DNA from: a virus | Taxonomy: Duplodnaviria > Caudoviricetes | DNA length: 64,000 bases | Direction: 5' to 3' (one strand) | Virus record (IMG/VR): IMGVR_UViG_3300028833_000053 | Shown here: positions 1 to 64,000 of the stretch, piece by piece | Position numbering within the stretch: the first letter of the stretch is position 1 | How the letters are laid out: every line of letters starts with the position of its first letter | Notes under the pieces: generated by a model | What the model saw: only the letters and a program-made list of their open reading frames with translations | What the model was told of the DNA's origin: nothing | The model's database searches: none | Position numbers and translations under genes: made by a program

Positions 1-1
1 G

Positions 2-538
2 TCAGATGCTGACATAATGGAAGGTGTTTTCAATAACTTCGCCCAAAAAGAAATTGCAGTTGCAGTCATAATCCCAAGCAAGGATATAAATGAAAATGAC
101 GTTACGGGCATCACAGATGGTGCATTCTATGAATGCACCAGTCTGGAGAGCGTAACGATTCCGAACGGTGTGACGAGAATTGGTGAAGAGGCGTTCTCCG
201 GCTGCAGCGGTCTTACGAGTGTTACGATTCCTAATTCTGTGACGAGCATCGGGAATTCTGCGTTCAATGGTTGCAGTGGTCTGACGAGCGTGACGATACC
301 CAATAGTGTCACAAGCATCCAGATTGGAGCGTTCGAGAGTTGTAGCGGGCTTACGAACTTGACGATTCCAAGCAGCGTGACGAGCATCGGGGATGATGTT
401 TTCACTGGGTGCAGCAATCTTGCCAACCTCACATTCCTTGGCAAGACACTTGAACAAGTCCAGAACATTGAGGACGAGGAAGGTGAAAAATACTATCCTT
501 GGGGGATTGAAGACACAAGCATCATCAATGTTGCCTAA
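2..538 (+). CDS. BspA-type leucine-rich repeat (LRR_5) protein, probably 5'-partial
   Basis: Tandem 23-aa repeats 'LTSVTIPNSVTSIGxxAFxGCS'; frame is open to the window edge; ends in TAA. Confidence 0.85.
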   Translation, partial: SDADIMEGVFNNFAQKEIAVAVIIPSKDINENDVTGITDGAFYECTSLESVTIPNGVTRIGEEAFSGCSGLTSVTIPNSVTSIGNSAFNGCSGLTSVTIPNSVTSIQIGAFESCSGLTNLTIPSSVTSIGDDVFTGCSNLANLTFLGKTLEQVQNIEDEEGEKYYPWGIEDTSIINVA

Positions 539-574
539 TTAAATCCATCATAAAACAAAGGCTGGTTATGTCAA

Positions 575-775
575 TCATGAGCCAGCCTTCTTCATTTCCT
601 GCAGTTCGCGCTTCAGTTCCATCATTTCATCCCATGTCCTGAAGTGCTATGTCTCCGTCAGACGTTCTTCTTCCCTACCTGAACCCAGCAACGCCATCTG
701 GGATGCCTCAAGCGCGTTCTCCATTTCCTCTATTTCCGATTCAATTTCCTCAACTGTCCTACACTACTCTGTCAT
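575..775 (-). CDS. Small helical hypothetical protein (66 aa), visible only with TAG=Gln
   Basis: ATG at 775 gives MTE(Q)CRTVEEIESEIEEMENALEAS...ET(Q)HFRTWDEMMELKRELQEMKKAGS-TGA with two in-frame TAGs; fills the gap after gp47. Confidence 0.6.
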
Positions 776-1925
776 AGTATTCCCTCATCATCTTCTTCAG
801 CTTCTCGTTGTCAATCGCGGGGTGGTTTATCTGGTCAATCTGCTTCTGGATGTAATCGAACTTGTCCACAACAATGCCCATATCCTCGGTTTCCTGACCT
901 TCTTCGCCATTTTGCGATGCGTCCGAAATCCCAAGCACGAAAACGGAGGAGTCCTCTTCATACACGTTGGCCGCGGCCACAATTCCATCAAGTTGCTCCT
1001 TCTGCTCGTCGGTCAAGACAACATCGTAGCAGCGTCTCACAATTGAACCCTTTAGTTTGGACTCATCTAAACTCCCATTCACAAGGTCTGACGCATACAA
1101 CGTCACGAACTTCGGAACCGAAGCAGTGTTGTAGAAAGTTTCGTGGTTCTTCTCGTCCAAGATGAAATAGCCATGCTGCTTCTTCTCGTCTGGAAGCCTC
1201 TGCATGTCATGCACCTGATATTGCGGCGATCCCACGATGTTCCATGTGCGGTTCTCAAACGTGACCGTCTCGTGATCGTGTATGTGACCCATGTAGATTG
1301 TGGAGCAATCGTGCGTGTGGTGGAGAATCTCCGAAATGATGTTGCTTGTGTCAACTTCCGAGAAGTTCTTGCCGCCCGACTTGTAGGCATCGGCGTACTT
1401 CTGTCCCTTGTATCGTATGTCACCTGAATAGCTGATGTCGAAATGCCCCATCATCAAGTCATAGTCCTGGGAAAGACCATCGCGCTTGATGTGTTCCTCC
1501 AATGTTGTGCCACAAAGCCACGGAACAAGAAGGACGTTCTGTCCGTTCAACTTCACCTCCGTTGGAACGGAGACTATGTTGACGTTGTTCAACTCGAAGA
1601 TGTTCAAGGAGGTTATCACGGAGTTGTATTTCTCGTAGAGGTCGTGGTTTCCCTGCAACAGGAACACTTCGCACGTTGATGCCAACTTTCGGACAAGATC
1701 GTTCGCCACGTTCAGCGAAGTGACTTCAATTGCCGTCCTCTGGTGGAAAAGGTCTCCAAGGAAGAACACCTGCTTGATGCCCTCCGTCTCTATCCGCCCT
1801 ATTATCTCGTCAATGACCTTTTCCGCTATCTTCTGCCTTGACGGCTTGTCGTTGGAAATGCCAACGTGGAGGTCAGTGAATACCAATGACTTTCCGCTCA
1901 ATTCCCTGTGTGACGTGTTCTTCAT
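750..1925 (-). CDS. Recombination endonuclease subunit, T4 gp47/Mre11/SbcD-like metallophosphoesterase
   Basis: Motifs DLH, GDLFH, GNHD, GHF, GHIH; TAG at 759-761 read as Gln gives a TGA stop at 750-752. Confidence 0.85.
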
Positions 1926-2719
1926 GTCTTCTAATTCTACCTTCTTTCGGTCTCAAGCATCTTCTTGTAGTAGGTGTCTGTATAAATTCTATCAAAATAC
2001 TCCGAGAAATTTGGAATCGCCCTGTTGAAAGCGGACTTTATCTCCAACGCAAGCGTGGCGTATTCCCCCTTGTGGTTGAAGTACCTTCCCTGCAACAATT
2101 CCCATGCGTCCTGCATGTCATAATGCTCATATGCCCTCTTTATTGCCGTCTCAACCTCGGGCATGAATGGAAGCAGGATAACTGGGAAGTCACCCGACAT
2201 TATGTACTTGTCAATCTTGTGGCGTTCAACCAGGTTCTTCACGCAAAGGCTTGGCTCGTTGTAGCCCAATGTATACGTCAAATGCAAATACTTCTTCACC
2301 GCCGTACCAAACCTTGACACAAGGGCTTTTCTGGATTCCGCCAACTTCTTCAGCTTCAAGTATTCGTGCGTCTCGGAAATGACAGTTCTCACCAACGTTC
2401 TTATCCCCTTCACCGTCTTTGGGACAAAACTCAACTTCCCCGCAACCCTCTTGAAAATGTCGTGGCGTTCCTTTTCCTCCACGTTGTTCCGCAGAAACAT
2501 TTCATACAACTGGTCAAAGTGCTTGCCATACTTCTTGTACATAGCCTTGCCGTCATATCCCCTTATGTAGGCAAGAGAGACGTTGCGCACAACGCCATTG
2601 TCGTTGTAGACCTTTATGTACAATGGAAGAAGCCGTGCAATGTCCATTGGCGATATGAGCTGCTCCGATTGAAGCAGCTTGGTGAGATTGTCAATGTACT
2701 GGTTGTCTCTTATATCCAT
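1922..2719 (-). CDS. Hypothetical replication protein, possibly T4 gp59-like helicase loader
   Basis: Size and weak similarity by eye to gp59. Reading two C-terminal TAGs as Gln makes its TGA overlap the gp47 ATG (ATGA coupling at 1922-1925). Confidence 0.4.
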
Positions 2720-3113
2720 CTATGGTCTTCTTTATGACGTTCGCGGTCCGCTTCCCCGTGTAGAAGTAGTACCCATACACTGCGTAGAGCGTACCAATAA
2801 CCTTGTCAATGCCCAGCCCATACTATTTGTGAATCCCGTGTATGAACTCCTCGTCGGAAAGACAATGGCGTATGGACTTGAGCAACTTGTCGCAAGCGTC
2901 CTTCAAGTATTTCACCTTATCGTCCGACTTCATGTCCTGAATCTCCTGTATCTTCGAGTAGAACTACTCCGCCCTCAAAGCCGGGAACTTCTCAACAATG
3001 CAATTGTAGATGATGTCCAACTCCTGCTTGTCCTCGTGGTTGTCAAAGAAAAGGGAAACGGACCTGTCACCTTGGTAAAAAGGAAATCTGTTGTCTTTAC
3101 TGTACTCTACCAT
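2691..3113 (-). CDS. Hypothetical protein (140 aa), visible only with TAG=Gln
   Basis: MVEYSKDNRFPFYQG...RAE(Q)FYSKIQ...IHK(Q)YGLG...RQPVH-TGA with two in-frame TAGs; fills a 400-bp gap with phage-like codon usage. Confidence 0.7.
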
Positions 3114-3169
3114 AATCTTCACTATCTATTGGATGTCCTATATAATTATACTTCATTTCAAGTAGAATT

Positions 3170-3176
3170 GTAAATA
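3170..3176 (+). promoter_or_regulatory. Putative late promoter GTAAATA (gp5-like gene)
   Basis: One of 15 intergenic GTAAATA copies found upstream of mainly structural genes; resembles T4 late TATAAATA. Confidence 0.6.
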
Positions 3177-3200
3177 CTCCATTGAAAGGATGACAATGAC

Positions 3201-3944
3201 ATGGCGAATTTGAAGGAAAAATCCAATTAGCACTTGAACCAAAACGGTCAGGGGCTTGATGGTCTGTACAGAGGGGAAGTGAGAAAGCAAATGTCCGATG
3301 GCAGGGTCAAGGTGTTCGTGCCAGGTGTCTATGACCCCCAGTTTGAATCGGATGGAAACGAGGACTTTCTGCCAAATGCGGAAGTGATGCAGCCAGTCTG
3401 GGCGAAATCCATAAACCAAAGCGGTTCGTTTGGGTTGCCGGACGTTGGCGCAATAGTATACGTCTATTTCCTCAACCACGATGCCAACTACCCCCTTGTC
3501 ATAGGCACTGTGTTGAACGCAGTTCCGGGTTTTGGCAAGGCAATGTGGAACAAGTGCATGAGGAAAAAGAAGTACGTCAAGCAGATATTGAAGAACGGCA
3601 ACGCGGAAATCTCGCTTGACGAAAACGGTTCCATAGACCTCACCGTGAACTCCATGGAAGGTTCGGCGGAAGACAACGGCTCAATGAAGGACTGCCACAT
3701 ATTGATGGACAGAACAAACGTCAACAACAGAATCACGCTGTCCGCAGATGACATCATCCTTGACTGCAGAAACCTCTTGCTCAAGACCTTCAACACGCAA
3801 ATAGACGCCGGCAACAAGGTCATTATCCATGGAAGGGGTGGACGAGTTGCCATAATGTCACCATCCATATTCATCAACAGCAACCTGGGTCAGGGAACAA
3901 ACACTACGGTGATAAAGGGTTCTAGTGGAACTCTTGTGGTGTAA
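3201..3944 (+). CDS. Baseplate hub/spike protein, gp5/VgrG OB-fold type
   Basis: 'GLYRGEV...GRVKVFVPG...LPDVGAIVYVYFLNHDANYPLVIG' OB-fold signature plus beta-helix-like C-terminus; ATG at 3201 with in-frame TAG at 3228. Confidence 0.8.
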
Positions 3945-3954
3945 GGAGGAAGCA

Positions 3955-4854
3955 ATGAAAACCAAATTCAATCTACTTTCAATCATTCTGTTCCTGTGCC
4001 TTGGAGCGTTTTCCATGGAATCCTACTTCACGATGGAAAACGACACCTTCTTGAGGCGGGACGATTCCGACTACACCCACGGAACGAAGCTTGAACTCGT
4101 TGACGACAACAGGCTTCACTACATGATTTCCCAAACGATGTACGCGCCACCGGACTTGAGGTTGAAGCACCACGTCCCGGGTGACCGTCCCTATGCGGGA
4201 ATGCTCATTGGTGGCGTTGGCTACGAGTTCTTCCAAAACCCGGTCTCGCACTGGACGCATTATGGTGAATTCAATTTCGGAATGATTGGACCCGCCGCGT
4301 GCTGCAAGGAAACCCAGACCGCCATACACAAGTTGCTGAATTGCCGAAAGCCGGAAGGTTGGGACGACCAACTTCACAATGAATTCGTTGTGAACGCCCA
4401 ATGGTGGACAAAGTACAATTGGAGCATAACCGACTGGATTGTGCTTGTCCCAAAGGCCGGTGCGGCGGTTGGAACAATTCAGGACTTTGGAGAAGTTGGA
4501 GCCGACTTGAAGATTGGCTACAACATACGTCCAACCGCAAACAACGAAATGATGTTCTCGGCTCCAGCGCCAAGAGGGAAGTGGAAATGGGAAAAACTTT
4601 CTGCCTACGCCTATTGTGGAGCAAGCGAAAGATACTACCTCTACAACCACCTTCTTGAAGGTACTATGTTCGGACACCGTGACGATGACTTGAAAGTTGA
4701 CCCAGAGAGGTTTGTCACTGAAATGAGGGCCGGATTCGTATTCAAGTACGATAGGTTCTTCGCAACATACTACGCCATATTCAGGACGGACGAATACAAG
4801 CACCAAAAGAAATCACCAGACTTCGGCGGTATCTGCGTTGGGTGGACTTGGTAA
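3955..4854 (+). CDS. lpxR: Lipid A 3-O-deacylase LpxR (DUF2219) family outer-membrane beta-barrel
   Basis: Signal peptide, 'END...DxDYTHG', 'QxMYxP', 'DRPYAG' motifs, terminal aromatic W; AGGAGG RBS. Confidence 0.8.
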   Translation: MKTKFNLLSIILFLCLGAFSMESYFTMENDTFLRRDDSDYTHGTKLELVDDNRLHYMISQTMYAPPDLRLKHHVPGDRPYAGMLIGGVGYEFFQNPVSHWTHYGEFNFGMIGPAACCKETQTAIHKLLNCRKPEGWDDQLHNEFVVNAQWWTKYNWSITDWIVLVPKAGAAVGTIQDFGEVGADLKIGYNIRPTANNEMMFSAPAPRGKWKWEKLSAYAYCGASERYYLYNHLLEGTMFGHRDDDLKVDPERFVTEMRAGFVFKYDRFFATYYAIFRTDEYKHQKKSPDFGGICVGWTW

Positions 4855-4888
4855 ACAAAATCCAAAAACAGTGGTATAATTTCACTGT

Positions 4889-5932
4889 ATGGCATTGATA
4901 ACTTTCAAGGGAATATCGCAAAACTCATCAATATCCAAGCCTTTGACGGACGAGGAATTCGCATCAATTGAACGTGAATACTTCCAAAAGCCGGACAAGG
5001 CGTTGGTGGAGAAGCAGCTTCGTTCCATCGCAGAAGGTGGAGTGAAGATGAACTATGTCCAGGACTACTACCTCAAGGAAGTCATGTCAAAGGCCGTTGG
5101 AACAAGGGCTTCATGGTCTATATGGGACGGAATAAGGAACCGCGAGATAATGGAATACTTCGCTGGGAAGGTTGACAGCAACAAGAAAGTCTTTCCTGAT
5201 TACATGACTCTTGCCCAGAAGATTGCAACCGCTTTCCGCCTTTGTGGAATCAGATACTGTGTGAAGGTTCCGAACTTTCCAATGAAGGTCGCATCGCACA
5301 TAATAACGAAGTACAACGTGAACGACAGGTACTATGACTACAGTTGCGGATGGGGTGCGCGTCTTCTGGCTGCTCTGAAGAGCAACATACACTACTATGG
5401 AACCGACCCAAACAACGAGCTGGTTGACAGGCTCGTTGAAATTGCCACGGACTACAAGAAAGTGAATCCAACAAACACGTCATGTGTTTCCATAAAATGC
5501 CAGGGAAGCCAGACATTCATCCCTGAAATGGAGGGAAAGATTGGCTTGTGCTTCAGCTCCCCTCCCTACTTCTCGCTGGAGGACTACCAGATTGGCGAAG
5601 AACAGTCATACAAGAAGGGTATGACATATACGGAATGGCGGGACAGTTTCATCGGACCCACTGTTGAAAACTGCTTCAAGTACCTCGTCCCAGGTGGCTA
5701 TTTCATCTTCAACGTGAAGTCATTTAGGGACTATGCCACAAACGAAACATACCCAATTGAAAGGGATTTCCTGTACTTCGCCCTGAAAGCCGGACTTGAG
5801 CATGTAGGTGTGGAGGCAATGACAAACATCAAACGATGCCATGGAGCCGCAGGGGGCGGAGAATACAAGGATGGAAACAAATTGATGTTCAGCGACAACG
5901 ACGAGCGTATGCACGTCCTTCGCAAACCATAA
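4889..5932 (+). CDS. DNA amino-methyltransferase (N4-C/N6-A type)
   Basis: SAM-binding 'YDYSCGWGARL' and catalytic 'FSSPPYF'; TGGTATAAT upstream. Confidence 0.85.
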   Translation: MALITFKGISQNSSISKPLTDEEFASIEREYFQKPDKALVEKQLRSIAEGGVKMNYVQDYYLKEVMSKAVGTRASWSIWDGIRNREIMEYFAGKVDSNKKVFPDYMTLAQKIATAFRLCGIRYCVKVPNFPMKVASHIITKYNVNDRYYDYSCGWGARLLAALKSNIHYYGTDPNNELVDRLVEIATDYKKVNPTNTSCVSIKCQGSQTFIPEMEGKIGLCFSSPPYFSLEDYQIGEEQSYKKGMTYTEWRDSFIGPTVENCFKYLVPGGYFIFNVKSFRDYATNETYPIERDFLYFALKAGLEHVGVEAMTNIKRCHGAAGGGEYKDGNKLMFSDNDERMHVLRKP

Positions 5933-5952
5933 TCATTTGTGATTCTTAAGCT

Positions 5953-7008
5953 TCACTTATGAAGCTTAAGTTTCATTTCAACTTGGAACGCCGATATTGT
6001 CCTGCTCTTCAGGAACTTTTCGTTCATAAAGACGTCCGCACGTCCAGTTGCCTTTACGAAATCGTTTATGTCCTTGACGTGCGCCAGTTCCAAAAGGTCT
6101 GATATGTCAAGGAAGGAAATGTCCGGATATTTCTCTGCGTGCTTCAACGATGAAGACATACCAGCATAGTCATTGTCAAACGCCAGCACAATCTTGTGGC
6201 GTGGATAAAGTTCCGTAAGCATCTTGTATTGGTAGTCTGTCAAGGAACGTCCACCCAATGCAACGCCATTCTTCAGGAACAGGGAGTCAAACACGCCCTC
6301 CGTGCAGTAGATGCTGTGGTGTGAAACGTCCACGTTGCCGATGTTGAACACTGGCTTGGGTTGGAAGTTTATGTTCTCGTCCTTTGGGAAAATGTACTTG
6401 ACCGCGCCCTGACCCTTTATGTCATAGTTGTTGAAGTTGCCCAGTTGGTGGTAGATGCAATTATCGTCCCAAACGTATTGAATAAGAAGGAACTCCCGAC
6501 CCGTGTTGTCCTGCATTGAAAGCAGCATCGAGCGGGCGTCCACTGGGATTTTCCTATTGTCAAGATAGGCTTTTGCTGCGTCAGACAATTGCGTTGGATA
6601 ATTCCAATTGGCTTCAAGCAGATACCTGTATGATGGCGTTGGGGAAAGTATCTCGAACGATGACGGCTTTGCCACAACCTGCGGTTGGTTTCTCTTCCCC
6701 GACACGATGTTGTTGAAATTCAGCACCTTGTAGTCCTGAATTATCCTGTCAAAAACGTCCTTTGGGCATATCTCCTTGAGAAAGGCGTAGCCAGTCAATG
6801 ACGCTTCGCAGTTGAAGCAGTGGAACGTGCCAGTCCTGCGATAGAAATAACCACGTTTCTTGAACTTGCTCTTCTTGGAATCCCCGCACAAGGGACAGCG
6901 GAACGTAATCTCCGTGTTGTTGCGAGTCTTGAGGGTTGAGTCTGGCAGATTTTGCCAGACTTTCTCATCAATGTAGTTTATCCAGGACTTGTCGTTCCAG
7001 TCAATCAT
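5953..7008 (-). CDS. DNA primase, T4 gp61-like
   Basis: Zn ribbon CPLCGDS...CFNC, TOPRIM 'EGVFDSL' and 'DND'; ATG at 7008 overlaps the upstream TGA. Confidence 0.9.
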   Translation of the reverse strand: MIDWNDKSWINYIDEKVWQNLPDSTLKTRNNTEITFRCPLCGDSKKSKFKKRGYFYRRTGTFHCFNCEASLTGYAFLKEICPKDVFDRIIQDYKVLNFNNIVSGKRNQPQVVAKPSSFEILSPTPSYRYLLEANWNYPTQLSDAAKAYLDNRKIPVDARSMLLSMQDNTGREFLLIQYVWDDNCIYHQLGNFNNYDIKGQGAVKYIFPKDENINFQPKPVFNIGNVDVSHHSIYCTEGVFDSLFLKNGVALGGRSLTDYQYKMLTELYPRHKIVLAFDNDYAGMSSSLKHAEKYPDISFLDISDLLELAHVKDINDFVKATGRADVFMNEKFLKSRTISAFQVEMKLKLHK

Positions 7009-7829
7009 TTGCGCTTGTAGCAGATGAACTTGATTGCCCAGACATCCGTACCGGGACCGTCCTTGCTCATGAACTCGGGGAAGCAAAAGATGTCCGTGTA
7101 TTCAGTTCCCTTGATAAACTCGCCAATTTCATCGCGGATTGTCTGGCAGCAGTTCAACTTGCAGGTAATGAGTCCAAGTTCATCAAAATTCCTGATTTTG
7201 GGAAACGTCTTGTCCTCGTTAAGCGCAATCTTGATATAGTCGGAACCGGTCTCTATCAGGGATGTGTCGAAGATTATGGGTTGGACTGTCTGTGCAAGGA
7301 ATGTCAGACGGTTGGCAATGAACACAAACGGGTTCTTTGCCTCGGTTTCCACTTCATCGTCCTCTTCATCATCCTCTTCATCTTCTGGAGATTCAATTTC
7401 ATTTCCATCATCATCAAGCCCAAACGCCTGGTTGTAGATGTCGGTGTGCTTTGGCTTTGCGGAAATAATGTCACCGAAGTTCTTTCCCGAATTGAGCATG
7501 TCAAAGATGGATGGCGGTACCTTCACTGGCTCTTCGTCCTCGTCTTCCTCGTCTTCCTCATCATCTTCGGTGTACCAGCGAAAAGGTGGCTCGTCCTTTT
7601 CAGTTTTTCCGGGTTCTTCGTTCTGTATTGGAACGCGAACAACCCTTGGCTTGAAAGCCTCTTTCGTGGCTTCCTCCATCGTCTTGTCAAAGTCCACGCC
7701 CTTGAACAGGCTGTTGAAAATCTCCTCAAACTCAGGTGCGCAAATGACCTTTACGCGCTGGTTGAAGGGGTTCTTGCGCACTGCGTCCTCTCCGTAGCGG
7801 GGAACTCTGAAACTGAAATGCTCAAACAT
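7005..7829 (-). CDS. Acidic hypothetical protein
   Basis: 274-aa ORF with two Asp/Glu tracts, RBS, and coupling to the primase gene. Confidence 0.7.
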   Translation of the reverse strand: MFEHFSFRVPRYGEDAVRKNPFNQRVKVICAPEFEEIFNSLFKGVDFDKTMEEATKEAFKPRVVRVPIQNEEPGKTEKDEPPFRWYTEDDEEDEEDEDEEPVKVPPSIFDMLNSGKNFGDIISAKPKHTDIYNQAFGLDDDGNEIESPEDEEDDEEDDEVETEAKNPFVFIANRLTFLAQTVQPIIFDTSLIETGSDYIKIALNEDKTFPKIRNFDELGLITCKLNCCQTIRDEIGEFIKGTEYTDIFCFPEFMSKDGPGTDVWAIKFICYKRK

Positions 7830-7888
7830 TATTGTATTTCCTTTTTTGGTTGATGAACCGCTGATTAATTATACCACAATGGCGCAAA

Positions 7889-8590
7889 TCAGTAAATCAC
7901 CGTTTGATGTCCCTTGGTGTCAGTGAACTGAATTTCCTTCGCCATTGAACCATACCACTCCGTTTCGTAGTATTCGCCCCTGCGCCTGTCCTCAAGGTCA
8001 TCGCAGTCAACGAACTCATACGCCAGCTTCTTCTTGCCCTTGAGATACTCCAGAACCTTCGCGCACTTCTCCTCCGATTCGGCATACCAATGGTAGTCGC
8101 GAGAGAAGATGGATGACCGCTTGCCAGCCACTTCGCAGTGATACCAGTCCTTGAAGTTGATTTCAGAAAGTCCAAGAGCCTTGAGTTTCTTGTTGATTGC
8201 GATAAAGCCCTTGCAGGGCTTAATGAGGTGAATGCCCTTGCAAGTCACAATGATGCGTGGACGGGAATACCACCCACCAGACCACTTTGTTGCCTCTTCG
8301 TTGTTGCGTGAGAGGATTTCGCTCTTCTTCGGCTTCAGCTTGGAGCAAATGGCGTCCGCAATCTTGCAAGTGAGGGCTCCAAAGTAATCATCTGACAGTT
8401 CGCCAAAGTCCACTTCCTCCTTGTAGCCGGAGCGAAACACCAAATGCGTTCCGTCAAACTTGTTTGAGCATACGTTGGTGAAGTTCCGCGTGATTCCCAG
8501 ATAGTTCTTGTCCTCACTAGACTTGAACTCCTTGACCAACACCTTGGCAACGAATGCCACCTTCTCTTCTGTTGTCGCGTTTTTCTTCAT
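7889..8590 (-). CDS. Hypothetical early protein
   Basis: AGGAG RBS before ATG 8590; part of a tightly packed operon. Confidence 0.65.
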   Translation of the reverse strand: MKKNATTEEKVAFVAKVLVKEFKSSEDKNYLGITRNFTNVCSNKFDGTHLVFRSGYKEEVDFGELSDDYFGALTCKIADAICSKLKPKKSEILSRNNEEATKWSGGWYSRPRIIVTCKGIHLIKPCKGFIAINKKLKALGLSEINFKDWYHCEVAGKRSSIFSRDYHWYAESEEKCAKVLEYLKGKKKLAYEFVDCDDLEDRRRGEYYETEWYGSMAKEIQFTDTKGHQTVIY

Positions 8591-8604
8591 AGTTTGTCTC
8601 CTTT

Positions 8605-9096
8605 TCACTTTACCACAATTCTGTTTGCAACGTCAGCCCTCATCTTCGCCACGTCAAAGACATAACGAGAATCGTCGGAATCAAACTCTGGGTCTCCATC
8701 GTTGTTCCCATAGGCGGCATTCTTTTCCTTGTTGTAGCAGTTGCCATCCTCGGGGATGTACCCACGAAGCTCGCCATTCTGCCCGATGTAGAGGACAAAC
8801 ACAAGGGGAAGCTCCCAATCACCGCCCCCTGCGCACCAAAGAACCGGGAAAGCCGAATCACCCTCGCCAATCATTTCATAGCCGTCAAGGTCTTCAAGTC
8901 CAGGAAGGTGGTTGTAGGAATCCTCGGTGCCAAATTCCTCCACGTTTTCAAAATCAACCTCAATATTCTCCAAGTCCTTGTGAACCTTCACCTGTGTTGG
9001 CGAATAGTCCCCGTTGAGGATTCCATACACGGAACCATCCTCTATTAGAGACTTGAGGTCTTCAATGCTCTGGTTTGCCTTTGCGTGTCGGCTCAT
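8605..9096 (-). CDS. Hypothetical early protein (GGDWE motif)
   Basis: AGGAG RBS; 'AGGGDWELP..FVLY...LRGYIP..GN.YN' looks like a conserved phage family. Confidence 0.65.
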   Translation of the reverse strand: MSRHAKANQSIEDLKSLIEDGSVYGILNGDYSPTQVKVHKDLENIEVDFENVEEFGTEDSYNHLPGLEDLDGYEMIGEGDSAFPVLWCAGGGDWELPLVFVLYIGQNGELRGYIPEDGNCYNKEKNAAYGNNDGDPEFDSDDSRYVFDVAKMRADVANRIVVK

Positions 9097-9113
9097 CTTC
9101 GTTTCTCCTTGTT

Positions 9114-9389
9114 TCAATAAAGTTCCTGGTAGGTCATTCCACTCCTGCCAACCGCTATTCCAAGCTTGTCTGCGCACACTCCATCCACCCTTTCATCCCC
9201 GTATGCCGATATGAGATTGAATTTCCCTTCATTCTCTTCCACAACCCAATATGGAGTCCACTCGTAATTGGATTTGTTGAACATGAACACCAACTGTCCA
9301 ACCGAAACCACTTCCTTGAATACAAGGGTGTCCCGATATGAACATGCCCACTGAAGTTCATCCCATGCCTTTGAATGTGCAACTGTCAT
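9114..9389 (-). CDS. Hypothetical early protein
   Basis: GGAGG RBS; operon context. Confidence 0.55.
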   Translation of the reverse strand: MTVAHSKAWDELQWACSYRDTLVFKEVVSVGQLVFMFNKSNYEWTPYWVVEENEGKFNLISAYGDERVDGVCADKLGIAVGRSGMTYQELY

Positions 9390-9406
9390 TTTCGCCTCCT
9401 TCACTT

Positions 9407-9952
9407 TCACCAATAGCGGAACGTGCGGCGCGTCCTGCGTGAACGCACCAACTTGGGGTTCTCATTCACGCACACCTTGGACGGGCCATATCCAACCATA
9501 GCCTCAATGACGGCCCTCTGCTTCTCATACGGAACCATGATGGCAAACACGCGCCCACCACGGGAATCCCAAGTGTCAATCAGCTCGCCATCCTTCACGG
9601 TGGCAATGTGCGAACGCGAAAGGGTGAGGGCGCACACTCCGGGGATGTAGTGCTTAAGGCGGACGGCAACCTCGCCACGGGTCATGCACTTTGAAAGTTG
9701 AATCCAACGCCATCCCTGCGTCTTGAGAATAACGTCATAGACGCCCGTGCGGTTGCGGACGGAATGCATCTCCTTGGCGAGGCGGTACTGCTCCGACTCC
9801 ACCTCGTCATAAGTCATAGCACCTTCAAGGGCTGCAACGATTGCCCGCGTGGTGCAGTCCCCACAGCAATTGTCCTTGATGTTCCAAGTGTCTGGACGGA
9901 CGTTCGTGGGCGTGAATCCACACATACGCGCAACTTCATTCATCTTCTTCAT
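9407..9952 (-). CDS. Hypothetical protein with possible papain-like Cys-His-Asp triad
   Basis: 'GDCTTRAI', 'SHIATVKDG.LIDTWDS' pattern. Confidence 0.55.
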   Translation of the reverse strand: MKKMNEVARMCGFTPTNVRPDTWNIKDNCCGDCTTRAIVAALEGAMTYDEVESEQYRLAKEMHSVRNRTGVYDVILKTQGWRWIQLSKCMTRGEVAVRLKHYIPGVCALTLSRSHIATVKDGELIDTWDSRGGRVFAIMVPYEKQRAVIEAMVGYGPSKVCVNENPKLVRSRRTRRTFRYW

Positions 9953-9967
9953 GTTGTCTACTCCTTG

Positions 9968-10171
9968 TTAGATGAAATTCCTGCCAGTGAGAGCAAGGGC
10001 ATCCTTCACATCGTCAAAGTTGCCCTGTGTGAGTGTTTGCGATTCAATCCTCGTGAAGGGATTGTGTACGCCCTTCGCCAAGGTCTTGTTCAAGAGACGA
10101 AGCTCCTTGAGAATCTTGAGCTGGACATACAACGTCTGACGCTGCAATTCCTGGTTATCCTTGGTTGCCAT
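9968..10171 (-). CDS. Small hypothetical early protein
   Basis: AGGAG RBS, directly downstream of a strong sigma70-like promoter. Confidence 0.55.
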   Translation of the reverse strand: MATKDNQELQRQTLYVQLKILKELRLLNKTLAKGVHNPFTRIESQTLTQGNFDDVKDALALTGRNFI

Positions 10172-10204
10172 TTTATCTACTCCTTGTTTGCTCTCAACGA
10201 CAAC

Positions 10205-10233
10205 AGTATAGCAAAATGGGGTTAGAAAGTCAA
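10205..10233 (-). promoter_or_regulatory. Early sigma70-type promoter
   Basis: TTGACT-N17-TATACT with extended TG. Confidence 0.75.
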
Positions 10234-10304
10234 GTACCCTGTAAAACAAAAAGAACCGTCCAAAAATGGGCAGTTCTCTTCGTTTTTGGCAATTTTAGCC
10301 AATA

Positions 10305-10694
10305 TCACTTCGCCGCAAGGGGATCAAACCCAGGACCGGCTGGAGCTGCCTCGGGCGCAGGAGGGTCAGCCTCTGGCTTTGCCTCTTCAGCAGACTTGTC
10401 ACCCGTCTGCGCGATGTTCTCGCTCAACTTGAACATGGCGAGCCTCTTGGTGAGGTTCATGATTGCCAGGTCGTTCTGGACGGACTTGACAAGCACGCCG
10501 CTGTATGCGTCAATGAACTTGGTGAAGTTCAGGAACTCGTCCGGAATGTCGGAGAGACCAATCACCTCGTAGAACTTCTTGATGAAGTCCTTCTCGAACT
10601 GCTTGAAGCCACGCTCGTCGTTCCAACCAGCGTTCTTCGCCAGGTCAAACGCGATTGCGCTCATGTCAACCTTGTTGTTTGTAACGTCAGCCAT
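10305..10694 (-). CDS. Hypothetical protein with Pro/Ala-rich tail
   Basis: 129-aa ORF, strongly biased codon usage, followed by a hairpin. Confidence 0.65.
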   Translation of the reverse strand: MADVTNNKVDMSAIAFDLAKNAGWNDERGFKQFEKDFIKKFYEVIGLSDIPDEFLNFTKFIDAYSGVLVKSVQNDLAIMNLTKRLAMFKLSENIAQTGDKSAEEAKPEADPPAPEAAPAGPGFDPLAAK

Positions 10695-10733
10695 TTTCTT
10701 TTGTCTCTTTCTCTTTTATTGTTCTTTGTTCTT

Positions 10734-11165
10734 TCACTTCTGTGAAATCTTCTTTTCGTTCTTGTCAAGATTCTTATGCCAGTCAACGATTTCGTAGTTT
10801 TTCACAAGATGACCATGCTCCACAACGTCAACGTAGAAGTTGTTTAGCAGGTCAGCCTTGATAATCACCCAGTCCTTGGGCTTTATCACAAGCTTCTGCG
10901 GAGGGTACACTTCCTTGTTCAGCTTCCCGGGAAGGGTGAACACTGAATCCTTCGTGCAGTAATTCTCCAGAATCTTGTCGGATAACTTTCCGTTTTCTTT
11001 CCAGTAATTCACCACGCACTTTGGAAAGTCAAGGTTCTCAATGCCAATCATCCCAATGATGTCAAGAATGTCGTTGTAGGAACCCGTGAACTGGATTGCG
11101 GGATATGGTTCCGTGAAACCAATCTTCTCCGCGTCCCTGTGCTGTATAGCCTTTACCTTGCTCAT
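10734..11165 (-). CDS. Hypothetical protein
   Basis: AGGAG RBS, downstream of uvsX. Confidence 0.6.
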   Translation of the reverse strand: MSKVKAIQHRDAEKIGFTEPYPAIQFTGSYNDILDIIGMIGIENLDFPKCVVNYWKENGKLSDKILENYCTKDSVFTLPGKLNKEVYPPQKLVIKPKDWVIIKADLLNNFYVDVVEHGHLVKNYEIVDWHKNLDKNEKKISQK

Positions 11166-11184
11166 TTCAAGTGTCTCCTTTCAA

Positions 11185-12390
11185 TCAAGCCTCTGGAATG
11201 TCGGAGTTGTCCTCGACGATAAGCTGCTTCTTGCCGTTCTTCTTCTTGTCCTTGATTTCCTCAATCTCGGACTCAATCTCGGCAAGAGCGTCCTCGGACT
11301 TGGAACGGTAAGCCATGCGCTTCTCGGACTCCTCGTTGAACTTGTCAATGAACGTGTCCCAGATTTCATCCTTGGAAACCAGTTCCTTGTAGGTAACTCT
11401 GGTGTCCTTGTAAGAAGGAACAACATAGCCACCACGGACTTCGTTGATGAAGCCATAAGCCACGGCGTCCTTGATGATGCCATCGTACTTGGAGATGCCA
11501 GTGTCGAAGTCAATGAACACGTCAGCCTCAAACGCGGGCTTGATGACGCGGTTCTTCGTGCAGAAGAACCTCATGCGGTTGCCCTTGAAGAAACCAACGT
11601 GCTTCTCGTTGTCGGCCAAATCCTTGCCCGTGGAGAACTCGGTGTCGCCCTCCTTCACCATCAACTTGGAAGCCTGAAGAATGACGTGGGAAGCATACTC
11701 GATTCCCTGACCACCAGCCATGTTGTGAACCTTGGAAACATACATCTGCCCGGGGTTCTGATATTCGTGGTTGATGACAATGAGAGAGCAATTTGAAACC
11801 ACAACGCGCATCATCAACGTGCGGATGAGGGAGTTGCGTGTTTTCGCTGCCATGCCCTGGTCTGCAACCATCTTGTCCTTGTCAACGGCGTCGGACACAA
11901 CCTTGGACGACGCAAGTCCGCCGAAGGAATCAAGCACCACGATGTACTTCGGCTCATCGTTGTTGTCGGGATCCTTCTCCCACTCAGAATGCGCCTGGAC
12001 AAGCTGCTCGTAGATATTCACCAACTTCACGCAAGCATCCTCGGCGTCAAGCACGGGAACGTACTCAACCTTTTCCAGGTCTGCGCCAAAGTTCTTGAGC
12101 AGCTGAGTGCCACCACCTTCGGAATCCACCCAGAAGCAACCGTCAATCTGCCCGGTTTTCAGAGCATTGGCAACAACCTGAGCTGCGATAAGGGACTTGC
12201 CCGACTGGGACGGTCCGTAGATTGTGGTGATTCTTCCACGCGGTACGCCGTTGTGGACGTTTCCCGTGATAACCCTGTTCAACGCAAACGAACCAGTGTC
12301 ATAAAAGTCCGTTACAATTGCATCGGACTCCGCCGCAGTCTTGGTATCGTTCTTCTTTCTCAATCCCTTGAGAAGGTCTTTTGTTTTCAT
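11185..12390 (-). CDS. uvsX: UvsX/RecA-family recombinase
   Basis: 'DTGSFALNRVITG...GRIT.IYGPSQSGKS' Walker A, 'VVLDS' Walker B, 'INHEY', 'GGQG'. Confidence 0.92.
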   Translation of the reverse strand: MKTKDLLKGLRKKNDTKTAAESDAIVTDFYDTGSFALNRVITGNVHNGVPRGRITTIYGPSQSGKSLIAAQVVANALKTGQIDGCFWVDSEGGGTQLLKNFGADLEKVEYVPVLDAEDACVKLVNIYEQLVQAHSEWEKDPDNNDEPKYIVVLDSFGGLASSKVVSDAVDKDKMVADQGMAAKTRNSLIRTLMMRVVVSNCSLIVINHEYQNPGQMYVSKVHNMAGGQGIEYASHVILQASKLMVKEGDTEFSTGKDLADNEKHVGFFKGNRMRFFCTKNRVIKPAFEADVFIDFDTGISKYDGIIKDAVAYGFINEVRGGYVVPSYKDTRVTYKELVSKDEIWDTFIDKFNEESEKRMAYRSKSEDALAEIESEIEEIKDKKKNGKKQLIVEDNSDIPEA

Positions 12391-12501
12391 CTAGTCAAAC
12401 TTTCATCATTGAAAGTTCTGAAGGTATCGCAACCTCCGTATTGGTTGTTCACGCCCTTTGCGCGAACCAACGTATTCAATTATACAGAAAACTCAGGAAA
12501 A

Positions 12502-15500
12502 TTAAAACCTGCTTTCAAACTGCTCTTTCGCCGTAGCCTAATCACCAGGTGGAACGGGTGTTGCTGTCTCGCCAGCTCCTTCTTCAGTGCTCTGCAAGAC
12601 GGCCACTGGCTGACCACCTTCACGCTGCATCTTGAGCTTGTTGGATTCAGTTTCCAGACCCTTGCGCATGACTTCAAGACCATCACGCACGGAGTACACG
12701 GTCTTCGCCCCAGTGAGAAGGGCGTTTGCAACTTCCATTGCCTTGTCAAGAGGAATCATAACAGGGCCGTCCTCTGAAACCTCAATGCCGAACTTGCCCA
12801 TTTCCTCTATTGACAAAGGATACCTAGTTGACCAATCTATCTGACGCTCCTTCTTCTTGCCCTCAAATGGTATTCTCTTTATGCCATCCTCGGGAAGTCC
12901 GTGCATCTTGCGGTAGTACCTCTTCCACTGTTCCCAAGTGTAGTTCTTCAACCCCATTGCGTCCAACTTGTCCGTGTCAACACCGTCGTTTATAGCCTTG
13001 CTTCTCTTCTCCATGTGCAACGCATAAGCCTTTTCCATGGCAACAACATCTTCACCAATCTTGACCTCTATAAACCCGCCTTCAACCTTCGCACTGTAGT
13101 CAAGAATGGCTTGTTCCCTTCTCTTGCGCTCTGCCTCGGCCTTCTTCTTTCGCTCTTCAGCCTCCTTCGCCTTGCGCAAACGCTCCCGGGCCGCCCTGTC
13201 ATGGCTGTCTATTTCAAGCAACAGCTCATCGTCGCTCAACTTCGACGCCCCCTGAACACGCTTCCATTCCGGCGAGAACATATACATCGTCTATTCCAAT
13301 CCATCCGTCTCAACCTGAAGAATAGACGGATTCTTTCCAAGGTTGAAACCATCAGCATTCGCAACCTATCCCTGGTTGTGGTATGCCGATATGTTCTTCG
13401 CAAGACGCAATGCGGACAAACGGCTCTTCTTGTTCTCTTCCATTTGCTCAAGCATCTTCGCATCTGGTGGATTTTTCTTATGGTACTCCTGCTTGAATTG
13501 ATCAAACGTCATGGCACGATAACCCATCTTGTTCAATGCGTCAGTGTCAAGTCCCCTGTTTATCATTTCAGACCTCTTCGCCTGATGCGCCCACCACTTG
13601 TCATAAAGAGACTCGCCGCCAGCGTCCTTCAAGGTGTCTGGGTTTGGCATTGGGGCAGGAACCATCTTCTCCGGCAACAGCACGTTTCCAATCTGGTTTC
13701 TTGTGGGCTTCGGCGGAATCTTCAATTCAAACTCGCTCTTCGCAATCTTGCCCTTCTGATCCAACGCCAACTTGCCGGCATTCTTCACGTTCGTTGTCAA
13801 AGGCTGAACCTTGAGCAACTTGTTAGTTCCAAACTCATCACCTGTCACGCTCTTGATGTAGCGGCTCTTGGCATCGTTTTTCTGAATTTGGTTGAACGAA
13901 CTTCTGACGGATATGTTGTCGAACAAATCGCCCTTGTTGAACTTCTGCAAATGGGTTCTCAATTCACCAAGTTCACTCTTGCTTTCATCCTTTTCCTCCT
14001 GGTTGAACTTTTCAATGCGCTCCGCGAAGTCGGCTATGATGTCACCCTGGTTGTTGATGACGTGAGAACGCTCCTTATTCAACTGGTCAAACGCCTCAAT
14101 GAGGGTCTTGAACGCTTCCAGGTCATCCCTTTCCGGGTCGTTCATCAAATTTCTGATGTTGTCCAAGAACTGACCTATGTACGCCGCTGGACGCAACATC
14201 TGGGTTTTTCCAGTCTGGGGATTGTAATAGAAAAACGCAGACAACAATTTCTGTGAAAGGTCAGGAGATTCCAACAATTGACGCATTGTTTCGGCGGCCA
14301 CCGCCTCATCGCCCTTGCCCATTTCCCAGGTCTTTGAAATGAATTCATTGTAGGATTCAACTTGGGTGGAGTTCTCCTAGTACAGCTTGTTCATGTTCTG
14401 GATTCTCGTCAAAAGACTTCCAGCATGACCATATCCTTCCTGGGATGCCAACCTTTCCAAAAACTTCAAGTTGCTTTCAGGACGGCCCTTCATCTTCAGG
14501 CTTCTCACTGCTATCCTTGCCCGTGTCGCCTTTTCGGCGTTTTTCTGGGTTGGATCTTCCTGCATGTACTCGTGTTGTTCTCCAACCTCGGGTTCACCTT
14601 CGTCATCCGAGAAAATACCATCGAGGTTAGACCACCAACGTTTCCAGGGGGCCGTGAACGCGGACAAAACCGCTCCAAGGTTGGCGGGGCCCGCACCAAA
14701 GAATTTCTTCACAACCCATCCAACGCCTGGTATCTTGTCTATCAACCAACGGAACAACGCCCAACCGCCCCTTACGAGAGACTCTGCAAGGGTAATGTGT
14801 ATAGTTGCAATCATCTTTCCAACTGCAAGCAATCCCTTCACCAATCCAATGGCGAACTTCACCACGCCCTTCTTCTTGAGCCAATTCCAAAACGACATAA
14901 TCATTCCTGCAATAAGATGCATGACATACCCTATGTTGTCACCGGCAATCCACATACACATCGCGTCTATACTGTCCTTTCCTGCAACCTCGAACATCTT
15001 GTTTATCCAGCTCTTGATGGCAATGAACGCCTTTATCACCCACATGACGAACTTCACTATCCACCCATCTGGATTGGTTATGTAGTCTATGACCTTGAAG
15101 AGGAACTTGCCAACGGTTGTGATGATAGACCACAATCCTGTCAAGAATCCCCAAACCTTCGACACTATGGACTTGAACATCGGCCACAAGGTGTCCTTTA
15201 TGCCCTGAATTCCACCACCCAACCATTCAAGCAGCTTTGGAATCACGAAATAGAACAGCAGACCTATGAGAATGGCAATGGTTATTGGGTTGAACAATAT
15301 CTTCTTGAATATGCTCCATGTGGAGCGCAAGACCTTCTTCACGCCCTCCTTGATGTTCGACATCGCGCCACGCACCCTGTCAAATATCGCGGGGACAACC
15401 CACTGCAAGAACTTTATCGGGGACATGACAACGCTGGTGACAAACCCAAACACTGTCACCATCATAGCAGCCAAAGGCTTCACTATGAACCTGCAAGCCT

Positions 15501-18246
15501 TGTCCTTTATGCCGCCGCCAAGTTTCACCATCCAATTTCCAACCTTGTTCGTGAACTTGCCCATCAACTTGAAAAGACGCTTGAAGAATGAAGCCGCCTT
15601 GAATATGAGCTTCTTGATTCCCTTCCAAATGCTTTTCGCGACGAACTTGATGGCGCGGAACCCCAACTTCGCCATTATAGCATGTGGCGTGAACGAAAGA
15701 ACTGACGCAAGTTTGAATTTCTTCTTCTTTTTCAGGGCTTTCGGTTTCTTCACCTTCCCCTTCTTCTTGCCGCCAATTCCAAATATGGCAGACAAGCCAC
15801 CCTTCAACATGTTTCCAATCAATCCGGATGCTTTCCAAAACGCCTTGGCCGTGAATTTCGCGGCCTTTACTGTGAACTTGGCGGTCTTGTACACGGCCTT
15901 TCCAACTTTCCATGCGGCGACAGCGGCGAAAGCAGCAACCTTGCCAACGGCCTTTGCAACTTTCTTGATTCCGCGCCATGCGGTGCCGATGAAGGATTCC
16001 GAAATCCTCTTCTTCAGATTCTGCTTCATCGTGGCAATCTTCATCTTGAACTTGTCCTTCCAAGTCAGACGCTGCTTCTTCTCCATCTCCTTTCTGAGTT
16101 TCCTTCTTGCTATGATGCCAGCTATGCCACCAACTGCCTTTGCGAACAAACCCGGCTTCTTGGGCGGAGGGGGAATTGGAGGATACACCGGTCCCATTGG
16201 CAATCTGCCTTTTGGTTTAGGTGGTGGCAACTTCTTTGCCACAATTGGCTTTTGCGGTCTTGAAGGGAGCAAGGGCTTTCCCATTTTGACAATAGGTTGA
16301 ATCGTCTTGACAACCGGCTTCACGAACGTGCGCACAACGTTTGTCTTGACGTTCTTCAGAAATGGCTTTATGATTGGGGTTTTCGTCGGAAGCACGGTTG
16401 GCTTCACGATAGGTTGCTCAATCTTCTTCTCAACGGGAGTGACAGTCGGCTTGATGAACTTATGTCTTATCGGCTGTATGACCTTCTGCTTGAACGTCTC
16501 AACCTTCTTCTGTAAAAACGTCTTGACAGTGGGTTTTATGACGGTTCCCTTGGTGTGCTTTATCCGTGTCTTGTTGACTTTGCGAACCACGGGCTTGATC
16601 GTCTTACCGACTTTCTTCCGCATAAAAACCTTGTTGACGGTCTTGACAACTGGCTTGACTATAGTCCGCTTCAAGGTGTTGCCAACTCTCTGAATGGACT
16701 TCTTTATGCGTTGAATCTTCGTGGGCTTGACAATCGGCCTTATCACCGGCTTCTTCGTCTGCTTCAATTGCCTTTTTACCACGGACTTGAGCGTGGTCTT
16801 ATGGACTGGCTTTATCTTCGTCTTTATGGTTTTCTTGTTCTTGGTCTTTACCCTTTGACGAATGAGCCTCCTGATAATGGTCTTGATTATCGTGCGTATT
16901 CTTCCAACGAACTTCGGCAAACGTCCTTTTTTCTTTCCCTTCTGAACCTTCCCCTTCAATGCGTCCTTGGCATTGCGTCCAATGTCCCTTCCTGGGCTAA
17001 ACTTGGATTTCTTCTTTTTCTTCCCAAAGCCAAACAAGCCAGAAAATGGCTTCTTCCCCTTCAATGGCTTCTTTGGAAGTTTGGACTTCACGGCGTCAGC
17101 CATCTTCCTGAAAATGGACTTACCCTTCGCATTTGGCTTCTTCCCCTTCAACCCAATCTTTCCAACAACCGTGGAGGGCTTCTTCACCAAGGACTTTGGC
17201 TTTTCCTTCGCTGCGGCTGACTTGGCATCCTTGCCCTCAACTTTCTTCTTGGGGTTCTCGATGGAGCCTATCAACTTCTCGGTGACCGTGCCCGTTTTCT
17301 TGACAATGGACTTTTTCTGTTCTTCCTCCGTGCTTTCACCCTTGACAACCTTCTTCACCACCTTCGGCACCGATGGCGTTGCTATCTTCGTTGCGGGCTT
17401 CTTCGCGGGCTTTTCCTCTTTGGACGGCTTTGGAAGCTTCTTCGCTTCCGCGGCCTTTCCAATCTCCTTCAATGTCTTTTGAATCTTGTCACCGAGCTTC
17501 TCCCCCTTGATTGAGGACTTTTGCCTTTCGGCTATGGCATCCTCCATCGTCTGTTGAATCTCATCAACCTTCTCTTCAAGTTCCTCACGGGTCTCCTCTT
17601 GGACTTGAATATGCTCGTCAATGGTTTCCTGGTTGCCTTGAATTTTGGCAATCAAGTCCGTTATCTGCTCATCGCGCTTTTGAAGAAGCGCGGCGTCATC
17701 TGTTTCAATCCTCTTGTCGGCTGCGTCGGAAAGGGTCTTGATTTGCCCATCAACGTCGGAGAACAGCTTGAATATGTTGAGACGGTTAGCCTTGATGAGT
17801 TCTATGGCGGCTTCAACCTTGGCTTGAAGTTCAGTATATGCGCTATCGTCAAGTTCATACACAACCTCTTCCTTGGGTTCAGCCTGTTGCTCTTGCGTCT
17901 CCGTATTTGTTTCAGCTTCTTGAATCTTTACAACAGCACCGTTCTTGAGGAGTTCCTCCACGAGCCAATTTATGAATTCCTCTTCCTGAAACTTCTCGCC
18001 AAGCAACTGATAGAGGTTGTCATAGAGGACGTTTGTGAGGGTTTCTGAATTGAAGCGCAAATTCTCCCCAAACTGCTCCCCTGCATAGCTGACATTGTTC
18101 TCGACAAGCTGATAAATCAGCTTGTCGTTTTCCATCATCCCAGAAGCGGCACCACCCTATTGCTGCCCAGCGTTGCCCGCGGTCTACTCTGCAGGCAACG
18201 CTCCGGTTCTTGGATTTTTCTCAGTTATGCGATTTTTTACGGACAT
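12502..18246 (-). CDS. Tape-measure/baseplate-hub-like protein (~1914 aa, six in-frame TAG=Gln)
   Basis: Joins ORFs 14377-18138, 13366-14322 and 12538-13287 in one frame via TAGs at 18184, 18157, 14377, 13366, 13291 and 12538; coiled coil, basic repeats, amphipathic/TM region; GTAAATA upstream. Confidence 0.7.
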
Positions 18247-18270
18247 TTCAATTCATTTTAGCGTTACGTG

Positions 18271-18317
18271 TATTTACCATTTTTCTGGGCTTCTTTTCAA
18301 GCCCTCTTTTGTAAATA
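18271..18317. promoter_or_regulatory. Divergent pair of GTAAATA late promoters
   Basis: TATTTAC at 18271 and GTAAATA at 18311, facing the two flanking genes. Confidence 0.6.
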
Positions 18318-18352
18318 CCATAGGAACAATTTAACTACAAAGGTAAAGAGAC

Positions 18353-19294
18353 ATGATAACAGGTTTCATGGGCATAGCGTATTCCACGGACGAAATCAAG
18401 AATGGAAGGTTTGTGGACAAGAATCTGGAAAGCGATTTTATTCAAAAGAGGTACTCCCTTTTGAGAAGTCCCGACCGCAGCGCGTTCAACGAAAGCGCGT
18501 GGAGAAAAGGCACTGTTGAGGCAAGAAAGGAGTTCCTTTCCATGCTTGAAGCGACTGAGAGAATGAACACCGCCGACTTTGAGCGAGAAGAGGACGTGCC
18601 AAACGAGGAAGTGCTTCCAACGGACACCTTCACGTATGTTGGTGAAGATCATCCTCCAAAGGAAGTTCAAACCATCATAATCTCAGGTGACGTGAAGGAA
18701 ATAGAGACCGGTGCGTTCAAGGACTTGCCAAACCTGAAGTCCGTGGTTTTCTCCGACGAGACTTCAGACCTTCGCATTGAGAAGAACGCCTTTGAGAACT
18801 GCCCAATGCTCACGACAATCAGATTGAATGGAGTAACATTCATAGGCGACGAGGCTTTCTTGAACTGCGTTGGACTTGTGGCGGTTGAACTTGGGTCGGA
18901 CGTCCAGCACATTGGCATGGGCGCGTTCAAGAACTGCACGTCGTTGTCAACCGTGACGATTCCACCGAACGTGACCTTCATCGGAGACTACGCCTTTGCC
19001 AACTGCACCACGTTGAAAACTGTGACCGTGATGGATGGCGTTGTGGAAATCCCTGCATACTGCTTCCAGAACGACCCCGCCATTGAACAAGTTGAACTTC
19101 CAACTTCCATCGAGAAGGTTGGCAACAACGCCTTTGAGAACTGCGCTTCCGCGGTTGTGCTTATTCCAACGGACGATATGAAGGAAGCCGAAGAGGTGCT
19201 TGGCGTGAAGATGGTTGCGAAGGCCGAAGAGGATGACAAACTGTTCAAGTGCGACCAGGGATATATCGTGCAGCTCTACAAGGATCTATACTGA
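18353..19294 (+). CDS. BspA-type LRR protein
   Basis: Repeats such as 'IGDEAFLNC', 'IGDYAFANCTTL'. Confidence 0.85.
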   Translation: MITGFMGIAYSTDEIKNGRFVDKNLESDFIQKRYSLLRSPDRSAFNESAWRKGTVEARKEFLSMLEATERMNTADFEREEDVPNEEVLPTDTFTYVGEDHPPKEVQTIIISGDVKEIETGAFKDLPNLKSVVFSDETSDLRIEKNAFENCPMLTTIRLNGVTFIGDEAFLNCVGLVAVELGSDVQHIGMGAFKNCTSLSTVTIPPNVTFIGDYAFANCTTLKTVTVMDGVVEIPAYCFQNDPAIEQVELPTSIEKVGNNAFENCASAVVLIPTDDMKEAEEVLGVKMVAKAEEDDKLFKCDQGYIVQLYKDLY

Positions 19295-19305
19295 GAGGAC
19301 CGACA

Positions 19306-20118
19306 ATGAAGTTTTCAATTTCTTTCAAGTACAGCAACGTGACCTTCAAGAACAAGGAAACGAAGGAAACCATTTCCTACGACACAAAGGCAAGCGAGGG
19401 AAACTCCTTCGTGTTCGACAACGTTGACGAGGACGTTGTTATTGGAATCGTCAAGGGCATCAAGGACAAGAAAGCCTCGCAGGTATTTTCCTACGACAAT
19501 TTCAGAACCAATTTCATCAACACCCTTGCTAGGAATAAGTGCAAGGAACTCTACGACAAACTGGACAAGAACGAATGGAAGGTTGAGGACATAGCAATAT
19601 CCAACATCACCATCAAGGACGTTGAGTTCACGAAGCCAACCATGAACGCAAGAGAGGCGATAACCGTGGAGAGCATTTCCAAGAAAAACTACCCGAAGGG
19701 GGGTTATCCAACATATGTGGTGAAAGAACGTCTGGTTGATCTAATTGAAGGATGTCCAAGGGAAAACCCAATGTGGGCAGACCTTGTTGAGATATTGGCA
19801 AAATACTATGGTGAAGCAGAACTTGAACAAGTGATGGAAAGCAGAAAGGCAGCAAATGAAAGCGCATATCCAGTTATATTCAAGAAGTCCCGCGATGGCG
19901 AAATCCTGGCTTTCTTCCCCCAAACAGTGAAGGACGGTTCTTGCAATCCCGGCAACATCATGTGCTACTCACACGTCGGACAACATGACGAGGCAAGCCT
20001 TGACTTCTTCCACGAATGCAAGCCTTGCACGGAAGAGGAATACGCAGACCTTCTCACCGAACTGGAGGGAATCTACAACGACGTTGACCTTGTTGTGACA
20101 AGGCGAATAAAGTACTGA
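19306..20118 (+). CDS. Modular hypothetical protein (candidate head cargo)
   Basis: GAGGA RBS; a C-terminal module 'YPVIFKK...FFP...CYSHVGQH..AS' follows an 'ANE|S' site. Confidence 0.6.
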   Translation: MKFSISFKYSNVTFKNKETKETISYDTKASEGNSFVFDNVDEDVVIGIVKGIKDKKASQVFSYDNFRTNFINTLARNKCKELYDKLDKNEWKVEDIAISNITIKDVEFTKPTMNAREAITVESISKKNYPKGGYPTYVVKERLVDLIEGCPRENPMWADLVEILAKYYGEAELEQVMESRKAANESAYPVIFKKSRDGEILAFFPQTVKDGSCNPGNIMCYSHVGQHDEASLDFFHECKPCTEEEYADLLTELEGIYNDVDLVVTRRIKY

Positions 20119-20143
20119 CACCCATTTGAAAAGAGGGCAATTT

Positions 20144-20170
20144 GATGGACGGGAAACCGTCCATCTTTTT
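20144..20170 (+). terminator. Intrinsic terminator
   Basis: GATGGACGG-GAAA-CCGTCCATC followed by TTTTT. Confidence 0.8.
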
Positions 20171-20230
20171 GTTTGATTCAATATGGCACATAAATGGTAA
20201 ATACCTTTGACAAATACAGGATTCAGAATC

Positions 20231-22519
20231 ATGGCTACATCAACGGACAAACTTGCACCACGCATCATCATAAACGAGCATGACAACGTTAACAAGAGGA
20301 AGAAGAAGAGAAACCATCCGATAACGCTCATCTTCGGGTTCTCCCCCATGGGACGTACCTGTGAAATGATCGAGTGCAACAGGACGTCCGACATAATGAC
20401 GGAATTCGGAACGCCATTGTCCGCGCCCGAAAAATACTTCATCGACGCAGGACTTCGCCTTGTGGAACAGGGTTCAACAGTGTTGATGACCAGACTTCCA
20501 TACGACAACGAGCAATCCCATACGGTGAAATACGTGGACTACAAGTTGGAAAGTCCAATTGCCATGAAGGACATTATCACCGTCCCCCAAGAATCTGAAA
20601 TGCGCAAGAAGGATGATGACGCTGTTACGATTCTCAAGGAAATGCACAACATAGACCAACGGTTGAACCAAGTTCAGAGAATTTCCCAAATCTCGGATTC
20701 ATCGGACGAGTACATCCACAGCATGACAAACGAACAGTTGGTGGAACTTGAACTTGACCCGCAAAGCAACCTTGAAGCAAACACTTTCAGGATCGTTGAC
20801 ATCAAGGGACATCAATATGGCGTAGGCGCGGGAAAGGTGGCATACAGTGGCATATTCCCAGTCATAACAACCGCTCCAATGGCTTTGTATTACCAAGGAT
20901 ACATCAAGAACACGAAGGGGCTGGACAAGGCTCTTGCCCTCATGGACTTGACGGACGGCATATAGATGTCAACAACCTGGTTCAAGAACGCCGACCCGGT
21001 TGAAGAAGAGACAAAACTGATTCAAAGCGAGATAGTTGCAACCATCAACCAGCAAATCAACTTCGACACGGCAACCAACAGATTCCACAGAAGCCAATCG
21101 GTTCAAGACCTTTGCGTAAAGAGGTTTCCGGTGATAAACATGCTTGAGCGAAACAAGCTGGAGCGAAACCATGTGAAGGACATTGGAGTGCTTGTGTGCA
21201 AGATTGAATGGGACGCTGATCAACAGATAAACACCATTGGCGTTGTAGAGTCATTCGTTGGAAAGTTGGGACGCGACAAGAACTGCATTGACAAGAAGAT
21301 AAACTCCGAATCCAAGTACATCAGGATGTACAAGAACATAAAGGTTCCTGGCGAGACGGACTTCTTCATGGTGAACAACCAAAAGCTGACCTCCCTTGGA
21401 ATGGACTCCGACGAATGCGTGAAGTACATAAACTACAAGACCTCCATCATAGACCCTGTTACGCACATGCTCGAAAGCGTGTACTCCGACATTGATTCAA
21501 TCCAAATAGACACCATATTGGACGCGGGATTGAGCGCAACAGGGTTCGCGGCCTACGTTGACAAGAACGCGGACGGCGAATCGTTCATCGACGACAACGA
21601 AGTGCGCACAAGGGTTGACTGGACAAAACACGAATATCCACCAGAGGAATACATAGAGCAATATGCAAAGGTATGGAACGAAATAACCAAGTTGTTTGGC
21701 GACTTCATCAGGCAAGTGAGGGGAGATTGCGTCTACATCGCGGACGGTCCAAGGATATTGAACTTGGAGAAGAACTACCCCATACGCAACTACACGGACA
21801 TGGAAAACGTGGAAATGTTCACGAAATTCCTTCCATACTTCAACGGCAACACGAACAACTACGTTGCAAGATACTGGAACTGGGTGTACATAGAGGACTT
21901 GCAATGGGAGAACCGAGGATTCTGGGTTCCGGGCTCCGTGGTGATGGGAAGCCAATTGGCTATAAACGACCATGACGGACAAGTTTGGTATGCTCCCGCT
22001 GGACAATCAAGGGGTTTGGTTCAAAACGCCTATGACGTGAGCGTTAAGACAAAACAGTACAATTCCGAAAACGACTTGCTCTACCAAAACAACTGGAACT
22101 TCTTCAACATCTACCAAAACGAGGGTGTTGTGGTTGACGGACAGAAGACGCTTCAAGTGAAGAAAACCTCACTTGACCGCCTCAACGTCAGGAGAATGGT
22201 GTGCTACGTCAAGCAACAGTTGAGAGAGATTGCGAACAGATACAAGTACGAACCGCATACCTTGACGATACGCAATTCATTCAGGAACGATGTCAAGGAC
22301 ATGCTTCGCAACATCCAGCGCACAAGCGGCATTAGCGATTTCGTTGTGATATGTGACGATTCAAACAACTCAACCGAAACACTGGACAGGCATGAACTTT
22401 ACATGAAGGTTGGAATAAAGCCAATCAAGGCGATTGAATACATCATAATCGACCTTGATTTGATAAACAGCAATGTTGGAATCGAGGAAAACCTTGTCGT
22501 GATGAAGAACAAGTCTTAA
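20231..22519 (+). CDS. Tail sheath protein paralog 1 (gp18-like, ~762 aa, one TAG=Gln)
   Basis: N-terminal 'APRIIINEHD' and C-terminal 'WYAPAG..RG', 'GQKT...LDRLNVRR', 'KPIKAIEYI'; the halves are joined by TAG at 20963; GTAAATA at 20197. Confidence 0.85.
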
Positions 22520-23187
22520 TCCTTCGTCCTGAAGTTCTCGGTGAACCAGTCAACGTCAAACTTCGTGCATTTCCTTGACGCGCAATAATCCGCAAGGTGT
22601 ACCATATACTGCATGGCATTGCCCGGCTTTGGCAACGTGACATTAGAATCACTATTGGTGTTCCAACGCCCCATGTGCGTTTCAATCATGGAGATTGCAA
22701 CCGCAATGTCCTGCTTGAAGGATTCCTCCGTGTCAGATGTTATCTCAAAAATCCTGGGCTTGCTCTTGCAAAACTTCTCCGCCTCGTCAAGGATGAACTT
22801 CGCCGCAAGCAGAGGATGCTCAAACGCAGTATGGGATAAGTCAACATTGTCTGGCAGTCCACGCTTGCAACAATCGTGGAACAGACTTGCAAACACCATT
22901 CCCGGATAAAATTCACCCATATTGGTTTCATTTGCCTCAACAAGCATCTTCAACCAACGGTATGTCATAAGAGAATGACGTGCCAATCCACCCTCTCCCA
23001 AGCCATACTCTGGATGATGCTTGCCTGATGAACTTGCGGGTTCAGTCCAAAAATAATCAGGAATAACCTCCATTAAGTCCTGGGCAAACTTGCAGAGACC
23101 TTGGTTCATCGGAGCCAACTCGTCGTAAATAACGCTCTTGAACAAATCCTTCTCGGACACTTTCATTCCATTAGTCAATTCAACCAT
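22516..23187 (-). CDS. HD-domain phosphohydrolase
   Basis: 'PASSSGKHHP', 'GGLARH', 'HDCCK', 'HMG', 'HLADY'. Confidence 0.85.
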   Translation of the reverse strand: MVELTNGMKVSEKDLFKSVIYDELAPMNQGLCKFAQDLMEVIPDYFWTEPASSSGKHHPEYGLGEGGLARHSLMTYRWLKMLVEANETNMGEFYPGMVFASLFHDCCKRGLPDNVDLSHTAFEHPLLAAKFILDEAEKFCKSKPRIFEITSDTEESFKQDIAVAISMIETHMGRWNTNSDSNVTLPKPGNAMQYMVHLADYCASRKCTKFDVDWFTENFRTKD

Positions 23188-23203
23188 TTCATATTTCCTT
23201 TCA

Positions 23204-23965
23204 TCATTTGAAAAACGCAGCCAACGCGGAATTCGTCCTCGTTATGACAACCCCTTCCATGTCCTGTGGAGTGCGTCCCTTCATCAAGTGGCAAAACTCG
23301 TCATAAAGAATTGGAACGTCAAACCTCATCTTGTCCGTTGAGACAATTTCCTTGTACTTCTTTCCCGACAGGCAACCGAACACGTCACCCAAATATGGAA
23401 TGGTCTTTCCACAAAGGGAACGCACAAGCCTTATCGTGGACATCTTCGGCGCAACTTTGGACATCTGACCGTCAATCCACTTCAACAGATCGGCCAAAAA
23501 CCCAACATCGCTGTTGAAGTTGTATTGTGGAATGTCATTGTCGAAAATCACTTCATATCCACCTCCACCACCAAACGTGTCACCCTTCGTCGGAACGTCA
23601 TTTGAAACGTCTACGATGATGGTGTTCATGGATTGAAGCAACTTCTTCATATACTGGCGTTCGGTTGGATTCATAGGCGTTTCCATCCAATCCTTGAATC
23701 CCTCGGAAATTATGATGTTGTTGAAACGCCCAGCGACCAAGGAAACGTCAAATATGAACTCGTTGAACCAACTGTTTGACTGCTTCCCGGAATCAATGTC
23801 GCTGATTATGTTGAAATTGCACGTATTCGAGACCTCATCCTCCTTCATAAACTTCGCATGGATGTTGTCCGCTATGGAAATGGCATGGGGATTCTTGCCT
23901 ATAAGCAAGATGTTGAAAATCCCCAGCTCCTGGCTATTCTTCTTTTTCTTCATCTTAAACCTCAC
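23204..23965 (-). CDS. Hypothetical protein
   Basis: 253-aa ORF abutting both neighbours. Confidence 0.6.
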   Translation of the reverse strand: MRFKMKKKKNSQELGIFNILLIGKNPHAISIADNIHAKFMKEDEVSNTCNFNIISDIDSGKQSNSWFNEFIFDVSLVAGRFNNIIISEGFKDWMETPMNPTERQYMKKLLQSMNTIIVDVSNDVPTKGDTFGGGGGYEVIFDNDIPQYNFNSDVGFLADLLKWIDGQMSKVAPKMSTIRLVRSLCGKTIPYLGDVFGCLSGKKYKEIVSTDKMRFDVPILYDEFCHLMKGRTPQDMEGVVITRTNSALAAFFK

Positions 23966-24538
23966 TTAAAAATGTCCACCTGACGAAAGTATCTGCTTGA
24001 TGTAGTTCACCAACGTGACCTCGCTCACAGGTTGGTAGTCCCAAAGGTCCGTGCAAACGTTTATGTTCAAGACCTTGTTCACCTTGTCAACCATGTACTT
24101 CTCTCCATTCCAAAGTTCATGGCAATGCCCGCAGATGTTTATGTCACCCGGCTTCAAATGCAAACGGCTTCGGGGGTCGGTGGATGGATAATGGCAAAGC
24201 ACCACGTTGAAAGCCTTGCCAAGAACCATTCTCATGGACATGGCAATGCTTTTCACCCCATTGTTGGGGTCGTGGTTTCCCTCGATGTTGACCACCATGG
24301 CGGTGAAACGCTTTTGCGTCTCACGCCAAGGCAGCAACATTCCGGGTCGTCCAGTATCGTCCTTAAGGCAGTACAAGTCCCCAACATGGTATAGAACATC
24401 GTCTTTTTCCTTTGCAATGTCGTTGCAGTTCTTGATGAGTTTGTCCGTCATCTCGATGTTGTCCATAAAGGGTCGCTTGCACATCTCAAGGACTTTACTA
24501 GACCCAAGATGCAAATCTGATGTGAAGTATCTTCGCAT
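23966..24538 (-). CDS. Calcineurin-like metallophosphoesterase
   Basis: 'SDLHLG', 'VGD', 'GNHD', 'HYP', 'GHCH'. Confidence 0.85.
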   Translation of the reverse strand: MRRYFTSDLHLGSSKVLEMCKRPFMDNIEMTDKLIKNCNDIAKEKDDVLYHVGDLYCLKDDTGRPGMLLPWRETQKRFTAMVVNIEGNHDPNNGVKSIAMSMRMVLGKAFNVVLCHYPSTDPRSRLHLKPGDINICGHCHELWNGEKYMVDKVNKVLNINVCTDLWDYQPVSEVTLVNYIKQILSSGGHF

Positions 24539-24565
24539 GTGGATTCGCCATCTTGCTTCTCCGTG

Positions 24566-25738
24566 TTAGCCGAGCGACATCCCGGCGAGAATGTCATCAA
24601 TCTTCTTGTTGATGTCTCCGTCTGGTGCCGGCGCAGGGGCGAGAGCGGCCTTCTTCGGTTCGGCCTTTGGGGCGGGAGCCGGAGTTGGCGCAGGTGCCGG
24701 TGCAGGAATGTCATCGGCGTCCTCGGTCACGTCCTTTGCAACAGGATCCCCAACCACGGGATCGCCAACCACAGGGTCTTTGGCAACAGGCGCAGGAGCC
24801 ACGGGCTTCACTGCCTCGGCATATGCCACTGGAGCCTTGGGAGCCGCCACCGGAGGAATGTCCATGGGAATGTCATCATTGACATTGGACTGGGAAGAGA
24901 AGTTCTCAATGTAGAACTGCTCAAGCTCCTCCTTCGTGGGAACCGTGTACCAATTGGCGTCGAACTGAACGTCATCCACCAACTCGTCCGTCAGGGAGTC
25001 AAGGTGCTTCGGGGCGGTGGTGAAACCAATCCTCGTGAAACCATTCTTCATGAAACGGAACTCGTTGGGCTTGCCCTCGTTCTTCACCTTCTCAACCTTG
25101 CCCCAAGTGAAGAACAAATCGCAAGCATCGTTGTTCCAAATCGGAGTGTTGTTCGCCTGAGATGCGTTGATCTGGGTGAGAAGAGCCTGATAGCCGTCCT
25201 CGTCAAGGGTGAGAACCTTCACCGCGCCATCGTTCGCCTCGTAGTTGGGGTCCGAAACCACATACACAAGGACGCGGACTGCCAAAGTGTTGTGAAGGGA
25301 CTTCATCTTCCCCTTGGCTTCCTGGTTCTTGAAATGGGAATCGTTGAAAGCCTTCCAAGCTGCACCGTATGCGTTGCACATCGGGCACTGGGACTTCGTG
25401 AGCGTGGAATTCGCCTTGACGTAATCCGTCTGCGGACACACAATCGTGCGGCTCACGCGCTTCGGCTTCGCGGGATCGTCCGTAGGCACTTCCTTCCAAA
25501 CCTGGTGGATGTGCTGAATGATGAACGGGAAGTCCCTGTAGTGGGCGAAGTTGGAAGAGGAAACAAAATTCGGATGTGGCTGCGTATTCAACAGGCGCAC
25601 ACGGTAGAACTTTCCCTCTTCGGTTGGACGCAAGAACAACTGGGAAGTGTTCTTTGCGAATTCACGGTTCTTCCTCTGAGTGAGAAGACCCGTCATTATT
25701 GAACTGGTCGGCATTCCGACATGTGTATTTGTCATCAT
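24566..25738 (-). CDS. Single-stranded DNA-binding protein, T4 gp32-like
   Basis: 'YRVRLL', Zn ligands (H...CP...CPMC), 'VYVVSDP...NDGAVKVL', flexible linker and acidic tail 'IDDILAGM'. Confidence 0.8.
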   Translation of the reverse strand: MMTNTHVGMPTSSIMTGLLTQRKNREFAKNTSQLFLRPTEEGKFYRVRLLNTQPHPNFVSSSNFAHYRDFPFIIQHIHQVWKEVPTDDPAKPKRVSRTIVCPQTDYVKANSTLTKSQCPMCNAYGAAWKAFNDSHFKNQEAKGKMKSLHNTLAVRVLVYVVSDPNYEANDGAVKVLTLDEDGYQALLTQINASQANNTPIWNNDACDLFFTWGKVEKVKNEGKPNEFRFMKNGFTRIGFTTAPKHLDSLTDELVDDVQFDANWYTVPTKEELEQFYIENFSSQSNVNDDIPMDIPPVAAPKAPVAYAEAVKPVAPAPVAKDPVVGDPVVGDPVAKDVTEDADDIPAPAPAPTPAPAPKAEPKKAALAPAPAPDGDINKKIDDILAGMSLG

Positions 25739-25855
25739 TTTTACTTTACCTCTGTTTTTCTTTTTTCTGTTTTACTTGTTACTGGCTTCAACAGTGAAAC
25801 ACCATTGTCGCCAACAGTATTTACACTATTTCCACCAATATCAATTATACGAAAT

Positions 25856-26269
25856 TCAGCCATTCAACTTTATTACCTCTATGGCGTTCTTGATGTTGTA
25901 CCCGAACTCCGACAAGGACGCAATAGCCTGTGCAATCACCTCAAGCGACAAGTCAATGTTCTTCTTTGTCGCGTCTATCTTTTTCAAGGTCTCGTCCTCC
26001 TGGTTCATCGTCTTCAACTTGTCAAACGCGCTTCCTTTCGCCTTTTCAGCCAATGACTTTTGGTACTCAGCGCGTATGCCGTTCAACCTCTGCAAAGTCT
26101 CCTTCTCCTTTGCCATGTACCCAACCCATTTGGCTTTCATGGAAGAAGTTGTAAGGGCTTTCTCACGCAAATTCGCAAGGGTGAGGTTCAAGTCCTCTTT
26201 CAATTCCCTTGAATACTGCATCGCAGGGGAATCCTGCCTCTTCTCTGTCTCTTCAATTTCCATAGTCAT
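25856..26269 (-). CDS. uvsY: UvsY-like recombination mediator
   Basis: 137-aa helical protein ending 'FGYNIKNAIEVIK', like the UvsY C-terminus; adjacent to gp32. Confidence 0.7.
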   Translation of the reverse strand: MTMEIEETEKRQDSPAMQYSRELKEDLNLTLANLREKALTTSSMKAKWVGYMAKEKETLQRLNGIRAEYQKSLAEKAKGSAFDKLKTMNQEDETLKKIDATKKNIDLSLEVIAQAIASLSEFGYNIKNAIEVIKLNG

Positions 26270-26273
26270 CCTT

Positions 26274-26302
26274 ATTATACCAGGAAAAAGATTTTTCGTA
26301 AA
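26274..26302 (-). promoter_or_regulatory. Sigma70-type promoter for uvsY
   Basis: TTTACG-N17-TATAAT with extended TG. Confidence 0.6.
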
Positions 26303-26390
26303 GTGTAAATACTGTGGTTTATTGCAAATGGCAAACTGCGTATAATTTAGCTAAACTAGCTTGAACGAGTACATTTTGAGAAAAACGACA

Positions 26391-27920
26391 ATGGCAACTG
26401 AAAAGAGAACAAGAGGAAAGCGCAAAATGGCGAAAAAAGCCAACGACGCGGTTGTTTCCATTCAGTTGCACGGTCTGAAACCCTTAAATGAATCCAATTT
26501 ACCCATCATCGACACCACCATAAAGACCTTCAATTCGGCATCCAGATGCGCGTTCAAGAGGTTCAAGCAGATTGGGTTGAAGGGGATGTGGAAAAAAGTT
26601 GGAAGAAAAAATTTCTGGCAAATTGACAAGGACGCGGGCTCACCCATCCAAGGCGCAATCGCCTCTGTCAAGTATTGGCTTGAAGCAAACAACTACGAAT
26701 TGGATTCCACCCTGACCCAAAACGCAGTGATGGAAGGGTTCAGAAACTACATGTCATTTGAACGCCAACAGTCAAAGTGGCGCACGTCAAAGACCAGCCC
26801 ATCGTTCGGCGACATGGATGCAAGGTCAAGGAACAAACTCACCAAAGAGGAATTCCAACTTACAAGAAATGGCTCAATGACCGTGATTGGCAAGGCAAGA
26901 AACGGCAATCCAAAGTTCAGGTTTGACGTTGAGAACAGCATTGTCAGTTTCCTCTATAAAAGGAAAAAACTGGGCTTTTCCTTCCTTTCAAACCGTTTCT
27001 CCAGGAAGAGCATTGAAAAACTGAACGACATCGCAAGGTTTATGTCAGAAGGTAAACTTCCAGTGACAATGACCTTGACAAAGACCGACAATGAAAAGTA
27101 CAACCTGACCCTGACATATTCCGAAAAGGAATTCCGCGAATTGAAAAAAGAATGTCCCAGACTACGTTCCAGTATTGTCAGTGGGATATGGGTCAGTGAC
27201 GAAGTTATACACCATCAGATAGTTGACGCAAGCAGGAACAACAAAGTCCTTCACGCGCATACCTACAAGGTTGAGGAGTTCTCCGGCGAAAAGAAGTTCA
27301 GAGACTATCTTGAAAGCCGCAGACTTGAACATGACTGGCATATAGTCAACAAGTTAAAGGAACGCGCCAAGAACAAACTTCTGGTTGGTGCAAGAAAGAC
27401 ACTTGCAAAGATTTTCAACATAAGCAAGTCCTATGGGGCAAAAACGGTTGTGCTTGAAAAGCCAACTTCCAAGAGCAAGAGAAGTTTCAACTGCTCCCTC
27501 ATAGGATTCAACAAGTTCTCCGTCCAAAACGGAACCGGAAAGAGCTGCTTCATGACATATTCCAAGTTCGTGCAGATGGTGAAAAGCCAATGTGCGAAGT
27601 CTGGAATGGAAATGTCCATGGTGAACGGAGAGTTCATCCAGCTCAAGGCTATTTTAGATTCAACCAGCGTTTCGGACGCAATAGGGAACGCCTGCTCCGA
27701 AATGTTGGCAAGACAAACAAGAGGATATGACCCCCGCCTGACCGACTGGCGCAAGTATATGTCCCAAGACCCTTCCATGCTTGATTGGGTCGGACATCTG
27801 CTTCACAACAAACGCTCTCGGCAGGCAAGGGGTGAAATCAAAGTCGCGTTCCAAACAAGGGCCGTGGAGAAAGCGGTCCGCCTAATTGACAAAAGGCAAA
27901 TACGCAACGCATCCGTCTGA
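26391..27920 (+). CDS. IS200/IS605 TnpB-related protein with apparently inactivated RuvC
   Basis: TnpB-like order of features (FNSASRCAFKRF; GNPKFRFD; VVLEKP; CAKSG..MSMVN; DAI..ACSEMLAR), but RuvC-I reads GIWVS instead of GIDxN; no adjacent transposase. Confidence 0.7.
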   Translation: MATEKRTRGKRKMAKKANDAVVSIQLHGLKPLNESNLPIIDTTIKTFNSASRCAFKRFKQIGLKGMWKKVGRKNFWQIDKDAGSPIQGAIASVKYWLEANNYELDSTLTQNAVMEGFRNYMSFERQQSKWRTSKTSPSFGDMDARSRNKLTKEEFQLTRNGSMTVIGKARNGNPKFRFDVENSIVSFLYKRKKLGFSFLSNRFSRKSIEKLNDIARFMSEGKLPVTMTLTKTDNEKYNLTLTYSEKEFRELKKECPRLRSSIVSGIWVSDEVIHHQIVDASRNNKVLHAHTYKVEEFSGEKKFRDYLESRRLEHDWHIVNKLKERAKNKLLVGARKTLAKIFNISKSYGAKTVVLEKPTSKSKRSFNCSLIGFNKFSVQNGTGKSCFMTYSKFVQMVKSQCAKSGMEMSMVNGEFIQLKAILDSTSVSDAIGNACSEMLARQTRGYDPRLTDWRKYMSQDPSMLDWVGHLLHNKRSRQARGEIKVAFQTRAVEKAVRLIDKRQIRNASV

Positions 27921-28500
27921 GCATTAGGTTCGGACACATGCCTATGGCAATGCGTTGGCGGGCATTTCGTAATATCCACCATTGGCTTAACCAGCCTTTC
28001 ATAAGGGATTTATCCGCCTTTATGACTGTTTATGACAGAGTACATAATATACCGTTAATGTTTCTTGACAATTAAATTTCAAGTTCCTAACTTCACAATG
28101 AAATTCAAGTTAAAAAGAACTTATTGTAGAAGACTTCATGTTGGAAAAATATTGAATAGAAGAATTGATGTTGGAACATTGTATAAAGGAATTTTACATG
28201 TTGGGTATTGTAAAGTCCAGGTTTCACAATATCCAACTTCGTTGGATAGGAAACAATTGGAAGTCAGAGAATGGTCTAACGACCATTGGATGTTTTCTTC
28301 GGCAAGCCTTGAAAACATCCGGAACGAACAAGTCTTACTTGAAAAGCCTTTCACAGGAAATTTAACATATTCTTTGGGAATTTCGACGAATGTATCTTCT
28401 CAAGCCTGGGAAGTTTGACATATGTCCGTCCCAACCCCGGAATGTTTAATTAATATAGGAGATATATAGATGATAGGAGGACAGGGATTTATTTTATTGT
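27921..28500 (+). ncRNA. Putative structured non-coding RNA region with degenerate ~30-nt repeats
   Basis: 580-bp AT-rich gap with several hairpins, an ATGACT-N17-TATAAT promoter at 28022-28050, and ATGTTGG at 28138/28168/28198. Confidence 0.45.
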
Positions 28501-28503
28501 CCA

Positions 28504-30273
28504 TTATTGTTGTTCATCATTCAAGACATTTCCATCATCGTCCGTCACTTGAACTTCCCCATCCTCGGGCTTTTCCACTTCATCATCGTCACCCAACGTC
28601 ACTGAATTGTCGGCGTTTGGCTCGTCCTTTGGTGGAGGGGTGGGGTTTTCTTTTGGCTTCTGTTCCGTGGGCTTTGGCTCCGGCTTGGCTTCAGGCTCCT
28701 TGTCAACGGTCACCTGTTCCTTGTTGTTCCCCTGTGGCTTTTCCGGCGGTGGAGGCGTTTCCTTTTCAGGTTCCTCTTCCTGCTTGTCCGTCACCTGAAC
28801 TTCATCGTCATTGTCATCAACGATGCCATCGTCCTGGTTCTTCAGCTCGTCACGCTCCTTGTCGTCAATCTTCTGCTGTTCCTCACGCTCCCTCTTGCGC
28901 TCCAGTTCGTCAATTTCGCGCTTGATTTCAACAGGGAACTTTGGGGTGAAGGACTGCTTGCTTTCCCTAACGTCAAGGCAGTTCTCTATGAGGAAGCACT
29001 TTATGCAGTTGTCCTCACCGGGCGTGAAGTCCTGGGCGTAGAAGTACGTGCTTCTTCCACGGGTCTTCGTGTTCCTTGTGCGGTAGGAATAGGGCGCAAC
29101 CTTCCTTGAAATGACTGTTCCATCTTCAACGGTCTCGTACTTCAACCAAACCATCTTGTGATTCTCTGCGCATTGGGCTATGATGTCCCACATGTCGTTT
29201 TGACGGGCTTCCTCCATCAACTGCGCATCTTCGTCGCCGTCCTCGTTCACCTTTCTCTTTTTCCTCCTGCGCCTTTTCTTCTTTGGCTCTTCCTCTCCTG
29301 TGTAGTAGGACTTGCCATTTGGCAGTGGTGCGTTTATCCCCGGAACTTCAACATCGTCTATTATCCACTTGCAGTTCTTGCAGTACACGCCCTTAAACTC
29401 TATGGTGTACTGGTTGTTCACTATGAGCCACTTGGAGTATATCGGGAACGATGTGAGGAAATCGTCGTCGCCAGTCTCTATGATTCGCTCTATGGACTGC
29501 TCACCGGACGCCATGTCGCGAAAATCCCCAATGAACACGGCGCCACCGGCAAGCCTTTCATTTCCCTTGGCTATGTCGGTTCCAAACCAGCAAAGGTCTA
29601 TGAGGTCTCGGTTGGTTACGCGCACGTCCATGTACTGTCCACGTTCCATGTCATGCTCTATGGCATAGCGGCGCAACGCCTGTCCACACTGGTATATTAT
29701 CGTCTTGAACATCTTCTTCGCGCTGCACACTATGGATGCGTCAGGTTGCTTTTGGGAAATGCCATACAGCCTTCCATCCTTCAACTCCACTATGGTGTCG
29801 GAGCGGTTCGCGCTTCCCTTTTTCCCATGCTCCTCGGATGCGTCCACAACGTCCACTATGTCAAGCACAACGTGAACGCCATAGTTGTCCGTTATGTCAA
29901 GGTGGCAGAGCCCGTTGCTCTCAATCTCGCTGCGTATGAAACCCTGCAGTCCGATTTCATTCGCCTTTCCGGGGCGGTATATGCCACCCTTCTTCAACTC
30001 CACGATGTACACGTCATCCATTCCATCCTGCATGATGCCAAGCCAATAGCCGTCCTTCTTGGTTTTCCTTGGCACGGCGAACTGTATTCCAAGTTCCTCT
30101 GCAAGGTCGTTCACAAGGTGTTTCCTTGTTTCCTTTGGATTTGCGGAGTTTATCTGAATAACCTGAAGGTTCTTGCGCTTGTTCTTCAAATGAACATCAA
30201 GCCCATGCGACTGGAACAACTCAAAGAAATGTTCCAATGGCAGAACCTTGCTTTTTGCCTCGTGTACTTTCAT
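28504..30273 (-). CDS. Modular protein: PD-(D/E)XK-like nuclease domain + WYL domain + P/E/K-rich tail
   Basis: 'GKANE...RSDTIVE....YGISQK' nuclease-like motif; 'WLKYE....ISRKVAPYSYR...YFYAQD....IKCFLIENC.DV' WYL-like fold. Confidence 0.6.
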   Translation of the reverse strand: MKVHEAKSKVLPLEHFFELFQSHGLDVHLKNKRKNLQVIQINSANPKETRKHLVNDLAEELGIQFAVPRKTKKDGYWLGIMQDGMDDVYIVELKKGGIYRPGKANEIGLQGFIRSEIESNGLCHLDITDNYGVHVVLDIVDVVDASEEHGKKGSANRSDTIVELKDGRLYGISQKQPDASIVCSAKKMFKTIIYQCGQALRRYAIEHDMERGQYMDVRVTNRDLIDLCWFGTDIAKGNERLAGGAVFIGDFRDMASGEQSIERIIETGDDDFLTSFPIYSKWLIVNNQYTIEFKGVYCKNCKWIIDDVEVPGINAPLPNGKSYYTGEEEPKKKRRRRKKRKVNEDGDEDAQLMEEARQNDMWDIIAQCAENHKMVWLKYETVEDGTVISRKVAPYSYRTRNTKTRGRSTYFYAQDFTPGEDNCIKCFLIENCLDVRESKQSFTPKFPVEIKREIDELERKREREEQQKIDDKERDELKNQDDGIVDDNDDEVQVTDKQEEEPEKETPPPPEKPQGNNKEQVTVDKEPEAKPEPKPTEQKPKENPTPPPKDEPNADNSVTLGDDDEVEKPEDGEVQVTDDDGNVLNDEQQ

Positions 30274-30283
30274 GTTTTTCTCC

Positions 30284-33200
30284 TCAATTGAACTTCAGCC
30301 AAGACGGCGCCCCGTATCTTCCCTTGTGCTGCTCCATTTCGTTCTGGAAGCATCTTCCTATTTCATGCCTGGTTTCATCATCTTCCCACATTGGGGAGTC
30401 AATAAGTGCATCGTACATGTCCTTTGCGGTCATCAAGTCACGGTAGTCAAGGGAATCATCGTTGAACAGGATGTGGATTATCTTGTCGGGGTCGTCAGTG
30501 ATGAATTCCTTTTCAACGTCCCATCCCTTTGCATATCCACCTGACTTCTTCACTTTCCTCTTCCTGTGAACCTTGAACAGCCCTTCGTTGAACTTGAAGT
30601 CATAACGTATCATGTCAACTGGCATCTTGCCCTCTCCGGGAATCTCATCCGTCTTGAGGATTTCCCTGTGGCCGCCCATCGCAATAGCCTTGAGCAGAAT
30701 CATCCTTATCGCCCCCTTTGGATTGATGTCGTCTGGATTCTCGCCATCCGGCACTTCAAGTTCCTGGTTTCCGTGCATTCCCCACGTCACGAACTTCATG
30801 TTGTTCGTGATGACGAAATCCAACTGCACGTACTTGTTCTCCTGCTTTCCATCGTCGTTTGCAATCGGCCAGAAGCATGACACGGACTTCCATCCATATC
30901 CCTTCGCGGTCGCATCGTAAACGTCGAGTTCGTCGAACAGGTCTTGGCAGAAGTCCACGAATTCCTCTGGTGTTTCGCAACCGGTTCCCTTCATCACCTT
31001 GTCCTGTGGCATTGCAAGGTCAATGTCCCCTGACGTGCCGCCCGGAAGTTTCTTTCCGGTTGAACCCACGCTTTCAACATCATCCTTCGTCAAACCCAAT
31101 TTTGGAAGAAGCCTCTTGAAGATGTCATCCAAAGTGCCTTTGACGTTTTCCTGGTTTATCCTTGCTTTCAGTTCTTCCGGACAATCGCTCTTGGCATGTC
31201 CACCCTCGTTCACCTGTTGTTTCTTGTTGAACTTGTCGGCTCTTGTCTGGTCGGTCATTGAAGGATAGTCGCCACTTTCGGGATTCAATATGGAATACAC
31301 TTCCTCAAACTGCTCTTCGCTCAATTCGCTTGGGAGAACCTTGCGCAACGCCTCCTTGTCGTCGATGTGGTCTCTGACATAGGAAGCTGAAATGTTGTCG
31401 TTCCCCTCTTGTGTTGCGTCAATGGCGTTTTCCTCTATTGGAAGTATCTCCACGTTCTGCAGAGTGTCCTTGAACTTGTCGGTTGTGAACGCGCTGAACC
31501 TTGACATGTCATCTTTCTTTGACAAGCCAAACATGACCTTGCAGTTGGAGAAGTGGCGAACGGTTGCGGAAATCCAGTTCATTGGATTCAACGTCATTGC
31601 TATCTGAACGTTGTCAAGGTGCGCCGCCTTGCAGTAGATTTCAAGGATTTCTCCCGCCACGAAATTCGGCATTGCGCGTCCCAACTTGTCGTATCTCTGG
31701 GATGCCACGTTTGTCTGTCCGGAAACCGCCACGATAACCTCGTCGCAAATCTCGGCGTAGTGCTTTATCATGTCAAGGTGTCCCTTGTGCGGAGGTCTGA
31801 ATGAACCCGGAATCAGGGCAATGGTCTTTCCCTTCTGGTCAACAACCTTGCCGTCAATCATCTCCACAAGGGACATGACGTCCGTGGTCAGCCTTGATGG
31901 GTCAAACCTCTCTGGCAGGTTCTTCGCCCTGTCCTTTGAGATTCCATCTATGAACTTCGGTAGGTCCGTCCTTGTCTCGGCGTTCTTCACAAGTTCCTGT
32001 GCGCGTTCAATGTACTTTGGCAGAAGTTCCGAATACTTGTCTTGGTATTGCTCTGGGTTCTGCCTCACCTTGTTCACCATCTGGACAAGGCTTGCGCGTT
32101 CGGGGCTTCCCGTTATGTTCGCAAGGAAGAGCTTCGTGAAGTCCTTCATTTCGTCAATCTCTGAGAAGTAGCCGTTGCGTATGTCCTTCCATGACTGGTA
32201 GTGTATGCCATAGAGACGTCCGTTCAACTCGAAAGCCACGCCCTCAAGAGAACCATCGTCAGCCGGCATTATGCCGGGGTTCTTGAACTTCTTCTTCATC
32301 AAGTCCGTCATGGATGCGTTTATCTAGTCCCTTACGGTCTCCGCCTGGTCTTTCTTCATCTTCTCGGGTGGCGTGTTCTTCAAAGCCTGTATGACTTCAT
32401 CCGGGAAGTCCGAAGCAGAAACCTCAACTTCCTGAGCGAACTTGTTTATATCGAAGTAGGAGGCTGAGGAATCCGAAAGTTCGGAGCAGGCGAAGTCAAT
32501 CACCTTCTGCTTCTGCTCCGGTTCAAGGTCAAACGTCCTCTCCTTCGTCATACCCTTCGCGTCAATCACAACAAGAGAACCCTTTGAACCCAGCTTGTTC
32601 GCGTCATAGGTCGTGCCGACATAGGTTATGGTTCCGTTTTTGTCCTTGAACTCGTCGCCATTCGCAAGAAGCTCGCCAATCAACTTCACGCCCTCAACCC
32701 CAACTTCGTGAAGGAAACCAGCCATCTTCTTGTTCTGGTGTTGTTCAACGTAGTCGTAGAAGTTCCTTTCGTGTGGGTGTACGCTCTTGTTGGATTCCAC
32801 GCCCTGCTTGTCCATCAACCCGGAATATGAAAGCTCCATGAACACCTTGCCGTCCATCCAGGCAACCCTAAAAGGATAGCCGTCAATCTTTGGCGTGGTC
32901 TTTATCATCAACGAGGAATCGTTCACTCCCGAAATGAAGTCCTGAAGAAACTGGCGCAAGTCCTTTCCAGTCAATTGGTGGATTTTCGTCATGGCTTGAC
33001 GTGGCGTGTCAATCTCCGCCATGTCCTTCGTGGAACGTATGGATTCGTCGATTTCTTCCGGTGTTTCGTAGTCGCTCACCTTCAATCCAAGGAAATCCTC
33101 CAGTTCGGGTGGTAGGTAGTCTATGCTTCCCTTCTTCAAGGGTCTTTCAATTCCCGTCTTGAGGGATTTCTTGAACTGCTCCGCCCTTGCTGGGTTCTTC

Positions 33201-35083
33201 AATATCCCCTGCTTCTTCACGGCTTTCCAGGCATCTTCCCATGTGAGCATGTTTGCTGAATCCACCCCAAACAGGATTTCGCATATTTCGTCCGGGTCGT
33301 TGGAAACAAGTTCACGTCCAACTTCCTTTTCGCCAGAAACATGGATTCCCTCTTCACCCTTCTTGCCCTTCATCAAGGGACGCTCAAAGATCTTCTTGAA
33401 CAGACCACCTTCCTCATGACTGTACGAGTATCTTTCCCATTTCACGGGCTGCTCTTCGTCATAGCCATTCACCATTCCAGTCTCTTCTACCCTGAATCCA
33501 GACACCCGGGCGGTCGCCGTGATTATCTGGTTGCGCACAAGTCCCTTGACGTACTTCTGCCCCTCGATTTCCTCCGGCCCATATTGTCCCCAAGCCTGGA
33601 ACTTGAGGTTGTCAACGGGAATCAGGTCAAGTTGAACGATTTGCCCTTCTTGCTCCCCATCGTCGTTGCTTATGGGATAGCCAACGGAAGTCCCTTGCCA
33701 TTCCCATCTTGGGAAGTTCTTCACGTCAAGACCGTACTTCTTGCCAAACTCTTCCGCAAGGTCAAACCATTCGCTCACGTCCGTTATTCCCTGTTTCTCT
33801 TCAAGGGCTTTCTTTGAGATTGCTATGTCTATGTCACCACTTGAACCACCGTCAAGTTTCTTTCCCGTTGAGCCTAGAAAGGAGATGTCATCGTCGGACA
33901 ATCCGAAAAACTCCTTCACCTTCTGTTTCGCGGAGTCCATCGTGGATTTCGCGTTGCGCTGGTTCAATCTGACGGCGCCCGGTATTCTATGTCCGCCCTC
34001 GTTCATCAACTTGCTTTCGCTTGTTGGCTTCTCCTTCTTTGGCTTTGGGGGTGGTGGCGTGTAGTCCACAAGGTCAAGTTCCTCCAGCATTTCCTGTGGG
34101 ATGGTCATTCCCGCGTTTATTTTTCCGATTATCTTTTCGCGCAGGGAGTCCAAGAAGATTTTCCACTTGTTCGAGTCTTTCGCCCAGACGGCTTCATGCG
34201 CAGCTTTCCAAGTTCCGTCCCACGTCATCAAGTCCTTGCCCTTCACCTTCGGACCAAACATTTTCTTCGCTATTTGGTCGGGATCGTCCGTGACAAGACT
34301 TCTCTTCGCTTTTTCGCCTGACTTGTACACGGTGTCCGTTGCGCCCTTTGGTTGGTTTGTCATGGGTTCACGATAGCACTTCTTGATGTTGAGTCCCTCT
34401 GGCGTGTAGAAGGAATATTCCTCCCATTCCACCATATCCTCCTTTATCCCGTCCTTGCCTTTGACAAGTCCAGTCTTTATAACTTTCACGTCGTCCATGG
34501 CGTGAGCCGCGGCCTCGAATATCAAGTTGCGTATGCAACCCTTTATGTATTGTTGACCTTCAATTTCCTTGGGTGCGTATTGAGACCACACTTGGAACTT
34601 CATGTTCCTTGAAGTCATCATGTCAAGTTGGACAAACTCACCCTCTTGCTTGCCGTCGAAATTCTGAATTGGACACTTTATGGAATAGAGGTTGCCTTTC
34701 AGCCTTGACTCTATTCCCATCTTGTTGAGTATGGGCGTGGCGTATTCCGCTATGGCTTTCGCTTGTTCATCAGCGGTCATAGCGTCCTTGAGATAATCCA
34801 CCTTCGTTGCGTCTATTCCAAGGTCAATGTCACCGCTTGAACCCCCTGCCAGCTTCTTGCCCGTGCTTCCCAATGGCTGCACGTATTTTCGGCTTATGCC
34901 AATCGCCGGAAGTATGGTTTCGTAGATGTACTTCAACGTTGCCGCCACGTTCTCCTAGTGGATTCGCGTTGCGTCATCAAACATGTTTCCACCTTCAAGC
35001 ATCAAGTTCTTTTCTTCGCCCACAAGGATGTCACGCAAGTCGTTTGCGTCCATTTTGCTCACAAGTTCTTTTATATTGTCCAT
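30284..35083 (-). CDS. ~1599-aa multi-enzyme protein: NTase-NTase-RNA-ligase-like-HIGH transferase-NTase (two TAG=Gln)
   Basis: Three 'GSTGKKL.GGxSGDID' pol-beta-type NTase domains, KIDG...GE...EGVAF ligase motifs, 'PGSFRPPHKGH'; TAGs at 34955 and 32324 are in frame. Confidence 0.8.
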
Positions 35084-35114
35084 ACTGTTGTACCCGTAGA
35101 TTTCTGGTTCTATG

Positions 35115-35148
35115 CTATTTACCATTCTTCTTCAGATATGGTAAATAG
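35115..35148. promoter_or_regulatory. Palindromic divergent late-promoter pair
   Basis: CTATTTACCAT-N12-ATGGTAAATAG inverted repeat between the two NTase genes. Confidence 0.65.
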
Positions 35149-35155
35149 AAACACC

Positions 35156-37042
35156 ATGAAAACCAAATCCCATTTCAACGAAGGCGGAAACATGTTTCCC
35201 GATTGCGTTCCCATCCACCAGGAGAACGTTGAAGCGACTTTGAAGGACATACAGGAAAGGTATTTGTCCAAGCAGTTGCATCTTGACCCAAAGACCGACA
35301 CATCCACGTTGGGGTCTACCGGAAAGAAACTCAAAGGTCAGACCAGCAACGATATGGACATTGCAATCGACTACAACAAGTTGAAGGAGATTTGGGATTT
35401 GCCAGAATGGACGGGGAAGCGTCTTGAGGAATGGGTGGATTTGGCGAAGGATGCCGCCGACAAATGTGGCGTTCAATTCAATATGGCCGCCACGGTATGT
35501 TCCCTGCGTTGGCCGATAGCAAACGCTGATGGGGAGCAAGAAGGTAAATTCATACAAGTTGACTTGATGCCCACGCCCAACATGAAGATGACAAGTTTCG
35601 GAAGGTTTTCCCAACAGGCGAAGGCTGGCGAGACTTTCTTCAAGGGGACTGTCAGGAACATAATGCTTTCCATAATGGCGCGTTGCTCATACCATAAAGA
35701 CTTGACCGACGAAACCCACGTCAAGGTTCTTGACGATGGCACGGAAAAGGAAGTACACAACGAGTACGAGGGTTGGACGTATGACGGCAACACCGGACTT
35801 CACCTTTGCCACAAGAAGTACGAGCAGTACACCAAGAATGGCAAGGGCTACAAGAAGGGGGATTGGAAACCCCATGCTTCCGTTGTTGAATCTCCTGTCA
35901 TTTCATCTGACCCAGACGAAATCGTGGAAATGATATTTGGCAAGGGCGTGACTCCTGAGGACATTGACACCGTGCAGAAGATGTGGAAAGCATGGAAGAA
36001 CGCCCCAGCGGTGAAAGAGAATCCAGATTTGCTTCAAGAGGTGCGTGAACAAATTGAAAGGTCATCCACAAGAAGTCCGGACATCCAATTCCCGGATTTT
36101 GATGGTGAGGAATTCGTCAATGAAGCGAAGATTAAGAAAGACCCATCCGAGCAGGTTGACGATTACATCAAGTCCCTTTCCAGAGATCAAATCCAAACTC
36201 TCACGTTGAGGTGTTCAGAACTTTTGGACAAGTGGAACGAGCCACAGGGTTCCGACACAATCCTCAGAGTGAGGCATGTGGTGGACAACGATGAGAGGTT
36301 CCTGAAGTTCTTGCGCAAGACCGTTCCATTGACGGAGCCAAAGCCCCGGGACATGGGCGCAAACACTTTTGTTTCGCGTTTCTTCGACCCGCCGTTTGAT
36401 CTTGAGGAGTTCATTGGAAAGATGGCAAAGGAGAAAGGCATACCCTTTGCGCAAGCGGAGGAGGAATGGACAAGAAGCAACATGGACAAGACACACGTTG
36501 GAAGATACGCCCATATGCTTGCAGACGATGCCGTGAACGGACGTCCGCCCTCAAAGGAAGGTACTAATCCAAAGGAGATTGCCATTTACACCGCCATTTA
36601 CGACTACGCCAAGAAGCTGGTTGAGGATGCCACAGACGTTGAAAGCGAGGTTTCCCTTCACGCAAGTTCGGCAACAGTTGGTGGCAAGTTCGACTTGTTG
36701 ATGAAGAAGAATGGCGTTTGGACTTTGGTTGACTGGAAAACCAATGGCGAGGAACTTGATGACATTCCAACAGGCAAGGTTGGACTTGACGAATTGACAA
36801 AGGACATCAACAACAACTCCTACAACAAGTACGCGCTCCAGTTGAACGTCTACGAATGGGCTGCGAAGGACTCCGGCAAGATTCAGAAGGATGCCGTTGT
36901 GAGCAAGGAACTCCACCACTTCCAGTACCTTGAAGACGGCAAGCCGGTGAAGATAAGGGTGGTCAAGGTTCCAGATCTCCAGGAACTTGTCCAGGCGATG
37001 GTGGAACGGGCAGTTGAAATGGGCGTCGTGAAACGGAAATGA
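35156..37042 (+). CDS. Pol-beta-type nucleotidyltransferase fused to a PD-(D/E)XK (Cas4/RecB-like) nuclease
   Basis: 'LGSTGKKLKGQTSNDMDIAID', 'FIQVDLM'; C-terminal 'GRYAH...ESEV...GKFDLL....VDWKT...YALQLNVY'. Confidence 0.8.
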   Translation: MKTKSHFNEGGNMFPDCVPIHQENVEATLKDIQERYLSKQLHLDPKTDTSTLGSTGKKLKGQTSNDMDIAIDYNKLKEIWDLPEWTGKRLEEWVDLAKDAADKCGVQFNMAATVCSLRWPIANADGEQEGKFIQVDLMPTPNMKMTSFGRFSQQAKAGETFFKGTVRNIMLSIMARCSYHKDLTDETHVKVLDDGTEKEVHNEYEGWTYDGNTGLHLCHKKYEQYTKNGKGYKKGDWKPHASVVESPVISSDPDEIVEMIFGKGVTPEDIDTVQKMWKAWKNAPAVKENPDLLQEVREQIERSSTRSPDIQFPDFDGEEFVNEAKIKKDPSEQVDDYIKSLSRDQIQTLTLRCSELLDKWNEPQGSDTILRVRHVVDNDERFLKFLRKTVPLTEPKPRDMGANTFVSRFFDPPFDLEEFIGKMAKEKGIPFAQAEEEWTRSNMDKTHVGRYAHMLADDAVNGRPPSKEGTNPKEIAIYTAIYDYAKKLVEDATDVESEVSLHASSATVGGKFDLLMKKNGVWTLVDWKTNGEELDDIPTGKVGLDELTKDINNNSYNKYALQLNVYEWAAKDSGKIQKDAVVSKELHHFQYLEDGKPVKIRVVKVPDLQELVQAMVERAVEMGVVKRK

Positions 37043-37086
37043 GTTTTGTAAATATAACTTGAAACAGACATTGAGGAAACAAGCAG

Positions 37087-38367
37087 ATGAAATTCAAGAA
37101 GATTGTTAAAGAGGCATCTGATTTGGATGATAGAGACTATGAGACTGCGCAAAGCATGTAGGATTTTGCGAAAGAGAACATTCCTGAAGTCAAGGCAGTT
37201 GTCTCTGGAAGCGAAAGGGGAAAGCTATATGTGATGATCAAATCAGATGTATACATAATGGCTGACCAGGCAAAGGAAATCGCAAAGGAATTGATACGTG
37301 GAACCGGTGCCCGTGGCTACCGGTATGCTGGGGTGAACAAGGCAGATCCATATATTGTCCTTGTGAACAAAGGTGTCAGAATGAACGAGGCGAGGAAGCC
37401 AATGAAGAAAGCGCAGAAGAAGCAACAGTGGTGGTTTGACATTCCTGGCGCGAAGTACATCTACCACGGAGACTGGTCTGACCCTGAAATCCAGTACAAG
37501 GGTTTCTCAATCAACTATTGGGACGTGGAGGAAGGTTTGCTTTCAGCCTACCGTGACGAGCATCCAGAAGACAAGGATGACAAGGGATTCGACGCGTGGA
37601 TGGCTGAACAGGGTGGACCCGGTGGATACCTTGAAGGTGAACTTGACAATTGCATTTATGCAGCACTTGGCGACGACAACGTTGAGGAAGAGCCTTGGCT
37701 TGGAATACCGGACGCCTACAAGGTGAAGGAGGTCTATGGTCAGGGAGAAGGTGAGTTCATCTTGTACAAGGATTGCCTTGTGAACGTTGCGGACGTTGAC
37801 TACTATGATTCGGAGTATGATGATTGGTATCCCTATTCCGACAATCCAGAGAACTTTGAGGCATACTATAGCGATCCGAAGAACAAGAAGGAACTGGTTG
37901 ACAAGCTCAACGAGCAGGTTTCCTACTACATGAGCGAAAGCACGAAGTTCAACGAGGGTTGGCTTGGTGATAAGGTGAAGGCCGGTTGGAACAAGGTCAA
38001 GGACGGAGCCAAGAAGGTTGGCAAGGCAATTGGAAAGGCTTTGAACGGTCCGTTCAAGAAAGGTGACGTTGTTCAGATGTCTGGCGAGGATGGTGAGAAG
38101 TTCAAGGGAACTATTATGGGCTATGACCGTGGCGAACAAACATACAGTGTGATGCTGGGACGCTAGGTGGCAAATGAGGGTTTGCAAGAGGACGTTCTTG
38201 ACATGGCCGACAGAGAGGACGAGTTGGTGTGGATGATTCAAGAGAAGTTCTGGGATTTGGCCGAGGAAGCCGATCCTGACAGTTTACGCCAACTCATAGA
38301 GAACTGCGTTGAACTTGAGAAAGTCAAACCAGGGAAACTGGATGAGATTATCAACCAAGAGTTCTGA
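37087..38367 (+). CDS. Modular acidic protein (candidate head cargo; two TAG=Gln)
   Basis: ATG 37087 after GTAAATA (37048); TAGs at 37159 and 38164 join the fragments; two W(F/L)xIPxA repeats; xKE/xNE boundary sites. Confidence 0.65.
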
Positions 38368-38393
38368 TGAAATCTCTTTGTAGAATAAACAAT

Positions 38394-38424
38394 AATGGCG
38401 TGGAGAAAATCCACGCCATTTTTT
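38394..38424. terminator. Intrinsic terminator between convergent genes
   Basis: AATGGCGTGGA-GAAAA-TCCACGCCATT followed by a T run. Confidence 0.75.
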
Positions 38425-38446
38425 CTGAATGTGTCTATCATTGATA

Positions 38447-38845
38447 TTAGTGGGTATATCTTTCCGTAAACTACCTAAACAATAGGTTGCCATAAAGAAA
38501 CGCCTCACTTTCAATCTCCTTAAGTTCTGGGTCTTCATTCAACGGCTTGTCAGACACATGTCCTTGAAATCCCTGTGGGTCAACTAGATTTTGGTTGCGA
38601 TGAACCATTTCGTGACAAAACGTCCGAAGAATGTCCTTGATGTGCCTGTTGTCTATGAACAGTACAAGATGGTTGTCGCTTGGATCATAATATCCGGTCT
38701 TTATGAAAAGTTCATCTTCTGGATTTGGGGTCTTGTCAAGGGTGATTCTCGGAAGCGGTTCCACTTCAAATCCAATTTCTCTGAAATACTTTATGATTTC
38801 CTCAATCCAGTAGTTCAGCATGTCTATCTTGGTTTCATTGTCCAT
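38447..38845 (-). CDS. Small HEXXH zinc metallopeptidase-like protein
   Basis: 'RTFCHEMVH' plus downstream 'ESEAF..GN'; TAG at 38471 read through to TAA. Confidence 0.7.
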
Positions 38846-38853
38846 GGTACTGT

Positions 38854-38885
38854 TATTTACCACAATTTGCGTGGAATGGTAAATA
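38854..38885. promoter_or_regulatory. Divergent GTAAATA late-promoter pair
   Basis: TATTTACCA...TGGTAAATA with the same 25-nt offset as the pair at 35116/35141. Confidence 0.65.
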
Positions 38886-38891
38886 GTTGAT

Positions 38892-41648
38892 ATGAGGAAA
38901 TATGTTCTTAACATAGACCGTCTTTATACGGGAGCCACGTCCAACGCCTTGGTGTTGAATCAAGTTGACGAGGATTTGCCAGTTCTTATTCGTCAGATTT
39001 CTGGAAAGGAACTTGAAACACCAACTATGTGGTTGGAACGCAGGAAGAAACTGCATCCAGGATTTGACCCAGAAACCTATTTGGGGGAGCAAGAAACAAG
39101 ACAGAGTTTTTAGGAAATTTGGCATTGGAACAAACGGCTTCAAAATATAAATTCCTACATAGACCACATAAACCAACTTGCACTGTCAACCAATCCAGCG
39201 GCGAGAACAATACCGCACTTGAATGGGAAAACAGAGACTCGCACGTTCCAAGAATGGGCGAACGCCGCAAACGTCATAAACAGGAATTTTCTTCCGGCTT
39301 CAATATTTGGTTGGTGGAAACCGGATGATGTTCTTGAATTCTTGTCAGAATCCAGATTGTCAAACCAACTTGACCAATTGAATAGATATTTGGATTGGTT
39401 CAAAGTACCCTTGATAACGAAGAGGAAAGACCTTGCAGATGAGAACAAATATTGGCTGGACGGTTTGGTTTTCTTGATGAGGAAAAACCATCCGGAGTTT
39501 TCCGAAAACGTATACAGTGCCAAGTATGACGATCTTCGAGCCTTCGTTCAGATGAACTATGCGCCATCGTTCAATCCAGTTGAGGAATTTGGTTGGTGGA
39601 CTGACGACATCCTCAACATGAGTATGCAGAGCATATTTTATATTATGGAAAAAGACCTTTCCGTGTTGAATGGCTACATACTTGATTTCAACCTTGCCTT
39701 GCAGGAAGAATTCAAGTCAAGGGGACACGATGAACTTTATTTGATGGATGATACCCAACGCATGAAGCCGGACGAAGAGGACAAGAGCGTTTCCTCCGAA
39801 AAGACATATCTTCATTCGTTGAATGGCTGGAAGGACATTCAGAGGAATGAAACAACGCCGGATAAGTATGTCAACTCCTCTCAGTTGAACGTTCTTTTTC
39901 CGTTCAAGAAAACCACAAACAAGTCATTGTATGCATCCCAACTCAAGGTCACGTCGGCAATTGACATCGACGACATTCTTGAACGTTCCAGGAACATAAC
40001 TCTGCAGGGAAAAGTGAGCTATGAGAAGTGCGTCTAGTCAATGGCATAGACTGGAAACAACCTTTACGTCATGTCAACGATGATTGACATTGGAAACGAT
40101 GATTCCGATTCACATATCATTGGAAACCACCTCACGGTTCTCAATGGATATGGCAACCCCTATCACTTTCCCAACAGTATGACGCTGTTCCAGCCAAGTC
40201 AGGAGCATTGTGACGGCCCCAACTTGGCAAAGGTTGACGGAACCACCAATTTCATAACTTGGTGCAAGGCGCATGACAGAAAGTTCCGTGTCAGGCTTTC
40301 GGATATATATGGCGGCAACGTTTCGCCGTTGAAATGCCTCGGTCCGGGATCATATGAAATAGACCTTGCCACATACGGACCAACGGACATTGTTCTTGAC
40401 AATGGATATGAGAGGGAATATGTCTCTTTGACAAGCGAGACGTTCAGGAAGATACGAAACGAGGAATTTGAAACCGACTTGTACGATGACAGAACCTATG
40501 TCATAGACAACAGGCGTTTGGACGCAGGTGATGACATCAGTGACGTTGGGTTGATGTTCAACTTGTATGACACGTTCATCACGGGCAAGGACAGGATATT
40601 GTCGATGAGCGTTCCATCCGACAAGGACTTCAACAGGTTGTTCTTGAACTTTGACTGCATTTCCCACATTGAACCCGACATGGCCGAGACCATGGAAGTT
40701 GCAGTCTATATCAACGAGGCGAACAACTCCTATCTTGTGTTCGAGGGTGAACTTGGAAAGAACCACGATCTTGATTCCAAGAAAACTTGCAGCTATTCCT
40801 TGGAGGATGCCGCCGTTTCCTCCCACAATCTTCAGATAGTTGTGCGTATTCACTACACCGTGGATTTCGGCAAGCGCAACAGCGAAAAGGCGTACAGAGA
40901 GAAGTTGAGGAAGTCCGGCGTCATATTGAACAACATACGCATCGAGAATGGAATCGTGGAAACTCTCAACCGCCTCACGTTCGGCTCCTATGTGAATGAA
41001 TCCGGAATAGGCGAGGAAGAGCGCGACAAGAGGTATGACGAGTTTTGGCAGGTTTCCCAATACAAGAAGGACATTCCATACCAAACGGTGTTGGAGACTT
41101 CATTGAGAAGAACATCAACCGCGGGCATAGAATATCCCAATAACTATTCCAGTGGCGACATCTACGCGGATATGTTCATGACAAAATCCATGCTTGACCC
41201 AAGATACGACATGAACATATTTGTTGATCCAAGCAACAGCAAGATGCTCAGGGCGGAAGGACGTGACTACATAGGTCTTGGACAATGTTCAAATCAATTG
41301 TCCTTGTTCTACAAGCCCATTGACGTTTCAATTGGCTATCAGGAGAACGCCGATCAAGTTACGGCCTATCGTGTGAACCCCGAACCTGACTTAAAATATC
41401 AGATGGTGGAAGTTGTCAAGAACATAAACCGTTTCGAGTCATCCATCAAGCACAAGTCCAACGTGTTTTCAGTTGTTGTTCAGAACTCCAATCTTGCTCC
41501 AAGTAACAAGAAGGACAAGACGGATGACGAGGAAAAATTGGAAGAGTACAAGGAGCGGTTGCGTGATTCCATAACTCAGTTCGTGAGGAACACTTGCGAG
41601 AGCATAGTTCCGGTGCATACGCAATTGTTTGACGTTCAATTTACATAA
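38892..41648 (+). CDS. Large structural protein, probably baseplate wedge (~918 aa, three TAG=Gln)
   Basis: ORFs 38892, 39219 and 40071 are in one frame via TAGs at 39111, 40035 and 40047; C-terminal 'IVPVHTQL' resembles wedge-protein ends. Confidence 0.6.
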
Positions 41649-41650
41649 TA

Positions 41651-41686
41651 AAAAAAAGCCCAGGTTTCCCTGGGCTTTCGTTTTTT
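41651..41686. terminator. Bidirectional intrinsic terminator
   Basis: A run, AAAGCCCAGG-TTTC-CCTGGGCTTT, T run. Confidence 0.8.
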
Positions 41687-41702
41687 CCAACAATCTACAA
41701 TT

Positions 41703-41918
41703 TCAGCGGTGCCTGTAGACAACTCTTCCCTTCGTCAAGTCGTATGCGGAAACCTCCAAGTCCACCGTGTCCCCGATTATGAGCTTGATTGAGTGCATTT
41801 TCATCTTCCCGTTCAACGTGCAGAGAATCTTCATCTTGGTCTCGTTGTCCTCGACCTCGTATGTCCCGCCATGAACCTTCGTGACGGTTCCGACTCTCCT
41901 TATCATGTCATCCTTCAT
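41703..41918 (-). CDS. infA: Translation initiation factor IF-1 homolog
   Basis: 71 aa; 'GTVTK....YEV......ILCTLNGKMKMHSIKLIIGDTVDLEVSAYDLTKGRVVYR' matches IF-1. Confidence 0.9.
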   Translation of the reverse strand: MKDDMIRRVGTVTKVHGGTYEVEDNETKMKILCTLNGKMKMHSIKLIIGDTVDLEVSAYDLTKGRVVYRHR

Positions 41919-41960
41919 ACTGTTGGTTTCCTTTTAACCCGCTCCGCTTTGTTGTTTTTG

Positions 41961-42290
41961 TCAGGAATTTCTTTGAATGTTGTCGTCAATCATCTGCTTG
42001 ACGATTCCATTGAGGAGTCCCTTGAACGCCACCTGGTCGAAACTTTCGTCCAGCTTGTCATTCACCAGTCTCTCCACACTGAAAGTATACATCTTTTCGT
42101 CGGACTTGTAAAGATTCTGCTTCAAGTCCTGCGTCACGCAGTACTCCAGCACGTTGATGACGTCCGCAAGATTGCGAATAAAGTGCTTCTTCAAGCTGTG
42201 CAGGCAATACTCGTAGTTTCGGTCATTGTAGTGCACCGCATAACGTACATGGGTGCGTTCCTTCTGGTTGGTTGTCACTTTGATTTCCAT
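41961..42290 (-). CDS. Hypothetical protein
   Basis: GAGG RBS; operon context. Confidence 0.55.
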   Translation of the reverse strand: MEIKVTTNQKERTHVRYAVHYNDRNYEYCLHSLKKHFIRNLADVINVLEYCVTQDLKQNLYKSDEKMYTFSVERLVNDKLDESFDQVAFKGLLNGIVKQMIDDNIQRNS

Positions 42291-42300
42291 TTCGTTCACC

Positions 42301-42495
42301 TCAATTCTCTTCGGTCTTGATATCACCGGTGTGCAGTCCCTTGAGACGTGCGGGAATCACACGCTTGACGTTGCACTCGTCACAACACACATTCCAGCCT
42401 TCAGTCCCAAATGCCTCCATAACCGGACGGGGATCGTTCCCAAACCCCTCAATTTCCTTTCCACAGAGGCAACAGGTCTTTACCTTCTTTTCCAT
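42301..42495 (-). CDS. Small Zn-finger protein
   Basis: 'CCLCGKEIEGFGNDPRP...CCDECN..RVIPARL'; AGGAG RBS. Confidence 0.65.
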   Translation of the reverse strand: MEKKVKTCCLCGKEIEGFGNDPRPVMEAFGTEGWNVCCDECNVKRVIPARLKGLHTGDIKTEEN

Positions 42496-42576
42496 CGTAT
42501 TCTTCTCCTTCTTGAAAAACTTGAATCGGTCGGTGGAACTGCTAGGAATCAGCTCCACCAACCAACTCAAAATCCC

Positions 42577-43503
42577 TTATGCAACCTTCTTGCCGGTCAC
42601 GGTCTCCAGCTTCTTGAGGAAGCCACCGAACGTGGACTTGCCAATCGTGGTCTCCATGAACTTGCGCTCGAACTTCGTCTTCGTGTCCTTGCCAATCGTG
42701 TGCGTGGTGAAGTCGGCGTAGGCGCGGATGAGACCCCAGGCGTTGCCATAGTGCGCCTTGTTGCCCGCGTCATTGTAGCAGGACAGGAACATCTGGCGGT
42801 TCTTCTGAACGCTCGCCTTGACGGTCTCGCTCATGCTCTCGCGGATGGGGAAGAGCAGCTCAAGGAACAGCTCAATCTGCTTCTTGTCCATCTTGATGTC
42901 GGCGTAACGCTCCGCGGCCTTGCGGAGACCATCCATGTAGCGGCGGACGCTCACAAGAGCCTCCTGACCCTGCCTCATGCGCGAAGGAAGGTTCACGCTG
43001 TGCTTGACGTTGATGGACGAGGCGATGCCATTGAGACCAATACTCACCTGCGCGTAGTTGGCGGTGGAAAGGGCAACGATGTTCGCCCGAACCTTGTACT
43101 TGCCATTGAAGCTGTTCTGAAGGACGATGCAAGGAACGTAGTCTTCGCCAAGAATCTTGATGGCGGGAAGCTGACCCACAACCCAGCACAGCCCGGAGTA
43201 GGTCATTCCACCACGGGTGAACTTCAGCTTGGAGTCGATGTAGTCGGCGAACGCAAAGGCTGTCGCGTTCTGGCAAATCTCATATCCCTTGCCAACGATG
43301 CCAAGGTAGCCATCCTTGTCCGTGCGGACCGTGGCGAACTTGTCGGCGATCTGCTTCATGTTGGGTCCGAAGAACAGGGGACGCTTCTCAACGTCAAACG
43401 CCAGACCCACTGCCTCAAGTGCGTCCGAAATCTTCTTCGTGTTGGTGGAACGTCCAACGTTCTCCCAGGTTGCCACGCGGTTGGTCTGCTTGACTGATGC
43501 CAT
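42577..43503 (-). CDS. DUF932-family phage/plasmid protein
   Basis: 'ALEAVGLAFDVEKRPL', 'ATVRTD...LGIVG.GY.I.QN..AF.F.D', 'GNAWG...AYADF..H'. Confidence 0.8.
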   Translation of the reverse strand: MASVKQTNRVATWENVGRSTNTKKISDALEAVGLAFDVEKRPLFFGPNMKQIADKFATVRTDKDGYLGIVGKGYEICQNATAFAFADYIDSKLKFTRGGMTYSGLCWVVGQLPAIKILGEDYVPCIVLQNSFNGKYKVRANIVALSTANYAQVSIGLNGIASSINVKHSVNLPSRMRQGQEALVSVRRYMDGLRKAAERYADIKMDKKQIELFLELLFPIRESMSETVKASVQKNRQMFLSCYNDAGNKAHYGNAWGLIRAYADFTTHTIGKDTKTKFERKFMETTIGKSTFGGFLKKLETVTGKKVA

Positions 43504-43604
43504 AACTACTACTCCTTGTCAGGAACTCATGGGCTTCCCGTTCTCCCATCCACAATCGGCGTTTCCTCAACCTTGAAGAACCCTTACCTCTCGTGAACAC
43601 CAAC

Positions 43605-43633
43605 AGTATAGCATATTGGCGTCCGGAAAGCAA
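43605..43633 (-). promoter_or_regulatory. Early sigma70-type promoter
   Basis: TTGCTT-N17-TATACT with extended TG, followed by GTTG as at 10205. Confidence 0.7.
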
Positions 43634-43772
43634 TAGGGTTTGGAAAATAAATTGAAAAATATTTTCTGTGGCTATAATGTTCCAAAAGGGGTCTGAAAAA
43701 CGCCATTTTGGAAAAATATAAAGGATGGACATTTAGCCCATCCCTTATGCCCTTGTTCTGATTCAACAAAAA

Positions 43773-45644
43773 TCAGAGGTCATCGTCCTCAAGTTCGGAG
43801 TCAGGAAGGTCAATTTCCTGGTTTTCATCGTTGGAAGTATCGTAAATGTCCTAGATGCTCAATCCAAAGGTGACATTGTATGTTCCACCACATTGATCGC
43901 AGTAGAAACTTGCGTCAAATGTTCCACCCTCCTTGCAGTCGCCTTTCAATATGTCAAGGTCATCAACGGTGCATCCCGTAAACCCGCATCTGGGGCAGGT
44001 GTGCGCCTTGTCGGCTTTATGACTTTCCCTGAACTTCTTGGTGGATTCATCATATTCATCATCACCTGAAAAGTCTGTGGCGTTGTAGGAGCCGAATTCC
44101 TCAAGGTAGTCCATGAAGGATTTTGGATTTGTCTCAATCCACTCGCGGATTTGTTCATCGGAAGGCTCTTCATATGGTTCAAGACCAAGTTCCTATTCAA
44201 GAAGAGGATATTGCCTGCAGTCCTTCTTGACAATATAGTAAACGTCATCCCAAGACATTTCAACATCAAGTGGTTCAACATACACGGTTGTACCCCAATC
44301 CTGTATTCCAGGCGCAATGTCCTTTATGGATTCCTTGAACATCAGGATTTTCCCCTTGTTTGTTTTATACATGTTTCCACTTTCTGAAACATATTTCAGT
44401 TTTCCGTATTTCTTCGTGAAGTACCTGGACTTCTCAAATCTTTCCTTTGTCACGTTTATCTTCTTCATAGATTCGTTGAATTCGTTCCTGTTTTTGGCAC
44501 GTATGGTTTCCAGGCATTCCGGTTCGCCGTAGATGTCTCCATTTGGCATTTCATATTCGCCACCCATAATGCTTACAGAAACTGGTTTGTCCTCAATGGC
44601 TGAATATTCATCGTATGCTTTTTTGCCATCTTCAACCGCATCGTCAAATGAATAGTAGATCTTTGCGTATTTCATTTCATCAACCACTTCGTATTCCCCG
44701 TATTCGTCCATACGTTCAATTTGCAGCGTGAACACTTCCTTCTTTTCGTTTTTCATTTCTTTATGTCCTCTTGTAGGGCTTTCAATCGTATTTTCGGAAA
44801 CGGGCGTTGCCTTTGGCTTCATGTATTCGCCATCAACCTGGTCGGTCTATGGCATGTCTCCGCGTCCATGTGCGTTTGGCGTTGGCCGAGCCTCGTCCCT
44901 CATCACCAACACGTTGTTCCACAGATAGTTGATGGGTTCTTCCTCAATGTACTTGGCAAAGGTGTTTTGTGCATCTTCACTCATCGTGGACTAGCACCAT
45001 TTCTTGAACGCCCCCTCGTCAATCGTGTAGAGGTTGTATTCTGAATCCACCGTAGCCTGTGGCAACTCTCCACCATCCTTCGCTATGAACAACTGCATCT
45101 GCACCAGCTTCAAAACATCGTCCGCGCTTTTGAACATATCGGACTTTATCACGCGCGCAATCATCTTCGCGTCGGGGTTCAAGCAGTAGATTTGGCTCCA
45201 TCTGTGGTGGCCGTCAATGATGTAGCTTACCCCATCAACTTCAGCGACAACAAGTGGCGTGTCCTTGATTATGACGGGCTTTCCAGAGAACGCCATGTCA
45301 ATCATTTCCGGACGCTTCTCCAATGGGAACGCCAGGGACTTTTCCATGTCAACCTCGAACTGGGTTGGATGGATGTTGCGTATGTCCATTTCCGTTGCGT
45401 TGGAGAATTGCACGGAAACGCCGTCGGGACTGTTGAACTTGTCAATGATTGCATCGCGCAAGTTCGCCACTTTCTAATCCGTAGCCAGTGTGTTCAAGTC
45501 GTCTATGAACGCCTCGTAGTTGTCATCCTGCAACGCCACCATCGCGTTGTGGAAATCGCGTTCCGTGTCGCCGGTTGGCTCTATTTCATTTATGCGCTTT
45601 CCACCAAAATCCGTTTTACGTTTCTCTTTCAATATCACTTTCAT
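43773..45644 (-). CDS. Modular protein with ParB/Srx-like domain and C-terminal Zn ribbon (~623 aa, five TAG=Gln)
   Basis: 'IIDGHHRW' ParB-like motif, CPRC...CDQC; TAGs at 45474, 44991, 44847, 44193 and 43851 are all in one frame. Confidence 0.65.
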
Positions 45645-45656
45645 CTTAAAGTATCC

Positions 45657-46673
45657 TTATGCGAAGAACACCTCTTGCCCAAACGAGGTTTCCGCTCTCA
45701 AATTTTCCACTATCTTGTCAAGTTCCTGTTGCCCCTCGTCTCCAATCTTCGCCGAGACGTTTCCTCCACCAGGCAACGTGATTCCTTCGTACTTTCCACG
45801 AATCTGCCCCAACATTATCTTGCAGTATGCCAATGTCAGTTTCTTCACATGCTCGTTGCAGTACAGTTCATCAAGCGGTGGTTCAATTTCAGCCTCAATC
45901 ACCATTGGAACGCCCCATCTTGGGTCCGGTCTACCGTGTAACTCCGGATACGGCCATAGTTCCGAATGGTATGGTGGCGGCAAGTTGCCGCATCCCCTTG
46001 GCTCCGGTATCAACACAAGGCGTTTCGCCACTTTGTTGTATTGCCAATCTGGGTTCGTGGAAAGAACGCGCTGTGCCATCTTCTTGAATTCAACGAAATT
46101 GTGGTACGTTATGAAGGAACCAGCAAGGTTGCCGCTTCCGAAGTTGCCCGTTGAAGTTCTGTTTATCATCCAAGGAAGCACAACGCCCCAACCGGAAAAA
46201 TCCCAACCATACTGCACGTCATACACTTGCACAACGTTTTCCCTTGACAAGTCTATGCCCACGGCGGGAACGTATTCCCTTGAGGACTTCAACAGATACT
46301 TCTTTGGGAACGAGGCGTACTTGGTGTACATGTTCAAGGCGTTTTGTATTGCCGCGTCATAGTGGTTCTCACGAAGTTCAATGGTCACAAGGGGATAGCC
46401 CATCATCGTCATAACGTAGTCAATCAACTCGCGCTTGCTCTTTATAGCTGGATGAAGGAACGTGGAGTCGGGATCAACATGGACTTCCTCGTACTTGGGA
46501 TAGTCTTTCAACGGTGTTTCTTGTTCCGTCTTGAGATACGTTATGTGTTCCGCTTCCCTTGCTTCGTGGATTTCCTTGTGCGTGGCATCACTTACGTCCG
46601 GCTTGATTTGCAATATGCGGTTCAAGCCAGCCACATTCAGTTCGGGAAGTTTGTCTGTTGTCGTTATTTTCAT
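45657..46673 (-). CDS. Neck/head-completion protein, T4 gp13-like
   Basis: 'SKRELIDYV..MMGYPLVTIEL...HYD.AI..AL' and 'KIMLGQIRGKYEGITLPGG'. Confidence 0.85.
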   Translation of the reverse strand: MKITTTDKLPELNVAGLNRILQIKPDVSDATHKEIHEAREAEHITYLKTEQETPLKDYPKYEEVHVDPDSTFLHPAIKSKRELIDYVMTMMGYPLVTIELRENHYDAAIQNALNMYTKYASFPKKYLLKSSREYVPAVGIDLSRENVVQVYDVQYGWDFSGWGVVLPWMINRTSTGNFGSGNLAGSFITYHNFVEFKKMAQRVLSTNPDWQYNKVAKRLVLIPEPRGCGNLPPPYHSELWPYPELHGRPDPRWGVPMVIEAEIEPPLDELYCNEHVKKLTLAYCKIMLGQIRGKYEGITLPGGGNVSAKIGDEGQQELDKIVENLRAETSFGQEVFFA

Positions 46674-46674
46674 C

Positions 46675-47106
46675 TTAAATTTCCAGCTTTATGGAGTAGA
46701 TGCCAAGGTCAGCGCATTTGGTGAAATCCAATATCTTCACGGGGACTTCCTTTCCAAACTGGCTTCCAACCAGGGTTGCCGCATCCCCTTTGTGGAACTG
46801 TTGGACGTATTTCTTCTTTGGCTTGCGTTCACCACTTCCTGAATTCAAGGAACCTGCAACTGCGGCAGCAACCGCCGCGACATTCTCAAACATCTTTTCT
46901 TTCAGGTATATGTCGCAAGTTTGGTTCTTCTTGATGTAATCGTGTATGTATCCAACTTCCTCACGTCCATCGTCGCCAACCAACTTCACTTCCGGCAAGT
47001 CGCCGAAAGCGTCCTTTATCTTCTTCCATCCCGATTTGAGTGAGTCCATGAAAGATTCGTTGTGGATTCTGCGCCACTTTATCCTATGTTGAATATGCGT
47101 TGCCAT
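46675..47106 (-). CDS. Small hypothetical protein (candidate head cargo)
   Basis: 'IHNE|SFMDSLKSGWKKIKD' resembles 'FNE|GWLGDKVKAGWNKVKD' in 37087-38367; GTAAATA at 47130. Confidence 0.6.
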   Translation of the reverse strand: MATHIQHRIKWRRIHNESFMDSLKSGWKKIKDAFGDLPEVKLVGDDGREEVGYIHDYIKKNQTCDIYLKEKMFENVAAVAAAVAGSLNSGSGERKPKKKYVQQFHKGDAATLVGSQFGKEVPVKILDFTKCADLGIYSIKLEI

Positions 47107-47337
47107 TTTGGATTTCCTTTACTAACTGGTATTTACAAACAACGCACGTTATTTCCACATCTGAAAAATTCACCAGTTCAAAAGTATTTACCATTGGGGT
47201 ATAAAATTTTTACAGGGTGGTTCGGATTTGGGGTTCTTCCGTGTAAATAATATTGAACCATGGATTTTGGATAGGCTATCCGAAATGAACATGGATAAAA
47301 ACAACACAACAAACAAAACAAAGAGGTTATAACTACA

Positions 47338-50300
47338 ATGGGAAATAGAACAATCAAAGCCCCAGGTGTAGAGATTATCGAGCACGACCTATCTGGTTAC
47401 ACAACCACCAACTTGGGTACGGGCTGCCTTATCACTGGTTTTGCGCAGAAGGGTGAAGACCTGGTTCCGATGAAGATTACGAATCGTTCCAGCTGGCTTC
47501 TCAACTTCGGCGCTCCTACCAACGAGGCCGAGGAATATTTCTACAACGCTGGTATGGAAGTTCTGAATCAGGGCGGATTCCTTTGGGCCGCGAAGATTCC
47601 TTATTCCAATGACATCGCGGGCATTTATGCCGCTGCGAAGTTCAAGGTTTCGGGCAATTATGGCTTGTATCGCAAGAGCAAGGAAAGTGGCAAGTACATT
47701 GAAGATGAATTGGATGCAGATGGAAATGAAATTGCCGCAGGAGGAGAGGATGACACTCTGGTTGCCGCCTACGCCGTTGATGGCTCACTTGGACGTTTCT
47801 GCAGGAACTACCGTTCTCTCAAGGAACTTGGCATCAACCACCTTCAGCTTATTGCTCCAGCTGGAAACGAATTCATTTCCAATGATTTGGTTGAGGAATA
47901 TGAGACTGGCGAATCCGAGCCGGGTTCAAATACAATCTATTTGGTTGACAAGACCAGGGCAATCTACACAAGAACCACGGAAATTTCTGACAAGCAGGAC
48001 AACCGCGACTCACGTTATTGCATTGGCATTGTGCCTGTGTTGACAACTCTTTGCAACACCGCGTATTTCCAAAGCAAGTCCACTGGGGTTGTGGCCGACG
48101 TTCCAGAGTTGTATCAGCCCGTGCGTTCGCTCAAGACCATCACGTTCCCTGCAGGCGCCGCTTCCGATGCTGAATATCAGCCAACGAAGTTCACGAAGGA
48201 CGATCTTCACACGCCTTTGATGAAGGAAGCCAACGTGTTTGAGACTTCCCTTTCCGAAAGGGCGGCTATGATTGGTCAAAGCTGCCTGGTGAACGGCAAC
48301 CTCGTTGATGGCAAGTTCAAGCCTTATGTTTGCAATGACGTTTGCGTTGTTGTGTTCAAGGCTTTTGTCTCCACTGAGGATGGCAAGATTGAGTTTGAGC
48401 CCGTTGAGACGTTCGTTGGTTCTCTTGATCCAAAGGGGCGCAACGAGAAGGGCTTGACGACGTTCATCGACACCATCATCAACAACAACTCCGAGTACAT
48501 CTACTGCTTCTCCAACCTTGAGAATCCAGAGAAGGTGTTGAACCCAGATCACGGTTTTGTGGTTGGTTCCGACAGCGAGTATGGTGAAATCGAGGGGGAT
48601 TTGAAAGATACCGACGAGTATATGGCCGCAACTGAATTTTCAGCATATGCAGCTCAAATGCTCGGCTTCGATCCCGATCAAGAAAGTGAAGAAGGGATTG
48701 CTTCTGCATTGAAAAAATATTACAATCAGGATGCCAAGGCTCAGGTTTGCGTACTAGATGAATTGGTAATGGGAGGTAACAAGAATCCAACTTGGATTGC
48801 AAAGCATTTGTGTCCATATGACACTAATACTACGGACACCCAGGAATACGGTAACTATTCATCAGCAATGAACCTTCTTGATACAAACGATGTAACGAAG
48901 AAGTGTATGACTGGGTATATGCACATTCCAGAAAAGTTCATTGTTCAGGAACCCACGATTTCCTATACAATCACACCGAAGGATGACAAGACCTCTACCG
49001 CAGAGGTGAAGGGAGATATTGGAATTGTTATTACACGCAAGGATGACATTACGGATGATGATAAGAAGTATCTTATCGAGTCCTATAAATATTCCTTGAA
49101 CATAGGTGTGCCAACTGACGACGAGGATAAATATCGCCTTAATTGCATTGAGGGAATGGACTTGGGTTCATTGAATATTTTGAATTCAACTGACTATATA
49201 CGTGCCATTCTTAACTTTGAGGAATTGATTGACTTGAAGGACTTGAGCAAGGAAATTGATCCAAGTGGCACTCCTGCAACCGAAGTTACTACGGTAATGA
49301 AGAAAAAGGCAATCCAAGCTCTCATTCTCAGTTCCATAGAGAAGAGTGGAAGGTTCAAGATTCGTTTGCGCAATCTTAAGAAGTCAAAGATAAACCTTGA
49401 CAAACTTGAGGAAAAGTTTAAGAATTATTGGACGAATTATACTGATAATGATAAACGAGAGGCTAGTGATGAAGCAAAGTACATCAAGGACTTGTACAAT
49501 TCCTACTTCGAGACTGGACTTCTTTCCGGAATCTTCTTCGTGCATGATAACACAAACGAGAAGAAGACGCGCGGTGCGTTCCTTGAGAAGGATGCCTTGG
49601 AGAAGAAGTTGGATGATATTGTGAACGTCACTTCCCGTGATGGTGAAGGGGGAGAAGGTGGAGAAGGTGAAGGCTCCAAGGAGGGTGAACCAACCAAGGA
49701 TGGTGAACTCACCAATGAAACCTGCTACAGGTACTTGAAGCTCAAGGCATATCTCAACTCAGTGTACTACAAGAACGAAGCATCAATGCTTGAGGCACTT
49801 GCCAAGATCCTGGAAGATTGCGCCTATGCCCAGAAGCGTTATGTTGAGTCCCAGAGGAACATCGACGACTCCAACATCATGCTTGGTTTCTATCCTGAAA
49901 TGGCTGAGCCAATCATCACCTACACCACAATCGCGCAGTCCTTGAACAAGATATTCGACACCATGTCGGACATCCACACTTCTGACATTGACGTGGTTTG
50001 CGACGCCGGTATCTCCAATATTGCGCAGTTCGTGAAGCAGGTCTATGACCCAAGCGCGGACGATGGCGAGGATGTTGGTGGTCTCTACAACCCAGTCAAG
50101 TACAGCTCGTACTTCAAGTTCAACAAGAACACGGACTTGGCGTATTGGAAGACCATCATCTACAAGTACGATACCTTCTGCAAGTTCCGCGGCGACTGCA
50201 TGTTCTGCGCCGACGGTCCTCGTGGAATGGTCTTGATTGGAAACAAGCAGGTGGTGCGCAAGACCAAGAAGGACACTTCCGTTGACCTCAACATCTTGCC

Positions 50301-50967
50301 ATACTTGAGCAAGATTGCCGGCATCAACACGTCCTATGGCGCGGGCTACCTCAACTGGTACCGCACGATTTCCGACTACACCGGAGACACGTTGTGGGTG
50401 CCGCCGTCCATCAAGGCTATGGGTACTTACATCCTCACGGACAAGCAGTACAACTGGTGGGATGCTCCCGCAGGTATGCGCCGCGGCGTTATCAACATGG
50501 TGGAAACCTCCTTCAACCCAACAAGGTTGCAGGCTGGTGAAATCTACGATGTGAACTGGAACTACGCCATCCACTACATCAACGATGGTATCATCCAGGA
50601 AGGTCAAAAGACGTTCCAGACGAGGCAGAGTGCGCTTGACCGCGTCAACGTGCGCCGTCTCATCGGACGTATCAAGAGGTATGTGTACTTCGCGTCCCGC
50701 CAGTTCCTCTACGAGGCACATACAAAGGCAATGCGCGAGAAGTACGTCAAGACCCTTGAGCCGTTCTTCCAGGATTTGGTCAACCGAGGTGGTCTTTACG
50801 ACTTCAAGATCATCTGCGATGCGACCAACAACACGCCCGAGGTCATTGACCGCAACGAGCTCCGCGTCAAGATTGGCATCAAGCCCGTCAAGACCATCGA
50901 GTTCATCATCATCGACCTCTGCGTCCTCAACACGGGCGCAAGCTGGACGGAAATGGATGCCGTCTGA
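47338..50967 (+). CDS. Tail sheath protein paralog 2 (gp18-like, 1209 aa with a large insertion)
   Basis: 'APGVEIIEHDLS', 'WWDAPAGMRRG', 'GQKT..SALDRVNVRRL', 'KPVKTIEFI'; GTAAATA at 47243. Confidence 0.92.
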   Translation: MGNRTIKAPGVEIIEHDLSGYTTTNLGTGCLITGFAQKGEDLVPMKITNRSSWLLNFGAPTNEAEEYFYNAGMEVLNQGGFLWAAKIPYSNDIAGIYAAAKFKVSGNYGLYRKSKESGKYIEDELDADGNEIAAGGEDDTLVAAYAVDGSLGRFCRNYRSLKELGINHLQLIAPAGNEFISNDLVEEYETGESEPGSNTIYLVDKTRAIYTRTTEISDKQDNRDSRYCIGIVPVLTTLCNTAYFQSKSTGVVADVPELYQPVRSLKTITFPAGAASDAEYQPTKFTKDDLHTPLMKEANVFETSLSERAAMIGQSCLVNGNLVDGKFKPYVCNDVCVVVFKAFVSTEDGKIEFEPVETFVGSLDPKGRNEKGLTTFIDTIINNNSEYIYCFSNLENPEKVLNPDHGFVVGSDSEYGEIEGDLKDTDEYMAATEFSAYAAQMLGFDPDQESEEGIASALKKYYNQDAKAQVCVLDELVMGGNKNPTWIAKHLCPYDTNTTDTQEYGNYSSAMNLLDTNDVTKKCMTGYMHIPEKFIVQEPTISYTITPKDDKTSTAEVKGDIGIVITRKDDITDDDKKYLIESYKYSLNIGVPTDDEDKYRLNCIEGMDLGSLNILNSTDYIRAILNFEELIDLKDLSKEIDPSGTPATEVTTVMKKKAIQALILSSIEKSGRFKIRLRNLKKSKINLDKLEEKFKNYWTNYTDNDKREASDEAKYIKDLYNSYFETGLLSGIFFVHDNTNEKKTRGAFLEKDALEKKLDDIVNVTSRDGEGGEGGEGEGSKEGEPTKDGELTNETCYRYLKLKAYLNSVYYKNEASMLEALAKILEDCAYAQKRYVESQRNIDDSNIMLGFYPEMAEPIITYTTIAQSLNKIFDTMSDIHTSDIDVVCDAGISNIAQFVKQVYDPSADDGEDVGGLYNPVKYSSYFKFNKNTDLAYWKTIIYKYDTFCKFRGDCMFCADGPRGMVLIGNKQVVRKTKKDTSVDLNILPYLSKIAGINTSYGAGYLNWYRTISDYTGDTLWVPPSIKAMGTYILTDKQYNWWDAPAGMRRGVINMVETSFNPTRLQAGEIYDVNWNYAIHYINDGIIQEGQKTFQTRQSALDRVNVRRLIGRIKRYVYFASRQFLYEAHTKAMREKYVKTLEPFFQDLVNRGGLYDFKIICDATNNTPEVIDRNELRVKIGIKPVKTIEFIIIDLCVLNTGASWTEMDAV

Positions 50968-50990
50968 TAATCATTCGGAAATCCATAATG

Positions 50991-51026
50991 AAACAAGGTC
51001 GTTCCTTCGGGAACGACCTTTGTTTT
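50991..51026. terminator. Intrinsic terminator with cUUCGg tetraloop
   Basis: AAGGTCGTTCC-TTCG-GGAACGACCTT flanked by A and T runs. Confidence 0.85.
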
Positions 51027-51044
51027 ACTCTGTGAGAAGGGTTT

Positions 51045-51398
51045 TTACCTCTGAATCACTTTGTTCGTCACGCAGTTGATATAGGTGTCTGTCAATTCAA
51101 TGCCAATCTGAGCAAATTGGATGTCCTGGTTCTGGTCAACAACGAACACCATCTTCCTGTTGAGACATGGACATTTGGGCGAATGCGTCAATCCGCTTCT
51201 ATGTGTTCCCGTCATGATGAGATATTCATGCCCGTCAACTTCAATGTATCTGAAGTACCATTCGCCATTACCATTTCCAAGGCGTATATGGAATTCGTTA
51301 TGGTCGTCTTTTTCAGCCATGAGGTTTCCTTCCGCGTTCCTTGGGGATTCCGAGCATCCAATGAGGAGGCATAGTCCAATTGCAAGCAGTTTCCTCAT
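51045..51398 (-). CDS. Putative lipoprotein
   Basis: 'MRKLLAIGLCLLIGC' lipobox-like signal; AGGAGG RBS. Confidence 0.6.
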   Translation of the reverse strand: MRKLLAIGLCLLIGCSESPRNAEGNLMAEKDDHNEFHIRLGNGNGEWYFRYIEVDGHEYLIMTGTHRSGLTHSPKCPCLNRKMVFVVDQNQDIQFAQIGIELTDTYINCVTNKVIQR

Positions 51399-51399
51399 G

Positions 51400-52224
51400 T
51401 CAATCCTCCTTGTATTCAGGTTCAGGCATGTAGAACATGTCCTTGCCAAGGAACTGGTCAGGTCCGCGGCGCTTGAATTCCGTTGCCTCCATGCGATTCT
51501 GGATTTTCTCATAAGTTCCATCATTGGGGAAGTCCGCCTCGCCATTGGGAAGATAGGGGGCGCGGATGCAGCGGTCAAGCCAATCGTAGCTGAACCCAAT
51601 CTTGTCCTCGTCCGTCTTTCCAGTCAAACCATCCGACGGAACCTTCTCCACAAGGTCTTTCGGAATCTCGTCCATCGTCAAGCCAATGGCAACCACCTCG
51701 TTCTTTGTGAGGTTGATGAGTGGCTTCATGTCGCCGCATTCGTCTCCCCAGCGCGTGAAGTAGCCGGTAAGGCATTCCGAGAGGTTGCTGGTGTTGATGA
51801 CACGTCCGCCAACCGTCTGACTGACAGCATAGAGCGTTGTCATGCGCAGACGTGGCGCGATGTTGATTGTGGTCTGTTCCGACAACTGCGTGTAGTTGTA
51901 CCAGCCCTTTAACGCCCAGAGAACGTTGTTGGCAACGCCCTGGTATGCGTCATTGATGTTGACGGTGATGTTCTGGATTCCAAGTGCCTCGCAGACCTTG
52001 AACGAATCGTCAATGTCTTTCTGCTCCCCATTCGGCATGAGAACGCCAAGAACGCGCTCCTTGCCAATTGCCCTTGCGCAAAGCGCGGCAACAATCGTGG
52101 AGTCCTTTCCTCCCGAAATGCCAATCACCGCCCTGCTTGTCGGACCGTTCTTCTCAAACCAGTCCTTAATCCATTGAACCAGATTGTCCCTGGTCTTTTC
52201 TGCATTGAAGTAATTCATGTTCAT
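51400..52224 (-). CDS. nadE: NH3-dependent NAD+ synthetase
   Basis: 'GISGGKDS', 'RLRMTTLY', 'N.SE...GYFTRWGD', 'PSDGL..KTDED'. Confidence 0.92.
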   Translation of the reverse strand: MNMNYFNAEKTRDNLVQWIKDWFEKNGPTSRAVIGISGGKDSTIVAALCARAIGKERVLGVLMPNGEQKDIDDSFKVCEALGIQNITVNINDAYQGVANNVLWALKGWYNYTQLSEQTTINIAPRLRMTTLYAVSQTVGGRVINTSNLSECLTGYFTRWGDECGDMKPLINLTKNEVVAIGLTMDEIPKDLVEKVPSDGLTGKTDEDKIGFSYDWLDRCIRAPYLPNGEADFPNDGTYEKIQNRMEATEFKRRGPDQFLGKDMFYMPEPEYKED

Positions 52225-52225
52225 T

Positions 52226-52411
52226 TTAGTTTGTCTCCTTTGTCCAATTTGTTTTCCACTTTCTGTCCTGGTTTGGAAATGGGCTACTGCCACGTTCAAT
52301 CCAGGTTTCAACTTTCAATTCATATCCTCTTTTAACCATTGACACAACGAAGTCAATTTCATTCATGATTCCGTATGCCAATCCATTTGCCAATTCCTGT
52401 TCAACATCCAT
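52226..52411 (-). CDS. Small hypothetical protein
   Basis: 61-aa ORF packed between its neighbours. Confidence 0.45.
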   Translation of the reverse strand: MDVEQELANGLAYGIMNEIDFVVSMVKRGYELKVETWIERGSSPFPNQDRKWKTNWTKETN

Positions 52412-52414
52412 TTT

Positions 52415-52867
52415 TCAGATTTCCTTTGTATGCACGATGAACTGGAACACCTCTCCGATGTGTTTGAAATACTTGTCCCGGTTGTCAGGATTGTCGTTGC
52501 GGTACGTTGTGAAGGGAATTTCCTTGTCCCCAAGGAACACCAACTGGATGTAGTCGGTGTTGGGCTTGAACTCCCAAAGTCCGTCCGTGTCGTACTGGTA
52601 CGCCTCATCCGGGAACTTCTCCCCAACGTGGAAGATTGTGGCGTAGCACAGGAACCCGCTTCTCTGCCCGCGCAATTTGCTGTAGTCATGGTTGAACATC
52701 ACTATGTGGTCGCTATTCATTTCAGTTTCTCCTCGTCTTTTTTGGATTTCATTCCGATTTGCTTTTAGAATTGCATCACATATTATCTCGCCAATATCAA
52801 TGCCATATCTCTCCTCAAAATATTCATCAAGTTCGGTTGACCAAACTGACTCCAATTTGTTTTCCAT
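52415..52867 (-). CDS. Hypothetical protein (possible internal start at 52720)
   Basis: Both ATGs have the same GAGA..CTGAAATG context. Confidence 0.5.
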   Translation of the reverse strand: MENKLESVWSTELDEYFEERYGIDIGEIICDAILKANRNEIQKRRGETEMNSDHIVMFNHDYSKLRGQRSGFLCYATIFHVGEKFPDEAYQYDTDGLWEFKPNTDYIQLVFLGDKEIPFTTYRNDNPDNRDKYFKHIGEVFQFIVHTKEI

Positions 52868-52868
52868 T

Positions 52869-53081
52869 TCAGCTTCTCCCTCTTTTTGTCGGTGGTCGTT
52901 CCATTTTCCTTCCACATCCAGGGCAATACCTGTACTTCTCGTGAAAGGTCTTGATTTTCTCCTTCGCCTCGTTGGTGGAATTCCAATCCGTGTACTCGTT
53001 GAATCCGCAATTTGAGCAGGTGGCATACTCGTATTCAATGGACTCCCAATGCGCTATTGGGGTATAGTTGTCGTTGTCCAT
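52869..53081 (-). CDS. Small Zn-ribbon protein
   Basis: 'W...CSNCG...YCPGCGRKM'. Confidence 0.65.
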   Translation of the reverse strand: MDNDNYTPIAHWESIEYEYATCSNCGFNEYTDWNSTNEAKEKIKTFHEKYRYCPGCGRKMERPPTKRGRS

Positions 53082-53095
53082 TTCAGTTTCCTCAG

Positions 53096-53263
53096 TTATG
53101 GGAGAATTATTGAGTCGCTTGCGTCAGCAATCTCATCTTTGTCCAGCCACAGACCAACACGCACTTTCATATGACCGTCCCCTTCAGGGTCGCACATGAC
53201 GCTGAGACTTGCATGTTGCCTCAGGTATTCCTTGATGGTGTTTTCAAGTTCTTCCTTTTCCAT
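53096..53263 (-). CDS. Small hypothetical protein (55 aa)
   Basis: MEKEELENTIKEYLRQH...; starts just after the NAMPT-like stop. Confidence 0.5.
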   Translation of the reverse strand: MEKEELENTIKEYLRQHASLSVMCDPEGDGHMKVRVGLWLDKDEIADASDSIILP

Positions 53264-53264
53264 T

Positions 53265-54734
53265 TCACACTCCCTTGTTGATTCTGTCCCGAATTTCGGC
53301 GAAGGTGGTCTTGTTGAGCATCACGCCATCCTTGAACACCGTCTTGAGCGCACTTGCGTTTTCGTTGAGCATCTCCGTGTGTTCGTCCGTCTCAAAGAGG
53401 TTGCCATTGCTGTCGTACTTCACCCAGACGATTCCCTTGTGGCTCTTCTTCAGCTTGCCGGTGTCCGTCTTGGGGTCTTTGTAGATGAAGTGGAACTTGC
53501 CATTCGTCACGCCAGCGCAGGCTTTCTCTGCAACGCCAAAGGTGTCCCGCGTGTTCACAATCAGCTTCTCGTTGTCAAAGATACCCGTGAAGCAGAACGC
53601 GCCAACTCCGAAATAGACGTTGTTCGCCGCGTACTCGTTCTCTTCCATCCACTCCCAAATGCGGCGCACCGTGAAGAGGGTGCATCCATCGCCAAGGATG
53701 ATTCGGATGTGGTTGTCAAGGACGCGGTAGCCCTTCTCGTTCCAGTAGCCCCCAAAGGTATTCCAAAGCGAATCCAGGGTTTTCGTCACAACCTCAAACT
53801 GGTCTCCGGAGTCCGGACGCACAAGCAGTGTTCCATTGTGCTGGAGGATTTCGCTCTTGAGTGAGGGGATGATGTTCTCCACCAGGTTCCAGTAGTCATA
53901 GGTGTCCGAAACCATGCTGAACGAGGTGTTGGGATAGATTTCCGTGAGCATCCTCTTGATGAACGTGACTTCATCCCCATCAATGGCGTAGTTGCTTGCC
54001 ATCACGCTGTGTTCGGTGCTCACCGCTCCCATGCCAATCTTGTTGTTGGTCACGTCGGCGTCATAGTATTTGTCGATGTAGGGAAGGGCGGGAACGGTGC
54101 TTGTCTTGTCAAAGCAGGTCAGCCACGATGCGCTGCAACGGACGCTCTCGTTCACGCAGCTCATTCCACGCATACCAAAGTCTGCCATAGCCTTGCGCGG
54201 GTCTCCGTTGTCAACGGTCTTGTCATAGAACTCCTTTGCAAGGTCAAGGTACATCTTGGAAATTGTGGCATGGTTGCATGTCTTCCAGAGTTCCGCCTGA
54301 AGTATGCACTCCACCCATTGCACAAGCCACGCGAAGTTGTCGTGCGTGTTCGTCACCTCAATGCAGGGGATGCCCATGTTCACCGAAGTCCCCTCAGGGA
54401 TTGCGCGAATCTGCAGGGGCAGATAACCAAGCCTGTGAAGGTCAATGATGTTCGTGGTGGCGTAGCCGCCCTGTGGCAGTTGAACCTTCATGTACTTCTC
54501 GTACTCCGCAATCACATCGTTGATTTCGCGGTCAAAGAAGTTCTTCTTGAAGTAGTCCACAAGGAACTCTTGGATGAACGCCTGAAGTCCGAAGAACACC
54601 ATCTTGTCGCAGGTCTTCAACATGGATTTGCGCGGCGTCCAATACGAATACAGCTTGGTAAGTCCCGGCGCGTACTGGAGCGGGTGGCAGAACTTGTAGG
54701 TGTCGGCCAGAAGCATTGCGTTTGTGTCAATCAT
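53265..54734 (-). CDS. Nicotinamide phosphoribosyltransferase-family enzyme (NAMPT/Namat-like)
   Basis: 'LLADTYK..H..QY', 'DFGMRG', 'STEHSVM', 'VSDTYD', 'VRPDSG', 'RDTFG', 'KDPKTD..KKS.KG'. Confidence 0.92.
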   Translation of the reverse strand: MIDTNAMLLADTYKFCHPLQYAPGLTKLYSYWTPRKSMLKTCDKMVFFGLQAFIQEFLVDYFKKNFFDREINDVIAEYEKYMKVQLPQGGYATTNIIDLHRLGYLPLQIRAIPEGTSVNMGIPCIEVTNTHDNFAWLVQWVECILQAELWKTCNHATISKMYLDLAKEFYDKTVDNGDPRKAMADFGMRGMSCVNESVRCSASWLTCFDKTSTVPALPYIDKYYDADVTNNKIGMGAVSTEHSVMASNYAIDGDEVTFIKRMLTEIYPNTSFSMVSDTYDYWNLVENIIPSLKSEILQHNGTLLVRPDSGDQFEVVTKTLDSLWNTFGGYWNEKGYRVLDNHIRIILGDGCTLFTVRRIWEWMEENEYAANNVYFGVGAFCFTGIFDNEKLIVNTRDTFGVAEKACAGVTNGKFHFIYKDPKTDTGKLKKSHKGIVWVKYDSNGNLFETDEHTEMLNENASALKTVFKDGVMLNKTTFAEIRDRINKGV

Positions 54735-54789
54735 TGTCTTTTTCTCTCTTTGCTTTTTTGAATGTATGATTTTTACTCACAACAGGAAC

Positions 54790-54818
54790 AGTATATCAAA
54801 TCCTGTTCCCATTGTCAA
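54790..54818 (-). promoter_or_regulatory. Early sigma70-type promoter (NAMPT-like gene)
   Basis: TTGACA-N17-TATACT. Confidence 0.8.
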
Positions 54819-54966
54819 GAGGGGGCAATCCAAGTTCTTGCCGTCTCTTGTTCAAGGCATCTCTGAAGTTGTTCTCTACCTTCTGGTATTTCGCAACTTC
54901 CTTGTCCGTTGCATCACAGTCAATGCAACCATAGTTCGTGAGCAGTTCTTCCTTGTAGTCTCTCAT
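54796..54966 (-). CDS. Small hypothetical protein (56 aa, CxxC)
   Basis: MRDYKEELLTNYGCIDCD...; coupled to the PRS-like stop. Confidence 0.45.
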   Translation of the reverse strand: MRDYKEELLTNYGCIDCDATDKEVAKYQKVENNFRDALNKRRQELGLPPLDNGNRI

Positions 54967-54967
54967 T

Positions 54968-55795
54968 TCAAAACTCCCTCACAATCTTGATCTTGTGGCT
55001 TGCCACGCCCCGGAAAATCGAGTTGGTGGCGTAGATGGTCTTGATGAGGTCGCCCTGAATCAGCTTGCCCTTCTCCTTGTCCATCACCGAGTTTTCAAGG
55101 TGGGTGACATAGCAGGAGATTTCGTTCGCTCCCAAGTCCTTCAACTTGCAGGCCGAGTAGTAGAAGGTTCCGCCATAGGCGCAGATGTCATCCACCATCA
55201 GAATGTTCTTGCCCTTCACTTCGTCATAGCCCGCAAGTTCAATCCCCTCAATCTTGCCAGTTTTCCAATCGCGCTTCTTGATGCCAAACGCAACTGGAAG
55301 CCCAAGGTCTTTGAGAATTTCGCTATACCGCTTGCAGGCTCCCTCGTCCGGGAAGAAGAGAACGTCAATCTTGCTCAGCGAGGTCTGGAGGATGCGCTTG
55401 ACATCTCCATATACGCATTCAAAGTCCACATACACCCGGTCAAACAACGCCTCGCTGACCGTGCTATGGGGATTGGAAATGCGAACCTCCTCAAACCCAA
55501 GCCAGTTGATTGTGTCGGCAAACGCCTTGAGAGTGAACACCTCGTCAGAGTTCTTCACCCTGTCCATCCGTGCGTTGGGGACATAGGGAAGGTTCAGCCA
55601 GACCTTGCATCCCTTGTTCTTGAGATGCTTCGTGAGCGCAATCAATTGGAACAGCTCTTCGTCATTGTCATAGAGCCAGGTGATGGTGTACTCTTCGCGC
55701 CTCGGGTCAAACTTCAGAAGTTTCGTCCCATCGGGGAACGCCGTGGGCTTCAGAATCTCCTCTTCAGGAGCAATGTTGCTGTCAATTCTAATCAT
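54968..55795 (-). CDS. PRPP synthetase-like enzyme (Adps-like)
   Basis: 'FPDG', 'LPYVPNARMDR', 'NPHS', 'PDEGA', 'K.RDW.TG.I', 'MVDDICAYGGTF', 'YVTH'. Confidence 0.88.
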   Translation of the reverse strand: MIRIDSNIAPEEEILKPTAFPDGTKLLKFDPRREEYTITWLYDNDEELFQLIALTKHLKNKGCKVWLNLPYVPNARMDRVKNSDEVFTLKAFADTINWLGFEEVRISNPHSTVSEALFDRVYVDFECVYGDVKRILQTSLSKIDVLFFPDEGACKRYSEILKDLGLPVAFGIKKRDWKTGKIEGIELAGYDEVKGKNILMVDDICAYGGTFYYSACKLKDLGANEISCYVTHLENSVMDKEKGKLIQGDLIKTIYATNSIFRGVASHKIKIVREF

Positions 55796-55827
55796 AGGGT
55801 TTTTGCCTTTCTTGGGTTGATGGCAAC

Positions 55828-55856
55828 AGTATATCATATCAGATTCCCGTTGTCAA
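55828..55856 (-). promoter_or_regulatory. Early sigma70-type promoter (PRS-like gene)
   Basis: TTGACA-N17-TATACT. Confidence 0.8.
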
Positions 55857-55874
55857 TAGCCCTTGATAACATAG

Positions 55875-56429
55875 TCAAATTACATCAATCTGGCACATTT
55901 TCATGGTCAGAAGGGCGGCTTTGTTGCTTTCGGGGGTCACTCCTGCCACGCAGTCCTTGCGTACCGTGATTTTGCTGTTGGGAAAGTTGGCGCGTAGCAT
56001 AAGGGCGTTTGAGACAACGCAGATGTCTGTGCAGAATCCAACGATTGTGAATTCATAGTCGGTCTCAAAGGTGGTGATGCCATTCCACTGGCAGTTTGCT
56101 TTTATGTGGTCGATGAGCCAGGTTGAGCCAAATGTAGGCTTCTCGAAGATTTCGGCCTTTGCCTTGCGGAGAAGTGTTTCAACCTCTTCGGGTATTTTCC
56201 ATCCATGGGTGCAGTAAATGCAATGTTCAACTGGAAGTTTCTGCCCCTCAAGGGTTTTCAGATAGTCCTTGCCGTGGGTGTCCATCGTAACATAGGTTTC
56301 ATTGTACTTCTCAGTCTTGAGCAGTTTGACGATGTTGGGCAATGCCTTGATTGCCTCTTCGTTGCGCAATGCGCCTGTGATGAAGTCGTTTTGGACATCT
56401 ATCACAATCAGTATCTTCTTCGTAGCCAT
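55875..56429 (-). CDS. pncA: Nicotinamidase/isochorismatase-family hydrolase
   Basis: 'IDVQNDF', 'D.H', 'HC...T.GW', 'K.TFGS', 'GFCTDICV'. Confidence 0.85.
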   Translation of the reverse strand: MATKKILIVIDVQNDFITGALRNEEAIKALPNIVKLLKTEKYNETYVTMDTHGKDYLKTLEGQKLPVEHCIYCTHGWKIPEEVETLLRKAKAEIFEKPTFGSTWLIDHIKANCQWNGITTFETDYEFTIVGFCTDICVVSNALMLRANFPNSKITVRKDCVAGVTPESNKAALLTMKMCQIDVI

Positions 56430-56498
56430 TCTGGAAATTCCTCCATTGTTCTGGTTTTAGGTTTGCCCACGCAATCCCGCATGGGTTGTTCACCATCA

Positions 56499-56527
56499 AT
56501 TATACCAAATCTCCGGGAAAATGTAAA
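56499..56527 (-). promoter_or_regulatory. Sigma70-type promoter (pncA)
   Basis: TTTACA-N17-TATAAT with extended TG. Confidence 0.7.
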
Positions 56528-56543
56528 GGGGGTCTGACAGACA

Positions 56544-56574
56544 AAAAACCACACCCTTTCGGATGTGGTTTCTT
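56544..56574 (-). terminator. Intrinsic terminator
   Basis: AAACCACA...TGTGGTTT stem with a T run on the minus strand. Confidence 0.6.
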
Positions 56575-56608
56575 GCTTCTCTCTCTCCTCACAAAGTGAA
56601 TTGCTGTT

Positions 56609-59600
56609 TCAATTCCTTGGAGTGAACGAGTTTGGACCGGCCTTGGCGTTCCTCTCCAACTGCTCATAACTCAATGCACCATTCCAGATGCGCACCTCGT
56701 CGTAGGTGGCTTTCGCGTCCGAATATCTGGAATTCTGACCATTGTAAGCGTTTTCCTTCGGCTTGAACTGCGGCTCCTTGGAGATGTTGAGGCTGAACGA
56801 AGGGGTCTGGCTTTCAAGATGGGATAGCGTCCAATCCGGCACCGTATGCGTTCCCGAAGCCTCCACTTCGCCTGTCGTCGCGTTGCGCCGCGCGAAATTC
56901 ACCACGGTGCCGCCGTTGCCGTCCGCCTTAAAGGTGAAGGAGAAGTGGTACATCGTACCGACGGCGGCTGGCATGATGTCGCTCTTGCTACTGTAGGACG
57001 TAAGATCACCCTTCTTCACGATGAAGATGTCGTTTCCTTGAGCGTTTTCGTCGCTCCAATAATAGGCAAAGCACTGCTTGCTTTGGCTATAGCCGACATA
57101 GTAGTTATTGGGCGCGCCATACTCGAACATGATCTCCGCAGCAGACAGGGCATTGTTCTTCGCCCAGATTTCAATCGTCGTGTCGCCGCCGTCCGTGAGG
57201 TTCTTGCCTAGATCGACCGATCCCCAGCCCCAAGCTCCCCCCGAGAAATTGACCTGCCCATTTGCAAAAGTGGTTCTATTTCCTCCCCAAACACTCCCGT
57301 TTTCACTCCCGCCGACAGTATCGGTGTAGTCGCCGTTGTTGAAGCTCCAGCGGTGTGCCACTGTAAACCAAGTTGCAGTGCTTGTGACTCCTGCGGAAAT
57401 CAGTTTCTGCTTCACCTATTCAGAATCTCCTCCGTTTGGAAAGATGATGACCGAATTGACGTTGGTGCATCCCAAGAATGCGCTTTCCCCAATGCTTTCC
57501 ACAGAATCAGGTATTCTAATGTCCTTGATCTAAGTGCATCCATTGAAAGCGTATACCCCAATGGTATTCACGCCAGATGGAAGCGCAATTTCTTCAATTT
57601 TGCCGCATCCATCAAATGCGTGGCCTCCAATTGTCGTGAGGTTTCCGGGCATAGTGATTGATGCAAGGTTGGTGCATTCACTGAACACGTTAGTTCCAAT
57701 GTTGGACACCGTGTTTGGAAGGAGGATTTCATTGAGTGTCGGGCACTTGTAGAAAGCCCCATTGTCAAGTCCGGTGACGGCCTCGCCCAATGACACCCTC
57801 GTTATGCCAGGTTCGTTCCATTCACCATCAGTTGATTTCTGAAGTCCCGCATTTTTGGTGTTCTGCTTTGTCACCACGCCACCGAACTCATAGTCTTTCG
57901 TCGTTCCGTCCTGGAACGTTATCTTCGCCTGTGCAGACCAATTTGGTGTTTCGTATGTTATGTCATCTCTTGTGATGAGTACATACGGGATTACATTCAA
58001 GTTGGCAGAAGCCATACCTGATTGTCCACCAGACATAGTGCTAATATAGGCATATGTATCGCCTGTTGTTTGATATTTGAACTTGACGGTCGCTGGGCCG
58101 TTTATGGAAAGTGGATTGTTGCCGTTGATGCTGACAAGGAAGAAGTCGGATTTGCCCAAGCCGTTCCTTATTGCTTTCAAAGTTGTCACTCCCGGTCTGT
58201 TTACTATTACAGTGGTCTCCCCGGATACCTTATTGACCTTTATGTTGTCAATGCTACTGGTATCGCCAGATGGCAATTTGCTTACATCATTGAGTTCAAT
58301 CGTGAACACTGGATTACTGCAATCTTCTCTCACAGTGAAAGTCCTGCTTTCTTTCATGGAGAACACAAGGTTGGTGGTTGTTCCCATGTCAACAACCTAT
58401 GGCGAAAACTCGCGCATTCTCGCTGGCTGGTAGTTGCTCCACGAATAGATGTTCACGTTTTGAGCTGTCCATTGCTGGTTGGTTCTCCATTCGCCATATA
58501 GGGCGTCTGGGACGATGACGTTCACTCTGTGGGAAATCCCGTCAAATGGGTCAAGTGGCATGCCGCCGCCGGTCACAAGTTTCACGATGTTGGTGACACC
58601 ATACCCGTATCCATCGCAGAAGAACAGCTCCTCAAGGTTGACGCAGTTGTGGAAACACCACCTCCATACCTCCTCGCACGATGGAGCGACGACCTTCTTT
58701 AGATGGTTGCAGCTGCTAAACGTGATGCTTCCGAGAATCTTGGCATTTGGCAGTCTAATCTCCTCCATTGAATTGCAGTACGCAAAACCGTCGTTTCTGT
58801 TCTGCGGAAGACCAGCCTGTGCCTTTGTATGATCCACTGAATCCAGATTCACGCGGGAAAGGGCATGACATGAGAAAAACGTCTCGAACCCTATGCTATC
58901 TGCGCTAAATAGGTCAGCATACCCAAGTTGGTTGCATTGCTTGAACGCCCTCTCTCCAATTGTGTTGGCAAGTGGGAAACGCGCCTCCCTGAGCTTCCGA
59001 CAGTACATGAACGCCTCGTTTCCAATTTTCTGTAGGTTCTTCGCGTCAAACTCCTGAAGATTGTGGCAGTTGTACATGGACTGGTACCCGATTGACACAA
59101 GGTTTGGAGCGTAGACCTTCTTGAGGTTTTCGCTTCCATAGAACGCATAGTCTGCGATGTTGGTTGCAGATGGAAGATGGATTTCGGTCAACTGACACAT
59201 TCTAAACATGTTTTTGTCCACATTGAGCATGGACGGAAGTGAAAGCGATGTTACCGAACTGTTATTGAATGGACTGAACCAAAATGTGAATTCGTAGTTC
59301 TTGGCCTCCTCTGGATGTATTTCCACCCAGTCTTCAATACTCGCATCATATCCCCAGGACTAGTTCTGCAAATTTGTCGCAGAGCTGAAATCCACTTTCT
59401 TTACCTTGTAGTCCTGCTCAAGGAGCGCAAATGGCACCGTCTCAAGTTTTGGCAGGAAAATTGAACGAAGATTTTCACACTCATAGAACGCCTATGCGCC
59501 ATCTATGCTGACGAGATTTGGAAAATCCACCACTTCCAGCGAAGTGCAGTCCATAAAATGGTTCCCCTGTGGCGTAACCTCTCCATCGAATAGAACACCT

Positions 59601-60433
59601 CCCATTCTGGTCAGATTTGGCATGTTCACGTATTTCAGAGACCCGTCGTATATGAACGCATTTATGTCAATGTTCTCGACAATTGGGAAATTCGCAATCA
59701 AGAGGTTCGGACACACTCCTAGACCTTGCTACTGGATGTTCGTGACAGTCGGCCCGTCAACTTGAACAAGATTGTCAAACCTAGTAAGTCCACCCACGCC
59801 TATCTGGGTTATGTTGGTTCCAGCGTAGAAACCAACAAGACGCTGGCGGAGGTTTGTCATTGCATATGTCTGTCCATCATGCTCGAACTGGGTGGCCAAG
59901 TTCAGCGCGCCATCTTCCCCAACTGGCATGTCAACCTCCATTCTCGTCCCGTCAGACATGACAAGCACGGACTTCTCAAGCGGCGCCCCTGCCCTAATGT
60001 GTCCAGACGCAAGAATGGCCTTCTTCAACGTCTCCTCGGTGACAGCAGACTTCTTCAGATCGGCTATCGCAGCGAATCCAAACTAGTCGTCGTCAGAAAA
60101 CACTGGCTTCGTCAGGTCGGCATTCATCAGCGTATTGGTTGGAGTGGTAGCACGGACGCGCACTGGCTGCCCAACTGCTCTTGGTTTCAGAAGGTTCCTG
60201 GCTGGATTTTCCTTCTGTATGGAAGTGTCGTCCAAAAGCCTCAACCGATGGGCAGAAACAGTATTCTTGAGTTTTTCAAGGATGCTTTCTGGAATCTCAC
60301 GATGTGGGATATAGCCATCATCAGGCAGTGTTGAATTTTCCACATACTGACTCTGACCCAGTAGTGTAGACGACACTGTGGCCAGCAAAATCCATGCGGC
60401 CAACATGTTTTTCATCATTCTTCTTTTTTTCAT
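56609..60433 (-). CDS. Signal-peptide-bearing BspA-LRR + LamG/ConA protein (~1274 aa, seven TAG=Gln)
   Basis: Six ORF fragments are in one frame via TAGs at 60083, 59729, 59492, 59360, 58397, 57530 and 57416; LRR repeats run across the TAGs; C-terminal 'AHRWSFN...TIEIW...YDEVRIWNGALS' LamG. Confidence 0.8.
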
Positions 60434-60502
60434 GGTATTTTGACATATTATTATCGTTTTTTAGAAAATTTTGCAAAAGTTGCGTGTGTCATTTAGTTGC
60501 AA

Positions 60503-62089
60503 TCATGAACCACGCTTGAACGCGGAAAGAAACTCTATCATCGCGTCCTTGATTTCCGGGATACTGGACGCGGCTTCAATCTTCTTCGTGGCATTGGTCG
60601 CAGCAGCCTCCGCTCCAGGTATTTCCCACAAGTTGTGGGTGTGTCCTTCCAACGAAACCTGCTTGCCGTTGACGGTCAAGTTGGTCACTTCCATCGTGTT
60701 GAACTGTATGCCCTCTTGAAGGTCAGCCATTCTGACGAATTCGTTTGTGATTGTGGAATACAACGAGTTTGTCGCTGAACTTACGTCTGATTTCACTGCC
60801 ACCCGCTCTCCGTTCACCGTGAGGTTCGTTGCTTCCATGTTGTCAAACGTGATTCCAGCTTGCAAGTCCTCCATCTTGACAAATTCGTTTGTCATTGTCT
60901 GGTAGAGCTTGTTGGTTGCGGAATCCACGTCCTTCAACCTTGCAACGCCGTTGGTGGAATCGTTGAACTCATACGTCTCATCACCCAAAACTATCTTGTC
61001 CTGTTTATATTCGGTGATTGGTTCGGGTCCGGGTGTGAGGAATTTTATAGCGTCATGGGTGACTTCAACTTTTCCAAGACCAAACACCCATGATGGATCG
61101 TTGGTGTCGGGTTGTACTTTTATGGAACCGGTTGCGATTCCATTTGTTGCATCCAACTTCGCGGAGATTGCAACGTCAAGCAAGTTGGAAGTTGTGTTCA
61201 AGTCAGTTTTCACGTTGTTAACCTTGTTTGAGACGTATTCCAAATCCTCTTCAACGGTCACAACCCTGTTGGAAAGGCTTTCAATGTTGTCGGTGTTCTC
61301 CGCGTCCTTTGCCTCAAGCCTTGCAATGGTGTTGGTGGTTTCAGTCTCAAACTCTTCAAGTTCCGCGTTTGTGTTGTCAATCCTTGCACCCAACGCGATG
61401 TCCGCGTCATTGAGGCGTTCAAAGTTGTTCGTGACGTAGATTTGGAAGTCGCGCAACGTCATCTTGAAGAACAAAAGGTCTGCCCTGAAACCAGCAACGT
61501 CACGGTTCATTTCATCAATGGTGCTGTTAAAGGCATTGAGGTCTCCACCAAGACGTTCAATTTCCCGGACAGAAGCATCATATCTGGTGCTGAGGTTGTG
61601 TAGGTTTTCCGTGAGAACGTCTATTTTCCCATTCGTGGAAATCTTGAACGTGTTTAGGTCGGTTTGAGTTGGAAGAACGGCCTGTTCAAGCCACCACGCC
61701 AAGGTATGACCCTCAATGTAGATGCTTGATGTTCCATTTTGGAATCTGACAATTTGGTTGCTGAATGTAATGTCTGGACTGCCAATCCATGAAGAGAAGA
61801 ATGGGTCTGTTTCATGGTATGACCCAATGGCATCGTCGAGCCAATACTGCAATGATTTTCCACCAATGAGGAAATAGTCTTTTGTGGTTGTGAAGTCCAG
61901 GGTTTCGTTCGTGAACGTCAAACGTGGCTTCTAAACCCATGCGGTGAACACGTTGTCGCATTCCTGCGTCACCACGTAATCAGTTGTTTTTACCTTGCCC
62001 AAGAGCCTTTGACCGGGTTCAGCCGCGAAGCACATACCCATCAAGGTCATGGCAAGTACAACAATTGTTTTCTTGAATATGCTTTTCAT
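60503..62089 (-). CDS. Fibre/adhesin-like coiled-coil protein with N-terminal signal peptide (one TAG=Gln)
   Basis: ATG 62089 'MKSIFKKTIVVLAMTLMGMCFAA', TAG at 61931; long coiled coil and a duplicated 'TNEFV.M.DLQ.GI.F..ME.TNLTVNG' repeat. Confidence 0.65.
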
Positions 62090-62110
62090 TTCATTTCCTC
62101 TTTACTTAAA

Positions 62111-62848
62111 TTAGCCATTGAGCGAGGTCTTTATTGCTCGCAGAAGTTCGTTCACTTTTTCGGCAACCTCTTCCAGGGTTACTCCCGATGGAACATCCAA
62201 CGTATTGACTCCAGCCGCCTGTGCCAACGTTATTTCCTTTATCAGGTCGCGTATGGGCTTGTTGTCAACATAGAGTTCGTTTACACGCGCATTGTTGAGG
62301 CTCAAGTCATCAACTTTCAGGTTGGCGTTTCCGTTTGAGTCAATCGTTCCTTGAATCACGTTGTTTTCGTGATCGGTCAAGGAAACAGACATCATTGAGG
62401 AAAGTTGGACGGGAACAACCTGTACGCCGTTGTAGCTGACGTATACATAGGGTGTGCATTTTGTCCAACCGTTTCCACTGGTTTCCTTCACAACGAGGAA
62501 ATCACCAGGTTTCGGCACTGGAGCCACCGGTCCAGGTGGCAATGGTTCAAGGGGTCTTACTTGACCGTCCACGCTGCTTGACACCCACACCCTTGCCCCT
62601 GCATAGGGAAAGCGGATGTTCACGACTTTCTTTCCATACTCATCCAGTGTTGTCTTCTATATAACGTCATTTACCTTTACGTCCTGTACGAAAATGTTTC
62701 TGACATCTTCCGCTTTGTCAGTTGCATTGTTCACGGACATAAGCTTTCCGGTGAATTCGTTTTTCTGGTTCGTGAACTTGACCTGTTCATCTGATTCACG
62801 CTCAAGATCCACCGAAATGTAGTTTCTTGGTTGTTTTTGCTCTGCCAT
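62111..62848 (-). CDS. Fibre-associated/structural protein (one TAG=Gln)
   Basis: ORFs 62657-62848 and 62111-62623 are joined by TAG at 62657; GTAAATA at 62898. Confidence 0.6.
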
Positions 62849-62990
62849 GTTGTTTTCCTCAATCTTGTAATGCTTGGAACATGTATTGACTTGTATGTAT
62901 TTACAAAAGATGGGGCTAAATACAACATAACTAATGGGTGTGCCATAGTGACACACCCACATAAACTTACGTAAATTTGCGTTACGTCAA

Positions 62991-63122
62991 TTAGCGAAAG
63001 TCGCTGACGTGGATTCTGGGACGGTCGGACTTCTCTTCAGGAGTTCCACTTGACAAAAACCACATTGAAACCAATGCGAGTATTCCAAGAATGGCTATTG
63101 CGGCGATGATGACGTTCTTCAT
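62991..63122 (-). CDS. Small single-pass membrane protein
   Basis: MKNVIIAAIAILGILALVSMWFL...; TTTACA-N17-TATAAT at 63163-63191. Confidence 0.5.
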   Translation of the reverse strand: MKNVIIAAIAILGILALVSMWFLSSGTPEEKSDRPRIHVSDFR

Positions 63123-63163
63123 TTCAATTTGCTTTCTTTGGTGTGTTTGTGTGTGATAGTTCA

Positions 63164-64000
63164 TTATACCCCTTCTTTGGGGTTTTGTAAAGTTGGCTTT
63201 CTGAACACCATCAGTTTTTCGTTGCTTGCCGACATTCCCTATGTCTTGGTGGAATTCGCCCCCGTTCTTCTTGTGACGTGCAAATCCTCTTCGCAAAGGA
63301 ATTCAAGTCCCGTTTCCTTGCAAAGTCTCATGGCATCGTCATACATCTTCAACCGGCCCATGTTCTTTATGTTCAAGATGAACTTGCCACCTGGAATCAG
63401 GTATTCCTTGCAGTTCATTATTGTTGGCCGCATATACCCTTCAAGCCAAGCGTTGTATTCTGGGTACTTTGTTGTGGAAGTGTTGTCACCGTTGTATATC
63501 TCAACGTCAAAGTATGGGGGTGAGGACATGCAAAGCCCGAACTGGTTTTTCCATTCCTCCTGTAGAATCTCGCTGGGTTGGGCGCGGACATCCACTTTCA
63601 AGTCAAATCCCATGGTGGAATTGAAATCCCTTCCACATTCATTCAGTTTTTCCACAAGCCTGGGGTTTGTGTCAACGCCTGTGTAGTCAAGTTTGTTGCA
63701 AAGCGCGGCCAACAATCTGTTTCCCCATCCACAGGCATAGTCAAAGACCTTTCCATTCACGTTGTGGCGTTCGTACAGATGATAAGCCTCCCCAAAGGCG
63801 AACTGGCTTGGAATCCCGAAGTTCTTGAACAACCTTCCAATGTCCCATCCCCATTTCGCAAGGCGTTTGTTCAAGTCGGGGCCGGGTTCAAGGTGCTTGC
63901 CGAAATATCGGAACGTCATTCTCATCAATATGTCATAGGCTTCCTTGCTTTCAACTATGTCATAAAAGGGTCTTCCAGTTTTTACCCTTGCCTTTGTGCG
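63164..64000 (-). CDS. DNA amino-methyltransferase paralog, 5'-partial (one TAG=Gln)
   Basis: 'FDYACGWGNRL', 'MSSPPYF'; reading through TAG 63239 restores 'SNEKLMVFRKP', matching the paralog end 'NDERMHVLRKP'. Confidence 0.85.

Follow-up and report, generated by a model that had tools for sequence, protein, structure and literature searches.

Only recently have nuclease-dead relatives of TnpB been recognised as a class of natural RNA-guided regulators; homologs in which one to three acidic residues are lost function in RNA-guided repression (PMC10705468). The examples known so far were detected with sequence models in bacteria and temperate phages. Among them, the TldRs (Wiegand et al., PMC10705468; Xiao et al., PMC13622181) combine a TnpB fold and a deteriorated RuvC domain with the loss of the transposon context, a stable linkage to non-transposase genes, and a guide-RNA-like scaffold at and behind the 3' end of the gene. 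Some TldRs are phage-borne, and those described so far are found on temperate phages. A nuclease-dead miniature Cas12/TnpB fold is also used by dCas12f, which acts with sigma-E in RNA-guided transcription (Hoffmann et al., PMC13472631; PDB 9n9c, 9n9m), and Cas12k of the type V-K CRISPR-associated transposons (PDB 7n3o, 8axb) has a naturally inactive RuvC and a long structured guide RNA. ISDra2-type TnpB with its omegaRNA (PDB 8h1j, 8exa) trims its own transcript by RuvC.

Here we describe a phage-encoded 509-aa protein which shares the above traits of the TldRs. Unlike them it escapes the TnpB Pfam models, has no zinc finger, and is approximately 100 aa longer, with a conserved C-terminal helical extension at the place where TldRs tend to be shortened. 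Further differences are the position of its gene in the replication/recombination core of phage contigs of 215-434 kb and the much greater length of its RNA region (approximately 700 nt); a guide, a TAM and a promoter target were not identified for the phage protein. With ISDra2 TnpB it shares the fold and a sense-strand RNA scaffold overlapping the ORF end, but the D-E-D triad, the TNB zinc finger, TnpA and the IS ends are missing, the gene is present in a single copy, and the protein presumably cannot trim its own transcript. Although dCas12f is its second-best structural match, the examined loci contain no sigma-factor gene (no sigma domain was found among the neighbours) and no CRISPR array, and in contrast to Cas12k (TM up to 0.51) there are neither Tn7-like genes nor an array. 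The nearest relatives by sequence are viral TnpB-like proteins with the domain PF27229 (SSO2105_N), which also have no zinc finger and the same domain order. However, these keep the motifs GID, VE and PDM, have a length of approximately 440-500 aa, and are without the conserved C-terminal extension.

The family has the fold and the omegaRNA layout of TnpB, but neither matches to the sequence models nor the triad, the zinc finger or the transposon. It fits the nuclease-dead TnpB class. It is a very divergent, previously undescribed variant within the polyphyletic nuclease-dead TnpB derivatives (TldR-like), and our literature search revealed no paper describing it.

Locus and features

The window, i.e. 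the whole stretch of 64,000 nt that was analysed, corresponds to positions 55,500-119,499, read on the reverse strand, of a virus record which comprises 433,895 bp and has direct terminal repeats. The public runs containing this stretch are gut and rumen metagenomes of sheep and cattle. In genome coordinates the TnpB-like gene is located at approximately 91 kb. The features of the locus are listed in Table 1.

Table 1. Features in and around the TnpB-like gene (window coordinates).
Feature	Position	Strand	Description
gp32-like gene	24566-25738	-	weak Pfam match
UvsY-like gene	25856-26269	-	Pfam 29.1 bits, cut-off 22.8
Divergent promoter pair (predicted)	26270-26350	-/+	conserved, same layout in 14/14 homolog loci
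Promoter region of the TnpB-like gene (predicted)	26305-26346	+	GTAAATA 26305-26311, -10 TATAAT 26341-26346
ORF of the 509-aa protein (P0001), predicted TnpB/Cas12f fold	26391-27920	+	open frame
Hairpin 0	27767-27792	+	stem (G/A)ACCC with GGGU(C/U), invariant 14-nt loop
Stem A	27859-27879	+	6 bp, 9-nt loop, within codons for (R/G)xVEKAxR
Stem B	27880-27897	+	4-6 bp around loop nTTGACAn, directly before the stop codon
Block 1, CATTTCGTAATATCCA	27963-27978	+	16 nt, near-invariant, 35-50 nt past the stop in every locus
Stem C	27983-27997		hairpin 2-5 nt past block 1, often AACCA loop
Block 2 and TGACA box	28040-28071 (block 2, GTACATAATATACC, 28040-28053)	-	putative sigma-70-like promoter, towards the gene
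AT-rich degenerate repeats	28074-28216		two copies of AAATTTCAAGTT; three units of 30 nt with ATGTTGG at their centre
Further conserved hairpins	28222-28460		TATCCAAC-TTC-GTTGGATA; GGTC-TAAC-GACC; GGATGTTTTC...GAAAACATCC; closing T-rich AATAT-AGG motif

Predicted fold and active site

A preliminary description of this DNA had proposed an intact ORF of 509 codons with a TnpB-related layout. The frame is indeed open and translates into 509 aa, and the fold match goes beyond chance (Foldseek E 3e-10; VIA Z 16.3 over 355 residues). No Pfam or PHROG family matches the protein, and among the NCBIfam models only TIGR01766 (TnpB-related) was reached, below its threshold (16.3 bits at a cut-off of 32, E 0.01); the protein falls short of the curated TnpB models PF01385, PF07282 and TIGR01766. 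Neither its DNA nor its amino acid sequence has a match in 50,697 deposited phage records, and none of the solved structures matches it by sequence.

Using 38 homologs as alignment, an AlphaFold2 model with a pLDDT of 83.5 and a pTM of 0.72 was built. A Foldseek comparison to the PDB retrieved Cas12f, Cas12k, Fanzor2 and ISDra2 TnpB with E values from 3e-10 to 1e-5 and TM scores up to 0.51. VIA, an independent all-against-all aligner, resulted in Z scores of 16.3 for AsCas12f, 15.9 for dCas12f, 14.3 for Cas12k and 13.5 for ISDra2 TnpB, and the RuvC core alone matched RuvC resolvases with Z scores of 10-12. According to the model, the protein has the WED-REC-RuvC fold of TnpB and Cas12, followed by a conserved helical C-terminal extension (residues 445-509) which is not covered by the structural matches.

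The alignment of the family profile with three intact viral relatives by hhalign (99.3% probability, E 1e-20) places GIW on GID, VVLEK on VxVEx, VNGEFIQ on VNAAYSS, and Asp429 (27675-27677) on the Asp of PDM, which corresponds to the RuvC-III column. The previously reported motifs are all present: Trp267 in SGIWVS (TGG, 27189-27191) at the RuvC-I position, the retained RuvC-II residue Glu356 in VVLEK (27456-27458), and VNGEFIQ as the degenerate VNPAYSS segment, the equivalent of VNAAYSS in the intact relatives. Thus, profile alignment and structure prediction bear out the D-to-W exchange at RuvC-I and the TnpB/Cas12 fold. In a hand alignment Ser426 had been taken for the RuvC-III residue; it was dropped, since the profile alignment to Asp429 is better supported.

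In the RuvC-I column of the 38 aligned homologs there are 22 Trp and 16 Tyr, but never an acidic residue, and the most distant member of the family (P0066) has a Tyr. The Glu356 column contains Glu in all 38 sequences, and the RuvC-III column is acidic in 30 of them (10 Asp, 20 Glu, 3 Gly, 4 Ala, 1 Lys). The Asp-Glu-Asp triad of RuvC is therefore absent from the family. The claim that the protein is nuclease-dead stands as far as RuvC-I is concerned, where the Asp is replaced family-wide, but not for the RuvC-III acid: Asp429 is kept, so that the protein is "dead" by one residue of three. With an invariant Glu356 and Asp429 present, it may have some metal-dependent activity.

It was also considered that the protein is still a nuclease, in which Asp270 or Glu271 would complete the site together with Glu356 and Asp429. 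Indeed, three to four residues past the lost Asp, 32/38 homologs have an Asp at position 270 and 37/38 an acidic residue (Asp or Glu) at position 271, in addition to the invariant Glu356 and the mostly acidic position 429. However, positions 270 and 429 are variable (Gly, Arg, Ala and Lys occur), unlike a catalytic residue, the intact relatives retain the canonical GID, and in every member of the family the bulky Trp or Tyr occupies the position of the metal site. We therefore regard nuclease activity of this kind as improbable.

The zinc-finger (TNB) insert is absent from the protein: approximately 15 residues separate VNGEFIQ from the helix 427-444, there are no CxxC pairs, and Cys401, located upstream of VNGEFIQ, is the sole invariant Cys in the C-terminal half.

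A conserved phage family at a fixed genomic position

By a word-indexed search we found 63 clusters with 36-61% identity, nearly all of them comprising proteins of 505-592 aa encoded by intact frames. The carriers are rumen and gut phage contigs, several of which have a length of 215-418 kb, and include three complete genomes of 414-434 kb. When 1.8 billion representatives were searched exhaustively with HMMER, only 20 matched, so that the family is small and isolated. The 434-kb genome harbours one copy of the TnpB-like gene.

The weakest matches of the family search, P0071, P0074 and P0075, are proteins of 442-496 aa on virus-like contigs. They contain PF27229 and, with the motifs GID, V-E, VNAAYSS and PDMVAAS, an intact RuvC triad. 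The contigs of the nearest intact relatives are L148 (carrying P0075) and L150 (carrying P0071). Relatives with PF27229 form a big, mostly viral group of TnpB-like proteins without zinc finger, with 8,041 members in one Atlas cluster, and are probably active phage nucleases.

The dN/dS values of 0.15-0.29 in eight pairs of homologs reveal purifying selection, and the upstream neighbours are the same in 10/10 loci for which upstream genes were listed. In all loci with enough flanking sequence, the TnpB-like gene is divergent from the UvsY-like gene, which is followed by a gene for a gp32-like protein of approximately 370-390 aa; most loci have a phosphoesterase gene next. On the 3' side of the TnpB-like gene there are always 550-1100 nt without a called gene, beyond which the genes vary from locus to locus. 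The absence of a transposase neighbour, noticed earlier, was confirmed: in the window the ORF is surrounded by uvsY-like, gp32-like, phosphoesterase and tail sheath genes instead. TnpA, IS ends and additional copies, which would be expected for IS200/IS605, were not found, the gene being single in 434 kb.

Purifying selection and fixed synteny argue for domestication and against a decaying insertion sequence. That the gene is a functionless remnant of an IS200/IS605 element, as could be thought from the lost Asp and from nothing else, is extremely unlikely in view of the low dN/dS, the intact frames of 505-592 aa in approximately 60 clusters, the single copy in a fixed environment, and the lack of TnpA. 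The dN/dS values, frames and synteny likewise rule out that the homologs are decaying IS remnants, the outcome against which the preliminary description had cautioned.

Structured RNA at the end of the ORF

The omegaRNAs of TnpB proteins overlap the 3' end of tnpB. In the phage family, the last 150 nt of the ORF are spanned by a structured RNA in the sense direction, which consists of three hairpins with compensatory changes (hairpin 0, stems A and B in Table 1); a structured sense-strand RNA overlapping the ORF 3' end is thus a feature it has in common with IS200/IS605 TnpB. Synonymous codon identity reaches 0.92 at residues 455-464, compared to 0.53 overall. The structure was analyzed by RNAalifold and by direct counting of pairs in a gapless 136-nt alignment of 16 distinct sequences. 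In the three hairpins together, 97.3% of the cells are paired, compared to 85.7% in shuffles and 27-49% in controls with slid partners, and 27 double-change cells were observed where 6.6 are expected.

In hairpin 0, 22 nt (27769-27790) are identical in 16/16 loci, although they encode the amino acids DPSMLDWV, and a G-C pair is changed to A-U in four sequences. In stem A, all cells (100%) are paired, changes of both partners are seen in three of the six pairs, and one pair is present in four types. The amino acids encoded by the flanking codons co-vary (Ala..Val, Val..Thr, Thr..Val, Met..Ile), and by this joint change the protein yields to the RNA. In 10/16 sequences stem A contains a G-U pair, which would be C-A on the opposite strand, and we conclude that the RNA is sense. 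Stem B, at 27881-27896 in this alignment, differs between the loci, with the variants CCUG/CAGG, UCUC/GAGA, UCUG/CAGA and GAAUGC/GCAUUC. The RNA matches no Rfam family, and two covariance models detected no extra copies in the genome.

Promoters and the region downstream of the stop codon

The GTAAATA and TATAAT boxes which had been noticed upstream of the ORF are both present and recur at the same place in the examined homologs, with a distance of 25-29 nt between them in 14/14 loci. CGTAAA, adjoining GTAAATA, serves as the -35 for the divergently oriented uvsY-like promoter, which on the minus strand reads TTTACG-17 nt-TATAAT with an extended TG. On the plus strand, a tandem GTAAA(G)..GTAAATA is located 25-29 nt before GTATAATT. 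Judged by its motifs, this conserved divergent layout suggests a host with sigma-70-type promoters. A match to block 1 in the own promoter of the gene, TTTCGTAA, was discarded; it is part of the uvsY-like -35 and is not kept elsewhere.

Downstream of the stop codon, each of the 19 distinct loci whose sequence extends into this region contains blocks 1 and 2 in near-invariant form. Both are unique in the 434-kb genome and are therefore not general phage promoters. Block 1 is a candidate 3' guide or protein-contact segment. Pairing between the two blocks was considered and rejected, since the few natural changes break pairs and none of them is compensating. For stem C, differing stems were found at the same place in 15/17 distinct sequences; in a count with fixed register 71% are paired and the covariation score was reached by 7/500 shuffles, a modest formal support which is due to the varying register. 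Its pairs are all Watson-Crick and thus compatible with either strand.

Block 2 is part of the best sigma-70-like site of the region (TTGTCA-16 nt-TATTAT on the minus strand, scan score 10/12). A -35-like box is located 16-17 nt from block 2 in 11/14 loci, as counted on the alignment, and this conserved arrangement makes an antisense transcript towards the gene end likely.

Past block 2 there are approximately 450 nt of repeats and hairpins. At the place of the AT-rich repeats, other loci contain the related motifs ATATTGAAG and ATGTTGGAA, 6-12 times per locus. In the window and in the loci L002-L026 the degenerate repeats are purine-rich (ATGTTGGAA, ATATTGAAG, ATTGTAGA), with a period of 30 nt in the window and of 16 nt in L026. 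Reading the hairpins at 28222-28460 by eye, we found a compensatory difference in L019 (GGTTGTTTTC/GAAAACAACC) and another in L005 and L023 (GAATGTC/GACATTC in comparison to GAATGCC/GGCATTC). The small ORFs in 27921-28503 do not encode a conserved peptide, there is no CRISPR array at the locus, and consensus folding of the whole region on a MAFFT alignment was unsuccessful.

The AT-rich repeats with their 30-nt spacing and the location in a replication and recombination module raise the question whether the region past the stop codon functions chiefly as DNA, for instance as a replication origin or an iteron field bound by proteins, with the TnpB-like protein as a mere neighbour. In line with this, the gap travels with the gene while the genes further downstream differ. 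However, covarying hairpins indicate a function in single-stranded form, and gene and region were never found apart in 19 loci. Moreover, the cumulative GC skew of the whole genome, with a profile as produced either by replication in both directions or by two large blocks of transcription, has one clear minimum at approximately 50 kb and one maximum at approximately 290 kb, and the locus at 91 kb coincides with neither. Considering these arguments, we give the DNA element little credit.

RNA-library contigs and target searches

In RNA libraries from sheep rumen, contigs cover the ORF and the entire downstream region, while in a cattle library the coverage of the ORF is limited to 27788-27978; these are assembled contigs and hence do not reveal strand, ends or levels. 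In X3 no contig covers 26256-26365, and RNA-library contigs from two studies terminate at positions 27978 and 27979, where block 1 ends. Both observations are weak hints, the second one at an RNA ending with block 1, but the common stop could also result from branching between strains in the assembly graph. Being invariant, 16 nt long and located at this hinted RNA end, block 1 is the best guide candidate.

A guide-target pair was found neither in the phage genome nor in 185,579 bacterial and archaeal genomes. The segment 27700-28520 shares as many exact 12-14-nt matches with the remainder of the genome as expected by chance, and no k-mers derived from the blocks are enriched in the phage genome. 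In host genomes the block 1 16-mer is found at at least 120 unrelated places in all phyla, where approximately 280 chance matches were estimated, and the bacterial matches listed have no common flank.

A site at approximately 406.9 kb, which covers the ribosome site and the start codon of a gene for a secreted-looking protein, would pair with block 1 via two wobble pairs. It was rejected as a target: the start region is unrelated in the homolog of a sister phage, indicating that the complementarity is due to chance. The gene at this place (G000:C1:406284-406919, minus strand; L154/L156) encodes a 212-aa protein with a signal-peptide-like start, and its homolog in the sister phage, G001, contains an in-frame TAG.

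Proposed function

The arrangement of a RuvC-fold protein lacking a catalytic residue and a sense-strand scaffold, which covers the ORF end and extends onward, is that of TnpB and its omegaRNA, and by this analogy the product is most likely a non-cutting, nucleic-acid-binding ribonucleoprotein. We consider it, on balance, probable that the gene encodes a domesticated, divergent TnpB which has lost RuvC cutting and forms a ribonucleoprotein with the structured RNA of its own transcript, with omegaRNA-like, non-cleaving targeting. Binding of this RNA by the protein would resemble that of the omegaRNA by TnpB; a short RNA segment, for which block 1 is the best candidate, would then direct binding without cleavage to complementary DNA, and binding would repress or otherwise mark the target site. 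Of the previous proposal of a domesticated RNA-guided DNA-binding regulator, the parts concerning fold, loss of the RuvC-I residue, selection and synteny are upheld, and a co-encoded RNA can be added, but a guide-target pair is missing. Since the target searches were negative or at chance level, DNA binding, guide and biological role are inferred here from the TnpB model. A simple omegaRNA picture does not account for the conserved antisense promoter at block 2.

This promoter, which faces the gene end, is one of the reasons to consider that the protein-RNA complex acts on RNA only, influencing stability or translation of its own transcript or acting together with the antisense RNA from block 2, with no DNA targeting involved. 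Other reasons are the location of the structured RNA in the protein's own mRNA and the outcome of the DNA target searches, which revealed none. On the other hand, all characterised proteins with the TnpB/Cas12 fold use RNA to find DNA, and the WED and REC parts, which hold the heteroduplex, were modelled with high confidence. In addition, the further conserved elements (RNA or DNA), which span approximately 450 nt, are much for simple autoregulation. We consider an action on RNA only to be unlikely, without dismissing it.

A different role of the ribonucleoprotein would be in the replication and recombination machinery of the phage: an R-loop opened by the RNA at a fixed site, perhaps within the adjoining repeat-rich region, could prime or license replication or recombination. 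R-loops act likewise at the T4 origin beside uvsY. This role is at present a long shot; if true, genome replication would here have recruited an RNA-guided protein, the first such case. The fixed place beside uvsY and gp32 raises the question whether huge phages use RNA-guided binding in replication and recombination rather than in the control of transcription.

In the preferred reading, that of a domesticated TnpB with non-cleaving targeting, the family is important for several reasons. It is invisible to the sequence models for TnpB, is conserved in the core region of rumen and gut phages of very large size, and has an unusually long and well supported RNA partner. Thereby it widens the known range of TnpB domestication. 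Last but not least, the 509-aa protein is a compact, naturally inactive scaffold with a defined RNA.

Other genes in the window

No tRNA gene was found in the window. At 30284-32311 (minus strand), a 675-aa protein with a cytidylyltransferase-like domain (PF01467) is encoded next to two big ORFs of 589 and 874 aa which match no family. At 18353-19294 (plus strand), and thus within the phage, there is a gene for a 313-aa protein with leucine-rich repeats of the BspA type (PF13306, E 6e-44).

Follow-up and report, generated by a model that had tools for sequence, protein, structure and literature searches.

Can a phage head carry several nucleotide-transferring enzymes into the next host cell as parts of one precursor protein, and what would such enzymes act on? 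The question is raised by a long gene on the minus strand of a virus of the Caudoviricetes, located at 30284-35083 of the window, that is, of the whole stretch of 64,000 nucleotides that was analysed. An earlier note on this DNA had proposed a virion-delivered polyprotein consisting of pol-beta nucleotidyltransferases (NTases), an RNA-ligase-like domain and a HIGH-family transferase. Here the reading frame, the predicted folds, the domain junctions and the relatives of this protein are considered in turn.

A single reading frame under TAG recoding

The gene belongs to a 434-kb, stop-codon-recoded phage genome, which carries 36 tRNAs of its own and encodes a tRNA with the anticodon CTA. With TAG read as glutamine, retranslation of the minus strand yields the one open frame of 1599 amino acids claimed in the earlier note (30284-35083, from the ATG at 35083); the frame extends to an upstream in-frame ATG at 35125, giving 1613 amino acids (30284-35125), and residues are numbered from this upstream ATG throughout. 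Under table 11 the frame breaks into ORFs of 675 and 874 amino acids. The two in-frame TAGs encode Q57 (34955-34957) and Q934 (32324-32326), the former being the Gln of an I-x-Q-x-N motif that the three paralogous domains share without change and that belongs to the family consensus. Such codons fit with expression once the suppressor tRNA is active. The motifs quoted in the note were recovered at their positions, with LE|GG at 34994, NE|GG at 34000 and 31207, IDE|S at 33046, KIDG at 32890, EGVAF at 32245 and PGSFRPPHKGH at 31810, in addition to three copies each of GSTGKK and VQLD.

The sequence element said to precede the ORF is likewise present, as the promoter-like motif GGTAAATA at 35116-35123 (minus strand), 32 nt upstream of the ATG at 35083 and overlapping the ATG at 35125. 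It forms an inverted pair with a second copy at 35140-35147 (plus strand), 8 nt upstream of the ATG of a divergent partner gene. The window contains 7 copies of this motif where 0.6 would be expected, and the genome as a whole 65, standing before protease, sheath and giant structural-type genes. The partner gene (P0002; 35156-37042, plus strand; 628 aa) joins a fourth PolX-like NTase to a PD-(D/E)XK nuclease (approximately 36623-37018). Its product opens with the leader MKTKSHFNE|GG and contains a FVNE|A junction, whose Glu is encoded at 36122-36124.

PolX-like nucleotidyltransferase domains

Three NTase domains, all on the minus strand, are distributed along the chain. Domain 1 (aa 45-370; 34016-34993) has GSTGKK..GDIDL at aa 86 and VQLD at aa 165, and includes the TAG for Q57; domain 2 (aa 377-694; 33044-33997) ends in EIDE|S and was the one modelled (pLDDT 91); domain 3 (aa 1308-1613; 30287-31204) follows QVNE|GG and is of a type that comes after the HIGH domain in all relatives. 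The domains are mutually 31-36% identical and share with P0002 the motif LGSTGKKLxGGxSGDIDh, which conforms to the pol-beta pattern hG[GS]-x9-13-D-h-[DE]-h. Across an alignment of 83 family sequences G53, D66, Q133, D135 and R166 are invariant, while S54 and D68 are each present in more than 90%; the putative third catalytic carboxylate lies in V-Q-L-D, which contains the invariant Q133 and D135.

Compared with the PDB, the NTase model best matches TdT, Pol beta, Pol lambda, Thermus PolX and ASFV PolX (Z 9.0-9.8 over 164-196 residues, rmsd 3.2-4.5), with low TM-scores of 0.33-0.39 and only about one Z unit above the TUTases; Foldseek gave E ~1e-4. The fold also matches TUTases, PAP, CCA enzymes and CD-NTases, with the RNA-specific TUTases aligning over only ~100 residues and CD-NTases and MenT over only a ~100-residue core (Z 6-7.5). 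In the model a single helix opens the domain directly before the palm, the ordered part begins at GG, and the residues preceding GG are disordered. PolX's DNA-binding domains, the 8-kDa and the HhH domain, are missing, the polyprotein has no PolX Pfam domain at E<=1, and a PDB sequence search gave no match. An identity as RlaP (PF10127) was ruled out, as that model gave no match in the polyprotein at E<=1 and none in the genome at E<=10.

The predicted folds support the assignment of the three repeats as pol-beta NTases, which the earlier note had made, and place them closest to the family X polymerases, a likeness that it had overlooked. A profile of the three domains retrieved 763 cluster representatives at E<=1e-3 (1.84 billion proteins, 50% identity clusters), which indicates a real family, not a chance resemblance. 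This family, which has no Pfam, PHROG or NCBIfam model, is hitherto undescribed and occurs in mega-, jumbo and T4-like phages.

Ligase and HIGH domains

Following NTase domain 2 is an Rnl2/REL1-like ligase nucleotidyltransferase domain (aa 695-985; 32171-33043, minus strand) with motifs I, III, IV and V, which also includes the TAG for Q934. Motif I (K746-I-D-G), motif III (G-E818-L-L), motif IV (E961-G-V) and the motif V region (W-K980-D) are invariant across five diverged relatives. The ligase model (pLDDT 88) matches REL1 (Z 9.6, 206 residues aligned), NgrRnl (9.2) and T4 Rnl2 (9.0) above DNA ligases and capping enzymes (Z 5.5-7.6), with a Foldseek E of 8e-6. Pfam RNA_ligase (PF09414) has no direct match in the polyprotein or the genome. 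The domain is homologous to a region of P0022 (hhalign 99.9%, E 5.5e-31), and the homologous domain of P0022 and P0026 reaches 26.7-26.8 bits on PF09414 (E 6.8e-6 for P0022), just under the cut-off of 27. The model supports an RNA ligase fold of the Rnl2/REL1/Rnl5 type for this KIDG domain, in line with its first description as RNA-ligase-like.

A confidently modelled helical bundle (aa 986-1092; 31850-32170, minus strand) joins the ligase to the HIGH-superfamily adenylyl/cytidylyltransferase domain (aa 1093-1296; 31238-31849, minus strand), which bears PGSFRPPHKGH at aa 1106, with HKGH at aa 1113-1116, and ISASYVR at aa 1245. Membership of the HIGH family, also anticipated, is borne out by PF01467 (CTP_transf_like; 28.2 bits, cut-off 21) and TIGR00125 (37.8 bits, cut-off 27.7). 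The NMNAT/NaMNAT equivalog models (NadM/NadD/NadR) score 12-24 bits against cut-offs of 112-341, and PPAT and NMNAT match the domain equally, only across the N-terminal motif.

The window also holds PncA, a Nampt/NAPRT-like gene, a Prs-like gene and NadE, these NAD-salvage genes being TAG-free and having no adenylyltransferase beside them. Three relatives have PncA, NadE and NAPRTase 3-7 kb from the homologous gene, again with no adenylyltransferase among its listed neighbours, and the only other PF01467 gene of the present genome is TagD-like. For the adenylyltransferase that these salvage genes lack as a neighbour the HIGH domain is a candidate, and its gene neighbourhood suggests NMN/NaMN adenylyltransferase as the most likely activity.

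Junctions, leaders and predicted processing

The N-terminal leader of 30 residues (aa 15-44; 34994-35083, minus strand) ends in NLMLE|GG and is a putative propeptide. Between NTase domains 1 and 2, after a Pro/Lys-rich linker, a short piece (33998-34015, minus strand) is flanked by twin putative cleavage sites, TSE|S (E370) and MNE|GG (E376), and twin sites of the form h-x-E|S...h-x-E|G/A/S also occur at Nudix junctions. Hydrophobic-x-E|small sites are borne by all domain junctions of the polyprotein and its relatives; the ligase-HIGH boundary has no conserved site of this kind, so that four products are predicted, with ligase and HIGH domains staying fused, in place of the five enzymes first envisaged.

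In a set of 123 domain starts the P1 position is occupied by Glu 107 times and by the initiator Met 13 times; L, I or V stands at P3 in 95, and the modal leader length is 10 residues, the leader statistic being based on a pattern that was picked after the data had been seen. Of the 123 starts 13 are leaderless, as are the Lak-B6 and Atu_ph07 copies; enrichment with the GGTAAATA promoter motif is weak (p=0.047). Standalone homologues begin with 10-residue leaders resembling the T4 capsid-targeting sequence (CTS), for example MKTFKQFLAE beside MKTYQEFIAE of T4, and similar leaders stand before ligase, DUF6267, HIGH and NTase domains. The genome encodes both a T4 gp21-type protease (Peptidase_S77, PF03420, 48 bits) and a gp23-type capsid protein (PF07068, E 2.9e-72) with GLFTE|AAPS after a propeptide-like N-terminus of ~54 residues. 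Since the GG after Glu is itself nearly invariant, conservation of E-G-G may be partly catalytic or structural. MuF and other usual marker domains were not found in the polyprotein. Taken together, this indirect evidence suggests that the polyprotein may be cleaved by the head protease and packaged in the capsid.

Relatives and genomic setting

Recurrent fusions join the PolX-like domain with Rnl-like or DUF6267, CTP_transf, Nudix and nuclease domains, and Nudix is missing from the present genome. Relatives of ~1100 aa lie in co-directional arrays of replication and nucleotide-metabolism genes, not in structural modules, with DNA polymerase B, 5'-3' exonuclease and primase as neighbours; the leaderless homologues of Lak phages adjoin DHFR-TS. 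A family member of a cultured phage, gp65 of Atu_ph07 (E 2.3e-26, hhalign 99.6%), is listed in the published virion proteome with 10 peptides and 36.8% coverage, where contamination is possible, as the sample was only PEG-purified and the list also includes RNR, RecA-like and SSB proteins.

Proposed mechanism and alternatives

The reading preferred here, to which a probability of roughly 0.45 is given, is that of a late, packaged precursor that is cut into repair enzymes and injected with the DNA, with RNA as the favoured substrate and the HIGH domain making NAD or NaAD. The gene would be expressed late, and its product would enter the prohead, where hydrophobic-x-E|G/S sites would be cut behind their Glu by the gp21-type protease. 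Processing is expected to release three nucleotidyltransferases of the PolX-like type and a bifunctional enzyme, Rnl2-like ligase and HIGH adenylyltransferase in one, all of which would accompany the DNA on delivery alongside the neighbouring NTase and PD-(D/E)XK nuclease. Within the cell the NTases may extend damaged 3'-OH ends for the ligase to seal, RNA such as cleaved tRNA being favoured over DNA, while the HIGH domain most likely turns NMN or NaMN into NAD or NaAD. The analysis documents the ORF and its recoding, the predicted folds and catalytic motifs, the family with its fusions, the genes for protease and capsid protein and the statistics of the motifs, whereas late timing, cleavage, packaging and substrates are all points that we infer. 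The activities put forward in the earlier note, CCA repair and signal manipulation, are conjectural. The repair step follows the 'NTase + RNA ligase' logic of RlaP-Rnl RNA repair, in which damaged 3' ends of RNA receive 1-2 NMPs from RlaP, either ahead of ligation or following it (PMC12776372, PMC7824862). Telling against the reading, an end-healing kinase or phosphatase was not identified, though this was not a systematic search.

The same enzymes could instead act on DNA, as a BER/NHEJ-like kit repairing or protecting the injected 434-kb genome against nicks, restriction or CRISPR breaks or at terminal repeats, with the NTases filling gaps or tailing ends, the nuclease trimming and the ligase sealing, possibly by way of ribonucleotide additions that an Rnl2-type ligase can seal. 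PolX likeness, the PD-(D/E)XK partner and the replication-gene neighbours of the relatives point no less to DNA than to RNA. The leading structural matches are family X DNA polymerases over palm and thumb, including ASFV PolX at 166/176 residues, where TUTases reach only ~100. Such a kit would be in keeping with the ability of T4 Rnl2 to seal nicks that have RNA as the 3'-OH strand, and with the part that ribonucleotide addition plays in LigD-type NHEJ. However, RNA ligases rank over every DNA ligase for the ligase domain, a LigA-type NAD-dependent DNA ligase is already encoded in the genome, the NTases are without the PolX DNA-binding domains and Pfam signature, and the structural margin is small (Z 9-10 vs 8.6); the DNA kit is judged unlikely. 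A bolder form of RNA repair is a doubtful proposition: the capsid would deliver a finished machine for rebuilding polynucleotides, made up of four PolX-like paralogues, a nuclease that trims and the Rnl2-like ligase. The paralogues, each conserved among orthologues, would differ in nucleotide or end specificity, and the set would mend cleaved tRNAs, either those of the host or the 36 of the phage itself, in the first seconds after injection and ahead of any phage gene expression.

Packaging and cleavage could also be dispensed with, the chain acting as one cytoplasmic multi-domain enzyme for RNA repair and NAD synthesis, in which h-x-E-G-G and h-x-E-S are domain-capping or linker motifs and not protease sites. 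The replication and metabolism arrays of the relatives, the leaderless Lak homologues beside DHFR-TS, the TAG-free metabolic character of the nearby NAD-salvage genes and a nearly invariant GG that opens the ordered part of the model would all agree with this. Such an enzyme is nevertheless thought unlikely, as the same leader and junction grammar stands ahead of ligase, DUF6267, HIGH and Nudix domains, which are unrelated in fold, the model shows disorder in the residues preceding GG, only the initiator Met replaces Glu, GGTAAATA is common to protease, sheath and giant structural-type genes, and Atu_ph07 gp65 was detected in virions. Very improbable is an anti-defence or takeover set, in which CD-NTase-like or MNT-like (AMPylating) NTases make or cap nucleotide signals or proteins and the HIGH domain restores NAD against NADase defences. 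In its favour, CD-NTases and MenT belong to the pol-beta superfamily and are among the matching folds, a linkage to NAD-salvage genes is seen in four genomes, and packaged NAD/ADPr enzymes are common in myoviruses (PMC9503650). Against it, the CD-NTase and MenT matches are weaker and confined to the core, and the partner that recurs in the fusions is a polynucleotide ligase, as would suit end-joining but not signalling.

The work defines a large, unnamed PolX-like NTase family that is repeatedly fused to Rnl2-like ligases, HIGH adenylyltransferases, Nudix hydrolases and a nuclease, and, for uncultured TAG-recoded megaphages, it offers a cleavage code and a capsid-targeting leader that can be put to the test. 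If packaging and cutting do take place, what phages can inject extends beyond inhibitors, ADP-ribosyltransferases or RNA polymerases to enzymes of nucleic-acid repair, and counter-defence against immunity that cleaves RNA or DNA would gain a new layer. Were virion-delivered tRNA rebuilding true, it would be the first virion-borne RNA repair system, with PolX-type enzymes recruited for template-independent RNA end repair.

Comparison with known systems

Like NadM-Nudix and phage NMNAT proteins, the HIGH domain has GxFxPxHxGH and ISxxxxR, and relatives carry Nudix in the same chain with PncA, NAPRTase and NadE nearby; it differs in falling far under every NMNAT equivalog cut-off, in its equal match to PPAT, and in that the Nudix of relatives is not adjacent to the HIGH domain and is missing from this genome. 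With family X polymerases the NTases share the GS..SGD-h-D motif and a third Asp and, as the model suggests, possibly the palm and thumb arrangement, and the alignment with ASFV PolX (166/176 residues, Z 9.0), together with the ligase pairing, recalls viral base-excision repair. They differ in having no detectable sequence similarity, in lacking the 8-kDa/HhH domain and in possessing a further motif, GGNA, at the N-terminus and a helical domain at the C-terminus. In RlaP and RNA ligase systems of bacteria and jumbo phages a pol-beta NTase is likewise functionally coupled to an Rnl-type ligase, whereas here the NTase has no PF10127 match and is structurally nearer PolX, and the components are linked covalently, occur in three to four paralogous copies and are probably carried in the virion. 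The nick-sealing RNA ligases T4 Rnl2, trypanosome REL1 and Naegleria Rnl5 share the adenylyltransferase fold and the K-x-D-G, G-E-L-L, E-G and K motifs, although the Pfam RNA_ligase link is only transitive here, via P0022, and the ligase has its own conserved N-terminal DTPR..KIHQLTG segment as well as the helical bundle to the HIGH domain.

As for delivery, phiKZ and SPN3US contain large virion-associated multi-enzyme chains in which a prohead protease with specificity for Glu cuts at several positions (PMC5694885, PMC9503650), and the present chain is set apart from such polyvalent or ejection proteins of large myoviruses by a different domain set, without MuF. T4's internal proteins and Alt share a short N-terminal leader ending in hydrophobic-x-Glu (MKTYQEFIAE in the T4 CTS; MKTFKQFLAE in homologues, MKTKSHFNE in P0002), a genome that encodes a protease of the gp21 family as well as a gp23-family capsid protein bearing LFTE|A, and enzymatic cargo intended for the next host cell. 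The polyprotein differs from these in its leader of 30 residues, in that its cleavage and packaging are predicted, and in uniting several enzymes in one 1600-aa precursor with internal sites.

Reading Frame and Genome Setting

The window covers bases 55500-119499 (minus strand) of a virus record of 433,895 bp, which has direct terminal repeats and is rated 100% complete. It derives from a contractile-tailed phage with T4-type head genes and a sheath gene at 20207-22519, in which TAG must be read as a sense codon to open many long frames. The genome holds 36 tRNA genes, one with the anticodon CTA; 34 tRNA genes are clustered at genome C1:310,600-323,600, while the CTA-anticodon tRNA, which would read TAG, lies separately at 410,487-410,576. 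Translated with TAG as Gln, the polyprotein region yields one long frame, as the earlier note had proposed; it runs over 30284-35125(-), 1613 aa, with two in-frame TAGs (Q57 and Q934). Table 11 gives two ORFs of 675 and 874 aa. The TAG-coded Q57 is the Gln of an I-x-Q-x-N motif, invariant across the three internal repeats and the consensus in the 83-sequence family alignment, which directly supports Gln at TAG. This position, the existence of orthologous polyproteins and the CTA-anticodon tRNA together rule out a recoding artefact. Residues are numbered here from 35125. The start first suggested, 35083 (1599 aa), is the likelier one, because the opening codons of the longer frame overlap with a promoter-like motif, GGTAAATA, at 35116-35123(-). 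The sequence motifs listed in that note were all found where it had placed them.

A 589-aa ORF at 28504-30273(-), with no match in Pfam, PHROGs or NCBIfam, begins 10 bp past the polyprotein stop and is probably co-transcribed with it. Elsewhere in the window, 47338-50967(+) encodes a 1209-aa protein with a C-terminal Phage_sheath_1C domain, a second sheath-like gene besides 20207-22519, and 56609-60433(-) encodes a 1274-aa protein that has seven in-frame TAGs and four regions of BspA-type leucine-rich repeats (251 bits).

The Nucleotidyltransferase Repeats

The three nucleotidyltransferase (NTase) repeats share 31-36% pairwise identity. They have no model in Pfam, PHROGs or NCBIfam and gave only chance matches to PDB sequence profiles, and tblastn of the whole polyprotein against GenBank phages found no match. 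Searched against 1.84 billion proteins, the repeat profile retrieved 763 cluster representatives at E<=1e-3, of which 88 reach E<=1e-30; most are standalone proteins of ~290 aa. Searches that used standalone homologues as queries turned up Lak phages only; at the Lak-B6 locus (L013, 1353-5940) a 325-aa homologue, starting MSGMAIKG and lacking a leader, sits between a DHFR-thymidylate synthase fusion and an unrelated pol-beta NTase-like ORF with ten TAG codons.

Repeat 2 was modelled with AlphaFold on the 83-sequence alignment (pLDDT 91), and Pol beta, Pol lambda and TdT head the Foldseek ranking of the model (E about 1e-4). A second comparison with the PDB, using an aligner independent of Foldseek, returned TdT (Z 9.8), Pol beta (Z 9.7), Thermus PolX (Z 9.6) and ASFV PolX (Z 9.0, 166/176 residues aligned), with these matches spanning palm plus thumb. 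RNA uridylyltransferases, poly(A) polymerases, CCA enzymes, MenT and CD-NTases match over the core only (~100 residues, Z 6-8.7). G53 of the G-S motif, D66, Q133 and D135 are invariant in the family, S54 and D68 are present in >90% of sequences, and the catalytic residues are kept in all four NTase copies of the phage. Fold and catalytic residues thus uphold the pol-beta NTase assignment; more narrowly, the repeats probably form a new family, PolX-like but lacking the DNA-binding domains of PolX.

The Ligase and HIGH Domains

Between NTase 2 and NTase 3 lies a middle module, of which aa 700-1296 share 48-60% identity with their counterparts in four other polyproteins. The module is rare, with about 30 clusters, and a related-loci search with it recovered a single contig, 85% identical. 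Its ligase domain has no match in Pfam, PHROGs or NCBIfam, and PDB sequence profiles gave chance matches only. The model of aa 700-1100 (pLDDT 88) best matches trypanosome REL1 (Z 9.6, 206 residues), the Naegleria RNA ligase (Z 9.2) and T4 Rnl2 (Z 9.0), DNA ligases and capping enzymes ranking lower (Z 5.5-7.6) and the Foldseek order being identical. The ligase motifs K746-x-D-G, G-E818-L-L, E961-G and K980 are invariant among relatives; with RNA-ligase folds ranked at the top, the ligase-like reading given earlier to the KIDG domain is supported. Furthermore, the domain is homologous to the C-terminal half of P0022, another protein of the NTase family (hhalign 99.9%, E 5.5e-31), which itself scores 26.8 bits against Pfam RNA_ligase, just under the cut-off of 27. 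A search of the phage genome for PF01068, PF09414, RlaP, DUF6267 and Nudix found none.

A confidently modelled helical bundle separates the ligase from the HIGH-superfamily transferase, whose family assignment in the earlier note is confirmed by PF01467 (28.2 bits, cut-off 21) and by TIGR00125, also above its cut-off. The HIGH domain matches PPAT and archaeal NMNAT equally and over the N-terminal motif only, so its substrate is not settled, and NMNAT equivalog scores all fall far under their cut-offs. The best guess is a candidate N(a)MN adenylyltransferase, on the grounds that NAD-salvage genes occur in the window and near the relatives' genes, with no adenylyltransferase among the genes listed there. 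These are the TAG-free cluster at 51400-56429(-), comprising NadE, a Nampt/NAPRT-like gene, a Prs-like gene and PncA, and, in three relatives, PncA, NadE and NAPRTase 3-7 kb from the homologous polyprotein gene. A single further gene of the genome belongs to PF01467, and it is TagD-like; this 135-aa cytidylyltransferase, encoded outside the window, adjoins a 408-aa protein whose N-terminus carries a P-loop (GTQNTGKST) at genome C1:262,685-264,386 (L009 1483-3185).

Fusion Partners

Across the family the NTase domain is fused with Rnl-like domains (P0020, P0022, P0026), accompanied by DUF6267 plus CTP_transf_like (P0073, P0080, P0036), or joined to Nudix in ligase-HIGH-NTase-Nudix proteins of ~1100 aa. 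The constant core across fusions is ligase-HIGH-NTase(type 3). DUF6267, of which no mention was found in the searched literature, replaces the ligase in some relatives and bears a weak similarity to it around KxDG (hhalign 39%). Divergent from the polyprotein, P0002 at 35156-37042(+) fuses a fourth PolX-like NTase to a PD-(D/E)XK nuclease (PF12705, 25 bits), and has a 9-aa leader, MKTKSHFNE|GG, that resembles the T4 capsid targeting sequence (CTS), and an FVNE|A junction, the bar marking the candidate cut.

Leaders, Candidate Cleavage Sites and Possible Packaging

Prohead proteases of the gp21 type follow a hydrophobic-x-Glu rule. The phage encodes one (Peptidase_S77, 48 bits, genome 297110-297844), with its own N-terminus reading MGKLTAKKLIVE|S, together with a Gp23-family capsid protein (E 2.9e-72) in which GLFTE|AAPS, after a propeptide-like N-terminus, matches the rule. 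At 123 NTase domain starts, the invariant GG follows a Glu in 107 cases and the initiator Met in 13; L, I or V occupies P3 in 95, and the commonest N-terminal leader has 10 residues; the repeat 2 model is predicted to be disordered ahead of GG. Standalone homologues start MKTFKQFLAE|GG, MKSFKLFLKE|GG and similar, close to the T4 CTS, MKTYQEFIAE (PMC8442874), and one homologue with such a leader lies on a T4-like contig with Phage_DsbA, PhoH and dCMP deaminase. Leaders of this sort also stand before ligase (MKFQELLHKKTGVVFE|S), DUF6267 (MSFIQYLKE|S) and HIGH-like domains, and twin sites, h-x-E|S...h-x-E|G/A/S, occur at all junctions, those with Nudix included. The signal is therefore portable rather than part of one fold. 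At least 10 unrelated proteins of the genome start MK.KK..h-x-E|S/A, against 2/2942 internal Met contexts, the pattern having been chosen post hoc. Among them, 37087-38367(+) (MKFKKIVKE|AS) and nine other genes carry MK(W/F/R)KK..h-x-E|S/A leaders, again a post hoc pattern, which may be the phage's capsid-targeting signal.

The earlier note had expected five cleavage products. There is no conserved site between ligase and HIGH, and the candidate sites instead predict four: NTase 1 (aa 45-370), NTase 2 (aa 377-694), ligase-HIGH (aa 695-1307) and NTase 3 (aa 1308-1613). The product of the neighbouring 35156-37042 would be split at FVNE|A into NTase 4 and the nuclease.

The motif GGTAAATA, similar in look to the T4 late promoter (TATAAATA), has 7 copies in the window, where 0.6 would be expected, and 65 genome-wide, 55 of the 65 lying <=70 nt upstream of an ORF and most of them 5-50 nt upstream of the ATGs of structural-type genes. 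The ORFs that follow include the prohead protease, the sheath, a tape-measure-like gene and proteins of 2147-4826 aa, which would fit a late, structural regulon. Inverted pairs about 16 bp apart lie between divergent genes at 35116-35147 and 38854-38885, and also at 18271, 20196 and 47185. The very short spacing to some starts suggests that some transcripts may be near-leaderless mRNAs. Enrichment of CTS-like leaders behind the motif is weak (p=0.047).

Among viral structures, the closest match is to a protein of Atu_ph07, a jumbo phage in culture (E 3.2e-13; E 2.3e-26 and hhalign 99.6% against the family profile), assigned via gene order and masses as gp65 (32.16 kDa). Published ESI-MS/MS of the virions detected gp65 by 10 unique peptides that cover 36.8% of it (PMC6102473, Table S5). 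Its presence favours packaging as support and not proof, since the preparation was PEG-purified and a few non-structural proteins are also listed (PMC6102473). Several observations count against packaging: genes for replication and nucleotide metabolism surround the ~1100-aa-type relatives, leaders are absent from the Lak-B6 and Atu_ph07 copies, and the GG motif may be functional in its own right. A chain that is neither packaged nor processed is nevertheless the less likely reading. The ligase-HIGH profile, which comes from only five close sequences and so carries little weight, found no match in Atu_ph07. Upstream of gp65 (L018, Atu_ph07 43,318-51,377) about ten hypothetical proteins of ~30 kDa (gp55-gp64) are encoded in tandem, and all were detected in the same virion proteome.

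Proposed Function and Relation to Known Systems

The favoured role for the enzymes is end repair, in which the PD-(D/E)XK nuclease would trim ends, 3' ends would be extended or restored by the NTases, and sealing would fall to the ligase. DNA is a serious rival as the substrate, given that the NTases resemble PolX, that one of them is fused to a nuclease and that relatives have replication genes nearby. RNA is favoured over it, because the ligase ranks with RNA ligases and RlaP offers a precedent; the separate LigA-type DNA ligase in the phage genome also counts for RNA.

RlaP extends damaged RNA 3' ends by one or two NMPs (PMC12776372; PMC7824862), and its systems share the 'NTase plus RNA ligase' syntax with the polyprotein family. 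The polyprotein NTase is not RlaP, there being no RlaP match in protein or genome. The NTase family is unnamed, and neither the architecture nor the likely delivery route is described in the searched literature, while the ingredients each have a known relative, in CTS cargo, polyvalent and ejection proteins, RlaP-Rnl repair, PolX and NadM-Nudix.
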